Source of the DNA: an uncultured delta proteobacterium
Lineage (GTDB): Bacteria > Myxococcota_A > Polyangia > Polyangiales > Polyangiaceae
DNA: 64,000 nt
NCBI GenBank assembly: GCA_963841435.1
Contig: CAWJCS010000002.1
Span: forward strand, 448,001 to 512,000
Direction: 5' to 3'
The position numbers and the translations under genes are program-made. Positions 1 to 64,000 of the stretch are shown here, piece by piece (the first letter of the stretch is position 1; each line of letters starts with the position of its first letter). A model generated the notes under the pieces. That model saw only the letters and a list, made by a program, of their open reading frames with translations. It made no database searches and was not told the origin of the DNA.

Positions 1-547
1 ACTTGCCGTCCGTGCTCGGCGGGCTCGACCCGCACTTCGTGCAGGTGGTGTCATTCGCGGGCCAACCGCCGGCCGTGAACCCCGGCATCGCGGAGCCGCC
101 GGCGAAAACGTCCGGATAGATCGCGAGCAGCGTGTTCGTCATGCATCCGCCGGAAGACAGGCCGGCGGCGAACACTCTGTCTTTGTCACCGCCCTTGTTG
201 GTGATGACGTAGTTGACCATCTTCACGATGGCGGCGCGGTCGCCCGAGCGGCCCAGGCTCGAATCGAAGCACTGCTTCCCGGCGTCCGGCGAGACGATGT
301 AAAAACCGTTCTGGTCGGCGGCGGACTGGAACCAGGAGTGCGTGTTCGACGCGTGCCCGGTGCAGTAGTGGATGGCCACGAGGATCGCCGGTGGGCTCGC
401 GGGCGTGGTCGGCGTGTAAAGGTCCCCTTGCAGCGTGGCGCCGAACGGGGCGTTGCTCTGCCAGCTGCCAGCGTGCGCCGCAGCGGGCCACAACAGCCCG
501 GCCGCGATCGCCAGCGAACCCGCAACGTGATTCCGGATTTGGGTCAT
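1..547 (-). CDS. Secreted PHB-depolymerase-family / CE1 acetylxylan esterase-like esterase (runs off window start)
   Basis: Manual translation: MTQIRNHVAGSLAIAAGLLWPAAAHA (signal peptide) ...ILVAIHYCTG... RVFAAGLSSGGCMTNTLLAIYPDVFAGG; GxSxG nucleophile elbow. Not in the ORF track because it is open at the edge. Confidence 0.85.
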   Translation of the reverse strand, partial: MTQIRNHVAGSLAIAAGLLWPAAAHAGSWQSNAPFGATLQGDLYTPTTPASPPAILVAIHYCTGHASNTHSWFQSAADQNGFYIVSPDAGKQCFDSSLGRSGDRAAIVKMVNYVITNKGGDKDRVFAAGLSSGGCMTNTLLAIYPDVFAGGSAMPGFTAGGWPANDTTCTKCGSSPPSTDGK

Positions 548-779
548 CAAGATCTCCGCGCCGGGTCCACGACCCAACGCCAGTAAAACCAACACCCGGA
601 AAGTGCCCTGCAACCCCGCGGTGATCTTCGCATATGGCGCTACCGCATTGCCTTTTTGCGACGCCCTCGGGGGTGGCTCAGGAATTGTCCAGTAGCGGGA
701 GATCTGCGGCTCGGCCTGGTTGACGTCCCGCTCACGCTCAAGCAGGACGCCGGGTATGCTCCCTGCGATCGTGCCACCG

Positions 780-860
780 GAGGCGTGCTGCGATCACCTA
801 GCGTGCCCCTGCGTTCGAAGTAGCCGACGCCGGTTTCGTAGAGGCGCACGGTAAGGCCGC
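780..860 (-). pseudogene. Short gene remnant resembling the N-terminus of DUF4139-type proteins
   Basis: VRLYETGVGYFERRG motif, followed by sequence that does not look coding. Confidence 0.35.
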
Positions 861-910
861 GATCTGGAGGGACAGCGGAGGGGGAGGTTCCCCGACGAGG
901 GGCTCGGCCC

Positions 911-3757
911 GTGAGCGAGGCGCCGAAAAAAAAAGCCGGCTCGGTGGGATCAACGGGGCGGCAGAGCTACAATCCCCTTTCTGCGCTCAGCGCGAACGCG
1001 TCCACGCCGTTCGCCAGTCTGCAAGCGGCGATCGACTTTGCGGGAGCGCATCCCGAGGTCTCGAGCGATGTCTGCGTGGCGTCGGGTCCCGACTGTGACC
1101 TCACCGCGACTTACTTCGTGACGGGCGCCCTCGTGTTGCGCGACGGAGTCGGCGTTTACGGCGGCTACGAATCCGGAAGCTTCCAGCGCTGCCCGGGGTC
1201 GGAGACGGTGATCGACGCGGCGTCCGGAAGCCCGTCCGTCGTCTTCGACCGCCTGCCAACGGGTCCGACCACGCTCGACGGTTTTACGCTGCACCTGCCG
1301 GTGACCGTGGATCGCTCGAGCGCGATCACGCTGTCGAATCTGAAGGACGTCCCGAGCATCAACGTCGACCGTTCGACCGATCTCGTCGTCCGACGAGTCG
1401 CGGGCGTCGGGCCCGTCTTCGTCAACGCGACTAGTCCGGCATCGTTCACGGAGAGCGTCATTTCAACGCCCAGCGGCACCGCGCTCTACGTTGACGATTG
1501 CGCGATGACGATTTCGGGTAGCCAATTCTCGTCGGGCACCCTTGCCGACACGGCGATCGTCATCGAGGGGCGGCAGCCCGTCGCCTTTTCGTCGAACGTC
1601 GTCCAGTCGGCAGGCGCCGGCATCCTGGCCTGGGACGGGTACGCCGAGATTTCGGACAACACCGTCACCGCGAGCGCCACGGCGGTCCACCTCGACGGCT
1701 GTCTCGTCGGCGGCACCTGGGTTCGCAACAACGACATCACCGGCGCGACGGGGGTCGACGTTTCCGGGTGCGGCGTGGATGCGCGTGTCGTATCGAACAC
1801 GATCCGCGCAGTCGGTGGACCTCAATGGTCTTTCCCGGCCGGGATTTATTGCCAGCCCGGCTGCAGCGTGACCGACAACGACGTGCAGGTTGACGCGGTC
1901 GGTGGCCCGCTAGGGCACGTGTACGGCGTGTACCTAGAGGACCTCGATGCTGGCGAAGGCGTGGTGCTCCGAAACCGGATCAGGGTCCTCGGTTCAGGGC
2001 CGAGCTCCGGCCTGACGCTCTTCCAAGGCATGGCGGAACGAAACCGGGTGGCTGCCTCGTCTTCTGGCCCGGATGGCGAGGCCGTGCGCATCGATGTCGG
2101 AACGCTTCGAAACAACATCATCATTGGGCCGCTCCGCGTCCGCCCCTCTGGTCAGGGGAGCTCCCTGCTCGTCGAGCACAACACCGTGCACGGAGAGTTG
2201 CTGCTCGACGGAGAGGGCGGGAAGTTTTTCGGCAACGTCTTCGAGGCCACCATTCCCGTGAACCAGGGCACGGCTTGGAATTCTGCGGCGGTGTGGCCAA
2301 TCCCGCCGTGGGACGACTTCGTCGACAACGACCTCTTGCCGGGCGGAGCGACGCTCTACTCGGCCGACGGAAACGGCTCCGCTCGGATCACGTCGATCGC
2401 GACCTTCAACGCGCTCACGGCGGCGTCTCCCTACAGTTCGACGACTCTGGGCAATTTCTCCGCGGATCCACTGTTCGGCTTGGGCGATCATCTCTCCGCC
2501 GGCTCCCCCTGCATCGATCGCGGCGCGGCATCCGTGACGGGCGACATCGACATCGACGGCGAGCCCCGCAGCGGCAACAAGGACGTGGGCGCCGACGAAT
2601 ACAGCGCTGGTCCGCCCTGCGGGGGCTTCTCGTGCAACGGCCCCGGCTCGTGCCTCGACATTGGCCCCGAGCCCACCTGCTTCTGCGCTGCCGGCTACCT
2701 GAATCCGCCTGGCGATCCGCAGAGCTGCGTCGTCAATGAGTGCGCTTCGAGCCCCTGCGACCCGCTGACCACCTGTACGAACACGTTTCCCGGCTTCGCG
2801 TGCGGGCCCTGTCCGTCCGGAACCACCGGCACCGGTGACACGGAGTGCCGTGACGCCGACCAGTGTCAGGTGAACAACGGGGGCTGCGACCCGCTGACGG
2901 CCTGCATCGACGAACGCATCGGTCGAAGCTGCGGGCCGTGTCCCGCGGGGTACCTCGGCGACGGCGAGGTCGGCTGCTTCCTCGACGCCTGCAACCTGAA
3001 CAACGGCGGTTGCGATCCGCTGACCACGTGCACGCCGGGGCCGGGCGGACCGACCTGCGGCTCGTGCCCAGCGGGCTACGTCGGTGACGGCGCCACCGGT
3101 TGCATCGAGGTCGTGTGCGGAGACGTGACGTTCGTCGATGCCAAGCTCGAAGCGGCCGTGCGCGCCGCGGTGGCGACGCCGAGCGGTCCCATCACGGGCG
3201 CGCAGGTGGCGGCGCTCGGGAGCTTCTCCGCGACGGGGATGGGTATCGTCAACCTGACCGGCCTCGAGTGTTTTTCGGGCCTCACCTCGCTCGACCTTTA
3301 CCTCAACCAAATCCAATATCTATTTGCGCTCGAAACCCTGCCGCGTCTCACGACCCTGAAAGTCTCCTCCAACAAGGTTCGCTACCTCGGCTCGCTGCCG
3401 CATCTGACCAACCTGAACGTCGAATACAACCAGCTCCCCAATCTCGACGACCTCGAGTGGATGCCGAACCTTCGGACCCTGGACGTCAGCAACAACCCGC
3501 TCACCAACGTGGACGGCCTCCAGTTCTCCGGGAACATCGACTGGGTCGACCTTCGATTCACGCCACCGTGGGAGCTAGACGGCCTGCTCTCGAGCGGGAT
3601 TGGTGCCGGAGACACCGTGTACCTCGACTCGTACCTCACGCAGCCGTCGGGCTGGCCCTGCCGGTACACGTGCGCTCAGGTCGACTCTGACGTCGACGTG
3701 CTCCGGAGCTGGGGCGTGAACGTGATCAGCCCGGTGCACTGCGCACGCTGTCCCTAA
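911..3757 (+). CDS. Multidomain extracellular-type protein: parallel beta-helix, choice-of-anchor-Q-like motif, EGF-like repeats, internalin-like LRR; N-terminus probably truncated
   Basis: PFASLQAAID; beta-helix-like repeats; SPCIDRG..DIDGEPR..DVGADEY; repeated CDPLTxC..CGxCPxGYxGDG; FVDAKLEAAVR cap then LxxLxLxxNxI repeats; no signal peptide. Confidence 0.8.
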   Translation: MSEAPKKKAGSVGSTGRQSYNPLSALSANASTPFASLQAAIDFAGAHPEVSSDVCVASGPDCDLTATYFVTGALVLRDGVGVYGGYESGSFQRCPGSETVIDAASGSPSVVFDRLPTGPTTLDGFTLHLPVTVDRSSAITLSNLKDVPSINVDRSTDLVVRRVAGVGPVFVNATSPASFTESVISTPSGTALYVDDCAMTISGSQFSSGTLADTAIVIEGRQPVAFSSNVVQSAGAGILAWDGYAEISDNTVTASATAVHLDGCLVGGTWVRNNDITGATGVDVSGCGVDARVVSNTIRAVGGPQWSFPAGIYCQPGCSVTDNDVQVDAVGGPLGHVYGVYLEDLDAGEGVVLRNRIRVLGSGPSSGLTLFQGMAERNRVAASSSGPDGEAVRIDVGTLRNNIIIGPLRVRPSGQGSSLLVEHNTVHGELLLDGEGGKFFGNVFEATIPVNQGTAWNSAAVWPIPPWDDFVDNDLLPGGATLYSADGNGSARITSIATFNALTAASPYSSTTLGNFSADPLFGLGDHLSAGSPCIDRGAASVTGDIDIDGEPRSGNKDVGADEYSAGPPCGGFSCNGPGSCLDIGPEPTCFCAAGYLNPPGDPQSCVVNECASSPCDPLTTCTNTFPGFACGPCPSGTTGTGDTECRDADQCQVNNGGCDPLTACIDERIGRSCGPCPAGYLGDGEVGCFLDACNLNNGGCDPLTTCTPGPGGPTCGSCPAGYVGDGATGCIEVVCGDVTFVDAKLEAAVRAAVATPSGPITGAQVAALGSFSATGMGIVNLTGLECFSGLTSLDLYLNQIQYLFALETLPRLTTLKVSSNKVRYLGSLPHLTNLNVEYNQLPNLDDLEWMPNLRTLDVSNNPLTNVDGLQFSGNIDWVDLRFTPPWELDGLLSSGIGAGDTVYLDSYLTQPSGWPCRYTCAQVDSDVDVLRSWGVNVISPVHCARCP

Positions 3758-3813
3758 AGCGGTGGACGAGCTCGTGGCGCGGAGGACCGGCAGACATGCG
3801 GCGGCGGGGCCCT

Positions 3814-5157
3814 TTACGGCGTCGCGCTAGAAGCCGGGGGCGAAGCCGGGGGCACTGCAAGCGACGGACCCGCGGGGAGCGTTTGCTTGAAGCTGAGCCG
3901 ATCGGCGACGCTGGCCCTCTTCTTGAGGTCGTCCAGCAGAGCTTGCCCGCAGGCCTCGAAGCGCGGAGTCTTGTTGTTCGCGAATGTGCGGGAGTTTCGT
4001 TCGACCTTGACGTTGACGGTGATGGCGGGCGTGCCCGGAACGGAGCCCTCGTTCTTGGTCCAGCAGGCCAGCATGGCCGCCCTCACCTGCGCCTCGCTCG
4101 GGAACGCGGGACTGGTCTGCTTGCCCGGAAGAAGAAGATCGAACCGATCGATGTCTTGACCGAACGGCAGCCGCTGCCGAATGCCGGCGAGCACGTGCTC
4201 TGCGCAGGCTCGGAATCGAGGATGCTGATCGGGAGCGGGGCCGAGCAGAACGACGATCGGGTTCTGGGAGTTGGACGTCCAAGTGATGGCCGCGATCAGG
4301 CTAGACGCGGCTGTTTCGGCATCCGCTCCTTCGGTTTGCTTCCAGCAGTCGAGCAGACGCTGCCTGAGCTCGGCCTGGCTGGGTCGCACGGTTCGGGCGG
4401 GAGGTTGGCTCGAGGAGACGGCGGGCGCGCGATCCGTCGGGACGGCGACGGGCGACGAGCTCGCGGCAGCGCTTGGCGCGGACGGAGGCGCAACGTCAAC
4501 GGCACCGGCGTCGGAAACGGCGCCGGGCGCTAGGGGCGCGGTCGCCGACGCCGAAGGCGCCGACGCCGAAGGCTCCGTCACCCGCGAATACAGGAACAAT
4601 GCCGCGCCCGTGCCGACTGCCACGGTCCCGAGCGCCAGCACGCTCCCAAGGACCGCGGCGGCGCGCAGCGACGGCGGTCGCGACACCGTGGCGGGCTCGA
4701 AGCTCGCGCGCGGGTTGACGCTCGGGTCGAGCACGTGAATGAGGCGCTGCAGGTGGTGATAGAAGTCGGTCCCCGAGTCGATACGCATGCCGTTGTAGCG
4801 AAGAAGAGGTTGTAGGTTCGGCGGGAGCTCGGACGCGCTCGGAAGCTCGGCACCTCCGACTAGGAGCGGGATCATGCGCAGGTCACGACGCCCTAGCGCG
4901 GTCTCGATCTCCCAGCGTACCCAGTCGTCCGGATTAGCGAGGCTGCCGCCCGTCAGCCAATCGGGGCCGATGACGACGAGCAGCACCGCCGCTTGGGAAA
5001 GCGCTGCCGCGATGCGCTGTGGGAAGTGCTGCCCCGGGGGAATGTGGACGAGATCGTAAAAGATTTCGTCGCGACCGAAGTGTTGGGCCAGTCGGTCCTG
5101 GATCCTTCCCACGATGTCCGTCGACGTCCCTCTTCTATAGGAGATGAAGATCTTCAC
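3814..5157 (-). CDS. TIR-domain membrane protein (TIR, TM helix, Pro/Ala linker, two Cys-containing repeats)
   Basis: GTG start at 5157 gives KIFISYRR...VLLVVIGPDW...DDWVRWEIETAL...IPLLVGG (TIR_2-like); TM AAAVLGSVLALGTVAVGTGAALFLY; duplicated xPSxAxxRxxxLxCW...PRFxAC. Confidence 0.85.
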   Translation of the reverse strand: MKIFISYRRGTSTDIVGRIQDRLAQHFGRDEIFYDLVHIPPGQHFPQRIAAALSQAAVLLVVIGPDWLTGGSLANPDDWVRWEIETALGRRDLRMIPLLVGGAELPSASELPPNLQPLLRYNGMRIDSGTDFYHHLQRLIHVLDPSVNPRASFEPATVSRPPSLRAAAVLGSVLALGTVAVGTGAALFLYSRVTEPSASAPSASATAPLAPGAVSDAGAVDVAPPSAPSAAASSSPVAVPTDRAPAVSSSQPPARTVRPSQAELRQRLLDCWKQTEGADAETAASSLIAAITWTSNSQNPIVVLLGPAPDQHPRFRACAEHVLAGIRQRLPFGQDIDRFDLLLPGKQTSPAFPSEAQVRAAMLACWTKNEGSVPGTPAITVNVKVERNSRTFANNKTPRFEACGQALLDDLKKRASVADRLSFKQTLPAGPSLAVPPASPPASSATP

Positions 5158-5795
5158 CCAACCCAGAGGCTCGGACTGTCCTCTCCGTCCGTCAAGAGCG
5201 TGTGTGTCGGCACGGGTCCCGCTGCCGCCCGGCCGGTCGTTGACCCGGGGAAAAGCTTCTTGCCGCGCGGTCACGCTGCGATCAGCATCCCAGCATGTCG
5301 ATCGCCTCCTTCTGCTCGAGGTGGCCTGGCGCCCGATTGGCGCTCTCGTTCTCGGCGCTCGCAACGCCCCTGACGAGCTGCTCCCGCATGGACTCGAATC
5401 CTTCCTCCACCAGCAGCGCGAGCGCGACGGCAAGCCCAGGTGCAATTGCAGCCGCGCCGAGCGGATCGAGCCGGGCGTCGAGCACCACCCCACCGAGCTC
5501 GTGTGGAAATGCCCCGCCGCAAAAGGGGGCACCGTGACCGTTCTCACGGATGTCAGGTACGAGCTCTACAGCATCGGCTTCCTGAGACGTTAGAAGTGGG
5601 CGTCGCGCGGCGATTGCCCTGCGCGAAGGTCATCGCGCTTTTTGCGCAAACTCCGGCCCCATCGCGGATGGGGTTAATCGCGGCAGCGGTGCAGGGACAA
5701 ACGGCCACGCAGCCGCCGCCAAAGGAAACGCCGGCAGGCCACGCGTGGGATACCGGGGTAGACAGAGCCTTCCACCTCGACAAGGAGCCTTCGCA

Positions 5796-6167
5796 ATGAA
5801 ACGGGACGAACGATCATCGCAGTCCGACTCCGCTCCGGGCCGCTCGACACCTCTGGCGCCGACGATGACACGACGCGCCGCTCTCGGGCGCGTGCTCGCG
5901 CTCCCTCTGGTCGCCGCGCTCCCCGCTGGCGTCGTCGCCTGCTCGCGGGGCCCGCACTGCGACGAAACCGGCAATCTTTCCGCGGATGACGTGCGCACGA
6001 GAACGGAGATTGCCGTCTACGTCGAGAAATCTTCCGATCCCAAAAAACATTGCTCGGGCTGCGTTCAGTTCCAGCCGGTGGGCGAGGACGAGTGCGGAAC
6101 CTGCAAGGTCGTCAAGGGCCCCATCAACCCGCAAGGCAGCTGCAAGCTATTCCAGGCGAAGGCGTGA
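5796..6167 (+). CDS. High-potential iron-sulfur protein (HiPIP), Tat-exported lipoprotein
   Basis: AAGGAG RBS; MTRRAALG Tat motif; VVAC lipobox; CSGC...CKVVKGPINPQGSC HiPIP Cys pattern. Confidence 0.85.
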   Translation: MKRDERSSQSDSAPGRSTPLAPTMTRRAALGRVLALPLVAALPAGVVACSRGPHCDETGNLSADDVRTRTEIAVYVEKSSDPKKHCSGCVQFQPVGEDECGTCKVVKGPINPQGSCKLFQAKA

Positions 6168-6238
6168 CCTCGGCCGGCGCGATCGCGTCTGGCTTGCCCG
6201 CCGAGCCATCGGACGACGGGGCGTTCCGATCGGACTGT

Positions 6239-7580
6239 CTACGTCAGATTCGTGAGCGGCGCGTCGCAGTACAGTGGGTCGCCGAAGGTGGTGCGTGGGT
6301 CGCCGAACAGGTTCAGGATCGCGACCAGGAGGTCGTTGTGGGACGCCCCGCCGTAGCGAACCCAGCGACCGGTGCGTAGGCCGCCGCCGCTGCCGGCGAG
6401 CAGGAACGGCATGTCGTCCTTCTTGTGGGTAGGGGGGTCCCGAATTTGGCTGCCGAAGAAGACGACGCTCTCGTCGAGCAGTGAATGGCCGCCCATGTCG
6501 ACGCTTTCCATCTGCCTCAAGAGGTACGCGTGCTGCTCCATGTACCAGGTGCCGATCTGCTCGCACTCCGTGGGATGGTAGCCGCCGTCGCTCTGGTAAT
6601 ACGCGTAGGTCTCGCCGAGACCCAGCCACGGAAAGGTGTGCTTCGCTTCCGAGTCGCTCCACTGCAGGGTTCCGACCGCCGTCAGGTCGCAGGCGAGCGC
6701 CATCACGAGCATGTCGGTCATGAACTTGCCGACGGCGGGGATCATGGCGTCGGTTTCCGGGGCCTTGATGCTGCCGTCGTCCGCAGAATTGAGCCCTTCC
6801 AGCGGATTGTACGGAGACGTGTCGACCAGCGCGGGCTGCGCGCAGCCCGCGACGCTGCCGAGCGAGCTCTCGAGCTCGCGGATTTTCGTCAGGTGCTGTT
6901 CGAGCCGCGCGCGGTCCTCGGCCCCGAGGCGCGCGGCGAGCTTTGCGTACCGGCGGTCCACGGCGTCCAGAATCGATTTGTCCCACGCGAGGTCGGGGCT
7001 CGGGCCGGCGCCGAAAAGGGCCTGCCAGATTGTCGCGGGATTCGAGCTCCGGCGCAACCGGGCCGAAGCCCGCCTGGTCCTCGAAGTTCACGATGTCGAT
7101 CGGACTGACGAGGCCGTGCGCCTTGCCCGTCCCCCAGCGCACCGCTTGGCTCAGGCTCCCGAGAGGGCGGCCGCTCCCGAGACGGGTTGCGAGCACCTGG
7201 TCGATCGACGGACCGTGCCCAAAGCCGTACGTTCCCGCTTGCACCTGCGGGGTGCCCGTCAGCCACGCGACCATGCCTGCCTGGTTCTGCTCGCCGATCG
7301 CGCTCTTCATGTCAACGCCGTCGACCACGATGATGCGATCCTTGACGGGAGCGAACGGCGTGAGGATGGGGCTCAGCGCGAAGTCCGTCTCGCTCCCGGT
7401 CGGGCGCCAGCGATCGAGCACCGTGCCGCCGGGGTTGTAGACGGCGACGAAGCGCTCGGCGAACCCCGGGGCCGCGCGCGAGCTTCGCTCCGGCTCCATG
7501 ATCTCGAGCCAGGGGAGCGCGATCGCGACGCCCGCCGCTCCTCGCAAGACCGCGCGCCGACTCAGCTTCGCTCTGCGCAT
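6239..7580 (-). CDS. DUF1552-family Tat-exported protein #1; +1 frameshift near 7041
   Basis: LSRRAVLRGAAGVAIALPWLE; PSIDQVLA; KSILDAV..RLGAEDRARLEQHL; ALACDLT; SLLDES; MPFLLAG. Removing one A (GAAT to GAT) joins ORFs 6147..7580 and 6239..7057 as ELDPATIWQALF. Confidence 0.85.
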
Positions 7581-9412
7581 CAGAACACCTCGCTTCGCGG
7601 CCGGTAGCGGAAGGCATCGGTCTGGATGAGCGCCACCAAAAGCTCCTTGAGGTTGCCGTTCGTCCGGACGAACGCAGCGTCCAGCGCCGAAAGCGAGCAG
7701 GCGTCCGCGTTCGTGGAGAGCCGGCCCGCGGCAAACTCGAACCAGTCGCGCTGAAAGCAGCGTGCCGCGTCGGCGCTGTCAGCGAGGCGCTGCTCGAGCT
7801 CGAGGGCGCCATCGAACGTGCCCGCTGCGTCCGTATCGAAGATCTCTCCGGTCGCGTCGATCGCGTGACCGTTTTCGGTGTCGCGAAAGAGCCCCGCGGA
7901 GTCGTAATGCTCGAACGCGAAGCCCAGCGGATCGATGATCCGATGGCAGGCGGCACAGGCGGGATCGGCGGAGTGCTGGGCGTAGCGTTCCCGCGTCGTC
8001 GCGTCGTCCGGCGGCGACCCGGGCGGTGGGACTGCCCCGTGGGCAGGTGGCGGAGGCAGGTCGAAACAGAGAAAGCGCCGCAACACGATGAGACCTCGCG
8101 CCACGGGACGCGTCACGGTGGCGGTCGCCGTAGCAGCCATGATCGACGCCTGCGTCAGCAGGCCGCCGCGCTGCGTCGGATCGACGTCCACTTTGCGGAG
8201 CTCGTCGCCCGTGACGTTGGGGATCCCGTAGAAGGCCGCGAGCGGGCCGTTGACCCACGTGTGGGGCGCAGTCAGAAGCTCGCGGAAATCGCCGCCGGAA
8301 TCGAACGTGAGGTCGGCGACGAAGGCCGCGGTTTCCTGGGGTAGGAGCCGTGCGATGTCCTCGGTGAACGACGGATGCTCCGCGCTGTCGAGCGCCGGGT
8401 AGCTCGCCCCGCTGAGCGGCAACAAGATCGAGTAGAAGCGCTCGAGCGAAGCGCGCGCGCGGGGGTCGGCGAGCAGGCGGCGCGCTTGAGCCTCGACCGC
8501 CTCGTCGTTGCGGAGCTCGTCGGCTTCCGCGGCGGCAAGCAACCCGTCGTCGGGAGTCGAACCCCAGAGCAGATACGAGAGCCGGGTCGCCATCTCGTAC
8601 GAGCTCGGGCGAGCCCAGGATGGCCCCCGGTCGTCGTCCGGCACGCCCATCTCGATGCGATACAAAAAGTCGGGCGACTGGAGCGCCACCTCGATGACGG
8701 CGCGCACGCCGCTCGCGAAGTCACCGCCGAGTCGCTCGCCTTCGGCCTGCACGGACGCGAAGTCCGTCGCGTCCTCCTCGTCCAAGGGTCGCCGGAGCAC
8801 GCGCGACAGGAACGGGCCGAGCACGGCCGTGCGACAGGCCTGTTCGCCCTGGATCGACACGTCGCACCCGATCTGCGAAGCAAGCTCCGCCGGGTCACTG
8901 GTCAAACGCACCGCGAGGTCGTGGGCGATCCGATGATAGGTCTCGACGTGTTCGAGCGTGACGACCCGGGCTTCGGCGTCGAAGCCGACAACGTCGGGCG
9001 GCAGGGTGGAGCCTGCACCGCTCTCGTCGCCGAAGAGATCGCGAACGGTGTTGTCGTACTCGACGTTCGAGAGGTGGCGGAGCGGTGCGTTGGCCGGGCT
9101 CGGTGGCGGGCACTCGAGCACCGGTCCCTCGCCGGCCGCATTGCCGGCACCCGCTTCGCCGCCCGTGCCGTCCCCAGCGCTGCCGCCCGCCAGCGTTCCA
9201 CCAGAGCCGCCGGTCGCGGCCGATGCGCCACCCGTCCCACCCGAGCCGCCGCCCGCGCCCGACGCTCCGGCGGACGCCCCGTGCCCCCCACTTCCGGTGA
9301 CCATCCTCGAGCTGCCGCCGCAGCCCACCAGCAGGGCGAGCCCCACGGCACAGGCCGCCGCCCGAACCAGTGGGCCTCGGGATGCTTCCTCGTTCAATGC
9401 CTCGACTCCCAC
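7580..9412 (-). CDS. DUF1587/1595/1592/1588/1585 (PSD/PSCyt) lipoprotein #1 with CxxCH
   Basis: LLVGC lipobox, Gly-rich linker, LRHLSNVEYDNTVRDL, LQSPDFLYR, YEMATRLSYLLW, RGGLLTQ, CAACHRIIDPLGFAFEHYD; start estimated. Confidence 0.88.
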   Translation of the reverse strand: MGVEALNEEASRGPLVRAAACAVGLALLVGCGGSSRMVTGSGGHGASAGASGAGGGSGGTGGASAATGGSGGTLAGGSAGDGTGGEAGAGNAAGEGPVLECPPPSPANAPLRHLSNVEYDNTVRDLFGDESGAGSTLPPDVVGFDAEARVVTLEHVETYHRIAHDLAVRLTSDPAELASQIGCDVSIQGEQACRTAVLGPFLSRVLRRPLDEEDATDFASVQAEGERLGGDFASGVRAVIEVALQSPDFLYRIEMGVPDDDRGPSWARPSSYEMATRLSYLLWGSTPDDGLLAAAEADELRNDEAVEAQARRLLADPRARASLERFYSILLPLSGASYPALDSAEHPSFTEDIARLLPQETAAFVADLTFDSGGDFRELLTAPHTWVNGPLAAFYGIPNVTGDELRKVDVDPTQRGGLLTQASIMAATATATVTRPVARGLIVLRRFLCFDLPPPPAHGAVPPPGSPPDDATTRERYAQHSADPACAACHRIIDPLGFAFEHYDSAGLFRDTENGHAIDATGEIFDTDAAGTFDGALELEQRLADSADAARCFQRDWFEFAAGRLSTNADACSLSALDAAFVRTNGNLKELLVALIQTDAFRYRPRSEVF

Positions 9413-9568
9413 GGTGCCTCTCAAGAGACGAGCAGCGGGGGCCAAATGGGTCACATTTCGTGCTGTCGGTCGAACGCCGCGTCGGGAGCTTGCGCGACCT
9501 CGACGCCCAGCGCGCGGAGCGCTGGCCCGACTTGCTGAACGGGGCCTCCGCGTGCGACTCTCGCTATC

Positions 9569-11587
9569 GTGGACCGGCGGAGGTACCGGGCGTCGCCAAA
9601 GACCTTCGCGCTCCTGGCGCTGGCCGCGGTGGGCTGCAGTCAGATCCTGGGGCTCGAGGACGGCACGGTGCAGGGCGCTTGCAGTACCGACGAGGATTGC
9701 GCGCCCGGCTACGGCTGCTTTCTGTCCGCCTGCCGCTCCGGCTGCCAGACGGATCAGGACTGCGGGAGCGGCGCGTATTGTCTGCGCGCCCCCGGCGGCT
9801 CCGCCTGCATTCCCGAAACGACGGGGTGCCAGCCTAGCTGCCCGGACGGGACCGAATGCGTGAATGATCGCTGTCGCACGCCCTGCTCGAGCAGCACGGA
9901 TTGCGGTAGCGGGCAGCACTGCGACGGCGACCACTGCGTGCTCGACATCCCGAGTAGCGGCGGGTCCGCGGGCAGCGGTACCGGCGGCAACACCGGAGGC
10001 GGCGGCGGTGTTGGGCCGGGGACCGGCGGCGTCACCGGTGGCGCAGGTGGCCAGGGCGCCACGGGCGGCACCAACCCAACCGGCGGCGAGGCGGGCATGG
10101 GGGAAGCGGGAACGACCGGGATGCAAGGCCCGCGCTGTGGCGACGGCCAGCTCGATGCCGACGAGGAATGCGACGACGCCAACGCCAAGTCCGGCGACGG
10201 CTGCAGCAACGCGTGCCGCGAGGAGCTCGGGTTTGCGTGCGCCGGCGACGAACCGACGACGTGCCAGCCGATCTGTGGCGATTTCTACGTACGCGGCGAC
10301 GAAGCAACGGCCGGCGGTTGCGATGACGGTAACCGGGTCAACGGCGACGGCTGCAGCGCGAGCTGCATGGTCGAAGACGAGTACGTCTGCGCTGGCGAGC
10401 CCTCCCGCTGTCAGAAGAGCTGCGGGGACGGCGTGCTGGACGAGCTCGAAGACTGCGACGACGGCAACCACGACCGAGACGACGGCTGCTTTGCGTGTCA
10501 GGTGGAGGGCGGCTGGACCTGCGACGACAACGAGCCCTCGAAGTGCGACGACATCGACGAGTGCGGCGACGCTACGGCCACCTGCCCGGCGCACTCGGGC
10601 TGCACCAATCTGCCCGGCAGCTACGCTTGCCCCTGTGACTCCGGCTGGCTGAAAAGTGGCGAGGTGTGTGTCGACGACGACGAGTGCGCTCAGGGGAGCG
10701 ACGACTGCCCTTCCGATTCGACGTGCGGCAATCTCGCGGGCTCCTTCGAATGCGTGTGCAACTTCCCCCTCGGCGGGGAGGGCCACGCCTGTCGTGACGT
10801 GTCGTTCGCCAACTGGCGCATGCCGGGCTCCACCGGTGACTACACGGTGAGCACCGTCAGCGGCGAGGACGTCGTGCGTGACAACGTGACGGGCTTGGTT
10901 TGGCAGCGGGCGCTGTCGAGCAAGCAGTACGACTGGCAGCAGGCGGTGGACTACTGCTCGGGGCTCGAGCTCGCCGGTAGCCGCGATTGGCGCTTGCCGA
11001 TGCGCATCGAACTGGTCTCGATCCTCGCTCCTTACGGGGTGGGGTCCACGCCCAAGCTAGACCAGACGGCTTTTCCCGGCACCCCGGGTGCGTCGTTCTG
11101 GACGGGCTCGCGGCCGGGCCAGAGCGCGTCACAGGCCTACAGCGTCCGATTTGACGAATCCTGGACGGTCGTGTCAACGGCTACCAGCGCGGCGTACGCG
11201 CGCTGCGTGCGCACCGGTGCCAGCACCCCGGCCCAGCCGCGCTTCGAGACCGACAGCTCGACGACCATCGACCACGAGACGCACTTGCGCTGGCAGCGTT
11301 CCGTCGCGCAGACCGAGCACGGTAAGACCAGTTGCGGCACCGTGGGCGGCTTTTCCGACTGGCGACTGCCGACACTCAAGGAGATGCAGACGTTGGTGCA
11401 CGAGTCGCTGAGCCCGGCCATCGACACCAGCTACTTCCCGGGCTCGACCAGCACCTACTGGACCTCGACCCTGGCCTCGCCACCGAGCGGCTACTACACG
11501 CTGAACTTCAGCGCGGGGACGACGGGCGAGTCGGAAGGCGGTGGTACTGGCACGAACTACAGGCGCTGCGTGCGCGACGAGCCCTGA
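9569..11587 (+). CDS. Lipoprotein with Cys-rich, myxococcal Cys-rich (DUF4215-like) and EGF-Ca repeats and two DUF1566 (Lcl C-terminal) domains
   Basis: AAVGC lipobox; CGDG..EECDDxN..GDGCS repeats; DIDEC/DDDEC EGF; DNVTGLVWQR..DWRLP..EL and DHETHLRWQR..DWRLP. Confidence 0.85.
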   Translation: MDRRRYRASPKTFALLALAAVGCSQILGLEDGTVQGACSTDEDCAPGYGCFLSACRSGCQTDQDCGSGAYCLRAPGGSACIPETTGCQPSCPDGTECVNDRCRTPCSSSTDCGSGQHCDGDHCVLDIPSSGGSAGSGTGGNTGGGGGVGPGTGGVTGGAGGQGATGGTNPTGGEAGMGEAGTTGMQGPRCGDGQLDADEECDDANAKSGDGCSNACREELGFACAGDEPTTCQPICGDFYVRGDEATAGGCDDGNRVNGDGCSASCMVEDEYVCAGEPSRCQKSCGDGVLDELEDCDDGNHDRDDGCFACQVEGGWTCDDNEPSKCDDIDECGDATATCPAHSGCTNLPGSYACPCDSGWLKSGEVCVDDDECAQGSDDCPSDSTCGNLAGSFECVCNFPLGGEGHACRDVSFANWRMPGSTGDYTVSTVSGEDVVRDNVTGLVWQRALSSKQYDWQQAVDYCSGLELAGSRDWRLPMRIELVSILAPYGVGSTPKLDQTAFPGTPGASFWTGSRPGQSASQAYSVRFDESWTVVSTATSAAYARCVRTGASTPAQPRFETDSSTTIDHETHLRWQRSVAQTEHGKTSCGTVGGFSDWRLPTLKEMQTLVHESLSPAIDTSYFPGSTSTYWTSTLASPPSGYYTLNFSAGTTGESEGGGTGTNYRRCVRDEP

Positions 11588-11622
11588 GCGCTTCACGGGC
11601 GCACGAGGGGACCCGGCACAAT

Positions 11623-12650
11623 CTAGAACGCATCGCGCGCCCACAACGACGCGCCTTCACCGCCGAGCGCAACGCCGAAGGTCGGTCGTGCGCCCTGTGA
11701 CTTCTCGTCCGCAACCGGGGACGCCGGCGCCGTGAACCACAGGACGCCGGCGCCGACGAGGGCCGCTCCGCCGGCAACCGTGGCGATCGTGGCGACCAGC
11801 GCACGGCTCTTGGCCTTCTGGCGCAGGTCGTCACCTTCGGGGGTGCAAACGTTCCTCGCGTTGCAAAGTGCGTTCGAATCGCTCTCGCTGCTCTGCGCGC
11901 TGAGGCCGAAAAAGCCGCCGACGCCGACGCCCACCAGGCCGAGGCCACCGAGGCCGAGTGCGGCAATGCGCTGGCCGGAACCCGGGTCGCCCGGGGCCTG
12001 CGGCCCCCCCGGCGCCGGCAGTGGGGATGGCGCTTTGGGCTCGGGAGTAAGCGGAGCGACGACGAATCTTGCCTCCTGACCCTCACCGGTGACCGCGACC
12101 TTGGCGCTCTGCGATAGGTAGGCTGGCGCGGACACGCGCACCACGTGCTCGCCCGCGTCGACGGCTACGGGGCTCCCCCAGACGGTGCTCGCCACCACCG
12201 TCCCGTCGCGCTTCACCACGATGCCCGGCACGCGAGCCGCCACGGGCACCTCAATCACGAGCCTGCTCACGCGTGGAGCGAGCGCAAGCGCCCGAGCGCG
12301 AGCCGTGCCCGCGCGCGCATCCCCACGCTGCTCGGCAATCTCCGTGGCAGAGCGAAAGCTCGCCCAGGCGCTCGCGAGCTGGCCGTTCTTTTCGTAACAG
12401 TCAGCGAGGTAGAGCAGCACGCCGAGCTGCGCGTCGAGCCGATTGCTCTCGGCGTACTTCGGGCAGGCTTCGGCGAACCTGCCGCTCGCAACGAGCCGCT
12501 CTGCTTCGTCGAAGAGCTGCACGGCGCCGGCCTTCGCTTCGGCAGACGCGGGCTCAGCGGCCGCGACCGGGCGCGGGGCGGCAAGCAGCGAGAAGACCAC
12601 GAAGCAGGCTCCGGCGTGTCCGTTCCGTTGGCCGCGTGCGACCATGTGAC

Positions 12651-12654
<4 letters not shown>
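11623..12654 (-). CDS. TPR plus PEGA-like membrane protein
   Basis: LFDEAERL..EACPKYAESNRLD..LADCYEKNGQLASAW; beta-rich PEGA-like middle; C-terminal hydrophobic helices; ATGA overlap with the kinase stop. Confidence 0.75.
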
Positions 12655-14136
<1,482 letters not shown>

Positions 14137-14286
14137 CCGACGATCTCACAGGATCGGGGCCTCTCCCGTCAACTCCCACCGCCCGTTCGCGCCCGGCAGT
14201 TTCTCTGCGCGGTGGCGCGGTGGCTCAACCTGGCACGACCGCTCGCGCCGCCAATGGCAATGGTCGGCTATAGCGGGCCTCCGGTG

Positions 14287-14302
14287 TGGCACGCCAGTTG
14301 CT
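14287..14302 (+). promoter_or_regulatory. Putative sigma54 -24/-12 promoter
   Basis: TGGCACGCCAGTTGCT matches TGGCACG-N4-TTGC just upstream of ATG 14315. Confidence 0.55.
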
Positions 14303-14314
14303 CCTCGCAGGCCT

Positions 14315-16024
14315 ATGCTTCGAAATCCCAGGTGCGCCACTGCCGGGTTCGGACTGCTCCTTCTGCTCTCCTGCTCCAGCCGGCCCGATCGCGTGACCGG
14401 CAGCGCCGGGCGGGGCGCCGCCGCGGGCACGGGCGGCGGTGAGATCGGGGCCGGGGGGCAAGGCGGTGGCGTCGGGGGCTCGACCAGCGGAGGGGAGGGT
14501 GGCTCTTCCGGCACGAGTGGGTCGAACGCGGGCGAGGTCGGTGGAAGCGGCGGCAGCGGGGTGTCCGGTAGTGGCGGCAGTGCGGCGTCGAGCAGCGGCG
14601 GCAGCGGAGCGACTGCGGGCGGCGACGAAGGTGGCGCGTCGGCGTGTGCGGCGTCGCGCGCCGATACCTGGACGGCCCTGCCCACCGACGACGAGCCCAG
14701 CGCGCGCGACGTGGCCTGGGTCATCCCGATCGAAGACGGCGTGTTGATCTTCGGTGGACTGGTCACGGGCGCCGCCGATCCATTCCTCGACGACGGCGCG
14801 ATTTATCGGCTGTGCGACGACGCGTGGGCGCCGACGAGCACCGACGGCGTCCCGCACGCGATCACCGACACCGTGGCGCACCGACCCACGGGCACGTGGA
14901 CGGGGAGCGAGCTCTTGGTGTGGGGCGGCGTACCCGGCGGCACGAGCTACCAGGAGGGCGAGCCGGTCTCGTTTGCGGCTCGCTATGACAGCACGACCGA
15001 CACCTGGTCCGACATGAACCGAACGGGGGGGCCCACCTCGGCGGACGAGGACGTCGTGGTGTGGACCGGTGAGCGGCTGCTGGTGTGGGGCGGCGTCGCG
15101 CTGGGAGAGAGCGGCTTTGCGAATCACGACGACGGCGCGCTGTATGATCCGAAGACCGACAGCTGGGCCCCGATGTCCGTAAGCGGCGCCCCGCCCGGTG
15201 GTTATGAGAAGGGTCGCTACGTGTGGACGGGGGACAAGCTCGTCGTCTGGGGTGGGCTACAGGAGGCGGGGACGGGCTCGAGCCCGAAGTACACGACACT
15301 TCAGGAAGGCGCCGTCTACGACCCCGCGCAGGATAGCTGGACGCCGGCGTCGACCGACGGCGCGCCCAGCGCAACCCTCGCGCCGCTCGTCTGGACGGGC
15401 ACGCGCCTCATCGCCCTCGAGATGCTCGACGGGTATTCGACACCAGGTCAGGTCAAGTTCGCAGGTGGGCTCTTCGATCCGGCGTCGAACCATTGGACGC
15501 CGATGAGCCCGCCTGACCTCGCGCTCGCCGACGGCTTCGAGAACGCGCAACAGTGGGTGGTGTGGACGGGATCGCAGTTGGCGGTGTTCGGCACCGGCGG
15601 GACCGACAGCGGGTTTGCCACGATCTCGCTGCTGTATGATCCGCAAAGCGACACTTGGTCGAGCGCGGACGGGCCGAACGGCCTCGGCTACTACGACATC
15701 AGGACCGTCGCGGCCGTCGGCGGCAAAGTCGTCGTCTCCGGCATCGGTCCGACCACCAAGGACGCCCGAGGCGCCGATCACGCGTCGACGCTGGTGAGCG
15801 TCTTGGATCCGGCGACGCGCACCTGGAGCGATCTGCCGCTCATCGAGAACCGCACGCAGCCGTCCGTGGTCGCGCTGCCCGGGCACGTCATCGTCTGGGG
15901 CGGCTACGACATCTACACGGACCTCGACGCCCCGAACCCCTGTATCGGCTCGACCGGCCCCTGCGATCCCGTGACACCGATGGTTCGTGATCATCTGGGC
16001 GACGGGGTTCGGATCGACCTCTGA
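14315..16024 (+). CDS. Kelch-like beta-propeller lipoprotein
   Basis: LLLLSC lipobox, Gly/Ser linker, repeated (V)WTGxxLxVWGG...YDPxxDxW blades. Confidence 0.8.
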   Translation: MLRNPRCATAGFGLLLLLSCSSRPDRVTGSAGRGAAAGTGGGEIGAGGQGGGVGGSTSGGEGGSSGTSGSNAGEVGGSGGSGVSGSGGSAASSSGGSGATAGGDEGGASACAASRADTWTALPTDDEPSARDVAWVIPIEDGVLIFGGLVTGAADPFLDDGAIYRLCDDAWAPTSTDGVPHAITDTVAHRPTGTWTGSELLVWGGVPGGTSYQEGEPVSFAARYDSTTDTWSDMNRTGGPTSADEDVVVWTGERLLVWGGVALGESGFANHDDGALYDPKTDSWAPMSVSGAPPGGYEKGRYVWTGDKLVVWGGLQEAGTGSSPKYTTLQEGAVYDPAQDSWTPASTDGAPSATLAPLVWTGTRLIALEMLDGYSTPGQVKFAGGLFDPASNHWTPMSPPDLALADGFENAQQWVVWTGSQLAVFGTGGTDSGFATISLLYDPQSDTWSSADGPNGLGYYDIRTVAAVGGKVVVSGIGPTTKDARGADHASTLVSVLDPATRTWSDLPLIENRTQPSVVALPGHVIVWGGYDIYTDLDAPNPCIGSTGPCDPVTPMVRDHLGDGVRIDL

Positions 16025-16064
16025 GGCTCCCGGGTGCGGGCCTGGGAGCCGCTAGGAGCTCTCG

Positions 16065-16448
16065 CTACTCTGCGCCCCGTGCCTCGCTAGCTAGAAACTC
16101 GATCGGCCGGACCTCGCACTCGAACTCGAACTCCGGCCAGTACTTGTTGTGCAGATTCATGAACTCCGCCGTGAGCCGGAGGATCTCTTCTTTCGAGCTC
16201 GCTTGGAGGATCGCCCACCCGCCAATGAGCTCCTTGCTCTCGATGAACGGGCCGTCCGTCGTGGTGAGCTTCCCGTTCGAAAGCCGCATGCGGAAGCCAT
16301 CCCGGCTTGGGGCCAGGCCGCCCGTGTCGACGAGCGCGCCCTCCTTGGTGAGCTTCTCGATGAGCTTGCCCATCGCCTCCATCATGGCGGCGGGGGGCTG
16401 AGCATCGCGGTACTTCTCCGAGCTGCGGGCGAAACTGAGATATTTCAT
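16065..16448 (-). CDS. YciI/DGPF-family protein
   Basis: TTDGPFIESKELIGGWAIL...CEVRPI. Confidence 0.85.
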   Translation of the reverse strand: MKYLSFARSSEKYRDAQPPAAMMEAMGKLIEKLTKEGALVDTGGLAPSRDGFRMRLSNGKLTTTDGPFIESKELIGGWAILQASSKEEILRLTAEFMNLHNKYWPEFEFECEVRPIEFLASEARGAE

Positions 16449-16631
16449 CGTTGGTCCTCTTCTTGGAGTTTCGATCAGGCGACGAACGAGACCGCGCCGG
16501 ATCGACACGCTCCGCCGATTTTTCGTCGCGGAACGCGCGTCACAGAAAAAGCGTCGTCTGTTCAAGAACTTGGGCGGGGCAGGCTACTTCCGCTGCCGGC
16601 TGAGCTCTTGCTCAACGCCGCCGCCGAGCAC

Positions 16632-17888
16632 TCAGGGACTTCCCGGCGCGTGGCGCTCGCTGAGGAGCAAGCCCTCGACGTCCATGCGGGAGCCGGGCGC
16701 GCCACGCTTGCTGGCACGGTAGCGGCGCCACTGCCAGGCCGCGTGCTCTTCGACCTGGAAAGACATGGGTATGCGCTCGAGCAGCGATGCGACCCCGAGC
16801 GCGAAGGTCTTCTGTCCCGTCTCGCGCTCGACGCCCGCGGCGTCCCGCAGCGTGGGCCGGCTGATCACGTCGGAGCAAAGCACGATGTGCTCGGCGGCGC
16901 CCGCAAGGCTCGTGACGTGGTCCTGCTGAACCCTGAGCTCGAACTCCCACCAAGGCACGACCCAGCGACGTTCAGCCTCGCCTTGTAGCTCGCCGAACCG
17001 CGGTTCATACAGGCGCAGGGCGTACACCCGCTGTGGCCACGCGATCTGGCTGAGCACCAGGTCCGAGATCAGCAGATCGGCCCGCTCGCCCGCGCCGAGG
17101 AGCCGAGGTGGCTCGGGCAGCCAGTACGAGCGGCACAGGTGCGAAAGCTCGGCGGTGATCTCGTCCACGCCACCGCTGCCGGCGAGCACCTGCTCCACCG
17201 CGCGCACGAGCTGGCCGTTGATGCCGGACAGATCCAGCACGCGCGTCTCCACTCGCGCGCGCAGTCCGGGATCCTTGAACGTGGACGACACGGTCGCGTC
17301 CAGGGCCGCCCCGTCGATGTCGATCAGCAAAAGCCGCGCGAAGTCCCGAGCCAGCTCCGAAAGCGGCAGATCGAAGGCTTGTCCGGCCCCCAGCACGACC
17401 GCGAGCTCCCTCTCTCTGCACCTCCCCACGGCCTGCTCGATGAAAGCGCGGTTCCGCTTGGCGTGCGCCCACCAGCCCTCGCGGTTCGCCTGCTGGGCTC
17501 TCGCGATGCCAGCCGAGGTCTGGCTGAACCCGAGCTTGGCGAAGGCGTCCGCATCGAGCGCCGGATCCCATCGCCACGGAAAGCGCTCGCTGGCGTTCGT
17601 GCCGAGCGCCGAAAGCGCGCTCAAGGCGTCCCCCAGAACACAGCTTGGCACCTCGGGCGCCTTGCCGGCGACGAGGAACATCGTGTGCGCGAACCTGACC
17701 AGCGTCTCGATCTGGCCGGGCTCTAGGGATTGCTCCCGCCGCATCACCGCGCGCAACTGAGCGGCGTCTGTGGCCGAGATCGGCGGCTTCTCGGCGAGGA
17801 GCACTTCGCCGGCGTACCAGTCGAGCGCGCGCTCGACGGCCTGCAAAGACACCGCGGCCCGGGGGTCGATAACGGCAGCGGCCCCCAC
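16632..17888 (-). CDS. Hypothetical protein with class I SAM-methyltransferase-like fold
   Basis: AVVLGAG motif I-like, LLLIDID acidic strand end, DLLISDLVLSQ. Confidence 0.55.
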   Translation of the reverse strand: MGAAAVIDPRAAVSLQAVERALDWYAGEVLLAEKPPISATDAAQLRAVMRREQSLEPGQIETLVRFAHTMFLVAGKAPEVPSCVLGDALSALSALGTNASERFPWRWDPALDADAFAKLGFSQTSAGIARAQQANREGWWAHAKRNRAFIEQAVGRCRERELAVVLGAGQAFDLPLSELARDFARLLLIDIDGAALDATVSSTFKDPGLRARVETRVLDLSGINGQLVRAVEQVLAGSGGVDEITAELSHLCRSYWLPEPPRLLGAGERADLLISDLVLSQIAWPQRVYALRLYEPRFGELQGEAERRWVVPWWEFELRVQQDHVTSLAGAAEHIVLCSDVISRPTLRDAAGVERETGQKTFALGVASLLERIPMSFQVEEHAAWQWRRYRASKRGAPGSRMDVEGLLLSERHAPGSP

Positions 17889-17899
17889 CGCGGCGCCCG

Positions 17900-19285
17900 T
17901 CAGGCCAGGATCTCGGGCATGGTTTTGGTCGTCTGGTCCCAGCTCCCGTACTGAGTCACGTTGAGCCCCATGACCTGCTGCATCGTGAGCATCAGCTCAG
18001 TGACTTTGCGCCCCGGCAGGCGCACGTGGCGATTACCTGGCAGCTGTCCGCCCGCGTGCCCCATAAGGACGATGCGGTAGTCCGTATGCACGTGCCACTG
18101 CGGCTCGAAGGCGATCTCGCTGATGCCGTAGCAGAGCGTCTGGTCGAGCACGGTGCTGGCACCGATGGTAGTTGCCTTCATGACCTTCGCGAGATCGGCG
18201 TACTGCTCCATGATGTAGCGCTCGATCTTGGTGTGTTCCGCCGTATTGCCGTCATGCGTCAGGGTGTGGTGGTCCCTGTTGACGTTGATCTGCGGGTAGG
18301 TGTTTTCGTCGCGAGCGCCGGACCACAAGTGCGTGTAGACCCGGGTCATATTGCACGCGAGGGCCGCTGTGATCAGGCGGTTCAGCGCCTGGCTCTTCGC
18401 CGTTACGTCGGGAAGGTTCGTGGCGGGCGCGGTCGGATTGCAGCTGTCCATGGGCGGGGTCGTGCCGCCGTCGGACCCTTCCGGGATGCGCAGCTCCACC
18501 GCACGGATACTCTCCATGTGCGCGTCGATGCGCTGGGCGTCCGCGACCCCGACGGTCCCCTTCAGGCGGTTCGCGTCCTCCCACACCGCGTCGAGCACGC
18601 TTCGCCGTAGATTGTTCGCGACGTCCGTCGGAACTCCGGACGAGCCCCCCGATCCAGTTGGCACCCCATTGCCGAACAGCGTGTTGAAGAGCTTTGCCGG
18701 GTCGCGCTCGGGCGGCAAAAAATCGTTGGGGCCGCGATGGGCGAGGTTGTTACTCACCGTGCCCATGTTGATGCCCTTGAACGCGAGCACGCCGGTCTCG
18801 AGCGACTTGAACGGCTGGTCCGTGTGAATGGCGTCCGCGATGATCTGATCGATCGTGGGCTTGTACTGAGTTGCGCTCGGGTTCTCTGCGCCCGTTGTGA
18901 TGTCGGAGGTCTTGTTGATAGTCTTGCCGTCGCCGCCCGCGAGCACGTACATCACACCCCACCCGTGGCCCTTGAACTGGGCGTCCATCATGTCCAGGCC
19001 CGTGACGAACGTCATGTCGTTCTTCACCTCCTGGAACGCCTGCAGGTTCAGGGGGAGCTGCCAGTTGCTGCCGCTACCTGACGGGGTCCAGTCCCCCACG
19101 TAGTAGCTGTTGCCCCAGAAGAAGATGCCGAACGTGGTGGGCAGCGGCTCACCCTGCGCGAACGCGTCGCCGTGGTCGTTGCACATGGCATCGAGGATGG
19201 GTAGCCAGAGCGACACACCGATGCCACCGACGGCGCCCTTTAAGGCGAATCGGCGAGAAACGCGGAGCTTTTTCAGGATTTCCAT
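17900..19285 (-). CDS. DUF1552-family Tat-exported protein #2
   Basis: VSRRFALKG Tat; PTIDQIIA; RSVLDAV; ALACNMTRV; DHHTLTHD. Confidence 0.9.
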   Translation of the reverse strand: MEILKKLRVSRRFALKGAVGGIGVSLWLPILDAMCNDHGDAFAQGEPLPTTFGIFFWGNSYYVGDWTPSGSGSNWQLPLNLQAFQEVKNDMTFVTGLDMMDAQFKGHGWGVMYVLAGGDGKTINKTSDITTGAENPSATQYKPTIDQIIADAIHTDQPFKSLETGVLAFKGINMGTVSNNLAHRGPNDFLPPERDPAKLFNTLFGNGVPTGSGGSSGVPTDVANNLRRSVLDAVWEDANRLKGTVGVADAQRIDAHMESIRAVELRIPEGSDGGTTPPMDSCNPTAPATNLPDVTAKSQALNRLITAALACNMTRVYTHLWSGARDENTYPQINVNRDHHTLTHDGNTAEHTKIERYIMEQYADLAKVMKATTIGASTVLDQTLCYGISEIAFEPQWHVHTDYRIVLMGHAGGQLPGNRHVRLPGRKVTELMLTMQQVMGLNVTQYGSWDQTTKTMPEILA

Positions 19286-19288
19286 GGC

Positions 19289-21190
19289 TTACGGATTCTC
19301 TCCCGTGATCGGAAGTGCGGGCGCGGAGCGGAAGGCGTCGCCGACGACGAAGTCGGCAACGAAGTCGCGAAACACGTAGTTGCGCGAGGCCAGGGTCGCC
19401 CCCATGGTGTCAACTTGCGGCTGGTCGTAGAGGTCGTCCGCGCGACCGTTGACGTTACGATAGAAGTTGCGAAGCAGGCACTCGTTCGCGACAGGGCTCG
19501 CGCGCAGCGCCGCTCCGAGGCCGACCGCGTCGTCGAACGCCGTCCCGTCTTCCAGGACGCCGCTCGCGTCGATCGCGAGCCCGTTCTCCGTTTCGCGATA
19601 CCGGCCGATGGAGTCGAAATGTTCTAGTGCCATGCCCAGCGGATCGAACATGCTGTGACATCCGGCGCATACTGGATTCGAACGGTGCTGTTCGAGCTTC
19701 TGGCGAGTCGTCAGCGTTGGATCGTCGGGGATCTTGGTGTTCACGTTGCCCGGCGGTGGGTCGGGCACCGTGCAAAAGAACGCCTGAATCATGTACAAGC
19801 CGCGGACGGTGGGGGACGAGTGATCCGACTTGGAGTGGCCGGCGAGCATGGCCGCCTGGCCCATGATTCCAACCCGGCCCGACGTGGGAGCGAGCGTGAA
19901 TTGAGCAAAGCCCGAGTTCGGAGCGGTGACGCCGTAGATCGGGGCGAGCGCCGCGTCGGCAAAGGTCTGATTGCTGTCGAAGAACGAACGCACGTCGGCG
20001 GAAGGGGCGAGGACCACCCGCTCGAGGAACAGCCGCGTGCCCTCCTTCATGGAGTTCTGCAGGGTGGCGTTGTAGGTCGGAAACATGTTGGGGTCCTTGT
20101 CCGACACCATGACGAGCTCCGCCTGCGAGTACTCGTAGAAGAACGCGGTCAGCCGATCGACGAGGCCTGGATCGCTGAGCAGCGGAGCCGCCGCGGTTTT
20201 CACGCCTTCGGCCGTGTCCAGCTGACCTGACTCGCCCGCCGTCAGAAGCTCCGGGCTCGGCGGGCCCCCAGTGAGGAAGTAGGCGAGACGGACCGCCATC
20301 GATCGACCGTCGTACTTGAGCCGCCCGTTCGCCGTATCGAGCGCGTTGGTCTCGACGCGATAGAGGAAGTTCGGCGACTGCAGTAGGCCGGAGACCACCG
20401 TCGAGAGCCCGACTGCTGCGCTACCTCCCAACGCGGCCGCGTCGCGCGCGACCTGAACCCATTGCTGGAACTCCGGGTCCGACACGTCGCGCCGGAACGC
20501 GCGCTTGCCGAACGCGCGCACGAACGTCTCCACACAGGTGTCGCTCAGGTCCGCCTTGGGCTGGCAGCCCACGAGCGTTTGCCAGCGCGCCATGTCCGCA
20601 AACACCTCCGCCACGACCGCGCGACTCGCGACCTCGTATTTGTCGGCGGCCGTTGCGTTGACGGTCACCTTCGACGCGCCGAGCGCGACGAGCCCCCCGA
20701 CGGACGTGTCATCCGGGAGGTCGAGCGGAGTCGTCACGTTACCGAACAAGCTCTTCAATGAGGCCAGGTACTCGGCCTGCGTGAGCAGCCTCAGCTGGAC
20801 CCCGCCTGTGCTCAGGGGCGCCGAGCCGGCGCTGCCACCCGCTCCCGTGCCACCCGCGCTGCTGCCCGCTGCGCCACCCACTGCGCCAGCCCCAGCGCTA
20901 CCTCCAGCGCCAGCCCCAACGCTACCGGCAGCGCCACCGGCCGTGGTGCCGCCACCGCCGCCGGTCGTCGTTGCGCCGCTGCCGCCGCTGGCCAGGTTCC
21001 CCGTCCCGCCGACACTCGGTGGCTGGGTCGTCGGGCCGTCGATCTGCCCCGTACAGGCGACCGTGAAGAAAGCGGCGCAACTGACAGCAACGGCCGCTGA
21101 GGCTCGGGCCGCGTTGACCACCCGCGCGGCACTTGGAAACTCATGACCTCGCAGGCCGCGCTTTTGTTTGATCTGGCTTGGTCGATGCAC
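19289..21190 (-). CDS. DUF1592-type PSD/PSCyt lipoprotein #2 with CxxCH
   Basis: TVAC lipobox, Gly linker, LRLLTQAEY, LQSPNFLYR, SSPTVRG, CAGCHSMFDPLG. Confidence 0.9.
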   Translation of the reverse strand: MHRPSQIKQKRGLRGHEFPSAARVVNAARASAAVAVSCAAFFTVACTGQIDGPTTQPPSVGGTGNLASGGSGATTTGGGGGTTAGGAAGSVGAGAGGSAGAGAVGGAAGSSAGGTGAGGSAGSAPLSTGGVQLRLLTQAEYLASLKSLFGNVTTPLDLPDDTSVGGLVALGASKVTVNATAADKYEVASRAVVAEVFADMARWQTLVGCQPKADLSDTCVETFVRAFGKRAFRRDVSDPEFQQWVQVARDAAALGGSAAVGLSTVVSGLLQSPNFLYRVETNALDTANGRLKYDGRSMAVRLAYFLTGGPPSPELLTAGESGQLDTAEGVKTAAAPLLSDPGLVDRLTAFFYEYSQAELVMVSDKDPNMFPTYNATLQNSMKEGTRLFLERVVLAPSADVRSFFDSNQTFADAALAPIYGVTAPNSGFAQFTLAPTSGRVGIMGQAAMLAGHSKSDHSSPTVRGLYMIQAFFCTVPDPPPGNVNTKIPDDPTLTTRQKLEQHRSNPVCAGCHSMFDPLGMALEHFDSIGRYRETENGLAIDASGVLEDGTAFDDAVGLGAALRASPVANECLLRNFYRNVNGRADDLYDQPQVDTMGATLASRNYVFRDFVADFVVGDAFRSAPALPITGENP

Positions 21191-21711
21191 GACGAGTGGG
21201 CCTTTCGGCTGGATGGGTCAGGTTAAAAACCGCCGAACCACCTCGACTGGTTCACATAAAGAGCGGGACCTTCCGACGAGCGGCAGCAATTCCATTGTTG
21301 GTGGAAGGATCTCGCACGAGGGCTCGGGTTTCAATCATCCTCGCCCGTTTCTGACGACAAAATCCGCGCTTCTTTGGATCTCGCGCGTTCGCTCTGCCCC
21401 GTGGCGAGCAAGCGCTACGTTAAAGAGACTGCCGAGGCGACAGAAACTGTTCAGCAAAAAATCACGGCAGGGACAGAGGGCAGACAGCGCTCGGCACCTC
21501 CCGTCCAGGAGACCACAAAAAGGGGCACGCGCGGTACGTTTCTTGAACCTATTTGTCCGGCCAGCGAGTCTCTATCTCGGGCCGAGGAGTCTCAAGGAGA
21601 TGACGGTAGCAAATCCGAACACGCCAAGGTTGAAAAAGAGGTTTGCGTCGGCGGGAACGGCCGAGAGCGGCCGAGCAGTCTGGTAAGACGACGGAAACGG
21701 AAGGAGATGCC

Positions 21712-22953
21712 ATGACCCCGCGCCCGTTCGAACCCCAGTTCATGAAAATGAGTGTGCTGACTGCTGCGCTGCAGGAGCTCACCCCCCGACGCATTCGCGA
21801 CGAAGACCCGGATCGTGCGATCGAGGATTGGCTCGATTTCGCGGGCGAGCTCGACTGCCCCAACATCCAGATCTCCGCCGCCTTGCACCCGACCGAGGCC
21901 GACGTGCCAGAGGAGGCGATGCTCGACCCGGTCGCGAACCACCTCGATCTGCGTCAGCCCTTCGACAAGGCGCGCGCCAAGCGAGTGCTCGCCAAAATGG
22001 ACTCCACGCGAGTCGGCGTCACCGACATCGCCTTCTTCGACAATCTTCTGCACGACGATGCGGCGGTGCGGAACAAGAAGCACCAGTTCGTCATCCGGAT
22101 GATGGACGCGGCGGCGCTGCTCGGCGTGAAAGCGATCTGCGGGTTCGTCGGTCGGAACCAGAAGCTCTCGATGGACCAGAACCTCAAGTTCTTCGAGGAG
22201 GTCTTCGTCCCGCTCCTCAAAGAAGCCAAGGCGCGCGGCATCGAGTACCGCGTGGAGCAGTGCCCGATGCCGGGCTGGACCGTCGGCGACAACTTCCACA
22301 ACAACATCGGCTATGCGCCGGGTATGTGGATCGCCCTCCACCGCATCTGCGAAAAGCACGGCGTCGGCGACCAGTTTCGCGTGCACTACGACCCGTCGCA
22401 CGCCGTCCTGATGGGTCAGGATACGCGATCGATCTTTCAGTATCTCAAAGACACCGGTTACGATTTTCTCGTCAGCGGCTTCCACGTCAAGGGGCAGGTG
22501 ATCGACTCCAAGGGGGTGTCGGCGTGGGGCTACGGGGGCCAGACCGTCGAGCGCGGCGACTGGAAGGACGGCCGCCCGTCGTCGAACCCCGCCGATCAGC
22601 TCAACGCTTGGAAGAAGCAGACGGTGCTGTGCGAGCACGAGCTGCCCGGGACCGCGAAGCACGATCCGCTCGCCTACCTGCAGAACCGCACGGTCGACTG
22701 GCTGGATCATCAGCTCGCCGCCCGCGAGCTCTTGAAGCTCGACGTTGCGAACACGGCGCTCGTGATCGAGCACGAGTACCCCCGCGCCCGTATCCAAGAC
22801 AAGGAGCGGCTCAAGCCCATCCTCAAGGGCTCGATCGCCTTCGCCCGCACCATCGACGAGGCTGCCGCGTGCATGCACGCGCTCCACCACGACGTACTGC
22901 CCTCGCAGAACATCCCCGTCCAGGGGCGCGGGCGCGTCGCCTACTTTAGTTGA
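21712..22953 (+). CDS. Sugar phosphate isomerase/epimerase (xylose-isomerase-like TIM barrel)
   Basis: [34 protein letters not shown] metal-ligand motifs. Confidence 0.85.
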
Positions 22954-22964
22954 TGGAGCGTTCG

Positions 22965-24092
22965 ATGACCAAGCGGAAGCTCAACGTCGCGATGATCGGA
23001 TACGACTTCATGGGTCGTACGCACTCGAACGCGTGGCGTCAGGTCGCCCGCTTCTTTCCGGACATTCCGTGCGAGCCCGTGCTGAAAGTCGTGGTCGGGC
23101 GTACGAAGAGCAAAGTAGCCGAGGCGCAGGCGCGCCTCGGATTCGAAGAATCCGCGACGAGCTGGGAAGAAGTGCTCGCGCGGAAAGACATCAACGTCAT
23201 CGACATCTGCACGCCGGGCGACTCCCACGCGGCCATCGCCGTCGCCGCGGCGGAGGCAGGCAAGGCCATCCTGTGCGAGAAGCCGCTCGCGAACGACCTC
23301 ACCGCGGCGGAGCGGATGGCCGGTGCGGTCAAAAAGTCGGGCTCGATCAACATGGTCTGCCACAACTACCGGCGCGTCCCCGCGGTCGCTCTCGCGAAGA
23401 AGCTGATCGACGACGGCAAGCTCGGAACGATCCACCACTACCGAGGTGTCTACCTTCAAGACTGGATCGTCGACCCGAATTTCCCCAGGGTGTGGCGGCT
23501 CGAGAAGGCACGTGCTGGCTCGGGGTCGCTCGGCGACATCCTTTCTCATACGATGGATCTCTCGCGCTACCTCGTCGGCGAACCCGTGGAGGTGTCGGGG
23601 CTTCTGAAGACGTTCGTTCCGGAGCGGCCGCTTCCGGACGGAAGCGGCCGGCGCGGCCCGGTGGACGTGGATGACTCCGCCCAGGCGCTCGTGAAGTTCG
23701 CGAACGGCGCCGTCGGCTACTACGAGGGCTCTCGCTTTGCGCCAGGGCGCAAGAACTACAATCGCCTCGAAATCAACGGCTCCAAGGGCAGTCTCGTCTG
23801 GGATCTCGAGCGGATGAACGATCTCGAGGTGTGCCTCGACACGGGCCCGCTCGGCGGATTTACCAACATCTCCGTGACCGACGGCAGCCATCCTTACTTC
23901 GGGGCCTGGTGGCCCGCGGGGCACATCATCGGTTACGAGCACTCGTTCACGCACACCGTCTACGACTTCGTGAAGGGGATCGCCGACGGAAAGTCTCCCC
24001 GTCCTGACTTCGAGGACGGACTGAAAAATCAAAAGGTGCTCGACGCCATCGAGCGGTCCGCGAAGAGCGGACAATGGGTCAAGATCCCGTAA
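22965..24092 (+). CDS. Gfo/Idh/MocA NAD-dependent oxidoreductase (levoglucosan-dehydrogenase-like clade)
   Basis: [45 protein letters not shown]. Confidence 0.92.
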
Positions 24093-24142
24093 TCGGGGCG
24101 CCCACTCCCAAGTTTTAGTCTCGCCAGAAAGGTCACCCCGCC

Positions 24143-25369
24143 ATGTTGAGTCACAGAAACCTTCTTTGCTCCATTGCTGCTGCCTCGTTGCTCGCCGCGG
24201 CGTGCGGGCCCAATACCGAGGAGATCCCCGACCTACCGAGTGCCGGTGCCGGAGGCGTCGGGGGAGCAAGCGCTGCGGGCGGCACCGATCCCACCACGGG
24301 AGGCACCGGAGGCGCCACGGGAGGCACCGGAGGCGCCACGGGAGGCACGGGTGGTTCCGTGGGCGGCAGCGCGGGGACGGGCGGCTCTGTCATGGCGGGT
24401 TCCTCGGGCGGGCCTCCCGCAACGGGCGGCGTCGGCGTTGGTGGCGCGGCAGGAGCCGGCGGCACCGCGGGCGACGTCGCGATGGGCGGCACCGCTGGTG
24501 ACGCCGCGATGGGCGGCACCGCCGGTGACGTCGCGATGGGCGGCACCGCGGGCACCGACGTTCCGGTGGCGGGCATGGGCGGCAGCGCCGGAACCGGCGG
24601 GGACCCAACTGGAGGCGCCGCCGGCACCGGAGCCACGGCGGGAGCGGGCGGCGCTGGCGGGACGGGTGCCTACGCCGCGCGCACCGGGTCGTTCAAGATG
24701 CTCGCCTACTCGAAGACGAGCGGCTTCCGCCACACGGAGGCGATCGCCGCGGGCCAGCCGATGCTCACGGCCATGGGTGCGAAGCAGGGCTTCACAGTGA
24801 CCTTCAGCGAGAACGCTGCCGACTTCTCGGCGGCGAACCTCGCACAGTACGAGATCGTGTTCGCGCTCGACCCCACGGGCAACAACCTCTCGAATCAGCA
24901 GAAGGCCGACTTCGAAGACTGGATGACGAACAAGAACGGCGCGTTTGCGGGCGTTCACTCGGCGACGGATCACGAGAACGGATGGGCGTTTTATTCCGAA
25001 GTCACGGGGCAGTACTACGATCTGCACGACAACTGCTGCCAGCAACAGAACATCCAGTGGGACTCTGCCGCGACGGAGTTCATCGCCGTCAAGGGCCTTC
25101 CGAGCCCGTGGCAGCGCTCCGAAGAGTGGTACAAGTTCAACAGCTGGCAGCAGTGGTCCGCGAAGCCTGGATTCCAGGTCCTGAGCCGCGTCACGACGTC
25201 AGGCGGTGGCACGAGGCCCGTGAGTTACATCCGCGAGTGGGGAAATTTTCGCTCCTTCTACACGTCCCTCGGACACGAAGGACCGACGTACTCGGACGCC
25301 AACTTCATCAAGCACGTGTCCGCCGGTATCATGTGGGCGGTCCGGCGCGAGGCCCTGCTCCAGCCCTAG
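24143..25369 (+). CDS. ThuA-like domain lipoprotein
   Basis: LAAAC lipobox, Gly-rich linker, YSKTSGFRH, AGVHSATD, EEWY, RSFYTSLGH. Confidence 0.85.
   Translation: MLSHRNLLCSIAAASLLAAACGPNTEEIPDLPSAGAGGVGGASAAGGTDPTTGGTGGATGGTGGATGGTGGSVGGSAGTGGSVMAGSSGGPPATGGVGVGGAAGAGGTAGDVAMGGTAGDAAMGGTAGDVAMGGTAGTDVPVAGMGGSAGTGGDPTGGAAGTGATAGAGGAGGTGAYAARTGSFKMLAYSKTSGFRHTEAIAAGQPMLTAMGAKQGFTVTFSENAADFSAANLAQYEIVFALDPTGNNLSNQQKADFEDWMTNKNGAFAGVHSATDHENGWAFYSEVTGQYYDLHDNCCQQQNIQWDSAATEFIAVKGLPSPWQRSEEWYKFNSWQQWSAKPGFQVLSRVTTSGGGTRPVSYIREWGNFRSFYTSLGHEGPTYSDANFIKHVSAGIMWAVRREALLQP
24296..24553 (+). repeat. Coding tandem repeats in the linker: 21-bp unit x2.7 and 27-bp unit x3.5
   Basis: acgggaggcaccggaggcgcc repeats at 24296-24351; ggcggcaccgcNggNgacgNcgcgatg repeats at 24458-24553 (GGTAGDVAM). 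Confidence 0.85.
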
Positions 25370-25374
25370 GCTCG

Positions 25375-25421
25375 AGCCGCCCAAAACAACCCACGTCAGC
25401 CGCCCAAAACAACCACACGTC
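25375..25421 (+). repeat. Intergenic tandem direct repeat (23/24 bp)
   Basis: agccgcccaaaacaacccacgtc followed by agccgcccaaaacaaccacacgtc. Confidence 0.85.
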
Positions 25422-25494
25422 AGCGGTTGGGTCGGCTAATGTTGGCCCGGCTTTCACCGGCGTGGCACCCGACGAAATTCGAAAGGACTGAGGT

Positions 25495-26859
25495 ATGTGG
25501 CTTAGCAAGAAGCAGCTTGGAGCATCGATCCTCGCTGCTGCAGTTTCGTTGCTTGCGGGCTCGGCGGCAGCCGAGATCAAACTCGTCGAGGCCAACGGTT
25601 GGACGGTGTCCACCGACGGGCGCGTCAACGGCTTCGCCTCTCATGTCTGGGGCGACGATCGGCCGGAAGGGCTCGAGAGCCTGCCCTGGGTCGGCTTCAA
25701 CGAGACGGGGGATTCAGGCGAGACGGACGGGAGCGGTAAGCTGCGAAAAACCCGAATTCGCTCCGGCTTCGTGCCTTCGACCTTCGGCTTTACGGTCAAC
25801 AAGGAGCTCAAGAACGGACTGAAGCTCAAGGGAAGAATCGAGATCGGCATCCAGATCGCCAACACGGATCCCTCTTTCGTGGCTGACCCCACGTGGATGG
25901 AGCCGCGTGCCGCGTACCTCGAGGTGGGGGGGGTGTGGGGAAGCTTCAAGGCGGGTCGCGACCTCAGCCTGTTTCCTCGCGGCAACCTGATCATGAATTA
26001 CGAGCTCGGGCATGCCTACGGCGTGGGCTTTCCGTGCGCCTACGAGAAAGTCTTCGGCGGCGCGTGCGGGCACGTCGGATTCGGCACGCTGTGGCCAGAT
26101 TTTCGCGCGCAGCTCACGTATTCGACGCCCAACTTCGGCAACATCTTTCAGGCCAGTGTCGGCATCTTCGATCCCCGCACGGTGCCCACGTACAATTGGA
26201 CGCACACGCGCCTGCCGCGCGTCGAAGGTGAAGCGGTCGCCAAGTACGACTTCCGCGAAGGTTGGGGATTCAAGGCGTGGGCCAACGGCTCCTGGCAGGA
26301 GCTCGGTATCGGCGTCGACACCACCGTGCCTAACACGAGCCCGCCCGAGGTCAGCGGGCGCACGCTCTACACGCAGAATGCCTACGGGGTGGGTGGAGGC
26401 GTCACGGGTTACCTCGGTCCGGTGAAGGTCGGCGGCTCCGGCTACGCAGGCAAGGGCATGGACGCGTTCGAGATGCTGACCTTCAATCCCATCTTCGTCT
26501 CGCGCGACCCCTCGTTGCCCAACGAGAGACGCAGGTTTCGCCCGTCGCGCGGCTTCCTCGTGGAAGCTTCGGTCACGATCGGAACCACCTGGGTGATGGG
26601 TGGCTTCGGCCGGGCCTACCTCGATCGCATGCCCAGCGACACGCCGATCACGACGCCAGGCGAGCCGCCGCTCCTGCGCAGCCAGACGGGTATCTCGACG
26701 GGGATCTTCCATCGCATCGACGCGTTCGTTCTGGGGCTCGACTACTTCAACGCCCATTACGCCTTCGACCCCCGCGTGGTCGCGCTCCCGACTCAACACA
26801 CCGAAACGTCGAAGCAGATCGTCCACACGGTGAACGCTGGCGCAACGCTCGAATGGTAG
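25495..26859 (+). CDS. Outer-membrane porin-like beta-barrel
   Basis: Signal peptide, amphipathic beta-strands, RAAYLEVGGVWGSFKAGRD, terminal aromatic residue (GATLEW). Confidence 0.75.
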   Translation: MWLSKKQLGASILAAAVSLLAGSAAAEIKLVEANGWTVSTDGRVNGFASHVWGDDRPEGLESLPWVGFNETGDSGETDGSGKLRKTRIRSGFVPSTFGFTVNKELKNGLKLKGRIEIGIQIANTDPSFVADPTWMEPRAAYLEVGGVWGSFKAGRDLSLFPRGNLIMNYELGHAYGVGFPCAYEKVFGGACGHVGFGTLWPDFRAQLTYSTPNFGNIFQASVGIFDPRTVPTYNWTHTRLPRVEGEAVAKYDFREGWGFKAWANGSWQELGIGVDTTVPNTSPPEVSGRTLYTQNAYGVGGGVTGYLGPVKVGGSGYAGKGMDAFEMLTFNPIFVSRDPSLPNERRRFRPSRGFLVEASVTIGTTWVMGGFGRAYLDRMPSDTPITTPGEPPLLRSQTGISTGIFHRIDAFVLGLDYFNAHYAFDPRVVALPTQHTETSKQIVHTVNAGATLEW

Positions 26860-26871
26860 ACCGGCCTTGCC

Positions 26872-27474
26872 ATGAGCAGGCGCGCGTTTCATCGCCCGGC
26901 GCGGTTGATCCTTTCAGCCGCGCTCGGGCTTCCGGCGTGCAGCAAGTCGGACACGCCGCCCGCTGCGGGCTCGTCGCGCGCGGCGCCGGTGCAGAGCGTC
27001 GCGGCGCCGCCGGCGAGCGACTCGGCAGCCTGGGAAGGCCACCCGCCTCGTCCGCCGCCACAGCCGCCGCCCGGTGCCTCCGCGACGGCGCTACGCCCGG
27101 ATTTCCGGGCGCGCCTCACGACTCTCCGAGTGTCGGCTCACGTCGGTTCCGTCACTATGCGCAGGCGCGGGTCGAGCTGGATTACCGCGGGCGACGCCGG
27201 TTGCACGGTGCCCGAAAGCCGCATCGAACGCGCCTTCGACAACCTCGCTGGGCTCGAGGCGGTGAAGACCGAGCAGCAACCCGCGGACGGCAACGCGTTC
27301 GAGCTCCAGATCGTCGCGCTCATGGGCGAGGACATCGCATTACAGCTCGAAGTGGCGAGCCGGAACGAGAAAGGGGATCTCGTCCAGCTCTACGACGGCT
27401 CGAGGTACCGGATGCGCGGGCTCGATCGAGCCTTGTGGTCGCCGCATCCCGCGGATTGGTGCCGGGAGCCCTGA
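26872..27474 (+). CDS. Hypothetical lipoprotein
   Basis: LGLPAC lipobox, Pro-rich linker, co-oriented 12 bp after the porin. Confidence 0.55.
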   Translation: MSRRAFHRPARLILSAALGLPACSKSDTPPAAGSSRAAPVQSVAAPPASDSAAWEGHPPRPPPQPPPGASATALRPDFRARLTTLRVSAHVGSVTMRRRGSSWITAGDAGCTVPESRIERAFDNLAGLEAVKTEQQPADGNAFELQIVALMGEDIALQLEVASRNEKGDLVQLYDGSRYRMRGLDRALWSPHPADWCREP

Positions 27475-27702
27475 GCGAATATGTCGTCCGGACTCAGAAT
27501 GACATTCTCGTTGACGCAATTTGGACGTTTTCGGGAGCGGGCCGTACGGGGCGTGACGCGGCGCGCCCCGTGCAAGGATCGCAAAATTCCAGCACGAAAC
27601 TAGTCAGTCTTCGTCGCGAAATTTGGATGCACCGAGGCGCGCGATGATGTTTGATGACGGCGTTTTTCGAGTCAATAGTCCCCCAACCGAGACTGTGATC
27701 CC

Positions 27703-28929
27703 ATGAATTCCTCACGACTGTTCACTGCCAGTTGCGTCGCGCTAATCGTCACGGCCATGAGCTTCGCGCTTCGCGGGGCGGCCACCGCCGACTGGGTGTC
27801 CCAGTTCAATCTCACGAACGAGCAGGCTGGTTGGGTGAACGGCACGGCGTTCTGGGGCTTCACTCTGGCTATGGTCGTGGGCGGCCCCCTGGTCGATGTG
27901 CTCGGGCTTCGGCGCATCATCGGTGTCGCCTTCGTCGGCCACGCCGCAGGGATCGTTCTCACCCTGGCCGCGTGGGACTTCTGGAGCTTGTTCGTTGGGA
28001 CCTTGCTGTTCGGTATCGCGAACGGCTCGGTCGAGGCAGCCTGCAATCCACTGGTCGCTTCGCTCTTCCCGAACAACCAAACCACGAAGCTCAACCACTT
28101 TCACGTGTGGTTTCCCGGTGGCATCGTGATCGGCGGGCTCTTGTCGTTCCTCTTTGGCAAGCTCGGCCTCGGTTGGCACGCGCAGTTCGCGACGATGCTC
28201 GTTCCGCTGGTCGCGTACGCCTTCTTGTTCTTCGGCCAGACGTTCCCGCGCACGGCGCGCGTGGAACGCGGCGAGTCCACAGGCTCCATGTTCGCGGCCT
28301 GCCTTTCGCCCGGATTCCTGTTCATGGTCGCGTGCATGCTCCTCACCGCCGCGACCGAGCTCGGGCCCGGCCAGTGGATTCCGTCCATTCTCGAGCACGC
28401 CGGTGTCTCCGGTATCCTCGTGTTGGTTTGGATCACCGGACTGATGGCGATCGGCCGCATGTTCGCCGGTCCGTTCGTGCACAAGCTTTCGCCGATCGGC
28501 ATGCTCATCGGGAGTGCCCTCGTGAGCACGCTGGGCCTTTACGCCATGTCTCACACCACCGGCGCGACGCTGTTCGCCGGCGCGACGGTGTTCGCCTTCG
28601 GCGTGTGCTTCTTCTGGCCGACGATGCTCGGTTTCGTTGCCGAGAACTTCCCGAAGACCGGCGCGCTCGGTCTCGCGATCATGGGCGGCGCCGGCATGCT
28701 GAGCGTCAGCTTCGTGCTCCCAATCATCGGCAGCTGGTATGACGCAGGCATCGCCGCCCGCACCCCTGCCGAGGCGCCGAGCGGGGAAGCCCTCGCCGCC
28801 ATTCAAGCCGCAGCCGGGCTCGAAGCTCTCGGCAAGGTCGCCCTGCTCCCGGCCATCCTCACGGTCGCCTTCATCCTGATCGCCGTCACCCGGAAGAAGG
28901 GCCTCGCGCGCGCCGTGCCTTCGCACTGA
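27703..28929 (+). CDS. MFS transporter (sugar-type)
   Basis: About 12 TM helices; GPLVDVLGLRR motif A; NGSVEAACNPLV, FHVWFPGGIV. Confidence 0.9.
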   Translation: MNSSRLFTASCVALIVTAMSFALRGAATADWVSQFNLTNEQAGWVNGTAFWGFTLAMVVGGPLVDVLGLRRIIGVAFVGHAAGIVLTLAAWDFWSLFVGTLLFGIANGSVEAACNPLVASLFPNNQTTKLNHFHVWFPGGIVIGGLLSFLFGKLGLGWHAQFATMLVPLVAYAFLFFGQTFPRTARVERGESTGSMFAACLSPGFLFMVACMLLTAATELGPGQWIPSILEHAGVSGILVLVWITGLMAIGRMFAGPFVHKLSPIGMLIGSALVSTLGLYAMSHTTGATLFAGATVFAFGVCFFWPTMLGFVAENFPKTGALGLAIMGGAGMLSVSFVLPIIGSWYDAGIAARTPAEAPSGEALAAIQAAAGLEALGKVALLPAILTVAFILIAVTRKKGLARAVPSH

Positions 28930-28967
28930 TCGCAGCGCCGGGAAAACGGTGATAGAATAGTCTTCTT

Positions 28968-30827
28968 GTGCGTGAAATGAGGTCCGGTTTCGCTGCATAC
29001 TCCCCGCTCCTGACCAGCCTTCTGCTGGCGTCCCCCGCGGGTGCGGCCACGCTCTACGTTTCACCGAATGGGACGTGGGCGCCGCCCGACTGCACCACGC
29101 GGGACACGCCGTGCAGCCTCGCGAGCGCGGCCGCCGGTGCCGTAGCCGGCGATACCGTCGTCCTCACTGACGGCGTCTACAAGGAGCCGCTCAGCCCGGT
29201 GAACTCCGGAACCACCTCGGCGTGGATCACCTACCAGGCCGACGAATGCTCGACGCCGATTCTCGAAGGCTCGGGCGCGGGTCCGATGGATGACATTCAG
29301 GACGGCGGCGTCGGCTCGGGGACGGCAGAGTACGTGCGCTTCAAAGGCATCGTCGCACGCGGCTTCAACATCGGCTTCGGCAACGGCTGGGTCGGCGGCC
29401 GGGACACCCCGGATATTTCCAACGGCCACTGGGAAATCGAGCACTGCATTTCCTATTCGAACGGCCGTACCGGTTTCACCTTCTTCAGCGCGGAAGGCTT
29501 CAGCCTCAAGCACTCCATTTCCGCGCACAACGGTAGCAGCGTCCTTCATTCCTGGTCGAGCGGCGTCACGCTGCTCGAGGCGATGGGGACGACCAACGTC
29601 GTCGATGGCAACATCTCGTTCGAAAATACCGACCGCGAGAAGCTCACCGACGGCAGCGGGTTCATCGTGGACGAGGAGTCGAACGGCGTCACCTTCATCA
29701 ACAACGTCGCGTTCGGTAACGCGGGCTCGTGCCTCCGCCTCACGCGCAGCTCGGGTACGCGCTTCATCAACAATACTTGCTACCACGACTCGCAGTTCGG
29801 CTCGCTCGCCACGGGGCCCACGAACCCTGGTGAAGTCTACTTTTCGAACGCAGGCGTCACGCTGGACGGCGTCACGTTCATGAACAACGTCATCATCGGC
29901 ACCGGGCAGAGCCCGGCGGGACCCGATCCGGTGGTGAATCAGCCGACACAGGGCTGGACCAACAACGTCGTGGCCACAGGCACGACGAACGTCTTCGCCG
30001 ATCCGGACGGCACGAACCCGAACCTCGTGCCGGCTTCCTCCGCGTCGAGCCTGCTCGGCAAGGGCATGAGCGGCAACGGCGTGCCCACGACCGACATCGG
30101 CTTCGATCCGAAGTGCATCGTGAAACGCAAGGCCGTCATGGTTGGCCAGGTCGCGGCCGAGCCCTGGTGGCAGTACGACGTCAACATCGATTACATCAAG
30201 AGCATCGGCGGGGTCGCGAAGTGCTTCGCGCCCCGCGCGCGCTCGGGCAACCTCGACATGGGCGCCTACAATGCCAGCATGGTCACCGCCAGCACGCCGG
30301 GCAATTGCACGCCGCCACCGGTCGGCATGGGTGGCATGGGCGGGACGGGTGGCATGGGCGGCACGACGGGCATGGCCGGCATGGACATGGGCGGCGGAGC
30401 GGGTACCGCCGGCAACAACGCGGGCGGCACGGACACGGCTGGCTCGGCCGGTTTGGGCACGGGTGGCGCTGGAAACGCGGCGGGCACGTCGGCAAGCGGC
30501 GGCACGGCCGGCGCGACGGGTGGATCCCCGGGCACGGGCGGAACGAACCCAACGGGTGACGGCGGCACCATGGCGACGGGAGGTGCCCCACCGGCCACGG
30601 GCGGCAGCACCGCAACCGGTGGCAGCACCGCAACCGGTGGCAGCACCGCGACCGGCGGCAGCGCCGTCACGGGGGCCGACGCGGGCACGGCCGATGAAGC
30701 GAGCGGCTGCGGCTGTCGTCTCGCACCCGAGAACGATCGCTCGCGTTCGCTTGCGGCCATGGTGCTGCTCGGCCTGAGCGCGCTCGGCTTCGCGAAGCGA
30801 CGGCGCTCGCGGGACACCGGGCGCTAA
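28968..30827 (+). CDS. Right-handed beta-helix secreted protein with MYXO-CTERM anchor (polysaccharide lyase-like fold)
   Basis: Signal, LYVSPNG, AGDTVVLTDGVY, TDGSGFIVD; Gly-rich linker; SGCGCRL...LLGLSALGFAKRRR. Confidence 0.82.
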   Translation: MREMRSGFAAYSPLLTSLLLASPAGAATLYVSPNGTWAPPDCTTRDTPCSLASAAAGAVAGDTVVLTDGVYKEPLSPVNSGTTSAWITYQADECSTPILEGSGAGPMDDIQDGGVGSGTAEYVRFKGIVARGFNIGFGNGWVGGRDTPDISNGHWEIEHCISYSNGRTGFTFFSAEGFSLKHSISAHNGSSVLHSWSSGVTLLEAMGTTNVVDGNISFENTDREKLTDGSGFIVDEESNGVTFINNVAFGNAGSCLRLTRSSGTRFINNTCYHDSQFGSLATGPTNPGEVYFSNAGVTLDGVTFMNNVIIGTGQSPAGPDPVVNQPTQGWTNNVVATGTTNVFADPDGTNPNLVPASSASSLLGKGMSGNGVPTTDIGFDPKCIVKRKAVMVGQVAAEPWWQYDVNIDYIKSIGGVAKCFAPRARSGNLDMGAYNASMVTASTPGNCTPPPVGMGGMGGTGGMGGTTGMAGMDMGGGAGTAGNNAGGTDTAGSAGLGTGGAGNAAGTSASGGTAGATGGSPGTGGTNPTGDGGTMATGGAPPATGGSTATGGSTATGGSTATGGSAVTGADAGTADEASGCGCRLAPENDRSRSLAAMVLLGLSALGFAKRRRSRDTGR

Positions 30828-30846
30828 CTAGAACCGCTCCGCCGCG

Positions 30847-32025
30847 TCAGCGACCGAGCACCCACGCGAGCCCGGCGAGGATATGCGGCTCGCCGAGCGT
30901 CGTGCTCGAGAGGTCCAGGTTGACCTTCGCGAAGTTCGTGTAGAAGACGCGCCCGAGTCCCTCCGTGCGCGCCCAGGAGACGGCGACGTCTTTCATGCTG
31001 CCGCCGCTCCACCGACACTTGACGAGGATGGTGCTGTCCGGAGCGAGGTAGTCCGTGTTGTCGAGGTTGCCCGAGTATTGGAACGTGGCCGGAAGCGCCG
31101 CGGTCGTCGGGTGCTCGGCGGTCGTGCGACACTCGCTGCTCCCCTCGAAGTTCTCGCTGCTCGCGCGACCGCCGATGAGCTCGTTGTAGAGGGCAGGGGG
31201 AGTGGCGGACTGAAATGTCACGTCGGCGCAGTGCGTGCCGAACAGGCCGCCCCCCATTTGGAGAAACTGCTTCAGCGCCTGCGACTCGGCCTCGCCGGAA
31301 GCACCTTGGCCGAACGGCGAAAAGCAGGTGTTGATCATGCCAACGACCGCATAACGGGCGAGGTTCGCATCGGTGAACACCGCCGGGTCCTCGGACTCGT
31401 TAACCTGAAGGTCGTAGCTTTCGAGCTTTTTCTTGTAGATGGCGAGCTGGGCGGGGACGGACGGGATGTCGAGTGTGCTGAACGAGTAGAGCAGCGCCCG
31501 CGCCGGGCGGTTCGATGCGCCACCCGAGCCCGAGGTCCCACCACTCGGTGCTCCCGCGCTCGAACCTGCCGCTCCTCCTGCCGCGGAGACGCCGGCCGAG
31601 CCGGCGTCGCTCACGGAGCCCGCGGCGCCAGCGGTCCCGCCGCTCGGGCCCGCCCCAGCGACGCCCGCGGAGCCCACCCCCGCGCCCGACGCGCCCGACG
31701 CGCCCGCGCCACCGACCGGCGGTGCTCCACCCGCGAATCCGCCCGTTGCGAGATCGCCGCCGGAACCGCCGAGCGAGCCCCCGAGGCCGGACGCTCCGGC
31801 GCTCCCGCTCGTGCCGGCGACACCCATGGTGCCAGCGCCACCTAGCGCGCCACCCGCACCGGACGCTCCGACCCCGCCTTCACCAGCGCCCGCCGGCGCC
31901 GAGCCGGGGTCTTCCTCGCAACCGAAGGCACACGCGGCGAGTATGGCGAGCCTTCCGATGACCGCTCTTTGGCGCGACAGCGTCAGCGAATATTTCGAGG
32001 GAGGCCGGATCAGGAACGCGCGCAT
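30847..32025 (-). CDS. Divergent ThuA-like lipoprotein
   Basis: AFGC lipobox, Gly linker, FTDANLARYAVV, GGGLFGTH, VSWARTEGLGRVFYT; start estimated. Confidence 0.75.
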   Translation of the reverse strand: MRAFLIRPPSKYSLTLSRQRAVIGRLAILAACAFGCEEDPGSAPAGAGEGGVGASGAGGALGGAGTMGVAGTSGSAGASGLGGSLGGSGGDLATGGFAGGAPPVGGAGASGASGAGVGSAGVAGAGPSGGTAGAAGSVSDAGSAGVSAAGGAAGSSAGAPSGGTSGSGGASNRPARALLYSFSTLDIPSVPAQLAIYKKKLESYDLQVNESEDPAVFTDANLARYAVVGMINTCFSPFGQGASGEAESQALKQFLQMGGGLFGTHCADVTFQSATPPALYNELIGGRASSENFEGSSECRTTAEHPTTAALPATFQYSGNLDNTDYLAPDSTILVKCRWSGGSMKDVAVSWARTEGLGRVFYTNFAKVNLDLSSTTLGEPHILAGLAWVLGR

Positions 32026-32253
32026 GTCTCCAACACTGTCGCCGCGCAGCCACTCTTGCGATCCTGTCTTGCGGCGCGGCGCTCCTGCTCTCGGGGATGA
32101 GGCCGCTCCTGGGGCCCTCCTGGGGCCCATTGGAAAAAAACTGAGCCGGATCGAGAGCGCGGGGGGTGTCCATCCTGCGTGTTGTCCAGCACCCGCCTGC
32201 CCGTTCTCCGCCGGTCCGATCGCCCGGCAGCTGCCAAGTAGAAGGTCCAACCC

Positions 32254-34101
32254 ATGCGGAATCCGTTCGCGCTCACGAGACTGCTCCCCGGCCGATCGGG
32301 CGCGGTTCTACCGAGTTGCCTGCTTCTCGGAGCTCTGGCCGGTGCATGTACCGGAGAAATCGGGGGGACCGGCAGTTCGTCCGGGGCGACTCCGGTGGGG
32401 GCGGGTGCAGCCCCGGACCCAGGCACCGGCGGAAACGCCGGCTCCGGCATGGCGAGTGGTCAGGGCGGCGCCATGGCGTCCGGCGGCACGGGTGGGACCG
32501 GCACGGGCGGTTCGGGCGCAAGCGCGGGGCTCGGTGAAGACCCGTACGCCATCCCCGCGGCCCCTCCCGCCCCGGTCTTTGCGGCGTCACCCCGTGTCGC
32601 CCGCCTCAGCCGCAAGCAGTGGTCGAACAGCGTGAAGCGCCTCCTCCAGATCGACGACTTCGCGGAAATCGACAGCGGCGTGTCGGGCGATGCGCTCATC
32701 GGCTTCGATAACCAGGCGGACGCCCTGTTCGTGACCGAGCAGTTGCGGCAGCAGCTCGCCGATGCTTCGGAGAAGCTCGCCGACCTGGTGACCGGAGATG
32801 ATGCCGCCCTGGCGCGGCTCGTCCCCGCGACGGCGCCTGCCGACCTCGCGGGTCGGGCGCGGGAGTTCGTCTCGTCGTTTGGGCGGCGTGCATTCCGGCG
32901 GCCCCTCACCGATGCGGAGGTGACCACTCACCTTGGTCTCTTCGACCAGGGGCCCACGCTTTACCCTGGCGTCGACGCCTTCAAAGCGGGAGCCAGCCTC
33001 GTGATTCAGGCGATGCTCCAGTCCCCGTACTTCCTCTACCGGACCGAGCTCGGGGTGGCGGCTGCCGGAGAGACCAAGGTCGCGCTCGACGACTACGAAG
33101 TGTCCGCCAAGCTCGCGTTCGCCATCACCAATACGATGCCGGACGACGCTTTGCTCGACGCGGCGGCCGCTGGGCGGCTCCACGACGGTGCCGGCGTGGC
33201 GGCCGAAGCAGAGCGCTTGCTCGGTGGGCCAGAGGGCACGGAGGGCATCGGCAACTTCAACTTCCAAGTCTACCGCCTGGGCGCCTACGACGGCATCCAC
33301 CGGGATGCGGCCACCTACCCGGACTTCACTGCGGAGACTCCCGCCGCCATGCGGCAGGAAGTGCTCGAGTTCATCAAATGGGTCTTCAGTGACGGTCGCG
33401 GAGTCAGGGACTTTTACACGGCCCCGGTCGGCTTCGTGAACTCGGCGCTCGCCCCGCTCTACGGCGTCACGGGGACGTTCACGAGCGACGTTTTCACCAA
33501 GGTCGATCTCGACCCGACTCAGCGCTCGGGTCTGCTTACCCAGCCTGGGTTCCTTTCGTCGTACGCCACGGGAGACGATCCTGACATCATTCATCGCGGC
33601 GTTTTCATCGCGACGCGGCTCCTTTGCGTGGTGCTGCCGCCCCCTTCCCCGAGGGCCACTCCGCTCATCGACTTGCAGCCGAACATGACCAATCGGGAAC
33701 GGGTCGAGCTGACGACGGGCAAGGGCACGTGTGGCGAGGATTGCCATCTGCCTCTCCTGAATCCGCTCGGCAACGCCTTCGAAAACTACGACGTCATCGG
33801 CCGATACCGGACGATGGATCATGGCAAGCCCGTCAACGCCGCCGACAGCTACACGCTCGACCTCGAGCTTCGGCCCTTCGCGGACGGCGTCGAGCTCTCG
33901 CACCTTCTCGCGGACGCCAAGGAAACCCACGACTGCTACGTGGGCAACATGATGAGCTACCTGCACGGTCGGCTGCTCGCCCCGGAAGAGGACCCTGCCG
34001 TGGACTACTACGCGAGGTTGTCGCGGGCGGGCATGGTTTCGCTTCGTGACCTCGAGCTCGACATCGTGACGAGCGAACCGTTCCTCAATCGCCTTCCCTA
34101 A
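32254..34101 (+). CDS. DUF1592-type PSD/PSCyt lipoprotein #3 (CX3CH variant)
   Basis: AGAC lipobox, RLSRKQW, LQSPYFLYR, RSGLLTQ, IIHRG, CGEDCHLPLLNPLG. Confidence 0.88.
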   Translation: MRNPFALTRLLPGRSGAVLPSCLLLGALAGACTGEIGGTGSSSGATPVGAGAAPDPGTGGNAGSGMASGQGGAMASGGTGGTGTGGSGASAGLGEDPYAIPAAPPAPVFAASPRVARLSRKQWSNSVKRLLQIDDFAEIDSGVSGDALIGFDNQADALFVTEQLRQQLADASEKLADLVTGDDAALARLVPATAPADLAGRAREFVSSFGRRAFRRPLTDAEVTTHLGLFDQGPTLYPGVDAFKAGASLVIQAMLQSPYFLYRTELGVAAAGETKVALDDYEVSAKLAFAITNTMPDDALLDAAAAGRLHDGAGVAAEAERLLGGPEGTEGIGNFNFQVYRLGAYDGIHRDAATYPDFTAETPAAMRQEVLEFIKWVFSDGRGVRDFYTAPVGFVNSALAPLYGVTGTFTSDVFTKVDLDPTQRSGLLTQPGFLSSYATGDDPDIIHRGVFIATRLLCVVLPPPSPRATPLIDLQPNMTNRERVELTTGKGTCGEDCHLPLLNPLGNAFENYDVIGRYRTMDHGKPVNAADSYTLDLELRPFADGVELSHLLADAKETHDCYVGNMMSYLHGRLLAPEEDPAVDYYARLSRAGMVSLRDLELDIVTSEPFLNRLP

Positions 34102-35594
34102 TGGTCACACCCATGAAGAACCAATACGCAAACGCCCTCCGATGCAATCGCCGGATGGTCCTCCGCGGGGTCGGCGGCCTGATGCTGGGTCTGCCCGTTC
34201 TGGAAGGTTTCATGCCGCGAACTGCGGCGGCACAAGACGCCATGCGGACGCCTTTCGTGCTCTTCGTGGTGAGTGACAACGGCGTCGTCCAGGCCGGGGT
34301 GGATTTCGGGGGTGGCGGCGAGCCGGAGCGGTTCTGGCCGACAGCGACGGGGCCTTTGACGCAAGCCGGGATGCTCGCCGACAAGGCCACCCGGGCGACG
34401 GGAGAGCTGTCCGACTACGCCGAGAAGCTACTCATCTTGCGGGGCGTCAATCTGCCCTATAGCTCGAACGGTTGTTCTCACTCGGCCGCGGACGCTCAGA
34501 TCCTCACCGCGGCCAACATCACGCCCGGCAGCACCAATTGTCTTGCCAAGGGTCGTCCGCCGACACCGTGATCGCCAAGGCGGTGAACCCCCCCGGACGC
34601 GATCCACTCGTCCTCCACGCGGGGATGTTCGCGCCGGGGGGGACGGGCTTCGACATTCCTGGCTACGTGTCGTACGTCGCCGCCCAGCAACCGCGCGTCT
34701 ACATCGACTCCCCGTACAAGGCCTACCAGCAGATCATCGGCGTGGTCGGGGACGGCAGCGGAAGCTCGGGTGACGAGCAGGCACAGTTGCTACGTGCGGC
34801 GCGCAGCAAGAGCATCAATGACCTTCTGCGGCCGCAAATCCAGGAGCTTTTGGCGCATCCGCAGCTCAGCGCGGGTGACGTGAACCGGCTCGAGCAGCAC
34901 CTGGCGGCCATTCGCGACATCGAGGTGACCATGACCACCTCCGGGTTCACGGTGCCGGACGCCGACATCGAGACCATGCGCTCGATCGATCCGAAGCCAT
35001 ACGACCAGGCGTCGTACGACAAGGCAATCCGGCTCCATTTGCAATTGATGGCGTTCTCAGCTGCGTCCGACTACAGCCGGACCGCCGTCTTGAAGATCGG
35101 CGATCGCATCGACGATCACGTGTACACGATCAACGGCCAGACCTTCGAAATTCCACGACGCTTCACACCGCGTCGTGGCCAATGGCGTCGACCTCTGCCA
35201 CGCGATCGATCGCTTGATGATGGGGCACTACAAGTACCTCCTCGATCTCCTGTCCTCGTACATGACCGCCACCGGGCCGTTGCTCGATCAGGGCGTCGCG
35301 ATCTGGACCAACCAGTGCGCGACGGGAGCGCACTCGTTCAGCAACGTGCCCTGGATCCTGGCGGGCACCGCGAATGGGTTCTTCAAAAAGGGGCAGTACC
35401 TCGTGGTTGGCTCGGGCCAGATGCCCGGCGGTGGTCAAGACGGCAAGGGAGGCGATGGTTCCGTGTCGGGCGTCAACAAGATGCTCAACACGATCATCAC
35501 GGCCGCCGGGGTCACCAAGGCGGGCGGGGCTCCCACCGACGATTTCGGCGATCCCTCGTTGCCGAAGGGGATCTTCCCCGAGCTCCTCGCCTGA
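34101..35594 (+). CDS. DUF1552-family Tat-exported protein #3; two frameshifts (near 34551 and 35149)
   Basis: NRRMVLRG..LPVLE and GCSH in frame 1; SADTVIA..KSINDL..RLEQHL in frame 2; FHDASHR..LLDQG..HSFSNVPWILAG in frame 3. Confidence 0.82.
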
Positions 35595-35623
35595 CGGGGC
35601 CTTTGCCAAAGGCGGGGTGTCGA

Positions 35624-36577
35624 TCACCGCGAGAAGTTTTGCGCTGCCCACACCTTGCCGGTGGACGTCGTGAAAAAACCGCACGCCACCCTCGTGACGG
35701 AAGGGTCGGTCATGTTGATGAAGTGCCCGTGCTGCTCATAGCAAGTCCCCGAACAGGGGTTGGTCGGTGGTGGCCCTTCGTCCCACATCTGCTGCATGCA
35801 CAAACCGATGACCTGTTCGTTGGAGGAATATCCGGGGCATTCGTTCTGGGAGCCGCTCGGCTGGCAGATCTTGTCGATGGCTCCCGCGTGAGCGCTGTTG
35901 TTGTTCGCGTCGTACTCCGCCATTTGATCGGCGCACGCTTCTCCATCGGTTCGTCGTGTCAAAGCTGGTAGGCATGCGCACTGCGTGAGAAACTGATTGA
36001 TGCGATCAACGCAGTCCTGGTAGATGTCGCCAGTGCTGGGAGGGGGCGAGAGCTTGCACGCGAGGTTCTCCACGCAGCCGCCGGCTCCTCCAGCGCTCGT
36101 CGCGCCGGCACTGCCACCGTTCGCGGTCGAGCCGCCGGTCATCGCCCCACCAGTGCTGGTCACGCCCGCGGCGCCACCGTTCGGCATCCCGGCATTGGTG
36201 CCGCCAATGCCGGCGGCGCCCGCGGTCGGATTGCCGCCGTTCCCCGCGCCGCCACTACCGGGATCGGGCATGCCCCCGCTCGGCATGCCTCCGCTGAGAG
36301 CACCCGCGTTGCCGCCGCCAGCAGCACCGCCACCAGTGCTCCCACCCCCGGACTGGCCGACCCCAGCGCTGGCCCCGCTCGCCGGACTGCCTCCCGTGGT
36401 TGCCGTGCCCCCACCCGGCTGCGCTGCTGCGCCGCCGCTGCTCGTCGAGGAGCCGGCCGAGCCGGCGGCTCCTCCAACGAGAAGGGGCGGCTCGTCGTTG
36501 GCGCTCGCACAACCCAAGGTCAGGGCCAACGTCCAAACAAACCCGGTGCGCACCAACGCCAGTCTATGGCGACCCAT
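35624..36577 (-). CDS. CAP (SCP/PR-1-like) domain lipoprotein
   Basis: TLGC lipobox, Gly linker, CVDRINQF..AH..QNEC..MWDEG..GHFINM..VACGF..QNF; start estimated. Confidence 0.75.
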   Translation of the reverse strand: MGRHRLALVRTGFVWTLALTLGCASANDEPPLLVGGAAGSAGSSTSSGGAAAQPGGGTATTGGSPASGASAGVGQSGGGSTGGGAAGGGNAGALSGGMPSGGMPDPGSGGAGNGGNPTAGAAGIGGTNAGMPNGGAAGVTSTGGAMTGGSTANGGSAGATSAGGAGGCVENLACKLSPPPSTGDIYQDCVDRINQFLTQCACLPALTRRTDGEACADQMAEYDANNNSAHAGAIDKICQPSGSQNECPGYSSNEQVIGLCMQQMWDEGPPPTNPCSGTCYEQHGHFINMTDPSVTRVACGFFTTSTGKVWAAQNFSR

Positions 36578-36890
36578 GCAGTTGGCGAGCGAAATGAGCA
36601 CCTCTGTCGGGTTCGGCGCCAGCATTTGCAGCCAGCGCCTCATTTTGAATTATCCGCCTGTGCCCCCGAGGATCACGTTGGGAGAACAGGCTCGCGATGC
36701 TGGGGTTCGGCGAGTGAGGAGAGGTCCGTCAGCGCGCCGAACAAAGTGTTCGTGAAACCGAAAAATTTGCGGGATCCATAACAACAAGGCACGCCTTCCG
36801 ACAATTCTGAACCGGTTGCCAACCGTCACGAGCGTGGACGACGTTGGAGCACGGTGTGCGCGGGCACGCCCATCCTCGGAGAGCGTGTGG

Positions 36891-38732
36891 ATGATGAAGC
36901 TGTCCTGGCACGAGTACGGTGGCTCGAGAGACCTCCTGGCCTGCTGCGCCCTGGCTTTGGCGTGCGGGTGCACGGCCACGGTGGACGGAGGGACCACCCC
37001 GGGCTCCGGCGCCGCACCCGCCGCCAGCGGGGGCTCGACAGGCGCGGCGCCGGGGGCTGGAGGCTCGTCGGCCGGGACCGCGCCGCAGAGCGGCGGGACC
37101 GGCGCGACCGTGGGCTCCGGCGGGACCGGTGCCGCGGCGACCGGGGGATCGGCTGGAACCGGCGCGGGCGCCGCGGGCGGCACCCCACCCGTGTTCGAGG
37201 ATCCGCCTCCGTTCGAGCCCGCCCCGGGCATGCTTCGCCGTTTGACGAGAGCGCAGTTCAAGAACGCCATCCGCGACGTGTTTGGCGTCGAGGTCAATGT
37301 AGACGAGCTCGACCCGGACAGCTTCGACGGCAGTATGCCCGTCGTCGGGGCGTCCACGGTCGTCACCGCCGAGCGCGGAGTCGAGCAGTACCATACGGCC
37401 ATCGAAAGCGCCGTGGACGCCGTGTTCTCCGACGCCGCGAAGCGCGCTGCGTTCATCGGCTGCACGCCGACGGGCAACGCCAATGACGCGTGCGTGCGCG
37501 GCTTCGTCGAGAGCATGGGGCGCCGCGCGTGGCGACGCCCGCTCGACGCGACGGAGATCGCTCGCTTCGTGACGGTCGCCGAGACGGCGGCGACGGAGCT
37601 CGGCAGCCCGGAGGAAGGCGTGCGCTGGGCGACGGTGGCGCTGTTCAGCTCGCCGAATTTCCTCTACCGCCCCGAGCTCGGTGCACCGACGACAGGCGGC
37701 GCGCTCCGCTTCACGGACTTCGAGCTGGCGTCCCGGCTGGCGTTTCTCGTGTGGAACAGCATCGCCGACGACGCGCTGCTCGACGCCGCCGAGAGCGGAC
37801 AGCTTGCCACGGTGGAAGGAATTCGGGCCGCGGCGGAGCGTCTGCTCGCGACGCCCGCGGGGCGCGAGTCAGTGGGCAACTTCGCCGTCGAGTACTTGCG
37901 GCTCGATCGCGTCCTCAGCCAGGCGAAGGACCCGTCGCTCTTCCCCGAGTACTCCCCGGCGCTCCAGGCCGGCATGGTAGCGGACGTGCGCGGCACCTGG
38001 GAGGCGATCGCCCTCGACGACCGGGTCAGCGCGATGGAGCTGTTCTCGACGCCCAAGGTCGTCGTCAACTCCGACCTCGCAAAGGTCTATGGCATCGACG
38101 CCACGGGGCTCACCTCGACCACGTTCGAGCTGCGCTCGCTGCCGGCCGACGGCCCGCGCCTCGGACTGCTCAGCAAGGCGGGATTCCTTTCGGAGTTCGC
38201 GAACCAGAAGGCCGGCTCACCGACGCTCCGCGGCAAGTTCATGCAGGAGGAGCTGCTCTGCACGCCGATCGAGCCCCCGCCCGGCAACGTCAACCTCGCG
38301 ATCGACGATCTGCCGACCGATCAGCCGATGACGAAGCGCCAGAAGCTCGAGATGCACCGGTCCAATCCGACGTGCTCGGGCTGCCATTCGATGATGGATC
38401 CGCTGGGCCTGCCGCTCGAAACCTTCGACGCAATCGGGCGCTACCGCACGACGGAGCAGGGCCTGACGATCGACCCGAGCGGCGACTTCGACGAGCAACC
38501 CGTCGTGGACGCGGCCGACCTCGGGCGTGTCGTCGGAGCCGACCCGCGGGTCGCGCAGTGCCTCGTGCGGAAGTACTTCGCGTACGCCATGGGCCGCAGG
38601 GCGCGCAACGTCAACGGAAGCGTCATCAACGAGCTTGCCGCGTCCTTCGAGGCGTCGGGGTTCAAGCTCCGTGACCTCGTTCTCAACGTCGCGACGAGCG
38701 AAGCCTTCGCCTCCGTCGCACCAGAACTCTAG
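36891..38732 (+). CDS. DUF1592-type PSD/PSCyt lipoprotein #4 with CxxCH
   Basis: LACGC lipobox, LRRLTRAQF, SSPNFLYR, ELASRLAFLVW, SPTLRG, CSGCHSMMDPLG. Confidence 0.9.
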   Translation: MMKLSWHEYGGSRDLLACCALALACGCTATVDGGTTPGSGAAPAASGGSTGAAPGAGGSSAGTAPQSGGTGATVGSGGTGAAATGGSAGTGAGAAGGTPPVFEDPPPFEPAPGMLRRLTRAQFKNAIRDVFGVEVNVDELDPDSFDGSMPVVGASTVVTAERGVEQYHTAIESAVDAVFSDAAKRAAFIGCTPTGNANDACVRGFVESMGRRAWRRPLDATEIARFVTVAETAATELGSPEEGVRWATVALFSSPNFLYRPELGAPTTGGALRFTDFELASRLAFLVWNSIADDALLDAAESGQLATVEGIRAAAERLLATPAGRESVGNFAVEYLRLDRVLSQAKDPSLFPEYSPALQAGMVADVRGTWEAIALDDRVSAMELFSTPKVVVNSDLAKVYGIDATGLTSTTFELRSLPADGPRLGLLSKAGFLSEFANQKAGSPTLRGKFMQEELLCTPIEPPPGNVNLAIDDLPTDQPMTKRQKLEMHRSNPTCSGCHSMMDPLGLPLETFDAIGRYRTTEQGLTIDPSGDFDEQPVVDAADLGRVVGADPRVAQCLVRKYFAYAMGRRARNVNGSVINELAASFEASGFKLRDLVLNVATSEAFASVAPEL

Positions 38733-38748
38733 GTCGCAAGAGAACGCC

Positions 38749-40128
38749 ATGACGATGAAACCCCTGAAGCGACGCAACGTTCTTCGAGGCATGCTGGCGA
38801 CGGGCGCGGCCGTTGCCATCCCGCTGCCGCTGCTCGAGTGCATGCTGAACGAAAACGGCAACGCGCTCGCCCAGTCGAACACCGCCCTCTCCCCGCTCTT
38901 CGTGCTGTGGTTCTTCGGCAATGGGTCGCTGCCCGGCCTCTGGAAACCGTCCGCCACGGGCTCCGGCACGGCATGGCAGCTGAGCTCGCAGCTCCAGCCG
39001 CTCGCAGACCACAAGTCGTACATGACGGTGATCTCAGGGCTCGAGGGCAAGCTCGTCACAGCCGCCGCCCCACATCCGAGCGGTTCGGCCGCCGCGACGA
39101 CGGGCGCGCCCCTGAACGGCAACGCCGTGCGCGCAGCCTCGCTCGACCAGATCGTCGCCGACCAGATTGCCGCGGGCGCGCCGTATCGCTCGATCGAGGT
39201 GGGGGTGACCCCGGCGACGCCGAACGGACCCGAGGACTCGCTCCAAACGGTTTCGCACGGGGGACCCAACGCGCGAAAAATGGCCGAATACGACCCGAAG
39301 GCGATTTTCACACGCCTGTTCGGCAGCACGCAGGCGCCTCCAACCACTGGCGAGGAGGACCCGGCGGTCAAGCTCGCGCGCGTGCGCACGAGCGTGCTCG
39401 ACGCGATCCTCGAGGACGGCAATGCGCTCGAGCAGCGCCTCGGTGCCACCGATAAGCAACGTGTGGAAGCCCATCTCGAAGCGATCCGAGCCATCGAAAT
39501 GCGCCTGGATACCATGCCGGCGACGGGCGGGACGCTACCGGCCGCCTGCGGCAGCGTGACCGCACCCACCGTCGGCAAGGACACCAAGAGTGAGGCGCCG
39601 CCCGAGGTCAACACCGCGATGGCAGAGCTCACGAACCTGGCGCTCGCCTGCGAGAAGACGCGCGTGGCCACGTTCATGTTCTCGCTTCCCGCGGCGCACG
39701 TTTACTACCGGCACCTCGCCTCCGACATGAATGACGATTTTCACGACACCATCTGCCACGGGGACGCCGGCACCGAGTCGGACCAGCCCCGCGTGGACAA
39801 GGGCGTGCTCTACGCCATGAAGTGCCTCGACGAGTTCCTGACCAACATGAAGAACCTGCCGCACGGCGCGGGGAACCTGCTCGACGCATCGCTCGTCTAC
39901 GTCACGTCCGACATTGCGTGGGGCAAGGTGCACACCAAGGAGGAATGGCCGGTGCTCATGGTCGGCAAGGCCGGCGGGCGCCTGCGCGGCGACGAGCACC
40001 ACAATTTCCAGAGCGAAAACCTCACCCGAGCGCTGCTCACGGCCGCCCAGATCATGGGCGCTCCGCAGACCGAGCTCGGCATCGACGGCGGCAAGGTCAC
40101 CGCCGCGCTGCCGGGCATCATCGTCTAG
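38749..40128 (+). CDS. DUF1552-family Tat-exported protein #4
   Basis: LKRRNVLRG..LPLLE; SLDQIVA; SVLDAI; ALACEKTRV; DDFHDTICH; NLLDAS. Confidence 0.9.
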   Translation: MTMKPLKRRNVLRGMLATGAAVAIPLPLLECMLNENGNALAQSNTALSPLFVLWFFGNGSLPGLWKPSATGSGTAWQLSSQLQPLADHKSYMTVISGLEGKLVTAAAPHPSGSAAATTGAPLNGNAVRAASLDQIVADQIAAGAPYRSIEVGVTPATPNGPEDSLQTVSHGGPNARKMAEYDPKAIFTRLFGSTQAPPTTGEEDPAVKLARVRTSVLDAILEDGNALEQRLGATDKQRVEAHLEAIRAIEMRLDTMPATGGTLPAACGSVTAPTVGKDTKSEAPPEVNTAMAELTNLALACEKTRVATFMFSLPAAHVYYRHLASDMNDDFHDTICHGDAGTESDQPRVDKGVLYAMKCLDEFLTNMKNLPHGAGNLLDASLVYVTSDIAWGKVHTKEEWPVLMVGKAGGRLRGDEHHNFQSENLTRALLTAAQIMGAPQTELGIDGGKVTAALPGIIV

Positions 40129-40257
40129 CCTCCCGGCAGGGACTGGTTCCCGGCTGAACCGACGAGCCCCCCTGCGACCGGTTCCACTCATCGCAGAATC
40201 TTCGAGAAAACGGGGGTCTGAGTAACCTCTGGCGCGGGCGGTGCCACTACAAGGTCC

Positions 40258-40893
40258 ATGGCCCTTTCGCCGGAGCGTTCGAACGTGCCCTTGAGGCTCG
40301 TCCGCCCGGCGGCCGAGGCCGAGCTCGTGGCGGACTGCGTGGCCCGGGAGCCGGCCGCTCTCCGGAGCCTATTCGAGCGCGAGCGGTCGCGGGTGCACGC
40401 GCTGCTCTACCGCGTGGTGGGGTCGAACGCACCCATGGACGACCTGCTCCAGGACACGTTCCTGGAGGTGTTTCGCTCGCTTCCTGGCTTTCGTGGTGAT
40501 TCCGCGCTCAGCACTTGGATCGACCGGTGCGCCGTGCGCGTGGCGTACGCGCACTTCGCGCGCAAGAAACGCCTGCCGTCGCTGCAGCCCGTGGAGGACG
40601 TCGAAGCAGGGAGCCCCAGCGTGGACGAGCACGCTTCGATGCGCGAGGCGGCCCGGCGCCTTTACGCCGCACTCGACCGCATCGAGCCGCGGCAACGCAT
40701 CGCATTCACGCTGTTCGTGATCGAAGGCCGCTCCCAGCTCGAGGTGGCAAGCGTGATGGGATCCTCTCTCGCGACGGTGAAGATCAGGGTGTGGCGGGCG
40801 CGGCGAGCCCTGGAACGGTTCGCGAGGCAGGACGCGCTGCTTTCGGATTTTTTGAGCGACGACGCTCGGGACGACAAGGACGAAAAGAAATGA
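40258..40893 (+). CDS. ECF RNA polymerase sigma factor
   Basis: DDLLQDTFLEVFRSLPGFRGDSALSTW (region 2); EVASVMG..ATVKIRVWRAR (region 4). Confidence 0.92.
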   Translation: MALSPERSNVPLRLVRPAAEAELVADCVAREPAALRSLFERERSRVHALLYRVVGSNAPMDDLLQDTFLEVFRSLPGFRGDSALSTWIDRCAVRVAYAHFARKKRLPSLQPVEDVEAGSPSVDEHASMREAARRLYAALDRIEPRQRIAFTLFVIEGRSQLEVASVMGSSLATVKIRVWRARRALERFARQDALLSDFLSDDARDDKDEKK

Positions 40894-41942
40894 AGAAGCT
40901 CGCACGCATCGAAGTCGAGCCGCTCGGCGAGCAGCGCTGGTCGAAGCTCGAGCGCTCGCTGTTCTTGCGCCTCGAGCGCGAAGCGGATGTCGCTCTTCCG
41001 GCCCCCATTCGGCCGCAACGAGCGCGCCGGAGCGCCTGGCTCGTGGCGGCGGCTCTCGCGGGTGCGGTCGCCGTGCTTTCGTTCGTGACGCTTCGCTCAC
41101 CGTCGCAAGCCGTGCTGGAGCAGCCGTCGCACATCACCACGGGGCCGAGCCCGTCTCACCTCGCGCTGCCGGGCCTGTCGCTCGACGTCGAGCCCGAGTC
41201 TGCCGTCGTCATCGGCACCGAAACGACGGATGGCCTTCTGATCGTGGTCGATCGGGGCGGCATCGCGTGCAAGGTGGCGCCGCGCGCGAGTGACGCGCCG
41301 CTCATCGTGCAGGCCGGGGCCGTCAGGGTGCGCGTGGTCGGGACGCGCTTCCGCGTGACGCGCTCGGGCGGCGGAGCGCGCGTGAAGGTGGACGAAGGCG
41401 TGGTCGAGGTGAGCGCGCTCGGGCAAACGTCGCGCGTGCGGGCGGGCGAGCAATGGTCGATGCCGGAGACGACGCGGGCCGACCCGACGCCGCCGGCCGT
41501 GGCGCCGGGCGCGGCTCCCACGGAGCCGTCGAGCGTCGCCGGTGAAGGGGAGCCCGCTCCGACGGACGCGGCGCCCGGCGAGACGCCTGCGCTGGTCTCG
41601 AGGCCTCACGCCGCGCCCGAGCGCGGTACGCGTGAGGCGCACCCGGCAGACGCGGTGCGCGAGGAGCCCCCCTCGGCCGACACGCAGCCGTCGGCGCAGG
41701 CCATCTTCGAGCAAGCCGCCGCCCTCGAGCGCGGCGACCCGGGGCGCGCAGCACGGCTCTATGGCACGCTGGAGTCCGGCACCGATTCGTGGGCCCAAAA
41801 CGCGCTCTACGCGCACGGACGGCTGGAAGCCTCGCTCGGCAACCGTGCCGGCGCGCGCCGCTTGCTGGAGCGCTACCTCGCGCGCTTCCCCCGCGGCAGC
41901 AACGCGGAGGATGCGCGAGCGGTGCTCGAGCGGCTCAGGTAG
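40890..41942 (+). CDS. FecR-like transmembrane anti-sigma factor with C-terminal TPR-like helices
   Basis: ATGA overlap with sigma; TM helix; VRVVGTRFRV..VKVDEGVVEV FecR motif; LERYLARFPRG C-terminus. Confidence 0.85.
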   Translation: MKKLARIEVEPLGEQRWSKLERSLFLRLEREADVALPAPIRPQRARRSAWLVAAALAGAVAVLSFVTLRSPSQAVLEQPSHITTGPSPSHLALPGLSLDVEPESAVVIGTETTDGLLIVVDRGGIACKVAPRASDAPLIVQAGAVRVRVVGTRFRVTRSGGGARVKVDEGVVEVSALGQTSRVRAGEQWSMPETTRADPTPPAVAPGAAPTEPSSVAGEGEPAPTDAAPGETPALVSRPHAAPERGTREAHPADAVREEPPSADTQPSAQAIFEQAAALERGDPGRAARLYGTLESGTDSWAQNALYAHGRLEASLGNRAGARRLLERYLARFPRGSNAEDARAVLERLR

Positions 41943-41954
41943 TCTCGCGGGCGC

Positions 41955-42947
41955 GTGCGGAAGTGGGCTCTGCGGCTGCTCCTGGCTCTTGCTGCGCTGT
42001 CGGTCGCAACGAGCGCGCGGGCCACTCCGCGCCGCATCGCGGTACTCCAGCCTGACGGCGAGCTCATCCGCGCGCTGGTTCTGGCGCTCTCGCCCTGGGG
42101 CGTTACGCCCATCCGGAGCGAGGCACCGCCCCCTCAGGGCTCGGCGCCGGAAGCCCTCCGTACGGCTTCGGACGTGGCGCACGAGCTCTTGGTCGAAGCA
42201 GTCGTCTGGGTCTCGACCTCGGAGCAAGGTGCTTTGCTCTGGGTTTTCGATGCGCACACGGGCGAGATCACCACGCGGCTTCTCACCCAGAAGCCGCCGT
42301 TCGACAGCGCCACCGCGGCCGCCGTGGCGCTCAGCGTGAAGACGGTGCTGCGCTCCAGCCAGATCGCCCCGCCCGAAGAACGCCTGGCCGTGCCGCCGCC
42401 GCCGCCGCCGCCGCCGGAGCCGAGGGTCGATCCCACGCTCGCGCTCCAGCTCGGCGGTGGCGTGCAGCTGGTGCGTCCGGGTCGGCTCGCGCTCCGGGGG
42501 GAGCTCGCCGCGCTCGTGTGGATTGCGGCGGCGCGACGCCTCGGCGTCGGGGTGTACGGGGCGACGGGGCCGGAGCTGCGCCTCGAGGAGCCGAGCTTTC
42601 GCGGCCGCTACCGCGAGGACGAGCTCGGCGGCACGGTGCGCCTGCGGGTTCTGCGTACGCCACGGACTTCGATGACGCTGGCACTCGGCGGCGCCGCACA
42701 TTTCAGCACGCTGCGCGGCACACTCCTTCGCGACGCGTGGCCGCGCACCGTGCGTCGCCTCAACGGGTCGCTCGATGCGGAAGCGTCGGCGAGCTTCGAA
42801 GTGGTCGGTGGCGTCTACCTGGGTGCAGCGCTCGGGGGCGCCTATTTCCCGAGATACCGGCGCTACCTCGTCGAGGGCACACCGATTTTCTCGCCCTGGC
42901 CCGTGGCGACCAGCTTGAAAGGCATCCTGGGTGTCGCGCTCTTCTGA
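41955..42947 (+). CDS. Putative outer-membrane beta-barrel protein with N-terminal periplasmic domain
   Basis: Signal peptide, poly-Pro hinge, alternating beta-strands, C-terminal Phe (GILGVALF). Confidence 0.6.
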   Translation: MRKWALRLLLALAALSVATSARATPRRIAVLQPDGELIRALVLALSPWGVTPIRSEAPPPQGSAPEALRTASDVAHELLVEAVVWVSTSEQGALLWVFDAHTGEITTRLLTQKPPFDSATAAAVALSVKTVLRSSQIAPPEERLAVPPPPPPPPEPRVDPTLALQLGGGVQLVRPGRLALRGELAALVWIAAARRLGVGVYGATGPELRLEEPSFRGRYREDELGGTVRLRVLRTPRTSMTLALGGAAHFSTLRGTLLRDAWPRTVRRLNGSLDAEASASFEVVGGVYLGAALGGAYFPRYRRYLVEGTPIFSPWPVATSLKGILGVALF

Positions 42948-44649
42948 GAACGCTCGGCGCTCGAGGCGACGGCTGCTCGCGAGCGCGGCTTTGCCGCTGC
43001 TCGGGGTATGCCTGGTCGCGTGCGGTCGCGAGGATATCGAGCTCGCGCGCCCGACGAGCCTTGCGCCCGCCGTGAGCGATTGCAGCGCGGCCGTCCCGGA
43101 AGGGCTCATCGCTGCGCGTCCCCCCATGGGCTGGAACGGCTGGAACGCGTTCGGCTGCTCCCCGACGCTGGACGAGGCGCTCCTCAAGGCCAACGTCAAC
43201 GCGCTCGTGGACAGTGGGATGCAGAGCGCCGGCTACCAGTACGTCAACCTGGACGCCTGTTGGGAAACCGAGCGCGGCGCCGACGGCCAGCGCCAGATCG
43301 ACGCCACGCGTCTGCCGGGCGGAATCGAAGCGTTCGCGGAGTACGTCCACACCCGGGGGCTCTCGCTCGGTATCTACGCGCCGATCGAGACCTGCTCCGC
43401 CGGGCAGGGCATCGAGGGACATGAAGCCGACGACGCGGCCACCTACGCCGCCTGGGGGGTCGACTACGTGAAGCTCTCGCGCTGCGACGGCGGCGCCCAG
43501 GTGAGCGAGGATGCCGGAACGGGCCTCGCCACGGCGATCGACGAAACGGGGCGACCGATGCTGCTGAGCCTGGCGAGCCCCCCTTTCCAGGAGTGGATGC
43601 CGGAGCGGGCGCAGGCCTTTCGGTGCGCGGGCAACATCGAGCCGACCTGGAGCTCGCTGCTGCGCTCGATCGACTCGACCCTGCCGCTGGCGGCGTACGC
43701 GCGCCCCGGGGCCTTCAACGATCCGGACATGCTCGAGATCGGCAACGGAGCGCTCACTCCGGGCGAGCAGCGCGTCCAGCTCGCGGTGTGGTCGATCCTC
43801 TCGGCGCCGCTCCTCGCCGGCAACGACCTCTCGGTGATGACGGAGGAAACGCGCGCCCTGCTCACCAACACCCGCGTCATCGCGCTAAACCAGGATCCGC
43901 TGGGCCTGCAGGCGGCGCTCGTCCGTAGCGAAGGCGACGTCGAGCTGCTCGCCAAGCCGCTCTCCGGCTGCGGCGCCCGCGCGGCCGTGCTCTACAACCG
44001 CGGCGACACGAGCGCCGACATCGCCGTCGCGTGGAACGACCTCTGGCTCGAAGCGGCCGGCGGCGCCGTCCAAAACCTCTGGACCGACTCGCCGGTCGCC
44101 TCGGACACGTCTGGCTTCCGCGTGACGGTGCTGCCGCACGACGCTGTCGCTCTGCGCGTGACGGGCGTCGAGCCCCCGCTGCCGGGCGGTCGTAGCTACC
44201 TCAGTGACCTCCGCCCGAGCTACGCGACGAACGGCTTCGGCCCGTTTGAGCTCGATCAGACCAACGGTGAGGACAGCGCCCTGGATGGCGCACCGATCCG
44301 CCTCAGGGGCGCGGCGTACGACAAGGGCCTCGGGGTTCACGCCCCTTCGCTCCTCCGCTACCGCCTCGGGCGAGCGTGCACGAGGTTCGAAGCCGACGTG
44401 GGGATCGACGACGATCAGCAGGGGCAGGGCTCGGTCGAATTCGAGGTGTGGGCCGACGGCGAGCGCCTGTTCCGCAGCGGTGTGCTCACCGGCTCGAGCC
44501 CGGTGCGCACCGTGAACCTCGACCTGACCGGCCGTCGGGACCTCCGGCTCTTCGTCGGGACCGGGGGCGACACGAACGGCAAGGACCACGGCGTCTGGGC
44601 CGGAGCACGCCTCGACTGCGACCCCGCCGGCACGCCGGCTGGGCCCTGA
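42931..44649 (+). CDS. GH27 alpha-galactosidase-like lipoprotein with NPCBM (CBM51) domain; catalytic residues substituted
   Basis: LVAC lipobox; PPMGWNGWN, WGVDYVK, FNDPDMLEIGN, APLLAGNDL, VIALNQDPLG; NPCBM YDKGLGVHAPS..FEADVGIDD..SVEFEV..DHGVW. Confidence 0.9.
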   Translation: MSRSSENARRSRRRLLASAALPLLGVCLVACGREDIELARPTSLAPAVSDCSAAVPEGLIAARPPMGWNGWNAFGCSPTLDEALLKANVNALVDSGMQSAGYQYVNLDACWETERGADGQRQIDATRLPGGIEAFAEYVHTRGLSLGIYAPIETCSAGQGIEGHEADDAATYAAWGVDYVKLSRCDGGAQVSEDAGTGLATAIDETGRPMLLSLASPPFQEWMPERAQAFRCAGNIEPTWSSLLRSIDSTLPLAAYARPGAFNDPDMLEIGNGALTPGEQRVQLAVWSILSAPLLAGNDLSVMTEETRALLTNTRVIALNQDPLGLQAALVRSEGDVELLAKPLSGCGARAAVLYNRGDTSADIAVAWNDLWLEAAGGAVQNLWTDSPVASDTSGFRVTVLPHDAVALRVTGVEPPLPGGRSYLSDLRPSYATNGFGPFELDQTNGEDSALDGAPIRLRGAAYDKGLGVHAPSLLRYRLGRACTRFEADVGIDDDQQGQGSVEFEVWADGERLFRSGVLTGSSPVRTVNLDLTGRRDLRLFVGTGGDTNGKDHGVWAGARLDCDPAGTPAGP

Positions 44650-44681
44650 CCCGTAACCTTTCACCGCCCCCATTCCACTAG

Positions 44682-45227
44682 GTGGGAATGCCGCTCCACG
44701 CGCTTCCGAGCTTGCCGCCGGAGCGGAACATTCCGGATCCAGGAGCGGCCCCCGTGCCCTACGAAGAGCTGGCCACCTACGTGCGAAAGCTGGCGCGGCG
44801 GAGCCTCGGCGCGGGCGCGGACGCGGACGACGTCGTCCAGCAGGTGCTCTTCAGCGTCCTCCGCCACGGCTCCGAGCTTCGCGACCGGGGAGCGCTGCGC
44901 GGGTGGGTGCGCGCCATCACCTTCAGTGTCGTCGCCGATGTCATCCGGCGGCGCCGGACGTGGCGGGTGGTCGAGCTCGATGCCGCCCGACAGCGAAGCG
45001 GCGACCTCGTACGCACCGTCGAGATGCGCGAGCTCCTCGCACGCCTGCAGTCGATGATCGAGCGCCTCCCACCCGCCGAGCAGTCGGCCTTCGTGATGCG
45101 CTACGTCGAAGGTCGCAAGGTCAACGAAGTCGCCCGCAGCGAGGGCTACTCGCGCGCGACCGCGCGGCGGCGCCTGGTCAGGGCGGAGCGGATCCTGAAG
45201 ACGCTGGCGACGCAGATGGCGTCATAG
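44682..45227 (+). CDS. Second ECF sigma factor, no adjacent anti-sigma
   Basis: DADDVVQQV..LRGWVRAI; LPPAEQSAFVMRYVEG..EVA..ATARRRL. Confidence 0.78.
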   Translation: MGMPLHALPSLPPERNIPDPGAAPVPYEELATYVRKLARRSLGAGADADDVVQQVLFSVLRHGSELRDRGALRGWVRAITFSVVADVIRRRRTWRVVELDAARQRSGDLVRTVEMRELLARLQSMIERLPPAEQSAFVMRYVEGRKVNEVARSEGYSRATARRRLVRAERILKTLATQMAS

Positions 45228-45282
45228 CGTTGGGAGAGCTTCACGTTTCAGCCCGAAACTCGGGTCAGAAGGACACGCGCGG

Positions 45283-45834
45283 TCAGCCGCGGCAGACGCT
45301 GGGTGCCGCGCACGTGCGCTGCCCGCTCGGCAACGCGGCGCAGCAGCCCCGGCGGCAATCGCCGTCAACGTCGCAGCGCTCCGCGCAGTAGGCGATGCCC
45401 CCTGACACGTCGCGCGGGTCCGAGATGCAAACCCAACCGCTCGAGCAGTCGCTGTCCGAGTCGCAAGGGCCCTCGGGGGTGCGGCAGTAGCGGTCTCCGG
45501 CGGTCCCCGTCACACACGATGCAGCGCCGCAGTCCGAGTCCGTCTCGCAGGCAAACTTGGCAGACGGGCAGTAGAGCGTGCCGCGGTGATCGACGGCGCA
45601 CACGCCGCTCTCGGGGCAACCCTCGGACGATGCGCACATCCCGACGACGCACGTCGGGTGGCCGCTCTGGTCGAGGTCAACGCAGATGGCGTCCGTCGGC
45701 ATGGGATCGCTGCAATCCGCATCCGACTTGCACGGCGGAACCTCGCCGCCGAGCACCGAATCGCCGTCGACGCTGCACCCTGCCGCCAGCCACGCGACCA
45801 CGCCCGCAAGCACCGTGCCGAGTCCTCTGCCCAT
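45283..45834 (-). CDS. Small Cys-rich repeat lipoprotein
   Basis: LAAGC lipobox; repeated CxxDxDC motifs. Confidence 0.65.
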   Translation of the reverse strand: MGRGLGTVLAGVVAWLAAGCSVDGDSVLGGEVPPCKSDADCSDPMPTDAICVDLDQSGHPTCVVGMCASSEGCPESGVCAVDHRGTLYCPSAKFACETDSDCGAASCVTGTAGDRYCRTPEGPCDSDSDCSSGWVCISDPRDVSGGIAYCAERCDVDGDCRRGCCAALPSGQRTCAAPSVCRG

Positions 45835-45997
45835 GGCGCCCAAGCTCTCGCCGGTCGTAGCCGGCGTCAACGACGCCGCGCTCGGCAACGCCTCCGACCC
45901 GTCATCGACGGTGAGAGCTACCGGGCCCGCCCCGGGACCTTCGTCGGGAAGCGTGCAGGTAGTCGAGCTTCTGCGTGAAGCCGGCGAGCGGCGGCCG

Positions 45998-47119
45998 TCA
46001 CGCGGTGCGCTTCTTGTAGCTCCACATCGCGAGGGCGTTGAACACCACGGCGAAGCCGCCCAGCTTGAGCAGCACGGGCGCGAGGTCCCTGAGGGTGCTG
46101 CCCTTGATGTAGACCGCGCGCACGACCGTGATGAGATACGACGGCGGGTTGAAGGCGGCGATATCCTGCGCCCAGCCCGGCATGCTCTCGATCGGCGTGT
46201 ACAGGCCACTCAGCAAGATGAAGATCATCATGATGAAGAACGAGAGCAGCGTGGCCTGCTGCTGGCTCTCGGTGATGGTGCTGATGAACAGCCCGATGCC
46301 CAAAACACCCACCAAGTAGAGAGCCGAGAAGACGTAGAGCGTGAAGAGCGAGCCAAGTGGCCAGAGCCCGAACACGACGAGCGCGACCACGATGCCGATC
46401 GAGATGGACACCATGCCGAGCACCCAGAAGGGGATGAGCTTGCCCAAAATGAACTCGACCTTGCGGATCGGCGTCACGTTGATCTGCTCGATGGTTCCGG
46501 CTTCTTTCTCTTGGACGATGTTGAGCGAGGACAGGAACGCCCCCACCATCGTCACCAGAATCGGCAGCAGGCCAGGAACCATGAACGCCGCGTAGTTGAC
46601 GTGAGGGTTGTACCAGCTGGCGGTCGTGACCTCGATCGTCGGCGCCTGAGGACTCGGCGAGGCAGGCATGGACTCGGCTCCGAGCTCGCCCTGAAACTGC
46701 CGGACCATCGACAGCGCGTAGCTGGTCCCCAGGCCCGCACGCACGCCATTGACCGCGTCGGCAACCAGCTGCAGCGAGGCGTGCCCGGTCGTCGTCAGAT
46801 CGCGCTCGAAATCGTGCGGAATGGTCAGCACGATGTCGGCGCGGCCGTCCTCCATGAGCTGGGTCCCCGTGCGGTAGTCGGGTGGGGCCGCCACGATGCG
46901 GAAGTAGTTGGAGGCCCCGACCTTCTGGATCAGCCGCTGGGAGTCGCTCGAGTGATCCTGGTCCACGATAGCGATCGAGATGTGCTTGACCTCGTAGTCC
47001 GCGGCCAGCGGAATGAGCACGAGCTGCACCACCGGCATGATGAAGATCAGCCGCAAGATGGCTCTGTCACGGAAGATGAGCAAAAACTCCTTCTGCAAGA
47101 GGAAGTAGAGATTGCGCAT
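45998..47119 (-). CDS. ABC-2 type permease (YbhR/YhhJ-like)
   Basis: KEFLLIFRD, WYNP, EKEAGTIEQINVTP, LSGLYTPIESMP. Confidence 0.9.
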   Translation of the reverse strand: MRNLYFLLQKEFLLIFRDRAILRLIFIMPVVQLVLIPLAADYEVKHISIAIVDQDHSSDSQRLIQKVGASNYFRIVAAPPDYRTGTQLMEDGRADIVLTIPHDFERDLTTTGHASLQLVADAVNGVRAGLGTSYALSMVRQFQGELGAESMPASPSPQAPTIEVTTASWYNPHVNYAAFMVPGLLPILVTMVGAFLSSLNIVQEKEAGTIEQINVTPIRKVEFILGKLIPFWVLGMVSISIGIVVALVVFGLWPLGSLFTLYVFSALYLVGVLGIGLFISTITESQQQATLLSFFIMMIFILLSGLYTPIESMPGWAQDIAAFNPPSYLITVVRAVYIKGSTLRDLAPVLLKLGGFAVVFNALAMWSYKKRTA

Positions 47120-47122
47120 GCG

Positions 47123-48271
47123 CTAAAGCCTCTGCTTGAAGGTCCGCCAGGCGATGGCCATCAGCGCCAGCGTCATGCCGGCGAGGACCAGCGTCGGCTC
47201 GATGATGGCCGAAAAACCGAGGTGCTTGATCATCACGCTGCTCGCGATCAGATAGAACCACCTCGTGGGGATGACGTGGCTGATCACCCGCAAGGCGAGG
47301 GGCATGTTCTCGATGGGGAACATGAACCCGCTGAACACCAATGCCGGCATCAATAGGCCCACCAGCGAGACGAACATGGCCGTCTGCTGCTGCTCGACCA
47401 CGTTCGATATCACGAGGCCGAGCGAGAGCGTCGTCACGATGAACAGCAGGCTCTCCGCGACGAGCAGCGGGATATTGGCGCCACGCGGCATGTCCATCAG
47501 GCCATAGGACAAGAGCAGGATGATCAGCACGTCGATCAGGCAGAGCACCAGGTAGGGCACGGCCTTGCCGATGATCAGGCTGAGCGGATGCATGGGTGAG
47601 ACGAGCAGCACCTCCATGGTGCCGCGCTCCTTCTCGCGCACGATCGAGACGGACGTCATCATGGCGCCCAGCAGCATCACGATCAGCGTCATGACGCCCG
47701 GGACGAACATGTAGCTGCTCTTGAGCTGGGGGTTGTAAAGCATGCGAGTTTCGACGTTGATGGCTCCTGCCCGGACCGGAGCCTTCGTCAGGTCCGCCTG
47801 GTACTGACCGACGATGGCCGCCGCGTAGTTGGTGACGGTGCTGGCGGTGTTCGGATCGGAGGCGTCCGCGACCAGACGGATTTGGGCGTGACCGAGGTGC
47901 CTGAGGTCATGGTCGAATTCTGGGAGGAACACCACGGCAAGGCGTGCGTCGCCGCGCCGGAAGCGCTCGCCGACCTCGGCCTCGCTCTTTACATGGCCCG
48001 AGAAGGTGAAATATTTGCTCTCGGCGATGCGGTCGATGAGCCCAATCGTCAACGCGTCGGGCACGCGGTCCAGGACGACGAAGTTGCTGTTCTTGACCTC
48101 GTTCGACAGAGCAAAGCCGAAGAGCGTCATCATGACGACCGGCAGGCCCAGGAGAATGAGCAGGCTCCTCCGGTCGCGCACGACGTGCTTGGCTTCCTTG
48201 AGCACGAAAGCGACGAACATCCGGATCGCGCTGACCCGGTGCTCCGGGCCCTCGGTCGCTTCAGTCGCCAT
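47123..48271 (-). CDS. ABC-2 type permease (YbhS-like)
   Basis: KEAKHVVRD, YNPQL, REKERGTMEVLLVSP, FSGFMFPIENMP. Confidence 0.9.
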   Translation of the reverse strand: MATEATEGPEHRVSAIRMFVAFVLKEAKHVVRDRRSLLILLGLPVVMMTLFGFALSNEVKNSNFVVLDRVPDALTIGLIDRIAESKYFTFSGHVKSEAEVGERFRRGDARLAVVFLPEFDHDLRHLGHAQIRLVADASDPNTASTVTNYAAAIVGQYQADLTKAPVRAGAINVETRMLYNPQLKSSYMFVPGVMTLIVMLLGAMMTSVSIVREKERGTMEVLLVSPMHPLSLIIGKAVPYLVLCLIDVLIILLLSYGLMDMPRGANIPLLVAESLLFIVTTLSLGLVISNVVEQQQTAMFVSLVGLLMPALVFSGFMFPIENMPLALRVISHVIPTRWFYLIASSVMIKHLGFSAIIEPTLVLAGMTLALMAIAWRTFKQRL

Positions 48272-49004
48272 GGCGCTTCGCCTTTCGTGCCAGCGCGACG
48301 AACACCTCTTCGACCGAGGCCACCCCGTACTCCGCGCACAGCTCGGCGGGCTTTCCCATCGCGGCGATCGCTCCGTCAACCATGATCGACACGCGATCGC
48401 AGTACTCGGCCTCGTCCATGTAGTGAGTCGTCACGAACACGGTTACCCCGCGCGACGACGCCTCGAAGATCATGTCCCAAAACTGTCGCCGCACGATGGG
48501 ATCGACGCCGCCCGTGGGCTCGTCCAAAAAGACCACCTTCGGCTGGTGCACCGTGGCGACCGCGAAGCTGATGCGCTGCTTCCAGCCGAGCGGCAGATCG
48601 TCCACCCGCGTATCGGCGGCCGAGGTCAGCCGCAGCCGCTCGAGGATCTCACTCGTCTTGTCTTTGACCTCCTGGAGCGGCAGCCCGTAGATGCCGGCAA
48701 AGAAGCGGATGTTCTGGCGCACGCTGAGCCTGCCGTAGAGCGAGAACTTCTGGCTCATGTAGCCAATCCGCTTCTTGATCTGCTCGGACTGGGTCATGGC
48801 GTCGAAGCCCGCGACCGTCGCGCGTCCCGAGGTCGGCTCGAGCAGCCCGCAGAAGATCCGCATCGCCGTGGTCTTGCCCGCGCCGTTGGCGCCGAGAAAA
48901 CCGAAGATCTCGCCCGCGGCCACCTGGAGATTGATGGCGTCGACCGCCGTGAACGAGCCGAAGCGGCGCGTCAGGTTCTCGGCCTCGATGACCCACTCAG
49001 TCAT
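48261..49004 (-). CDS. ABC transporter ATP-binding protein (YbhF C-half-like)
   Basis: GANGAGKT Walker A, LPLGWKQR signature, VFLDEPTGGVDP, TTHYMDEAE. Confidence 0.92.
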   Translation of the reverse strand: MTEWVIEAENLTRRFGSFTAVDAINLQVAAGEIFGFLGANGAGKTTAMRIFCGLLEPTSGRATVAGFDAMTQSEQIKKRIGYMSQKFSLYGRLSVRQNIRFFAGIYGLPLQEVKDKTSEILERLRLTSAADTRVDDLPLGWKQRISFAVATVHQPKVVFLDEPTGGVDPIVRRQFWDMIFEASSRGVTVFVTTHYMDEAEYCDRVSIMVDGAIAAMGKPAELCAEYGVASVEEVFVALARKAKRHGD

Positions 49005-49923
49005 GGGCCTCTCCGTGGATGAGATCGATGAAGACATCTTCCACGTTCGGCTCGATCGCGCGCACCGACGCCGCCTGGTGCCCGAGCCCACGCAGGTAGG
49101 CGAGCACGGCTTCGGGACCTCCGGCGTCGGCCTGGAGCACCAGGTGGTGCTCTCGTCCGAACGCGAAGCAGTAGCGGGTCCCGGGGTAGGCCCGGAGATC
49201 CTTGAGAATCGGAAAGAGTCGATCGCCGCTCACGGCGTAGGTCTCGGTGGCATGGCGCTCGAGCAGCGCGGCCAGCGTGTCGAGCGCGATGATCTTGCCC
49301 TTCTGTACGAGCGCGATCCGGTCGCAGCGCGCCGCCTCGTCCATGTACGGTGTCGAGACGACGATGGTGATGCCGCCTTCGCGCAAGCGTCCGAGCATGC
49401 TCCAGAAGTCCTTGCGCGAGACGGGATCGACGCCGGTGGTCGGCTCGTCCAAAAACAGCACCTTGGGCGCATGAATGAGCGCGCAGCAGAGGGCCAGCTT
49501 CTGCTTCATGCCGCCCGACAGCTTGCCCGCCAGGCGCGTCTTGAACGGCTCGAGCTGCGTGTAGATGTCGGAGACGAGGTGGTAATTGGCCTCGACCGTC
49601 GTGCCGAACACCGTGGCAAAGAACGCCAAATTCTCGGCCACGGACAGATCCTGATAGAGCGAGAAGCGCCCCGGCATGTAGCCGACCAGCGCGCGGATGG
49701 CGCGGAAGTCCTGCACCACGTCGTGCCCGAGCACGCTGGCCCGGCCGCGATCGGCCAAAAGGAGCGTGGTCAGGATGCGGATTAGCGTGGTCTTGCCCGC
49801 ACCGTCCGGGCCGATGAGGCCGAAGATCTCGCCCGGCGCGACCTCGAACGACAGGTCGTCCAACGCCGGCGCGTCGGCGCGCGGGTAGCGCTTGCAGAGA
49901 CGATCGACGACCACGGCCGGCAT
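48997..49923 (-). CDS. ABC transporter ATP-binding protein (YbhF N-half-like)
   Basis: GPDGAGKT, LSGGMKQK, LFLDEPTTGVDP, STPYMDEA. Confidence 0.92.
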   Translation of the reverse strand: MPAVVVDRLCKRYPRADAPALDDLSFEVAPGEIFGLIGPDGAGKTTLIRILTTLLLADRGRASVLGHDVVQDFRAIRALVGYMPGRFSLYQDLSVAENLAFFATVFGTTVEANYHLVSDIYTQLEPFKTRLAGKLSGGMKQKLALCCALIHAPKVLFLDEPTTGVDPVSRKDFWSMLGRLREGGITIVVSTPYMDEAARCDRIALVQKGKIIALDTLAALLERHATETYAVSGDRLFPILKDLRAYPGTRYCFAFGREHHLVLQADAGGPEAVLAYLRGLGHQAASVRAIEPNVEDVFIDLIHGEAHD

Positions 49924-49939
49924 CAGTGCACCGCCCTCG

Positions 49940-50929
49940 TCACCGGAACGAGACCTCGGCGTACATGCCGAGCTTGAGCGTCCCGTCGTTCTGGACGCGG
50001 ATCTTGATGGCGTACACGAGGTTGGAGCGCTCGCTCTTGGTTTGAATCGTCTTGGGCGTGAACTCCGCCTTGTCGGACACCCAGGTGAGCGTGCCCGGTA
50101 GTTCGCGGTACGCCTTTTCGCCCGCGTCGATGAACACGCGCACCTTCTGGTTGAGCTTCACCTGGGCGAGCTGATCGCCGGTGATGTACGCGCGGAGCTC
50201 GATGTGGCTGAGATCCGCGATGCGGTAGAGCGGCTTACCGGGGGTAGCGAATTCGTACTGCTCCGCGTACTTGGTGAGCACGGTGCCGGCGATGGGATTG
50301 ATCACCTTGCATTTCTTGATCTGGTCATCGATCGCGGCGATGCGTGCTTGAGTGGGCGAGCGTTCGCTCTCGGTGGCTCGGTTCTGCAGAGCCACCTGAT
50401 CCTTGTACGACGCGGCTCGTTGATGGGTGATCGCAATCTGGCTCTTGGTCGAGGCCATCTGTCGCTTGAGGACGGCGATCTGGCCTTCGATGTCCGTCAG
50501 CTGCTTGGCGGGCGCGGCCTTCGCCTCCACGAGCGTGGTGAAGCGCCGGCGCTCGCGCTCGAGCACGTCGAGCTGCTCGGCCTGCACGGCCAGCTGCGAC
50601 TCGGTCGTCTTGGCCTCTTCCCGCAAGATCTGGAGCTGAGGCTTGGCCTCGGTCGTGCGGTCGCCGATGGCGAGCTCGGACGCCCGAACCTGGTTTCGCT
50701 GCAAGACGAGCTGCTGGCAATCGATCTCGGCCGCGAGGGCATCGGCCGCCAGCGTTTGGCCCTCCAGGATGGGCATGGCGATGATTTGCCCGGCGACTTC
50801 GGCCGCGATGATGGTGTCGCGAGCCTCGAAGACGCCGCTGGCGTCGTGCTCGTCCTTCCGGGTGGAGCAGCCCGCGGCGAGGACGAGCAGTGCGGCAAGA
50901 AGCGTGCGTGGGAGTTGTCCGTGGTTCAT
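49940..50929 (-). CDS. HlyD-family periplasmic adaptor (YbhG-like), lipoprotein
   Basis: AAGC lipobox, SGVFEA, coiled coil, AEFTPKTIQTKSERSNLVYAIKI, LKLGM. Confidence 0.9.
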   Translation of the reverse strand: MNHGQLPRTLLAALLVLAAGCSTRKDEHDASGVFEARDTIIAAEVAGQIIAMPILEGQTLAADALAAEIDCQQLVLQRNQVRASELAIGDRTTEAKPQLQILREEAKTTESQLAVQAEQLDVLERERRRFTTLVEAKAAPAKQLTDIEGQIAVLKRQMASTKSQIAITHQRAASYKDQVALQNRATESERSPTQARIAAIDDQIKKCKVINPIAGTVLTKYAEQYEFATPGKPLYRIADLSHIELRAYITGDQLAQVKLNQKVRVFIDAGEKAYRELPGTLTWVSDKAEFTPKTIQTKSERSNLVYAIKIRVQNDGTLKLGMYAEVSFR

Positions 50930-52233
50930 GAGGCACCCTTGATCAAGGCAAGCTGGTGGCAGGCAAGGTTTCGTTGGGCTCGATGCACCGCGCGCCGGGT
51001 TCGTGCCTGGTCTTCCTGAGTCAGATCGTTGATCAGGTCGGTCATGCTCGCGGTGCCGAGCTCGAGCTGGAGCTCCGTTTGCTTGCGTGCGCGCTCTCGC
51101 ACGTCGAGCAGCCCGTCATCCAGCCGGATGACGGCGTCGAGTCGGTGGAGCTCGGTGGTCTGCGTGTCGAGCTCCAGGTTCACCTGCTTGACGACGGTGT
51201 CCCGCTGCCGCGCGACCAGCGCGCGCTGCACTGCCAGCTGCTCACTCCCGTTCCGGTGGGTGCCCGCGTACAGATAGGTCAGCGGCACCGTGAGCTGAAT
51301 GCCGCCAATGAAGTAGAACTCGAAGCTGTCGTTCAGGAAGTTGAGGCCGGGGCGGCCGTAACCGCCGGTCGCGAAGGCCCCGAGCCGCGGGTAGTCAACA
51401 TCCCGACTCAGCTGCTCCTGCGCGTCGAGCGTCTGGGCCTGGGCGTCCAGCAGGCTGAGCTCCGGTCAACGCAGGGAGCTCGGGGCCGGGTGCGTCCCGG
51501 GCTCCGCGCAGGTCGTCGCTTCCGGTGCGAGCACGGCGCTCGGCGACAGCGCGGCGCCGGTCAGATCCTGGAGGCTCTGCCTGACTCCGGTGAGCTGAGC
51601 GCTCGCCTCCGCCATGGCTTGGCCCGCCTCGAGCTGTCTTGCCTGAGCGAGCAGCAGGTCCCGCTCGGTGGATAGCCCGTTCTTTAGCGCCACCTGCGCC
51701 TTGTCGACGACCGTCCCGAGGTAGCGCTGCAGGGCCTCGTCCTGCGCTTCGAGCTCTTGCTGGACCACCCCGGCAAAGTACAGCTGCAAGATGCGGTCCT
51801 GCACCTGGTGCCACTCGACGTTGACCTTCTCGTGCTCGACGCGAGCCTGCGTTTCCGCCAGGTGCTTCTGATCCGCGGTGACGCCGCCGTCCCAGATGCT
51901 CTGCTTGAGATCCAGCGTGGCCTTGTACTGATCCTTCGACGGGGGCGAGATGTTCAGGCCGGGGATCGGGATGGCGATGCTGGTGACCTCGGATTGCCAG
52001 GTCGCCTGCGCGCCCAGGGACAGCTGCGGCCAGTACGCGCGATTGAGCTTCGCGCGCGTGAGCTCGAGCGATTGGGCGAGAAGCGGCTGCTTGGCCAGCG
52101 TCGGATGATGGCGCCGAGCGGCGTCGAGGAGCGAGGCCAAGGACACGGTCGACTCGCCGTCGGCGTGCGCCGGAGCGGGCGCGAGCGAGAGACCCACGAG
52201 CGCGACGCCCGCCAAGGCCGATGATATTCGCAT
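50926..52233 (-). pseudogene. TolC-family outer-membrane efflux protein interrupted by an in-frame TGA at 51466-51468
   Basis: ORFs 51466..52233 and 50926..51288 share a frame; reads SLR*PELSLLD..YPRLGAFATGGYGRPG; signal peptide, WPQLSL, QSIWDGG. Confidence 0.8.
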
Positions 52234-52234
52234 G

Positions 52235-52855
52235 CTAGGTAACCTTTCTTCGGCGACGAACCGGGGTTAAGAGCAGCACGATGTAGCGCTTTATCTCCTT
52301 GGCGCGCGCTGCCAGAAACGCGCGGTACTCGCGCTCGTCGAGCCCGAGGAAGCCTTTGATCAGGTTTTTCCCGACGAACGGCATCACGCACATGCCGAGC
52401 AGTGAGACGACGAACTGCCGCGCATCGTGCGCCCGTATCTGCTTGGCGCGCACCGCGGCCTCGAACGCGCGCACGAGTTGCTTGGGAAGCGCGACGTTGA
52501 CCTGCTTGAGCAGTTCGGTGTGGTTCGTGGAGACCTGCAAGAGATAAGAGGGGAGGAACGGATTTTCGATCAGGTACGCGAGGTACAGCTCGACGAACTG
52601 GCAGGCAAAGCGGATGAAGTCGGGCTGCTCGCGCAGACTCGCCTCCACCTGCGGGAAGAGCTGCTTGGCCTTCTCCTTGAAGATCTGCGCGAACAGCTCG
52701 TCCTTGCTGCGAAAGTGATAGTGCAGCATCGCCTTGTTGATCTGGGCCTGATCGGCGATGGCCTGCATGCGCGAGCGGTCGTAGCCCCGGGCCAGAAATT
52801 CGGCTTCCGCGGCGGCCAGGATCCGCGCTTTGGCGTCGCTTTCACGCTCGGTCAT
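52235..52855 (-). CDS. TetR/AcrR-family regulator
   Basis: ILAAAEAEFLARGY..MQAIADQAQINKAMLHYHFRSKDELF HTH. Confidence 0.93.
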   Translation of the reverse strand: MTERESDAKARILAAAEAEFLARGYDRSRMQAIADQAQINKAMLHYHFRSKDELFAQIFKEKAKQLFPQVEASLREQPDFIRFACQFVELYLAYLIENPFLPSYLLQVSTNHTELLKQVNVALPKQLVRAFEAAVRAKQIRAHDARQFVVSLLGMCVMPFVGKNLIKGFLGLDEREYRAFLAARAKEIKRYIVLLLTPVRRRRKVT

Positions 52856-52863
52856 GCAAAACT

Positions 52864-52915
52864 AACCACACGGTTGAACCGTACGGTTAATGCCGCGACG
52901 TGAGCGATCTGTCAA
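52864..52915 (-). promoter_or_regulatory. TetR operator pair and sigma70-like -35 of the efflux operon
   Basis: Tandem palindromes AACC-acac-GGTT (52864-52875) and AACC-gtac-GGTT (52877-52888); TTGACA on the minus strand at 52915-52910. Confidence 0.7.
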
Positions 52916-53199
52916 GTCCCTCGGCTTTTCTGCGCAGTGACGGCGCTACGGACGGTACTGCTGTGGTCGCTAAAAAATGCTGACGCCGCCGTCACGAAAG
53001 TCCGCGCGCTCTACCTGTCATGCACGCCGGGGAGATCGCAGTGCTCGAGTGGTGCGATGTGGACCTCGAGCGACGCATCATGGAAAGGGCAGCCTAGCTT
53101 CGCCGGCGGCACCGCGTTTCGGTGTGATTCGTTGAACCAAAAACGACGGCGCGTGGCCTGGCTTGCCAGGGTGGAAGAATGGGAGTAGCCCTTGATTTC

Positions 53200-54606
53200 A
53201 TGAGAGTATTGCGCGCGGCGGTGGTGCTCGGGGTCTCGACGCCGCTGGTCGTGGCATGCGGCGGCACCTCGAAGCAGGGGAGCACGGCGGACGACGGTGG
53301 GAGCTCGTCCGCGGGTACCTCGGGCCAGGCGGGGAGCTCGGGCGTTGGCGGCGGAGCGACGGGTGGCTCGTCGGGCGCTGGCGGCGGAGCGACGGGTGGC
53401 TCGTCGGGCGTTGGCGGCGGAGCGACGGGTGGCTCGTCGGGCGTTGGCGGCGGAGCGACGGGTGGCTCGTCGGGTGCTGGCGGCAAAGCGATGGGTGGCT
53501 CGTCGGGTGCTGGCGGCGGAGCGACGGGTGGCTCGTCGGGCGCGGCTGGCTCGCCCGTGGACCCTCCGACGTTCCAGGCACCCGTCCCGGTCGCGCCGGG
53601 CCAAGGCATTCCGTCGGACGTGGCGCTCGTGGATTGGGACGACAAGCCGGGGCTCGACGTGATTTTCGCCAGCCGCACCGAGCTCCGCTACTTCTCCAAT
53701 GACGGCTTGGGAGGCTTCCCGACTTCGGTGTCGCTCGGTGCGGGAGCGACTGCCTTGGGCATGGGGCGGTTCGACGCGGGAGACTCGTTCGATCTGCTGC
53801 TCGGTCGCGACGATGAGTACGATACGACGGTGGCGTTCGGCGATGGCGCGGGAGCGGTGGATAGCTCCGAAAAGGAGACATTCGGTTCCGAGGGGTATCT
53901 GCAAAACTTCTTCGTCGCCGATGTCGACGGGAGCGGCGATACCGACGACTTCGTGAGCACCTGTGACGGTACCCTGAGCGTCGTCGTGACGACGGGCATG
54001 ACCGGGCCTGCCCTGCTCGATGCTCGGGGTCTCGCGGGCGCGGGGCCGCGAGACGGCGTCCTGGCCAAGCTCGGCACCGGGCAGTGGCTCGTCTCTTCGA
54101 CTGACGAGGGCATCGACCGGAGCCTCGTCACCTACTCGACCGGGCCTTCGGCCGTCGAAATCGGTATGCCGCTCAACACGCCCATCGCGGATCTGCCGGG
54201 GCAGCTCGACGTAGGTGACTTCAACCGAGACGGCTTCGACGATGTCGCGATGACGTTCAGGGCGAAGGGTGCTGTCGGCGTCTTGCTCGGCGACGGCAAC
54301 GGCACCGGAGGCTTTCTGCCCCTCGTGACGTACGACGTGGGCGACAGCGCAGACGACGTGAAGATGGGTGAGTTCAACGGTGATGGCAAGCCCGACATCG
54401 TCGTGAGCCTTCCCGCTTCGGACGCCGTCGCCGTTCTTGTCGGCGACGGCGAGGGCGGCTTCTCCGAGCCCACGCGGGTCAGTACGGGCGCCGGCTCCCA
54501 TCCCACGCGCCTGGCGGTGGGTGATCTCGATGGCAGCGAAAGAGACGACCTGGCCGTGGTCGGCGCGATGAGCCACCAAGTGATCGTGCTGTTGTCGAAG
54601 AACTGA
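53200..54606 (+). CDS. FG-GAP/VCBS-repeat beta-propeller lipoprotein
   Basis: VVAC lipobox; GDFNRDGFDDV, GEFNGDGKPDIVV, GDLDG repeats. Confidence 0.85.
   Translation: MRVLRAAVVLGVSTPLVVACGGTSKQGSTADDGGSSSAGTSGQAGSSGVGGGATGGSSGAGGGATGGSSGVGGGATGGSSGVGGGATGGSSGAGGKAMGGSSGAGGGATGGSSGAAGSPVDPPTFQAPVPVAPGQGIPSDVALVDWDDKPGLDVIFASRTELRYFSNDGLGGFPTSVSLGAGATALGMGRFDAGDSFDLLLGRDDEYDTTVAFGDGAGAVDSSEKETFGSEGYLQNFFVADVDGSGDTDDFVSTCDGTLSVVVTTGMTGPALLDARGLAGAGPRDGVLAKLGTGQWLVSSTDEGIDRSLVTYSTGPSAVEIGMPLNTPIADLPGQLDVGDFNRDGFDDVAMTFRAKGAVGVLLGDGNGTGGFLPLVTYDVGDSADDVKMGEFNGDGKPDIVVSLPASDAVAVLVGDGEGGFSEPTRVSTGAGSHPTRLAVGDLDGSERDDLAVVGAMSHQVIVLLSKN
53332..53541 (+). repeat. 33-bp coding tandem repeat x6 (GSSG[V/A]GGGATG)
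   Basis: ggctcgtcgggNgNtggcggcggagcgacgggt units. Confidence 0.85.
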
Positions 54607-54652
54607 AAGGGGCGCTGACGGCTCGCTCACGGCGGTCTACGCTGAGGGTCGT

Positions 54653-55189
54653 ATGAGCGAGCGCGAAGCCATCATTCACCTCCTCGACGACGCCTTCTCG
54701 GAGGAGCTTTGCCGGCGCGCCATCGAGACCGTGGCGCAAAAACGCTGGTACTTCGGCAACGCCTCGGTGGGGGCGGGGGAGCCCGGCTTCTGGAAAATGG
54801 ACCTGGATGGAGACGCCACGGCGGACGCTCTGTGGTCGGCCCTGCGCGATCGCTGTGAAGCGCTGACGAGAGGACCGCTCAGCGTGCTGCGGCAATACGC
54901 CAACGGCCACACCTACGGCCTGGGAGGGCGCAGCCACGTCGATGATCCGCGTCCGGGTCACTACACGCTTCTCTACTACCCGATGCCGGCGTGGGACCCC
55001 GCCTGGGGTGGTGAAACGGTGTTCCACAAGAGCAACGGAGAAATCGCGCTTTCGCTCCTGCCGAAGCCCAATCGGGCCGTCTTGTTCGACGCGCGCATTC
55101 CGCACGAGGGCCGCGCGCCGAGCCGTGACTACGGCGGGCTACGCGTTACCCTGGCCTTCAAGCTCGGACCCGCGGGAGCCCGACCATGA
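54653..55189 (+). CDS. 2OG-Fe(II) oxygenase (prolyl-hydroxylase-like)
   Basis: YANGHTYG, HVD, WGGETVF, PKPNRAVLFD..H..R. Confidence 0.85.
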   Translation: MSEREAIIHLLDDAFSEELCRRAIETVAQKRWYFGNASVGAGEPGFWKMDLDGDATADALWSALRDRCEALTRGPLSVLRQYANGHTYGLGGRSHVDDPRPGHYTLLYYPMPAWDPAWGGETVFHKSNGEIALSLLPKPNRAVLFDARIPHEGRAPSRDYGGLRVTLAFKLGPAGARP

Positions 55190-55860
55190 TCGTCAGCCTA
55201 CCTGATTTGCTCGACGCGCCGACTCTCGACTCCCTGCGCCACGCACTCGCGGGCGCGAGCTGGCAAGACGGGCGGGCTAGCGCCGAAGGCACGGCGCGCG
55301 AGGTCAAACACAATCTGGTCGTGCCCCACGAGCATCCTGCTTCGCAGGCCGCCGGGCGCATCCTGCTCGAGCGCTTGTCGCAGCACGCCGGTTTCAAGGC
55401 CGCGGCCCTGCCCAAGCTGATCCTGCCGCTCCAGCTCTGTCGCTACGACGCCGGAATGGGCTACGGAGACCACCTCGACTTGCCGTTGATGGGCACCGCG
55501 ACCGGCGCGATCCGCACCGACATTTCGATGACCGTCTTTCTGTCCGATGGCTCGGACTACGAGGGCGGTGAGCTCGTCTTCGCCACCGATTACGGCACCC
55601 ACCGCGTGCGCGGCGAGGCCGGCGAGGCCGTGCTCTATCCCTCCTCCACGCTCCACCGCGTGGAGCCGGTCGTACGCGGCTCGCGCCGGGTGGCGATCAC
55701 CTGGATTCAGAGCCTGGTGCGCGACGCCGCCAAAAGAAAAATCGTCTTCGACCTGGCGCAGGTGGCAACCAAGCTCGATGCTACCGGGGCGAGCGAGGAG
55801 CACGTCCGCGCCCTCCGCCAAGCCCAATTCAACCTGCTCAGGCTCTGGGCGGAGCCGTGA
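55186..55860 (+). CDS. PKHD-type Fe(II)/2OG hydroxylase (PiuC/YbiX family)
   Basis: WQDGRASA..VKHN, YGDHLD, IRTDISMTVFLSD..YEGGEL, VLYPSSTLHRVEPVVRGSR..WIQS. Confidence 0.9.
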   Translation: MIVSLPDLLDAPTLDSLRHALAGASWQDGRASAEGTAREVKHNLVVPHEHPASQAAGRILLERLSQHAGFKAAALPKLILPLQLCRYDAGMGYGDHLDLPLMGTATGAIRTDISMTVFLSDGSDYEGGELVFATDYGTHRVRGEAGEAVLYPSSTLHRVEPVVRGSRRVAITWIQSLVRDAAKRKIVFDLAQVATKLDATGASEEHVRALRQAQFNLLRLWAEP

Positions 55861-56048
55861 GTCTCGGAGACGCCCAGACCCAGAACGCGAGCGTGTGCGC
55901 ACCGTCCCTCTGTGGGTGTGCGCGCCGCGCCCTTTGCGGAAACCCGCGCCCTCACGCGGCTCTAGGGCCGACTTGGCGGCCGGATGAGCCGGTGCCCGAC
56001 CCGGCGCCTTGAATCCGACTGGGCCGCTGCTCGTCCGACGGGGATAGG

Positions 56049-57201
56049 ATGAAGTCCATGAACGACCACGCACCGATCGCGATTCGCCGTGCCCTCTTGC
56101 AGGACCGCATGCCCGCGGCTCGCCGTCGGTGGTCGCTCGCGCTCGCGGCGACCTCCATCCTCGTCCTGGCGTCGGGCTGCCAGGCTCACCTGCAAGCGCA
56201 GGCGGGGAGCGCGTCGTCTGCCGACGCGAACGGCACGGCTGAAGGCAGCGGTGCCGCCACGGACGACGGCGGCGCCGAGGCCACCACGACCCAGGGCACA
56301 GCCGACGGCGACGCCGGCAACACGAGCAGCAAGGGTACCGGAGGCGTCCATGCCACCTGGCGCGGGCACGCCCAGGTGTTCGACCAAGTTCAGCGCCCCG
56401 ATGAGCGACAAGGTTGGCGCTTCGGCTCGGGGCCGAGCGTTCGTCGGCGTCCGCGGGCAGGGGCGCGGACACGCAGAGGGGGACGCCCACGCCGACGCCG
56501 CAGGCCACGCCAAGGACAAGGACGGGGACGAGGACAAGGGCACAAAAAAGGGCAAGGGCCACGCCGACGGCAAGGGCCACACCGACGGCAAGGGCCGCGC
56601 AGTAGGCGCCGCTCACGCATCCGACCAGGCGCGCGAGCGCGGGAGCGCGCGCGCCGCCCTCCACGGCAAGGTTCCCACCCAGGAAGAGCTCCAGCATCCG
56701 ATCGACGCGCCGAAGGAGCCGCCCGAGAACGTCTTCGGTTACGAAAAGCCAGTGAAGGGCTGCTTCGAAGGCACGGTGTTCTTCCTGGAGCCGAAGACCA
56801 AGAGCTTGCCGAGCGGCTACGACGCGCTCGATGCCGCCACCGTGCTTTATGCCTGCGAGTGGGACATCCCGGCGCGCGACTGGAAGCAGGGGTTCCCCGG
56901 GATCCCCGAGCGCTTCGAGTGGTTCGCCATCCGCTACGCGGGAAGCTTCGCCGTCAAGGACGCCGGCAAGTACGGCTTTCGCCTGGCGAGCGACGACGGC
57001 TCGAAGCTCACGATCGACGGCAAGCTCGTCATCGACAACGACGGCGAGCATCCGCCCAAGACCAAGACGACAACGGTGGAGCTCACGGCCGGCGACCACG
57101 ACATGGTGCTCGAATACTTCCAGGGCCCCCGGTTCCTCATCAACCTGCAGCTTTACGTCACGCCGCCCAAGGGCAGCGAGGGGCTCTTCTCGGTGCGCTG
57201 A
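56049..57201 (+). CDS. PA14-domain lipoprotein; +1 frameshift near 56379
   Basis: LASGC lipobox in ORF 56049; GFPG..EWFAIRY..GKYGFRLASDDGSKLTIDG..DNDGEH..EYFQGP in ORF 56089. Confidence 0.78.
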
Positions 57202-57927
57202 GCGCGCCCACGAACAACCCGGCGGCAATCAGAAGCCCCGCGCGGATGTCGATGGCGCCGTGAACGTGATGAGCCACTTCACTGCAAGCCTTCGGGTCAT
57301 CGCTCCACGCCCGCGTCGCGGACGCGAGTTGCCGACTGCGGGGTGTCCTCGGTGCATAGCCTGACGTCCTTCAACGACCACTCTATCCCGTAGCGTTCCA
57401 GCCATCCGGCCCGCACGAGCTTGCCGACAGCGATGACGGATGCGCCGAACGCCGGCAGGTCGCAACACACTCGGGACTCGTCACCTATACACCGCACGTC
57501 GTCCAGCTTGATGCCGCGAGCCACGGAGCCCGCCACGGGGGAAGCTCCGGTCACGAGGACCGTGGCGCTCGAAATCCGACAGCAAGCTTGACCGTCGCGG
57601 ACGTAGCGACAGGCCTTGGGGGTGGAAGAAGAACTCAGCGTCAGTGCCAGGGAGCCGCGCACGGCGAGCGGCTCGCCCAAGGGCCCCGGCGGTACCCCCG
57701 TGATCGTGCTCGCATCGATCGCCGAGAGCCCCGGGGCGCAAGGGGGGAGCCGTTTGAAGGGCGCGCAGGCTCGATGGATACGGCACTCCGGCGCCCAATG
57801 TTGCCCGGGCCGATAGTCGAGGTGCGCCGAGCGCCCGGAGCGCTCAGCGAGCAACAGCGGCTCGCTCGCCTGTCTCGGCGTCGGCGGCCCCGGCGATCCC
57901 ACCGACGGCAGCGACGCAGAGGGAATC

Positions 57928-58215
57928 ATGTGGGGCCAGGCCATTCCGCCCGCGGGTGCATTCGTCGCGGTCGCGGCCGGCACGGTTCACTCGTGCGCCG
58001 TGCGAGTGAACGGCGACGTCGCGTGTCGGGGGGCTGGGAAGACGAACGGCGACTGCTCGGCGAGCCTGGACGCGTGCGGCATGTCCGTCGCCCCGGCGGG
58101 CCCGTTCGTCGAGGTCGCGGTGGGGTACACGAACTCCTGCGGGATGCTGACGGACGGCAGCGTCGCGTGTTGGGGTTCGAATTCGAACGATCGCTCGACG
58201 CCGCCCGCCGGGCCG
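57928..58215 (+). pseudogene. RCC1-like repeat fragment
   Basis: FVAVAAGTVHSCAVRVNGDVAC and FVEVAVGYTNSCGMLTDGSVACWGSN; only two blades and no signal peptide. Confidence 0.6.
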
Positions 58216-58725
58216 ATTCTGACGAGCGCGCGAAGCGCCACCTCAACGCTGGACAGCGCCACCAGGCCGCTCGTGACGCCGACCCGAGCGGACGTTGAGG
58301 ACACTGCGCGCCGCACAGCAGCCGGTATCGAGAAACTCCTCAGCGCAACTGACCAGGGGCCAGACGGCCCCGCCGTCGCGCTTGATACCCGTCGCGCACC
58401 CTGCGCTCGGTTTCGGAGAGGACGTGCGCTCCAGGCCGATCGTTACGCGCGCCCACGATTTTTTTCGAAGACGTGCCGCGGGGCTACGGCGCGCTCGCGC
58501 GGAGCTCCGCGACCTTGCCCGGCGCAAAGTGCTCGATGAGGAGCGCGGCCACCTGGTCGGGCGCGTCGTGATGAACCCAATGGGATCCCCTCCGGGACGT
58601 GCACGACACGGACAACTGTTGGAAGCAACGCACAGGCCCTTGGCCATCGGGGCTCGGCGGCCCTTCGAAACACGGCTTTGGAGCGAGGCGGCGCTCCGTG
58701 GCATGCTGATGGCGGAACGGTGGTC

Positions 58726-59535
58726 ATGAGGAAGTGGGTGTGCGTGGTCCTGGCGTCGGGCTCGATGAGCCTGGGTTGCACCGGCAAGTCGGTCGTCGAA
58801 AGAGCCGACACCGATCAGGACGCCGGCGGCACGAGCGGCACGAGCGGCACGAGCGGCACGAGCGGCACGAGCGGCACGAGCGGCACGAGCGGCACGAGCG
58901 GCAGCGACGTGGGCGCGGGTGGCACGGTCAGCGGCGCGAGCGGCGGAACGGCCGGCGTCGCCGGCACGGCACCCGCGTCCTGCGACGAGGTAGTGTCGTG
59001 CGGGGGCGACGTGATCGGAGTATGGAGCGTGGTGAGCTCGTGCCTCACGGTGAGCGGCGAGATCGATGTGACGGCGTTGGGGCTTGGCTGCGCGACAGCG
59101 TCCGTCCATGGATCGCTCGAGGTTAGCGGGAGCTGGGGCGCCCACCCGGTTCCCCTGGTCGTAGACGAGACCACGACGGTCGGGACCGAGCACATTTCGC
59201 TGGCGCCCGCTTGCCTTTCGGTGGCGGGGACCGTCGTCCGCTGCGAGCAGCTAGGGCGCATTTTCATGGTCATGGGTTATACCGACGCCCAGTGCGCCGA
59301 CGCGGGGGACGGCTGCGTGTGCGACGCAATCGTGGAGCAAGCCGGCGGTATGGCGTCGGTTTCCGCGTCTCCAACGAGCCAGGGGGCGTTCTCGACGGCG
59401 GGTGATGTGCTCACGGTCTCCGACGGTATCAACGAGACCGACTACACCTACTGCGTGGCGGGCAGCGCGCTGACCATGTCGTTGAAGACCAAGGGGCTCG
59501 GCACCGTGACGGGAACGATCGCACTCGCAAGGTAA
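58726..59535 (+). CDS. Hypothetical Cys-rich lipoprotein
   Basis: SLGC lipobox, GTS repeat linker, CGGDVIGVW...YTYCVAGSALTM. Confidence 0.7.
   Translation: MRKWVCVVLASGSMSLGCTGKSVVERADTDQDAGGTSGTSGTSGTSGTSGTSGTSGTSGSDVGAGGTVSGASGGTAGVAGTAPASCDEVVSCGGDVIGVWSVVSSCLTVSGEIDVTALGLGCATASVHGSLEVSGSWGAHPVPLVVDETTTVGTEHISLAPACLSVAGTVVRCEQLGRIFMVMGYTDAQCADAGDGCVCDAIVEQAGGMASVSASPTSQGAFSTAGDVLTVSDGINETDYTYCVAGSALTMSLKTKGLGTVTGTIALAR
58828..58899 (+). repeat. Perfect 9-bp tandem repeat (ggcacgagc) x8
   Basis: Counted directly; encodes (GTS)8. Confidence 0.95.
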
Positions 59536-59703
59536 ACGCCAGCCCTGAGGCGCGGGAGCTCGTCGCGGGGGATCTTCGACCTGGAGGCGGACGGGCGTCG
59601 CGGCCCGCGAGCGGACAGGCGGTTTCGAACCCCGACACGTCACGAATCGTTGGCGAGGGCGCTTGTTGTTGACAAGTCCGGGGTTGCACGGACAGATCGA
59701 TTC

Positions 59704-60966
59704 ATGAAGTGTGCCCAGCGCCGCTACGGAACGTTGGCTGCCCTCGCGATCTCGTCGCTCTTTGCCACGGCCTGCGGCACGGAGAGCCCGAGTGGCCAAA
59801 CGGGTGAAGGGTCGTCAGGCGCCGGAACCGGCGGGGCGCCGTCGGCGGGCAGCGGGTCCGGGGGCACCACCACCGCGGGAACGGGCGGCGGCACGCAAAG
59901 CGGCGGCATGGGCGGGACGAGCGCAGGGACCAGCGGAGTCGCCGGGTCGGGCGGCACGAGCGGAACCGGCGGCGCGTCCGCCGGTGCGAGCGGGAGCGGA
60001 GGCACTGTGAATGCGGGGGGCAGCAGTGGCGCGAGTGGCACGGGCGCGGCGGGCAGCGGCGGCGTAGCGGGCAGCGGTGGCGTAGCGGGCAGCGGTGGCG
60101 CAGCGGGCAGCGGTGGCGCAGCGGGCAGCGGCGGCGCAGCGGGCGGCAGCGGCGCGGCGGGCGGCAGCGGCGCGGCGGGTGATGCGGGTAGCGGAGGCGC
60201 CGGTGGAGCGGCGATGTCGTCCGGCTGCGGCAAGACGCCGACGCTCAAGAACAGCCCAACCGCTACCGCCAACCAGAACACCCTCTCCGTTTCCGGAGCG
60301 AACCGAGAGTTCTTGATCCGCTGGCCATCGAGCTACGACAACATGCACCCCTACCGCTTGGTGCTCGGTTTCCACGGAGCCGGAGGCCAAGACACCGAGG
60401 TCGCACCGTCGTATTTCGGCGTGTTCGATCTGGCGAACGACACCACGATCTTCGCTGCCCCCTCGGCCGCAGGCGGGACCTGGAACGCGACCACCGACAC
60501 CACCTTCGTCGACGAAATCCTGAAGACCGTGGAAGCCGACCTTTGCATCGATACGTCACGCGTCATGCTGGAAGGCTTCAGTCAGGGCGCGGCCATGGTG
60601 GCGACCTTGGCTTGCGCGCGACCCGGAGTCTTCCGCGCCGCCGTAGGTCACTCCCGGGGCGGCTTGACTGCACCCTCGAGCTGCGAGCCCATTCCCTATC
60701 TCGGGTCGCTCGGGTTGAACGACGTCGGTACCAATTCGCAAGCGACGCAGACCGATCCCTTCGCCAAGTGGGACGGCTGCAGCATAGAAACGTTGCCCAC
60801 CGCCCCGAGCGGCGGCCACGTCTGCACCCCCTACAAGGACTGCATGGCGGGCGCCCCCGTCGTCTGGTGCTCCTTCGACGGCCCCCACACGCCCTCCCCT
60901 ACCGATGCGGGCCAGTCAAAAACCTGGATGCCCGCCACCGTCTGGCCGTTCTTGAGCCAGTTCTGA
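59704..60966 (+). CDS. CE1-like / PHB-depolymerase-like alpha/beta-hydrolase lipoprotein
   Basis: ATAC lipobox, 18-bp-repeat Gly linker, LVLGFHG, CIDTSRVMLEGFSQG, WCSFDGPH. Confidence 0.8.
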   Translation: MKCAQRRYGTLAALAISSLFATACGTESPSGQTGEGSSGAGTGGAPSAGSGSGGTTTAGTGGGTQSGGMGGTSAGTSGVAGSGGTSGTGGASAGASGSGGTVNAGGSSGASGTGAAGSGGVAGSGGVAGSGGAAGSGGAAGSGGAAGGSGAAGGSGAAGDAGSGGAGGAAMSSGCGKTPTLKNSPTATANQNTLSVSGANREFLIRWPSSYDNMHPYRLVLGFHGAGGQDTEVAPSYFGVFDLANDTTIFAAPSAAGGTWNATTDTTFVDEILKTVEADLCIDTSRVMLEGFSQGAAMVATLACARPGVFRAAVGHSRGGLTAPSSCEPIPYLGSLGLNDVGTNSQATQTDPFAKWDGCSIETLPTAPSGGHVCTPYKDCMAGAPVVWCSFDGPHTPSPTDAGQSKTWMPATVWPFLSQF

Positions 60967-61244
60967 GCGGCCGCCGCCAGACTGCGTGGGTCTCCTTATC
61001 CAACTCGATACCTGCGAAGTAGGTGTGTCGTCGAGCGACAAGGCGGCGACCAGCGTGGGGGCTGCTACCGAAGCTCGCGCTGGCGTGCATGGCACGGTGC
61101 TCGCCTCAGGATCGGGGAAAGCCCACGGCGGAGGCAGGGCGGAGTTGTCGTCAAAGATCCCACAGACGAGCGCCTCTCGTTTCGGTACTGGAAGTGGCTC
61201 GGGCGCTTGCGGAGTCGCCTCGATGAAACAGGGAGCTTGCGACG

Positions 61245-61916
61245 ATGAATACGACACTAGGTTCGTTTGGCTCGGCCTGTCTGGTCGGCGTTTCCATCAT
61301 GGGCTGCGGCGGGGGTACGGACGACTGGGAACCGACCGCGGGTCTCGAGGAGCCCATCAACATCATCTCCTGCTCCACCGCCCCACGGGACGTGGTCCTA
61401 AACTCCACCGTCAGTCAGTGGACTGGCGTCAGCTCCCCCTCGAGCTACGACAATCCCGGGTGCAACGAGGGCTTCGTCGTCGAATTCGACGGGACCGTCG
61501 GCGGTGTACACTACGGCTATCGGCTCAACAATCCTCCGCCCCTGAGCAGCCAGGGCATTCGGGTCGATTTCACGACGCCTGGCCCCAAGCAGCTCGCGAC
61601 GTGCGAAGGCAGTCTCAAGGGAGGAGCCTACCTCTACGAGAAGACGACCAGCGGGAACTGGCAGCTGCTCTCATCGATCTTCGTGAATCCAACGCAGCTC
61701 GTCAATCACGGAATCACCACGGGGTGCCCGCTCGAGGGCATCGTCTTCAACCAGGTGAAGAAGGGGAGCGCTCAGACGCCACACATCTATCGCGTGGCCG
61801 CCACCATGGACGTGCTCGATCCGTCTCAGTTCATAGGAAGCTACCCCGACGGGCAAGGCTATGGGCCGATCTTCGTCCATGCTTGCGACGCGAACAACTG
61901 TCTCAACGGCGGGTGA
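61245..61916 (+). CDS. Hypothetical lipoprotein
   Basis: SIMGC lipobox, coding-like GC3 bias, no family recognised. Confidence 0.6.
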   Translation: MNTTLGSFGSACLVGVSIMGCGGGTDDWEPTAGLEEPINIISCSTAPRDVVLNSTVSQWTGVSSPSSYDNPGCNEGFVVEFDGTVGGVHYGYRLNNPPPLSSQGIRVDFTTPGPKQLATCEGSLKGGAYLYEKTTSGNWQLLSSIFVNPTQLVNHGITTGCPLEGIVFNQVKKGSAQTPHIYRVAATMDVLDPSQFIGSYPDGQGYGPIFVHACDANNCLNGG

Positions 61917-62523
61917 CGTGATCGCCACCGAGACCGACGTGGAGGCGGACGAAGCAGGTCGGACTGCCGAGCAGCTCGCGTACTAGCCTCGCGCGGATCA
62001 TGCCGTAGGTCGCCTGGGCGCTCGCGGACGCGAGCTCGCACCGTCGCCGCGTTCCTTGGCGAGCGCCCGATCCCGGCGCAGCGCCGCGCGCGGGACAGAT
62101 CGCCACGCGAGGCAGGACCGCCTCGACCTAGCGAGCGATCCAACACCGCGGACGCCCAGAAACGGCAGTTCTGCGCACGCCAAACGCTCTGCCCGGGCTT
62201 GCGCGTCGGATGGCTCGTCGCGCCGGTTTCCCGAGCCCGAGGGTGCCCAGGAGCGCGCTCCGGCGGCCGTGCCCCCGCAGGCAGAGCGATTGCGTTTTTG
62301 GTCGTCGGTACCCCCTCGCCGTCGAGCCCACTGGGCTCGCCGATAGCGAGAGCCTCGGGCGCGACACAACGGTCCCACCGAGGCTCGACGACACACTCTT
62401 CTGCGGAAGAGCACCAAATGTCCGCGCGGAACACCAGCACTGTAAACGACGCCGCGTAGGCACGAACCTTGAATGAGTCGATGCCGTGAGGCTCACGAGC
62501 CTTTCACAAGGAAGGAACAAGTC

Positions 62524-62997
62524 ATGAAACAGAAGATCGCGACACTCGCTCTGCTCGGAACTTCCGCATTCTGTTCGGTCAACCTACTCGCGTGCTCAGC
62601 GGACGTTCACGACAACACATTGGATGTTCACGACAACACTGCCAACATCGACGACGCGAAGGTCGAGTTCGAGACCGCCGACGACGTTTCGGCGCTGGCC
62701 CCGGGCCAGGCCGTTCCAGTCACGATCCAGGCGGAAAATGTCTACCTGATCGACCCTTCCGAGACACCTCCACCGGACCGCGTCATGGTGGCCGGTCACT
62801 TCCAGTTCTATCTCGACGACCTGTCAACGACTCCCATCCTGATCACCGCGGAAGAGTCGGTCAACGTCACTATCCCGGCGTCGGCCCCTCCCGGCGATCA
62901 TAAACTCCTGTGTCGCGTGCACAAGCACGATGGTACGCCAACCGACGCGACCTTCGAGATGGACATAACGGTCCAGGCGAGCGCCTCCACGGGCTAA
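62524..62997 (+). CDS. Hypothetical lipoprotein (Ig-like, His-containing)
   Basis: AAGGAAGGAA RBS, LLAC lipobox, GHFQFYLDD..PGDHKL..HKHDGTP. Confidence 0.65.
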   Translation: MKQKIATLALLGTSAFCSVNLLACSADVHDNTLDVHDNTANIDDAKVEFETADDVSALAPGQAVPVTIQAENVYLIDPSETPPPDRVMVAGHFQFYLDDLSTTPILITAEESVNVTIPASAPPGDHKLLCRVHKHDGTPTDATFEMDITVQASASTG

Positions 62998-63002
62998 CAG
63001 TG

Positions 63003-63032
63003 GTGGGGGCGCGCCGAAAGGTGCGCCCCCAC
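63003..63032 (+). terminator. GC-rich hairpin after the stop codon
   Basis: gtgggggcgcgcc-GAAA-ggtgcgcccccac, 13-bp stem with one G-U pair; no U-tract. Confidence 0.55.
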
Positions 63033-63565
63033 TGCTCTGGGCGAACCGCCGGGTTGCACCGCGTCTGCCGACGCGAATGACTCCCGGCGGCTCCGCAGAT
63101 TAGGAGGTACGCGTGAAATCGTCAGCCTGCGGGAGCAAGAGCTTCGTGCAGAGCGAAAGCGAGGGAGCGGGCGACGGGCGGCTCCGGCGGAACGGCGGGT
63201 ACGGGGACGGGCGGCCGCGCTGGCGAAGCCGCGGGCGGCACCGGTGGCTCGGTGTCGATCCGAAGGATTGCGCCCCGTAGTCCCCACGAGGGACTCGCGA
63301 CGAGCTCTCGCCCGACGGCGCCACGCTCCTTGCCCCCGAGGTGGCGTTCGACACCGCCGACTGGTCGCCGCTCACGAGTGTCGAACCGCCCGCGACCGAC
63401 GCGCGATAGCGAACGAAGTTCGCATCGTTCACGACGCCAACAGAAATTCGGCGGCACGGCCGCACTGAAACGGGGGTGGGACGAAAATGAGCCAGCGCGT
63501 GACGGGCGCCCCGTGGCCGCGCGGAGGACGCTCCTGACCCAGTGGAAATCAAGCCGATCGGCGAA

Positions 63566-63581
63566 TGGCTTGGAACTTGCA
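63566..63581 (+). promoter_or_regulatory. Putative sigma54 promoter
   Basis: TGGCTTGGAACTTGCA (GG-N10-GC) upstream of the kinase start. Confidence 0.4.
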
Positions 63582-63595
63582 CCTCTCGCTCGGTC

Positions 63596-64000
63596 ATGTC
63601 GGTGTTCATGGCATTCGATCTCCCGCCAGCACCGGTCGCAGAGACCGGTTACGCGCGCGGCCAGGTCCTCGCCGATCGATACGAGCTGACGCGAATCCTC
63701 GGTCAAGGTGGAACCGCCGTCGTATGGGTCGCGCGCGATTCCGTGCTCGATGTCAACGTAGCCGCCAAGATCGTGTTGCGCAGCGGAAACGAGCTCTCGA
63801 GCGAGGCGCGCGAGCGCGCCATCCAGGAAGCACGTCTCACCGCGCAGCTGACGGACCCGGCAATCTGCCGAGTGCTCGATTTCGGCTTCACCGAGCACGG
63901 AGATCCCTTCGTCGTCTCCGAGCTCCTCGTGGGTGAGACGCTGGAGGGCCACCTGACGCGCGTTGGTTGCCTTTTACCGGTCCAGGCCGTGCGGCTCCTC
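63596..64000 (+). CDS. Ser/Thr protein kinase, N-terminal part (runs off window end)
   Basis: Manual translation: LADRYELTRILGQGGTAVVWVARD..VAAKIV..QEARLTAQL..RVLDFG; start 63596 or 63608. Confidence 0.85.
   Translation, partial: MSVFMAFDLPPAPVAETGYARGQVLADRYELTRILGQGGTAVVWVARDSVLDVNVAAKIVLRSGNELSSEARERAIQEARLTAQLTDPAICRVLDFGFTEHGDPFVVSELLVGETLEGHLTRVGCLLPVQAVRLL

Follow-up and report, generated by a model that had tools for sequence, protein, structure and literature searches.

This locus is best read as a TonB-independent, four-part surface-signalling cassette with an exchangeable lipoprotein receptor, a reading to which we give a probability of roughly 55%. The proposed receptor here is a lipoprotein built around a GH27 domain that, judged from its residues, is a conserved and catalytically disabled pseudo-enzyme. 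Our analysis draws on sequence-level evidence, namely loss of catalysis, selection, gene linkage, a common motif, folds and promoter conservation. The cassette looks like an apparently undescribed plug-in mode of surface sensing. In the open-access literature we found no account of this cassette, nor of a bacterial GH27 pseudo-enzyme sensor.

The window is the whole 64-kb stretch of DNA that was analysed, from a host described as a soil myxobacterium (Polyangiaceae). The features discussed below are as follows.

40222..40249, + strand: putative promoter of ECF1, GTAACC-N16-CCACTA, at a distance of 8 nt from the start of that gene
40258..40893, + strand: ECF sigma factor 1 (ECF1), cassette core; Sigma70_r2 and Sigma70_r4_2 matches
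40890..41942, + strand: single-pass FecR-domain anti-sigma factor (FecR E 1.3e-7) with a Pro-rich linker and a C-terminal TPR-like region (TPR matches below cut-off)
41955..42947, + strand: outer-membrane barrel protein, comprising a signal peptide, a periplasmic TolB-N-like domain (~42027-42362), a Pro linker and an 8-strand OmpA-type barrel (~42423-42944) (AlphaFold model pLDDT 90; fold searches)
42931..44649, + strand: lipoprotein with lipobox LVAC, N-terminal motif, flexible tether, dead GH27 barrel, beta-sandwich and CBM51 (profile matches, alignment, model)
43021..43044, + strand: motif C-G-R-E-D-I-E-L from the lipidated Cys, a candidate docking peptide
43255..43257, + strand: Ala109, replacing the second Asp of DDxW
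43477..43479, + strand: Ser183, replacing the nucleophile Asp
43633..43635, + strand: Asn235, replacing the acid/base Asp
44191..44613, + strand: CBM51 (NPCBM) with Phe436, His470 and His553, by alignment to galactose-binding CBM51 2VMG
44653..44680, + strand: second promoter copy, 7 nt upstream of the likely start of ECF2
44688..45227, + strand: orphan ECF sigma factor 2 (ECF2); frame open from GTG 44682, likely start ATG 44688

The preliminary description had read the locus as an ECF, a FecR-like protein, a barrel, a GH27+NPCBM lipoprotein and a second ECF, and all five open reading frames hold up at these coordinates. The ECF1 and FecR-domain genes overlap by ATGA, and a gap of 32 bp separates the lipoprotein gene from the ECF2 frame. 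The frame of the GH27+Melibiase_C+NPCBM lipoprotein is unbroken from 42931 to 44649, as had been noted. Elsewhere in the window, frameshifts split another gene, so assembly errors do happen. One protein kinase lies ~26 kb from the cassette among the 39 window open reading frames scanned.

The anti-sigma factor has a single hydrophobic helix (residues 50-68) and a V-V-G-T-R-F motif (residues 149-154). The FecR G-T motif is present in 30/39 homologue rows and is the self-cleavage site in FoxR (PMC9249621). The locus has the ECF and single-pass FecR-domain regulator of FecIRA-type signalling, with no cognate TonB-dependent transducer beside the pair. Searching the genome with PF00593 gave 0 matches on this contig and 10 on other contigs; the earlier claim that a TonB-dependent receptor is absent holds for the contig, though one encoded elsewhere may act in trans.

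In the model of the barrel protein, an alpha/beta domain (residues 25-136) matches the TolB N-domain (Z 8.6, rmsd 3.3, 103 aligned), and residues 157-330 match OmpA/OprF-type 8-strand barrels (Z 17.4, rmsd 1.8, 133 aligned), with eight amphipathic strands and a terminal Phe. We found no Pfam or NCBIfam family for this protein; in the ESM Atlas it matched only unnamed Myxococcota clusters, and its periplasmic domain gave no usable named match. The periplasmic domain contains most of the columns common to all barrels.

This core of ECF, FecR/TPR anti-sigma factor and TolB-N-like domain plus 8-strand barrel occurs widely among these myxobacteria, and ECF1 stands beside the anti-sigma and barrel genes at 38 of 41 barrel loci. 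The fourth slot holds a dead GH27 at 8/41 and a cysteine-rich lipoprotein at 22/41, and three cassettes have no fourth gene. The idea of a sensor built on a dead GH27 stands in part: the pseudo-enzyme is tied to the cassette, but most cassettes lack GH27, one of several lipoproteins that can take each other's place there. The motif C-G-R-E-D-I-E-L, found in 88/96 homologues having an N-terminus, also occurs on unrelated partner bodies (Cys-rich repeats, PD40 propeller) of the same cassette type, and in this genome it is carried by 2 of 446 predicted lipoproteins, including this one. A Conotoxin_I2 Pfam match on a Cys-rich partner was taken as common cysteine spacing only. We discarded a twin-arginine interpretation of the lipoprotein's signal because it is missing in relatives.

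Nucleophile loss in GH27 co-occurs with the ECF/FecR/barrel neighbourhood. A dead GH27 lies directly 3' of the barrel gene at 18/19 loci having upstream DNA, whereas a barrel adjoins 0/21 of the more distant GH27-CBM51 genes, with the proviso that linked genes of kindred organisms are not independent observations. A sister clade also has a dead GH27 (same clade, SH-aLRT 99) with a different N-terminal motif, oriented divergently to a remotely related second ECF/FecR/barrel subfamily at 7/7 loci with enough DNA. Partners in this second subfamily include GH128, beside GH16/GH64 genes, which points to glycans. Four other degenerate GH27s occur without any cassette, and in one genome the dead GH27 is located apart from its barrel. 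The barrel tree gives no direction of partner exchange, and its base is open.

The domain clearly belongs to GH27 by sequence (Melibiase_2 E 4.7e-51), and its modelled (beta/alpha)8 plus beta-sandwich fold matches rice alpha-galactosidase 1UAS with a TM-score of 0.91 over the target. The preliminary description had reported three replaced active-site acids, and we find the corresponding codons GCC at 43255, TCG at 43477 and AAC at 43633. In rice 1UAS, Asp130 is the nucleophile and Asp185 the acid/base (PMC2670981). Alignment to 1UAS and Nicotiana 6F4C leaves Asp at neither catalytic position: YLKYDNC becomes YVKLSRC at Ser183, and WRTTGDI becomes FRCAGNI at Asn235. Ala109 falls on the second Asp of DDCW in the two references. 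Among homologues, the nucleophile position is Val in 96/119 and Asp in 1/119, the acid/base position is Asp in 57/119 and Asn in 37/119, and the position of Ala109 is Asp in 25/119; both catalytic Asp residues together occur in 0/119. Control GH27 genes, pattern-scan matches in metagenome and genome contigs that are mostly ordinary GH27s, keep both in 71/72 among the matches listed, so the loss is not chance. The same genome has an intact GH27 paralogue (C5:746972-748675) without a cassette.

The best-kept sugar site, by conservation, is the CBM51 rather than the GH27 pocket. Phe436, His470 and His553 are presumably the exact counterparts of the 2VMG binding positions (aromatic platform, histidines). 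The histidines are conserved in 106/116 and 114/116 homologues and the aromatic in 106/116, so that the NPCBM domain has the sequence features of the galactose-type CBM51, whose site is a tyrosine platform with two histidines (PMC9513282). In dead copies the CBM51 is the most conserved domain (0.77 vs 0.67), and in active copies it is not (0.51 vs 0.55). In the GH27 pocket, by contrast, the positions that contact galactose are free to vary across homologues. The earlier proposal that the hydrolase became the surface ligand receptor is right in that the protein is conserved and not decaying, but the variable pocket and the better-kept CBM51 do not favour the hydrolase pocket as the receptor site.

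The promoter pattern has 2 matches in the window and 0 in 100 shuffles. A similar motif lies upstream of ECF1 in 16/48 rows of relatives, and second copies occur in 9 related loci. The ECF1 transcript is probably leaderless and autoregulated. Because the conserved promoter precedes both sigma factor genes, ECF1 probably also acts on ECF2. ECF2, which the earlier description had noted behind the lipoprotein gene, is not a conserved part of the cassette: a same-strand ECF follows GH27 at only 2/20 class I loci, this one included. The putative ECF1 promoter is, however, present in a separate copy before ECF2. Before ECF2 homologues elsewhere, 0/12 other loci had a sense-strand match. Across 5 genomes the pattern gave 39 matches, against 110 for the reversed control, and so shows no genome-wide enrichment. 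A genome-wide regulon list failed this control; the only matches kept, as leads, are those beside a cassette or followed by a start at 7-8 nt. DUF1592/DUF1552 operons stand behind the same promoter in most relatives. Neither in this genome nor at the cassette loci does the putative promoter precede a galactosidase or galactose gene, and the putative regulon thus lends no support to the galactoside specificity suggested earlier.

In the cassette reading, the lipoprotein would be anchored in the outer membrane and docked on the small barrel by its acidic-hydrophobic N-terminal motif. The barrel's TolB-N-like domain would stand in for a TonB-dependent transducer's signalling domain and hold the anti-sigma factor by its FecR/TPR part. 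The body, presumably surface-exposed, may bind a ligand, most likely a galactose-bearing glycan via CBM51, with the dead GH27 as a scaffold or second site. Binding would disturb the chain of contacts, the anti-sigma factor would be cut, and ECF1 would drive its own operon together with other genes that share the promoter, namely ECF2 here and the DUF1592/DUF1552 operons in most relatives. The disordered tether between motif and folded domains (26-101 residues) makes a simple allosteric relay unlikely, and pulling or shedding would be required. In the available text of PMC10328401 we found no mention of force sensing.

More tentatively, and with slightly more doubt than belief, we propose a plug-and-play system in Polyangiales. 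The barrel would be a socket, subfamily-specific N-terminal peptides would be plugs, and any body behind a plug (dead GH27-CBM51, GH128, Cys-rich repeats, propeller) would be a receptor for the cognate ECF without TonB energy. The GH27 lineage would have lost catalysis once, on entry, and then switched socket subfamilies by a change of plug.

Against the cassette reading, the commonest partner (22/41) is a Cys-rich repeat protein without a sugar link, and the partner gene lies inside an ECF-induced operon, as for an output. The long tether, the lack of galactosidase genes behind the promoter, the cassettes with no fourth gene, the dead GH27 apart from its barrel, the degenerate GH27s without a cassette and the missing genome-wide enrichment of the promoter pattern count against it as well. 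An output role is unlikely, though it carries real weight. The dead GH27-CBM51 would then be an ECF1-induced surface lectin or adhesin, held or shielded by the barrel as GltA/B do for CglB, and the ECF would sense something else. The apparently autoregulated operon containing the lipoprotein gene, the retention of surface CglB by myxobacterial barrels (PMC9946355), and the flexible tether with an intact CBM51 all suit this role. However, it leaves unexplained the conserved periplasmic domain and the tie between barrel and anti-sigma factor (38/41), which is stricter than that to any one lipoprotein type.

Rather improbable is an RcsF/OmpA-like occupancy sensor, which would report lipoprotein docking (export failure, proteolytic shedding, attack), the body being a bait or tripwire and no sugar receptor. 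The short motif is indeed the sole feature common to all partners, whose bodies are unrelated, and undocked CglB is shed by proteolysis (PMC9946355). Nevertheless, the strongly conserved CBM51 histidines and the GH128 partners beside beta-1,3-glucanase genes suggest specific ligands.

It is very unlikely that the protein retains enzymatic activity through an altered mechanism of the kind seen in GH97, in which nucleophile loss accompanies inversion (PMC2670981). Asp108, Lys181, Arg231 and Asp266 are retained in 116/116 homologues, in line with such a change, but the acid position is Asp in only 55/116, and at column 154, the lone position close to the pocket that is acidic in a clade-specific manner (83%), this protein has Thr.

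That the gene is decaying or mis-assembled and the regulator next to it unrelated, a view for which the frameshift-split gene might speak, is refuted by nucleophile loss in 118/119 homologues with intact frames, by the cassette linkage and by dN/dS of 0.084 and 0.142 in the closest pairs (saturated distant pairs left out), a purifying selection similar to that on active paralogues.

The cassette reading offers a possible answer to the signal input of Polyangiaceae FecR-type regulators, published as lacking a TonB-dependent receptor, and it delineates a bacterial family of conserved GH27 pseudo-enzymes whose members databases label alpha-galactosidase. Its testable parts are the 8-residue motif, the two histidines, the promoter and a candidate regulon that includes the uncharacterised DUF1592/DUF1552 operons. 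Should the plug model be true, it would be a modular tool for surface-sensor construction in Gram-negative cells.

Compared with GH27 alpha-galactosidases with CBM51 (1UAS, 6F4C, 3A21; 2VMG), the lipoprotein is alike in fold, domain order and buried Asp/Lys/Arg/Cys network, but the nucleophile is gone throughout the clade. FecI/FecR/FecA signalling, as described in PMC9249621, similarly combines an ECF, a single-pass FecR-domain regulator with a G-T motif and an adjoining outer-membrane protein with an N-terminal periplasmic domain. The cassette has an 8-strand barrel and TolB-N-like domain instead of the TonB-dependent transducer, and adds a TPR-like regulator tail, a separate lipoprotein and apparent autoregulation.

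The ECF267 group (PMC7826278), from Sorangium and Chondromyces, is close in gene architecture and in taxa: an anti-sigma factor resembling FecR and fused to TPRs in +1 and no TonB-dependent receptor, an arrangement also found here (with TPR matches below cut-off). The available text of that paper names kinases as candidate regulators and describes no barrel, lipoprotein or conserved promoter. ECF21 with Dma1/Reo of Bacteroidota likewise ties an ECF to an 8-strand outer-membrane barrel without TonB, with split anti-sigma/barrel forms in some subgroups (PMC10927553, PMC7826278). Dma is a single chain of anti-sigma, helix and 8-strand barrel, described in Bacteroidota only and without FecR, TPR or TolB-N-like domains, and the available text of these papers describes no exchangeable receptor lipoprotein. 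The cassette instead has two genes, the barrel with a separate signal peptide, and its relatives are labelled Myxococcota/Polyangiaceae.

Myxococcus GltABH with CglB (PMC9946355) likewise has myxobacterial barrels that hold on to a surface lipoprotein, as proposed here, but is a motility complex without a sigma factor. Finally, clostridial SigI/RsgI (PMC6852018) also relies on interchangeable modules (CBM, PA14 or glycoside hydrolase) as a sigma factor's surface sensors. In that system module and anti-sigma factor are fused, in a one-membrane cell, whereas the cassette has a separate lipoprotein, encoded two genes downstream of the anti-sigma factor and presumably acting across an outer membrane, whose glycoside hydrolase is a family-wide pseudo-enzyme.

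The five genes of the proposed sensor are in the window, overlaps and three replaced codons included, just as the preliminary description had them. With other genes of the window they are:

6147-10786, DUF1592/DUF1552 pair
17900-21190, DUF1592/DUF1552 pair
21643-28929, sugar-metabolism-like run (TIM-barrel isomerase, Gfo/Idh/MocA oxidoreductase, ThuA lipoprotein, porin, MFS transporter)
32254-35594, DUF1592/DUF1552 pair, its DUF1552 gene (34101-35594) interrupted by frameshifts
36816-40128, DUF1592/DUF1552 pair, the fourth
40258-40893, sigma factor ECF1
40890-41942, FecR/TPR anti-sigma factor
41955-42947, barrel protein
42931-44649, GH27-CBM51 lipoprotein lacking the catalytic Asp residues (dead GH27)
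44688-45227, sigma factor ECF2, no anti-sigma gene behind it
45283-46209, minus strand, Cys-rich protein convergent with ECF2, weak Myxo_Cys_RPT match
45998-52855, minus strand, TetR-headed efflux-type operon with ABC-2 permeases, two ATPases, and membrane-fusion- and outer-membrane-factor-like genes (by eye, except TetR)

The claimed loss of three active-site acids is borne out, since the replaced residues align on Asp52, Asp130 and Asp185 of the rice alpha-galactosidase 1UAS, the latter two described as nucleophile and acid/base (PMC2670981). The modeled lipoprotein retains the GH27 fold (pLDDT 90; TM 0.91 over 1UAS). The barrel protein matched no Pfam or NCBIfam family; in its model a signal helix leads into a TolB-N-like alpha/beta domain (a moderate match in a fold search with the model, Z 8.6), which a proline linker joins to an 8-strand OmpA/OprF-type barrel. 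Relatives are labeled Polyangiaceae or Myxococcota. As claimed, no TonB-dependent receptor was matched on the window's contig; ten matches lie on the rest of the genome.

The system is genuine and conserved, and it extends beyond what the preliminary description covered: it is probably a form of cell-surface signaling in which the pseudo-GH27 is one plug-in partner. Of 401 genomes of the order, at least 43 had a match to the barrel profile (a tally that, like the 383-genome GH27 search below, takes in three unpublished genomes); 611 cluster representatives matched as well. Across 41 loci, one from a metagenome contig and the rest from 40 of the 42 further genomes with a match, the genes for ECF1, anti-sigma and barrel occur together in 38; two loci are cut by contig ends and one has a lone barrel. 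The gene directly behind this trio, the fourth slot, encodes a dead GH27 in 8 loci; 22 loci have a Cys-rich repeat lipoprotein there and one has a PD40 lipoprotein, so that a sensor built on GH27, as originally proposed, is too narrow a description. The fourth gene is absent in three loci; the remainder have a lipoprotein elsewhere nearby or are cut.

GH27-partnered barrels form one clade (17/18 rows, support 98) within a single family, and Cys-rich partners spread over four; because the base of the barrel tree is open, the sequence of partner changes is a guess. The Cys-rich family (L197, L201, L212, L220 and 18 more loci), which has no name, carries about 50 Cys per 300 residues. Dead GH27s and these unrelated lipoproteins have in common the motif C-G-R-E-D-I/V-E-L right after the lipidated Cys, present in 88 of the 96 GH27 homologues having an N-terminus and followed by a disordered tether of 26-101 residues. 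A stricter form occurs in 25/29 fourth-slot lipoproteins versus 2/446 predicted lipoproteins of the source genome (one being the window's GH27 gene), the first figure being partly circular because the 29 were chosen by a loose form.

A second barrel subfamily has partners with other motifs, including GH128 genes that adjoin GH16 and GH64 genes. Such GH128 lipoproteins, divergent from this second cassette type (loci L303:2552-3523, L304:2501-3637 and L306:4406-5359), carry C-G-S-x-D-L-x-P-I, and by eye their catalytic NEP and TEF/TEI motifs are apparently intact. The source genome has further ECF/anti-sigma/barrel-like cassettes on contigs C1 (196500-200300), C2 (583900-587300), C3 (529900-532600) and C6 (155000-158600), three of which adjoin a lipoprotein-like gene (by eye CBM-like, Cys/Gly repeat and lectin-like).

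In a search of 383 genomes of the family, 50 full-length GH27-CBM51 genes scored more than 500 bits; we examined 49 of them (one unpublished genome was excluded) plus one metagenome locus. The nucleophile is absent from all 20 class I rows (the class that includes the window's GH27) and all 9 of class II, a sister clade beside the second barrel subfamily. The proposed co-occurrence of Asp loss with ECF/FecR/barrel synteny holds in class I, where the barrel lies directly upstream in 18/19 rows having upstream DNA (the other sits directly behind a FecR paralogue), and in class II, where all 7 rows with sufficient DNA are transcribed divergently from an ECF, FecR/TPR and barrel trio of another kind, although the genomes are kin and these counts are not independent events. 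The class II barrel is remotely homologous to the window's (hhalign 96%), and the two classes form one clade (SH-aLRT 99 in a quick tree of 67 rows). Barrel profiles found no barrel beside the other 21 rows, which showed a single unrelated ECF. Both Asp are kept in 17 of them, the source genome's own paralogue included; the other 4 are a degenerate clade of their own and lack the cassette, so catalytic loss is not always tied to it.

Several loci deserve mention individually. The sister clade at L272-L278 and L300 has the N-terminal motif C-G-D-R-H-L-T-A-I, and a -10 element of similar sequence, CACTA, lies 7 nt upstream of the ECF start. In genome G315, a dead GH27 with intact motif (L265) lies directly behind a FecR paralogue without a barrel, and another contig (L193) holds an ECF/FecR/barrel cassette with no fourth gene and with a promoter and orphan ECF downstream. 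At L284, L285, L289 and L296, a small separate clade has lost the acid/base (in two the nucleophile too), with no cassette nearby.

We favor, at a probability of roughly 0.55, a model in which a receptor lipoprotein sits on the barrel, the barrel holds the anti-sigma, and proteolysis releases it. The lipoprotein would dock through its N-terminal motif, and the barrel's periplasmic domain would hold the anti-sigma much as the signaling domain is described to do in FecA/PupB systems (PMC9249621), until proteolysis ended the hold. The anti-sigma's G-T self-cleavage motif is kept in 30/39 rows, and columns common to all barrels fall mostly in the periplasmic domain. Since this domain and the outer loops alike contain conserved arginines, the acidic motif could dock on either side. 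A tentative alternative, appreciably less probable, is that the dead GH27-CBM51 is a displayed lectin, an output; that the system is an occupancy sensor seems doubtful.

For the receptor model, the CBM51 is a better candidate ligand site than the GH27 pocket, judging from sequence conservation. Among 116 class I proteins (3 were dropped for a missing domain start), Asp108, Cys155, Lys181, Cys185, Arg231 and Asp266 are invariant, there is variation at positions 109, 149, 183 and 235, and most of the proteins have Tyr in place of Trp71. This comparison revealed no new conserved acid in the window's GH27 fit for an inverting mechanism, which makes an altered enzyme very improbable. Of the domains, the CBM51 shows the highest conservation (0.77 versus 0.67 for the catalytic barrel in the first 40 rows). 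His470 is found in 106 of the 116 proteins and His553 in 114, and position 436 is aromatic in 106; 17 active paralogues have the equivalent histidines in 5 (470) and 8 (553). In the alignment with the galactose-binding CBM51 structure 2VMG, positions 436, 470 and 553 fall in its GYG, THA and DHG segments, and we take them as the counterparts of its binding residues. That site is described as a tyrosine platform plus two histidines (PMC9513282). Of the idea of a hydrolase turned ligand receptor, the conserved pseudo-enzyme is supported, but the variable GH27 pocket is the less favored binding site; the pocket may be relaxed or a diversified second site.

Simple decay of this copy, which the preliminary description had allowed for, has a negligible chance: of the 119 best homologues, 96 have Val at the nucleophile position and one has Asp, and dN/dS is 0.084 and 0.142 for the closest dead pairs, near the 0.07-0.10 of the closest active pairs (distant pairs are saturated). 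At the acid/base position, 57 homologues have Asp and 37 have Asn. The two catalytic Asp occur together in none of the 119, against 71 of 72 control GH27 genes (those parsable from 79 loci). Three dead GH27 homologues (P0107, P0113, P0114) have a third N-terminal motif, C-D-x-x-I-x-L-G-A-R-P; no cassette was seen with them.

A putative promoter, GTAACC-N16-CCACTA, has two copies in the window, upstream of ECF1 and ECF2 (0 in 100 shuffles). It precedes ECF1 in 16/48 rows of relatives (one duplicate and two cut rows included), among them 10 of the 13 GH27-partnered loci whose upstream DNA is present. Nine loci have a second copy, at 10 sites in all, and at 9 of these sites a start codon follows after 7-8 nt, which suggests leaderless, autoregulated transcription with ECF2 as a target; ECF2 is present as claimed but is not read as a core part. 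Behind these copies lie seven DUF1592-type genes (four Pfam-confirmed), two orphan ECFs and one unnamed lipoprotein. The DUF1592/DUF1552 operon type stands behind the second promoter in 7 related loci, and unnamed lipoproteins of about 350 residues, without Pfam match, start 7-8 nt after the motif in three genomes (L342, L348, L358; candidate regulon). The pattern shows no genome-wide enrichment; the source genome has 4 matches at N16 versus 8 summed over 14 other spacings. None of the source genome's matches precedes a galactosidase gene, so the putative regulon lends no support to galactoside sensing.

Our literature search, mainly of open-access papers, found none that treats such a cassette or a GH27 pseudo-enzyme acting as a sensor. 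ECF1 may belong to ECF267, described from Sorangium and Chondromyces as having FecR-TPR but no TonB-dependent receptor; kinases are named as its candidate regulators (PMC7826278). ECF21/Dma is described as a case where an 8-strand barrel, split form included, can serve an ECF, and GltAB-CglB as one where a barrel retains a lipoprotein in myxobacteria. The suggested likeness to clostridial RsgI sensors, as these are described (PMC6852018), holds for the proposed working principle, as does that to FecIRA signaling, but the cassette is a member of neither system.
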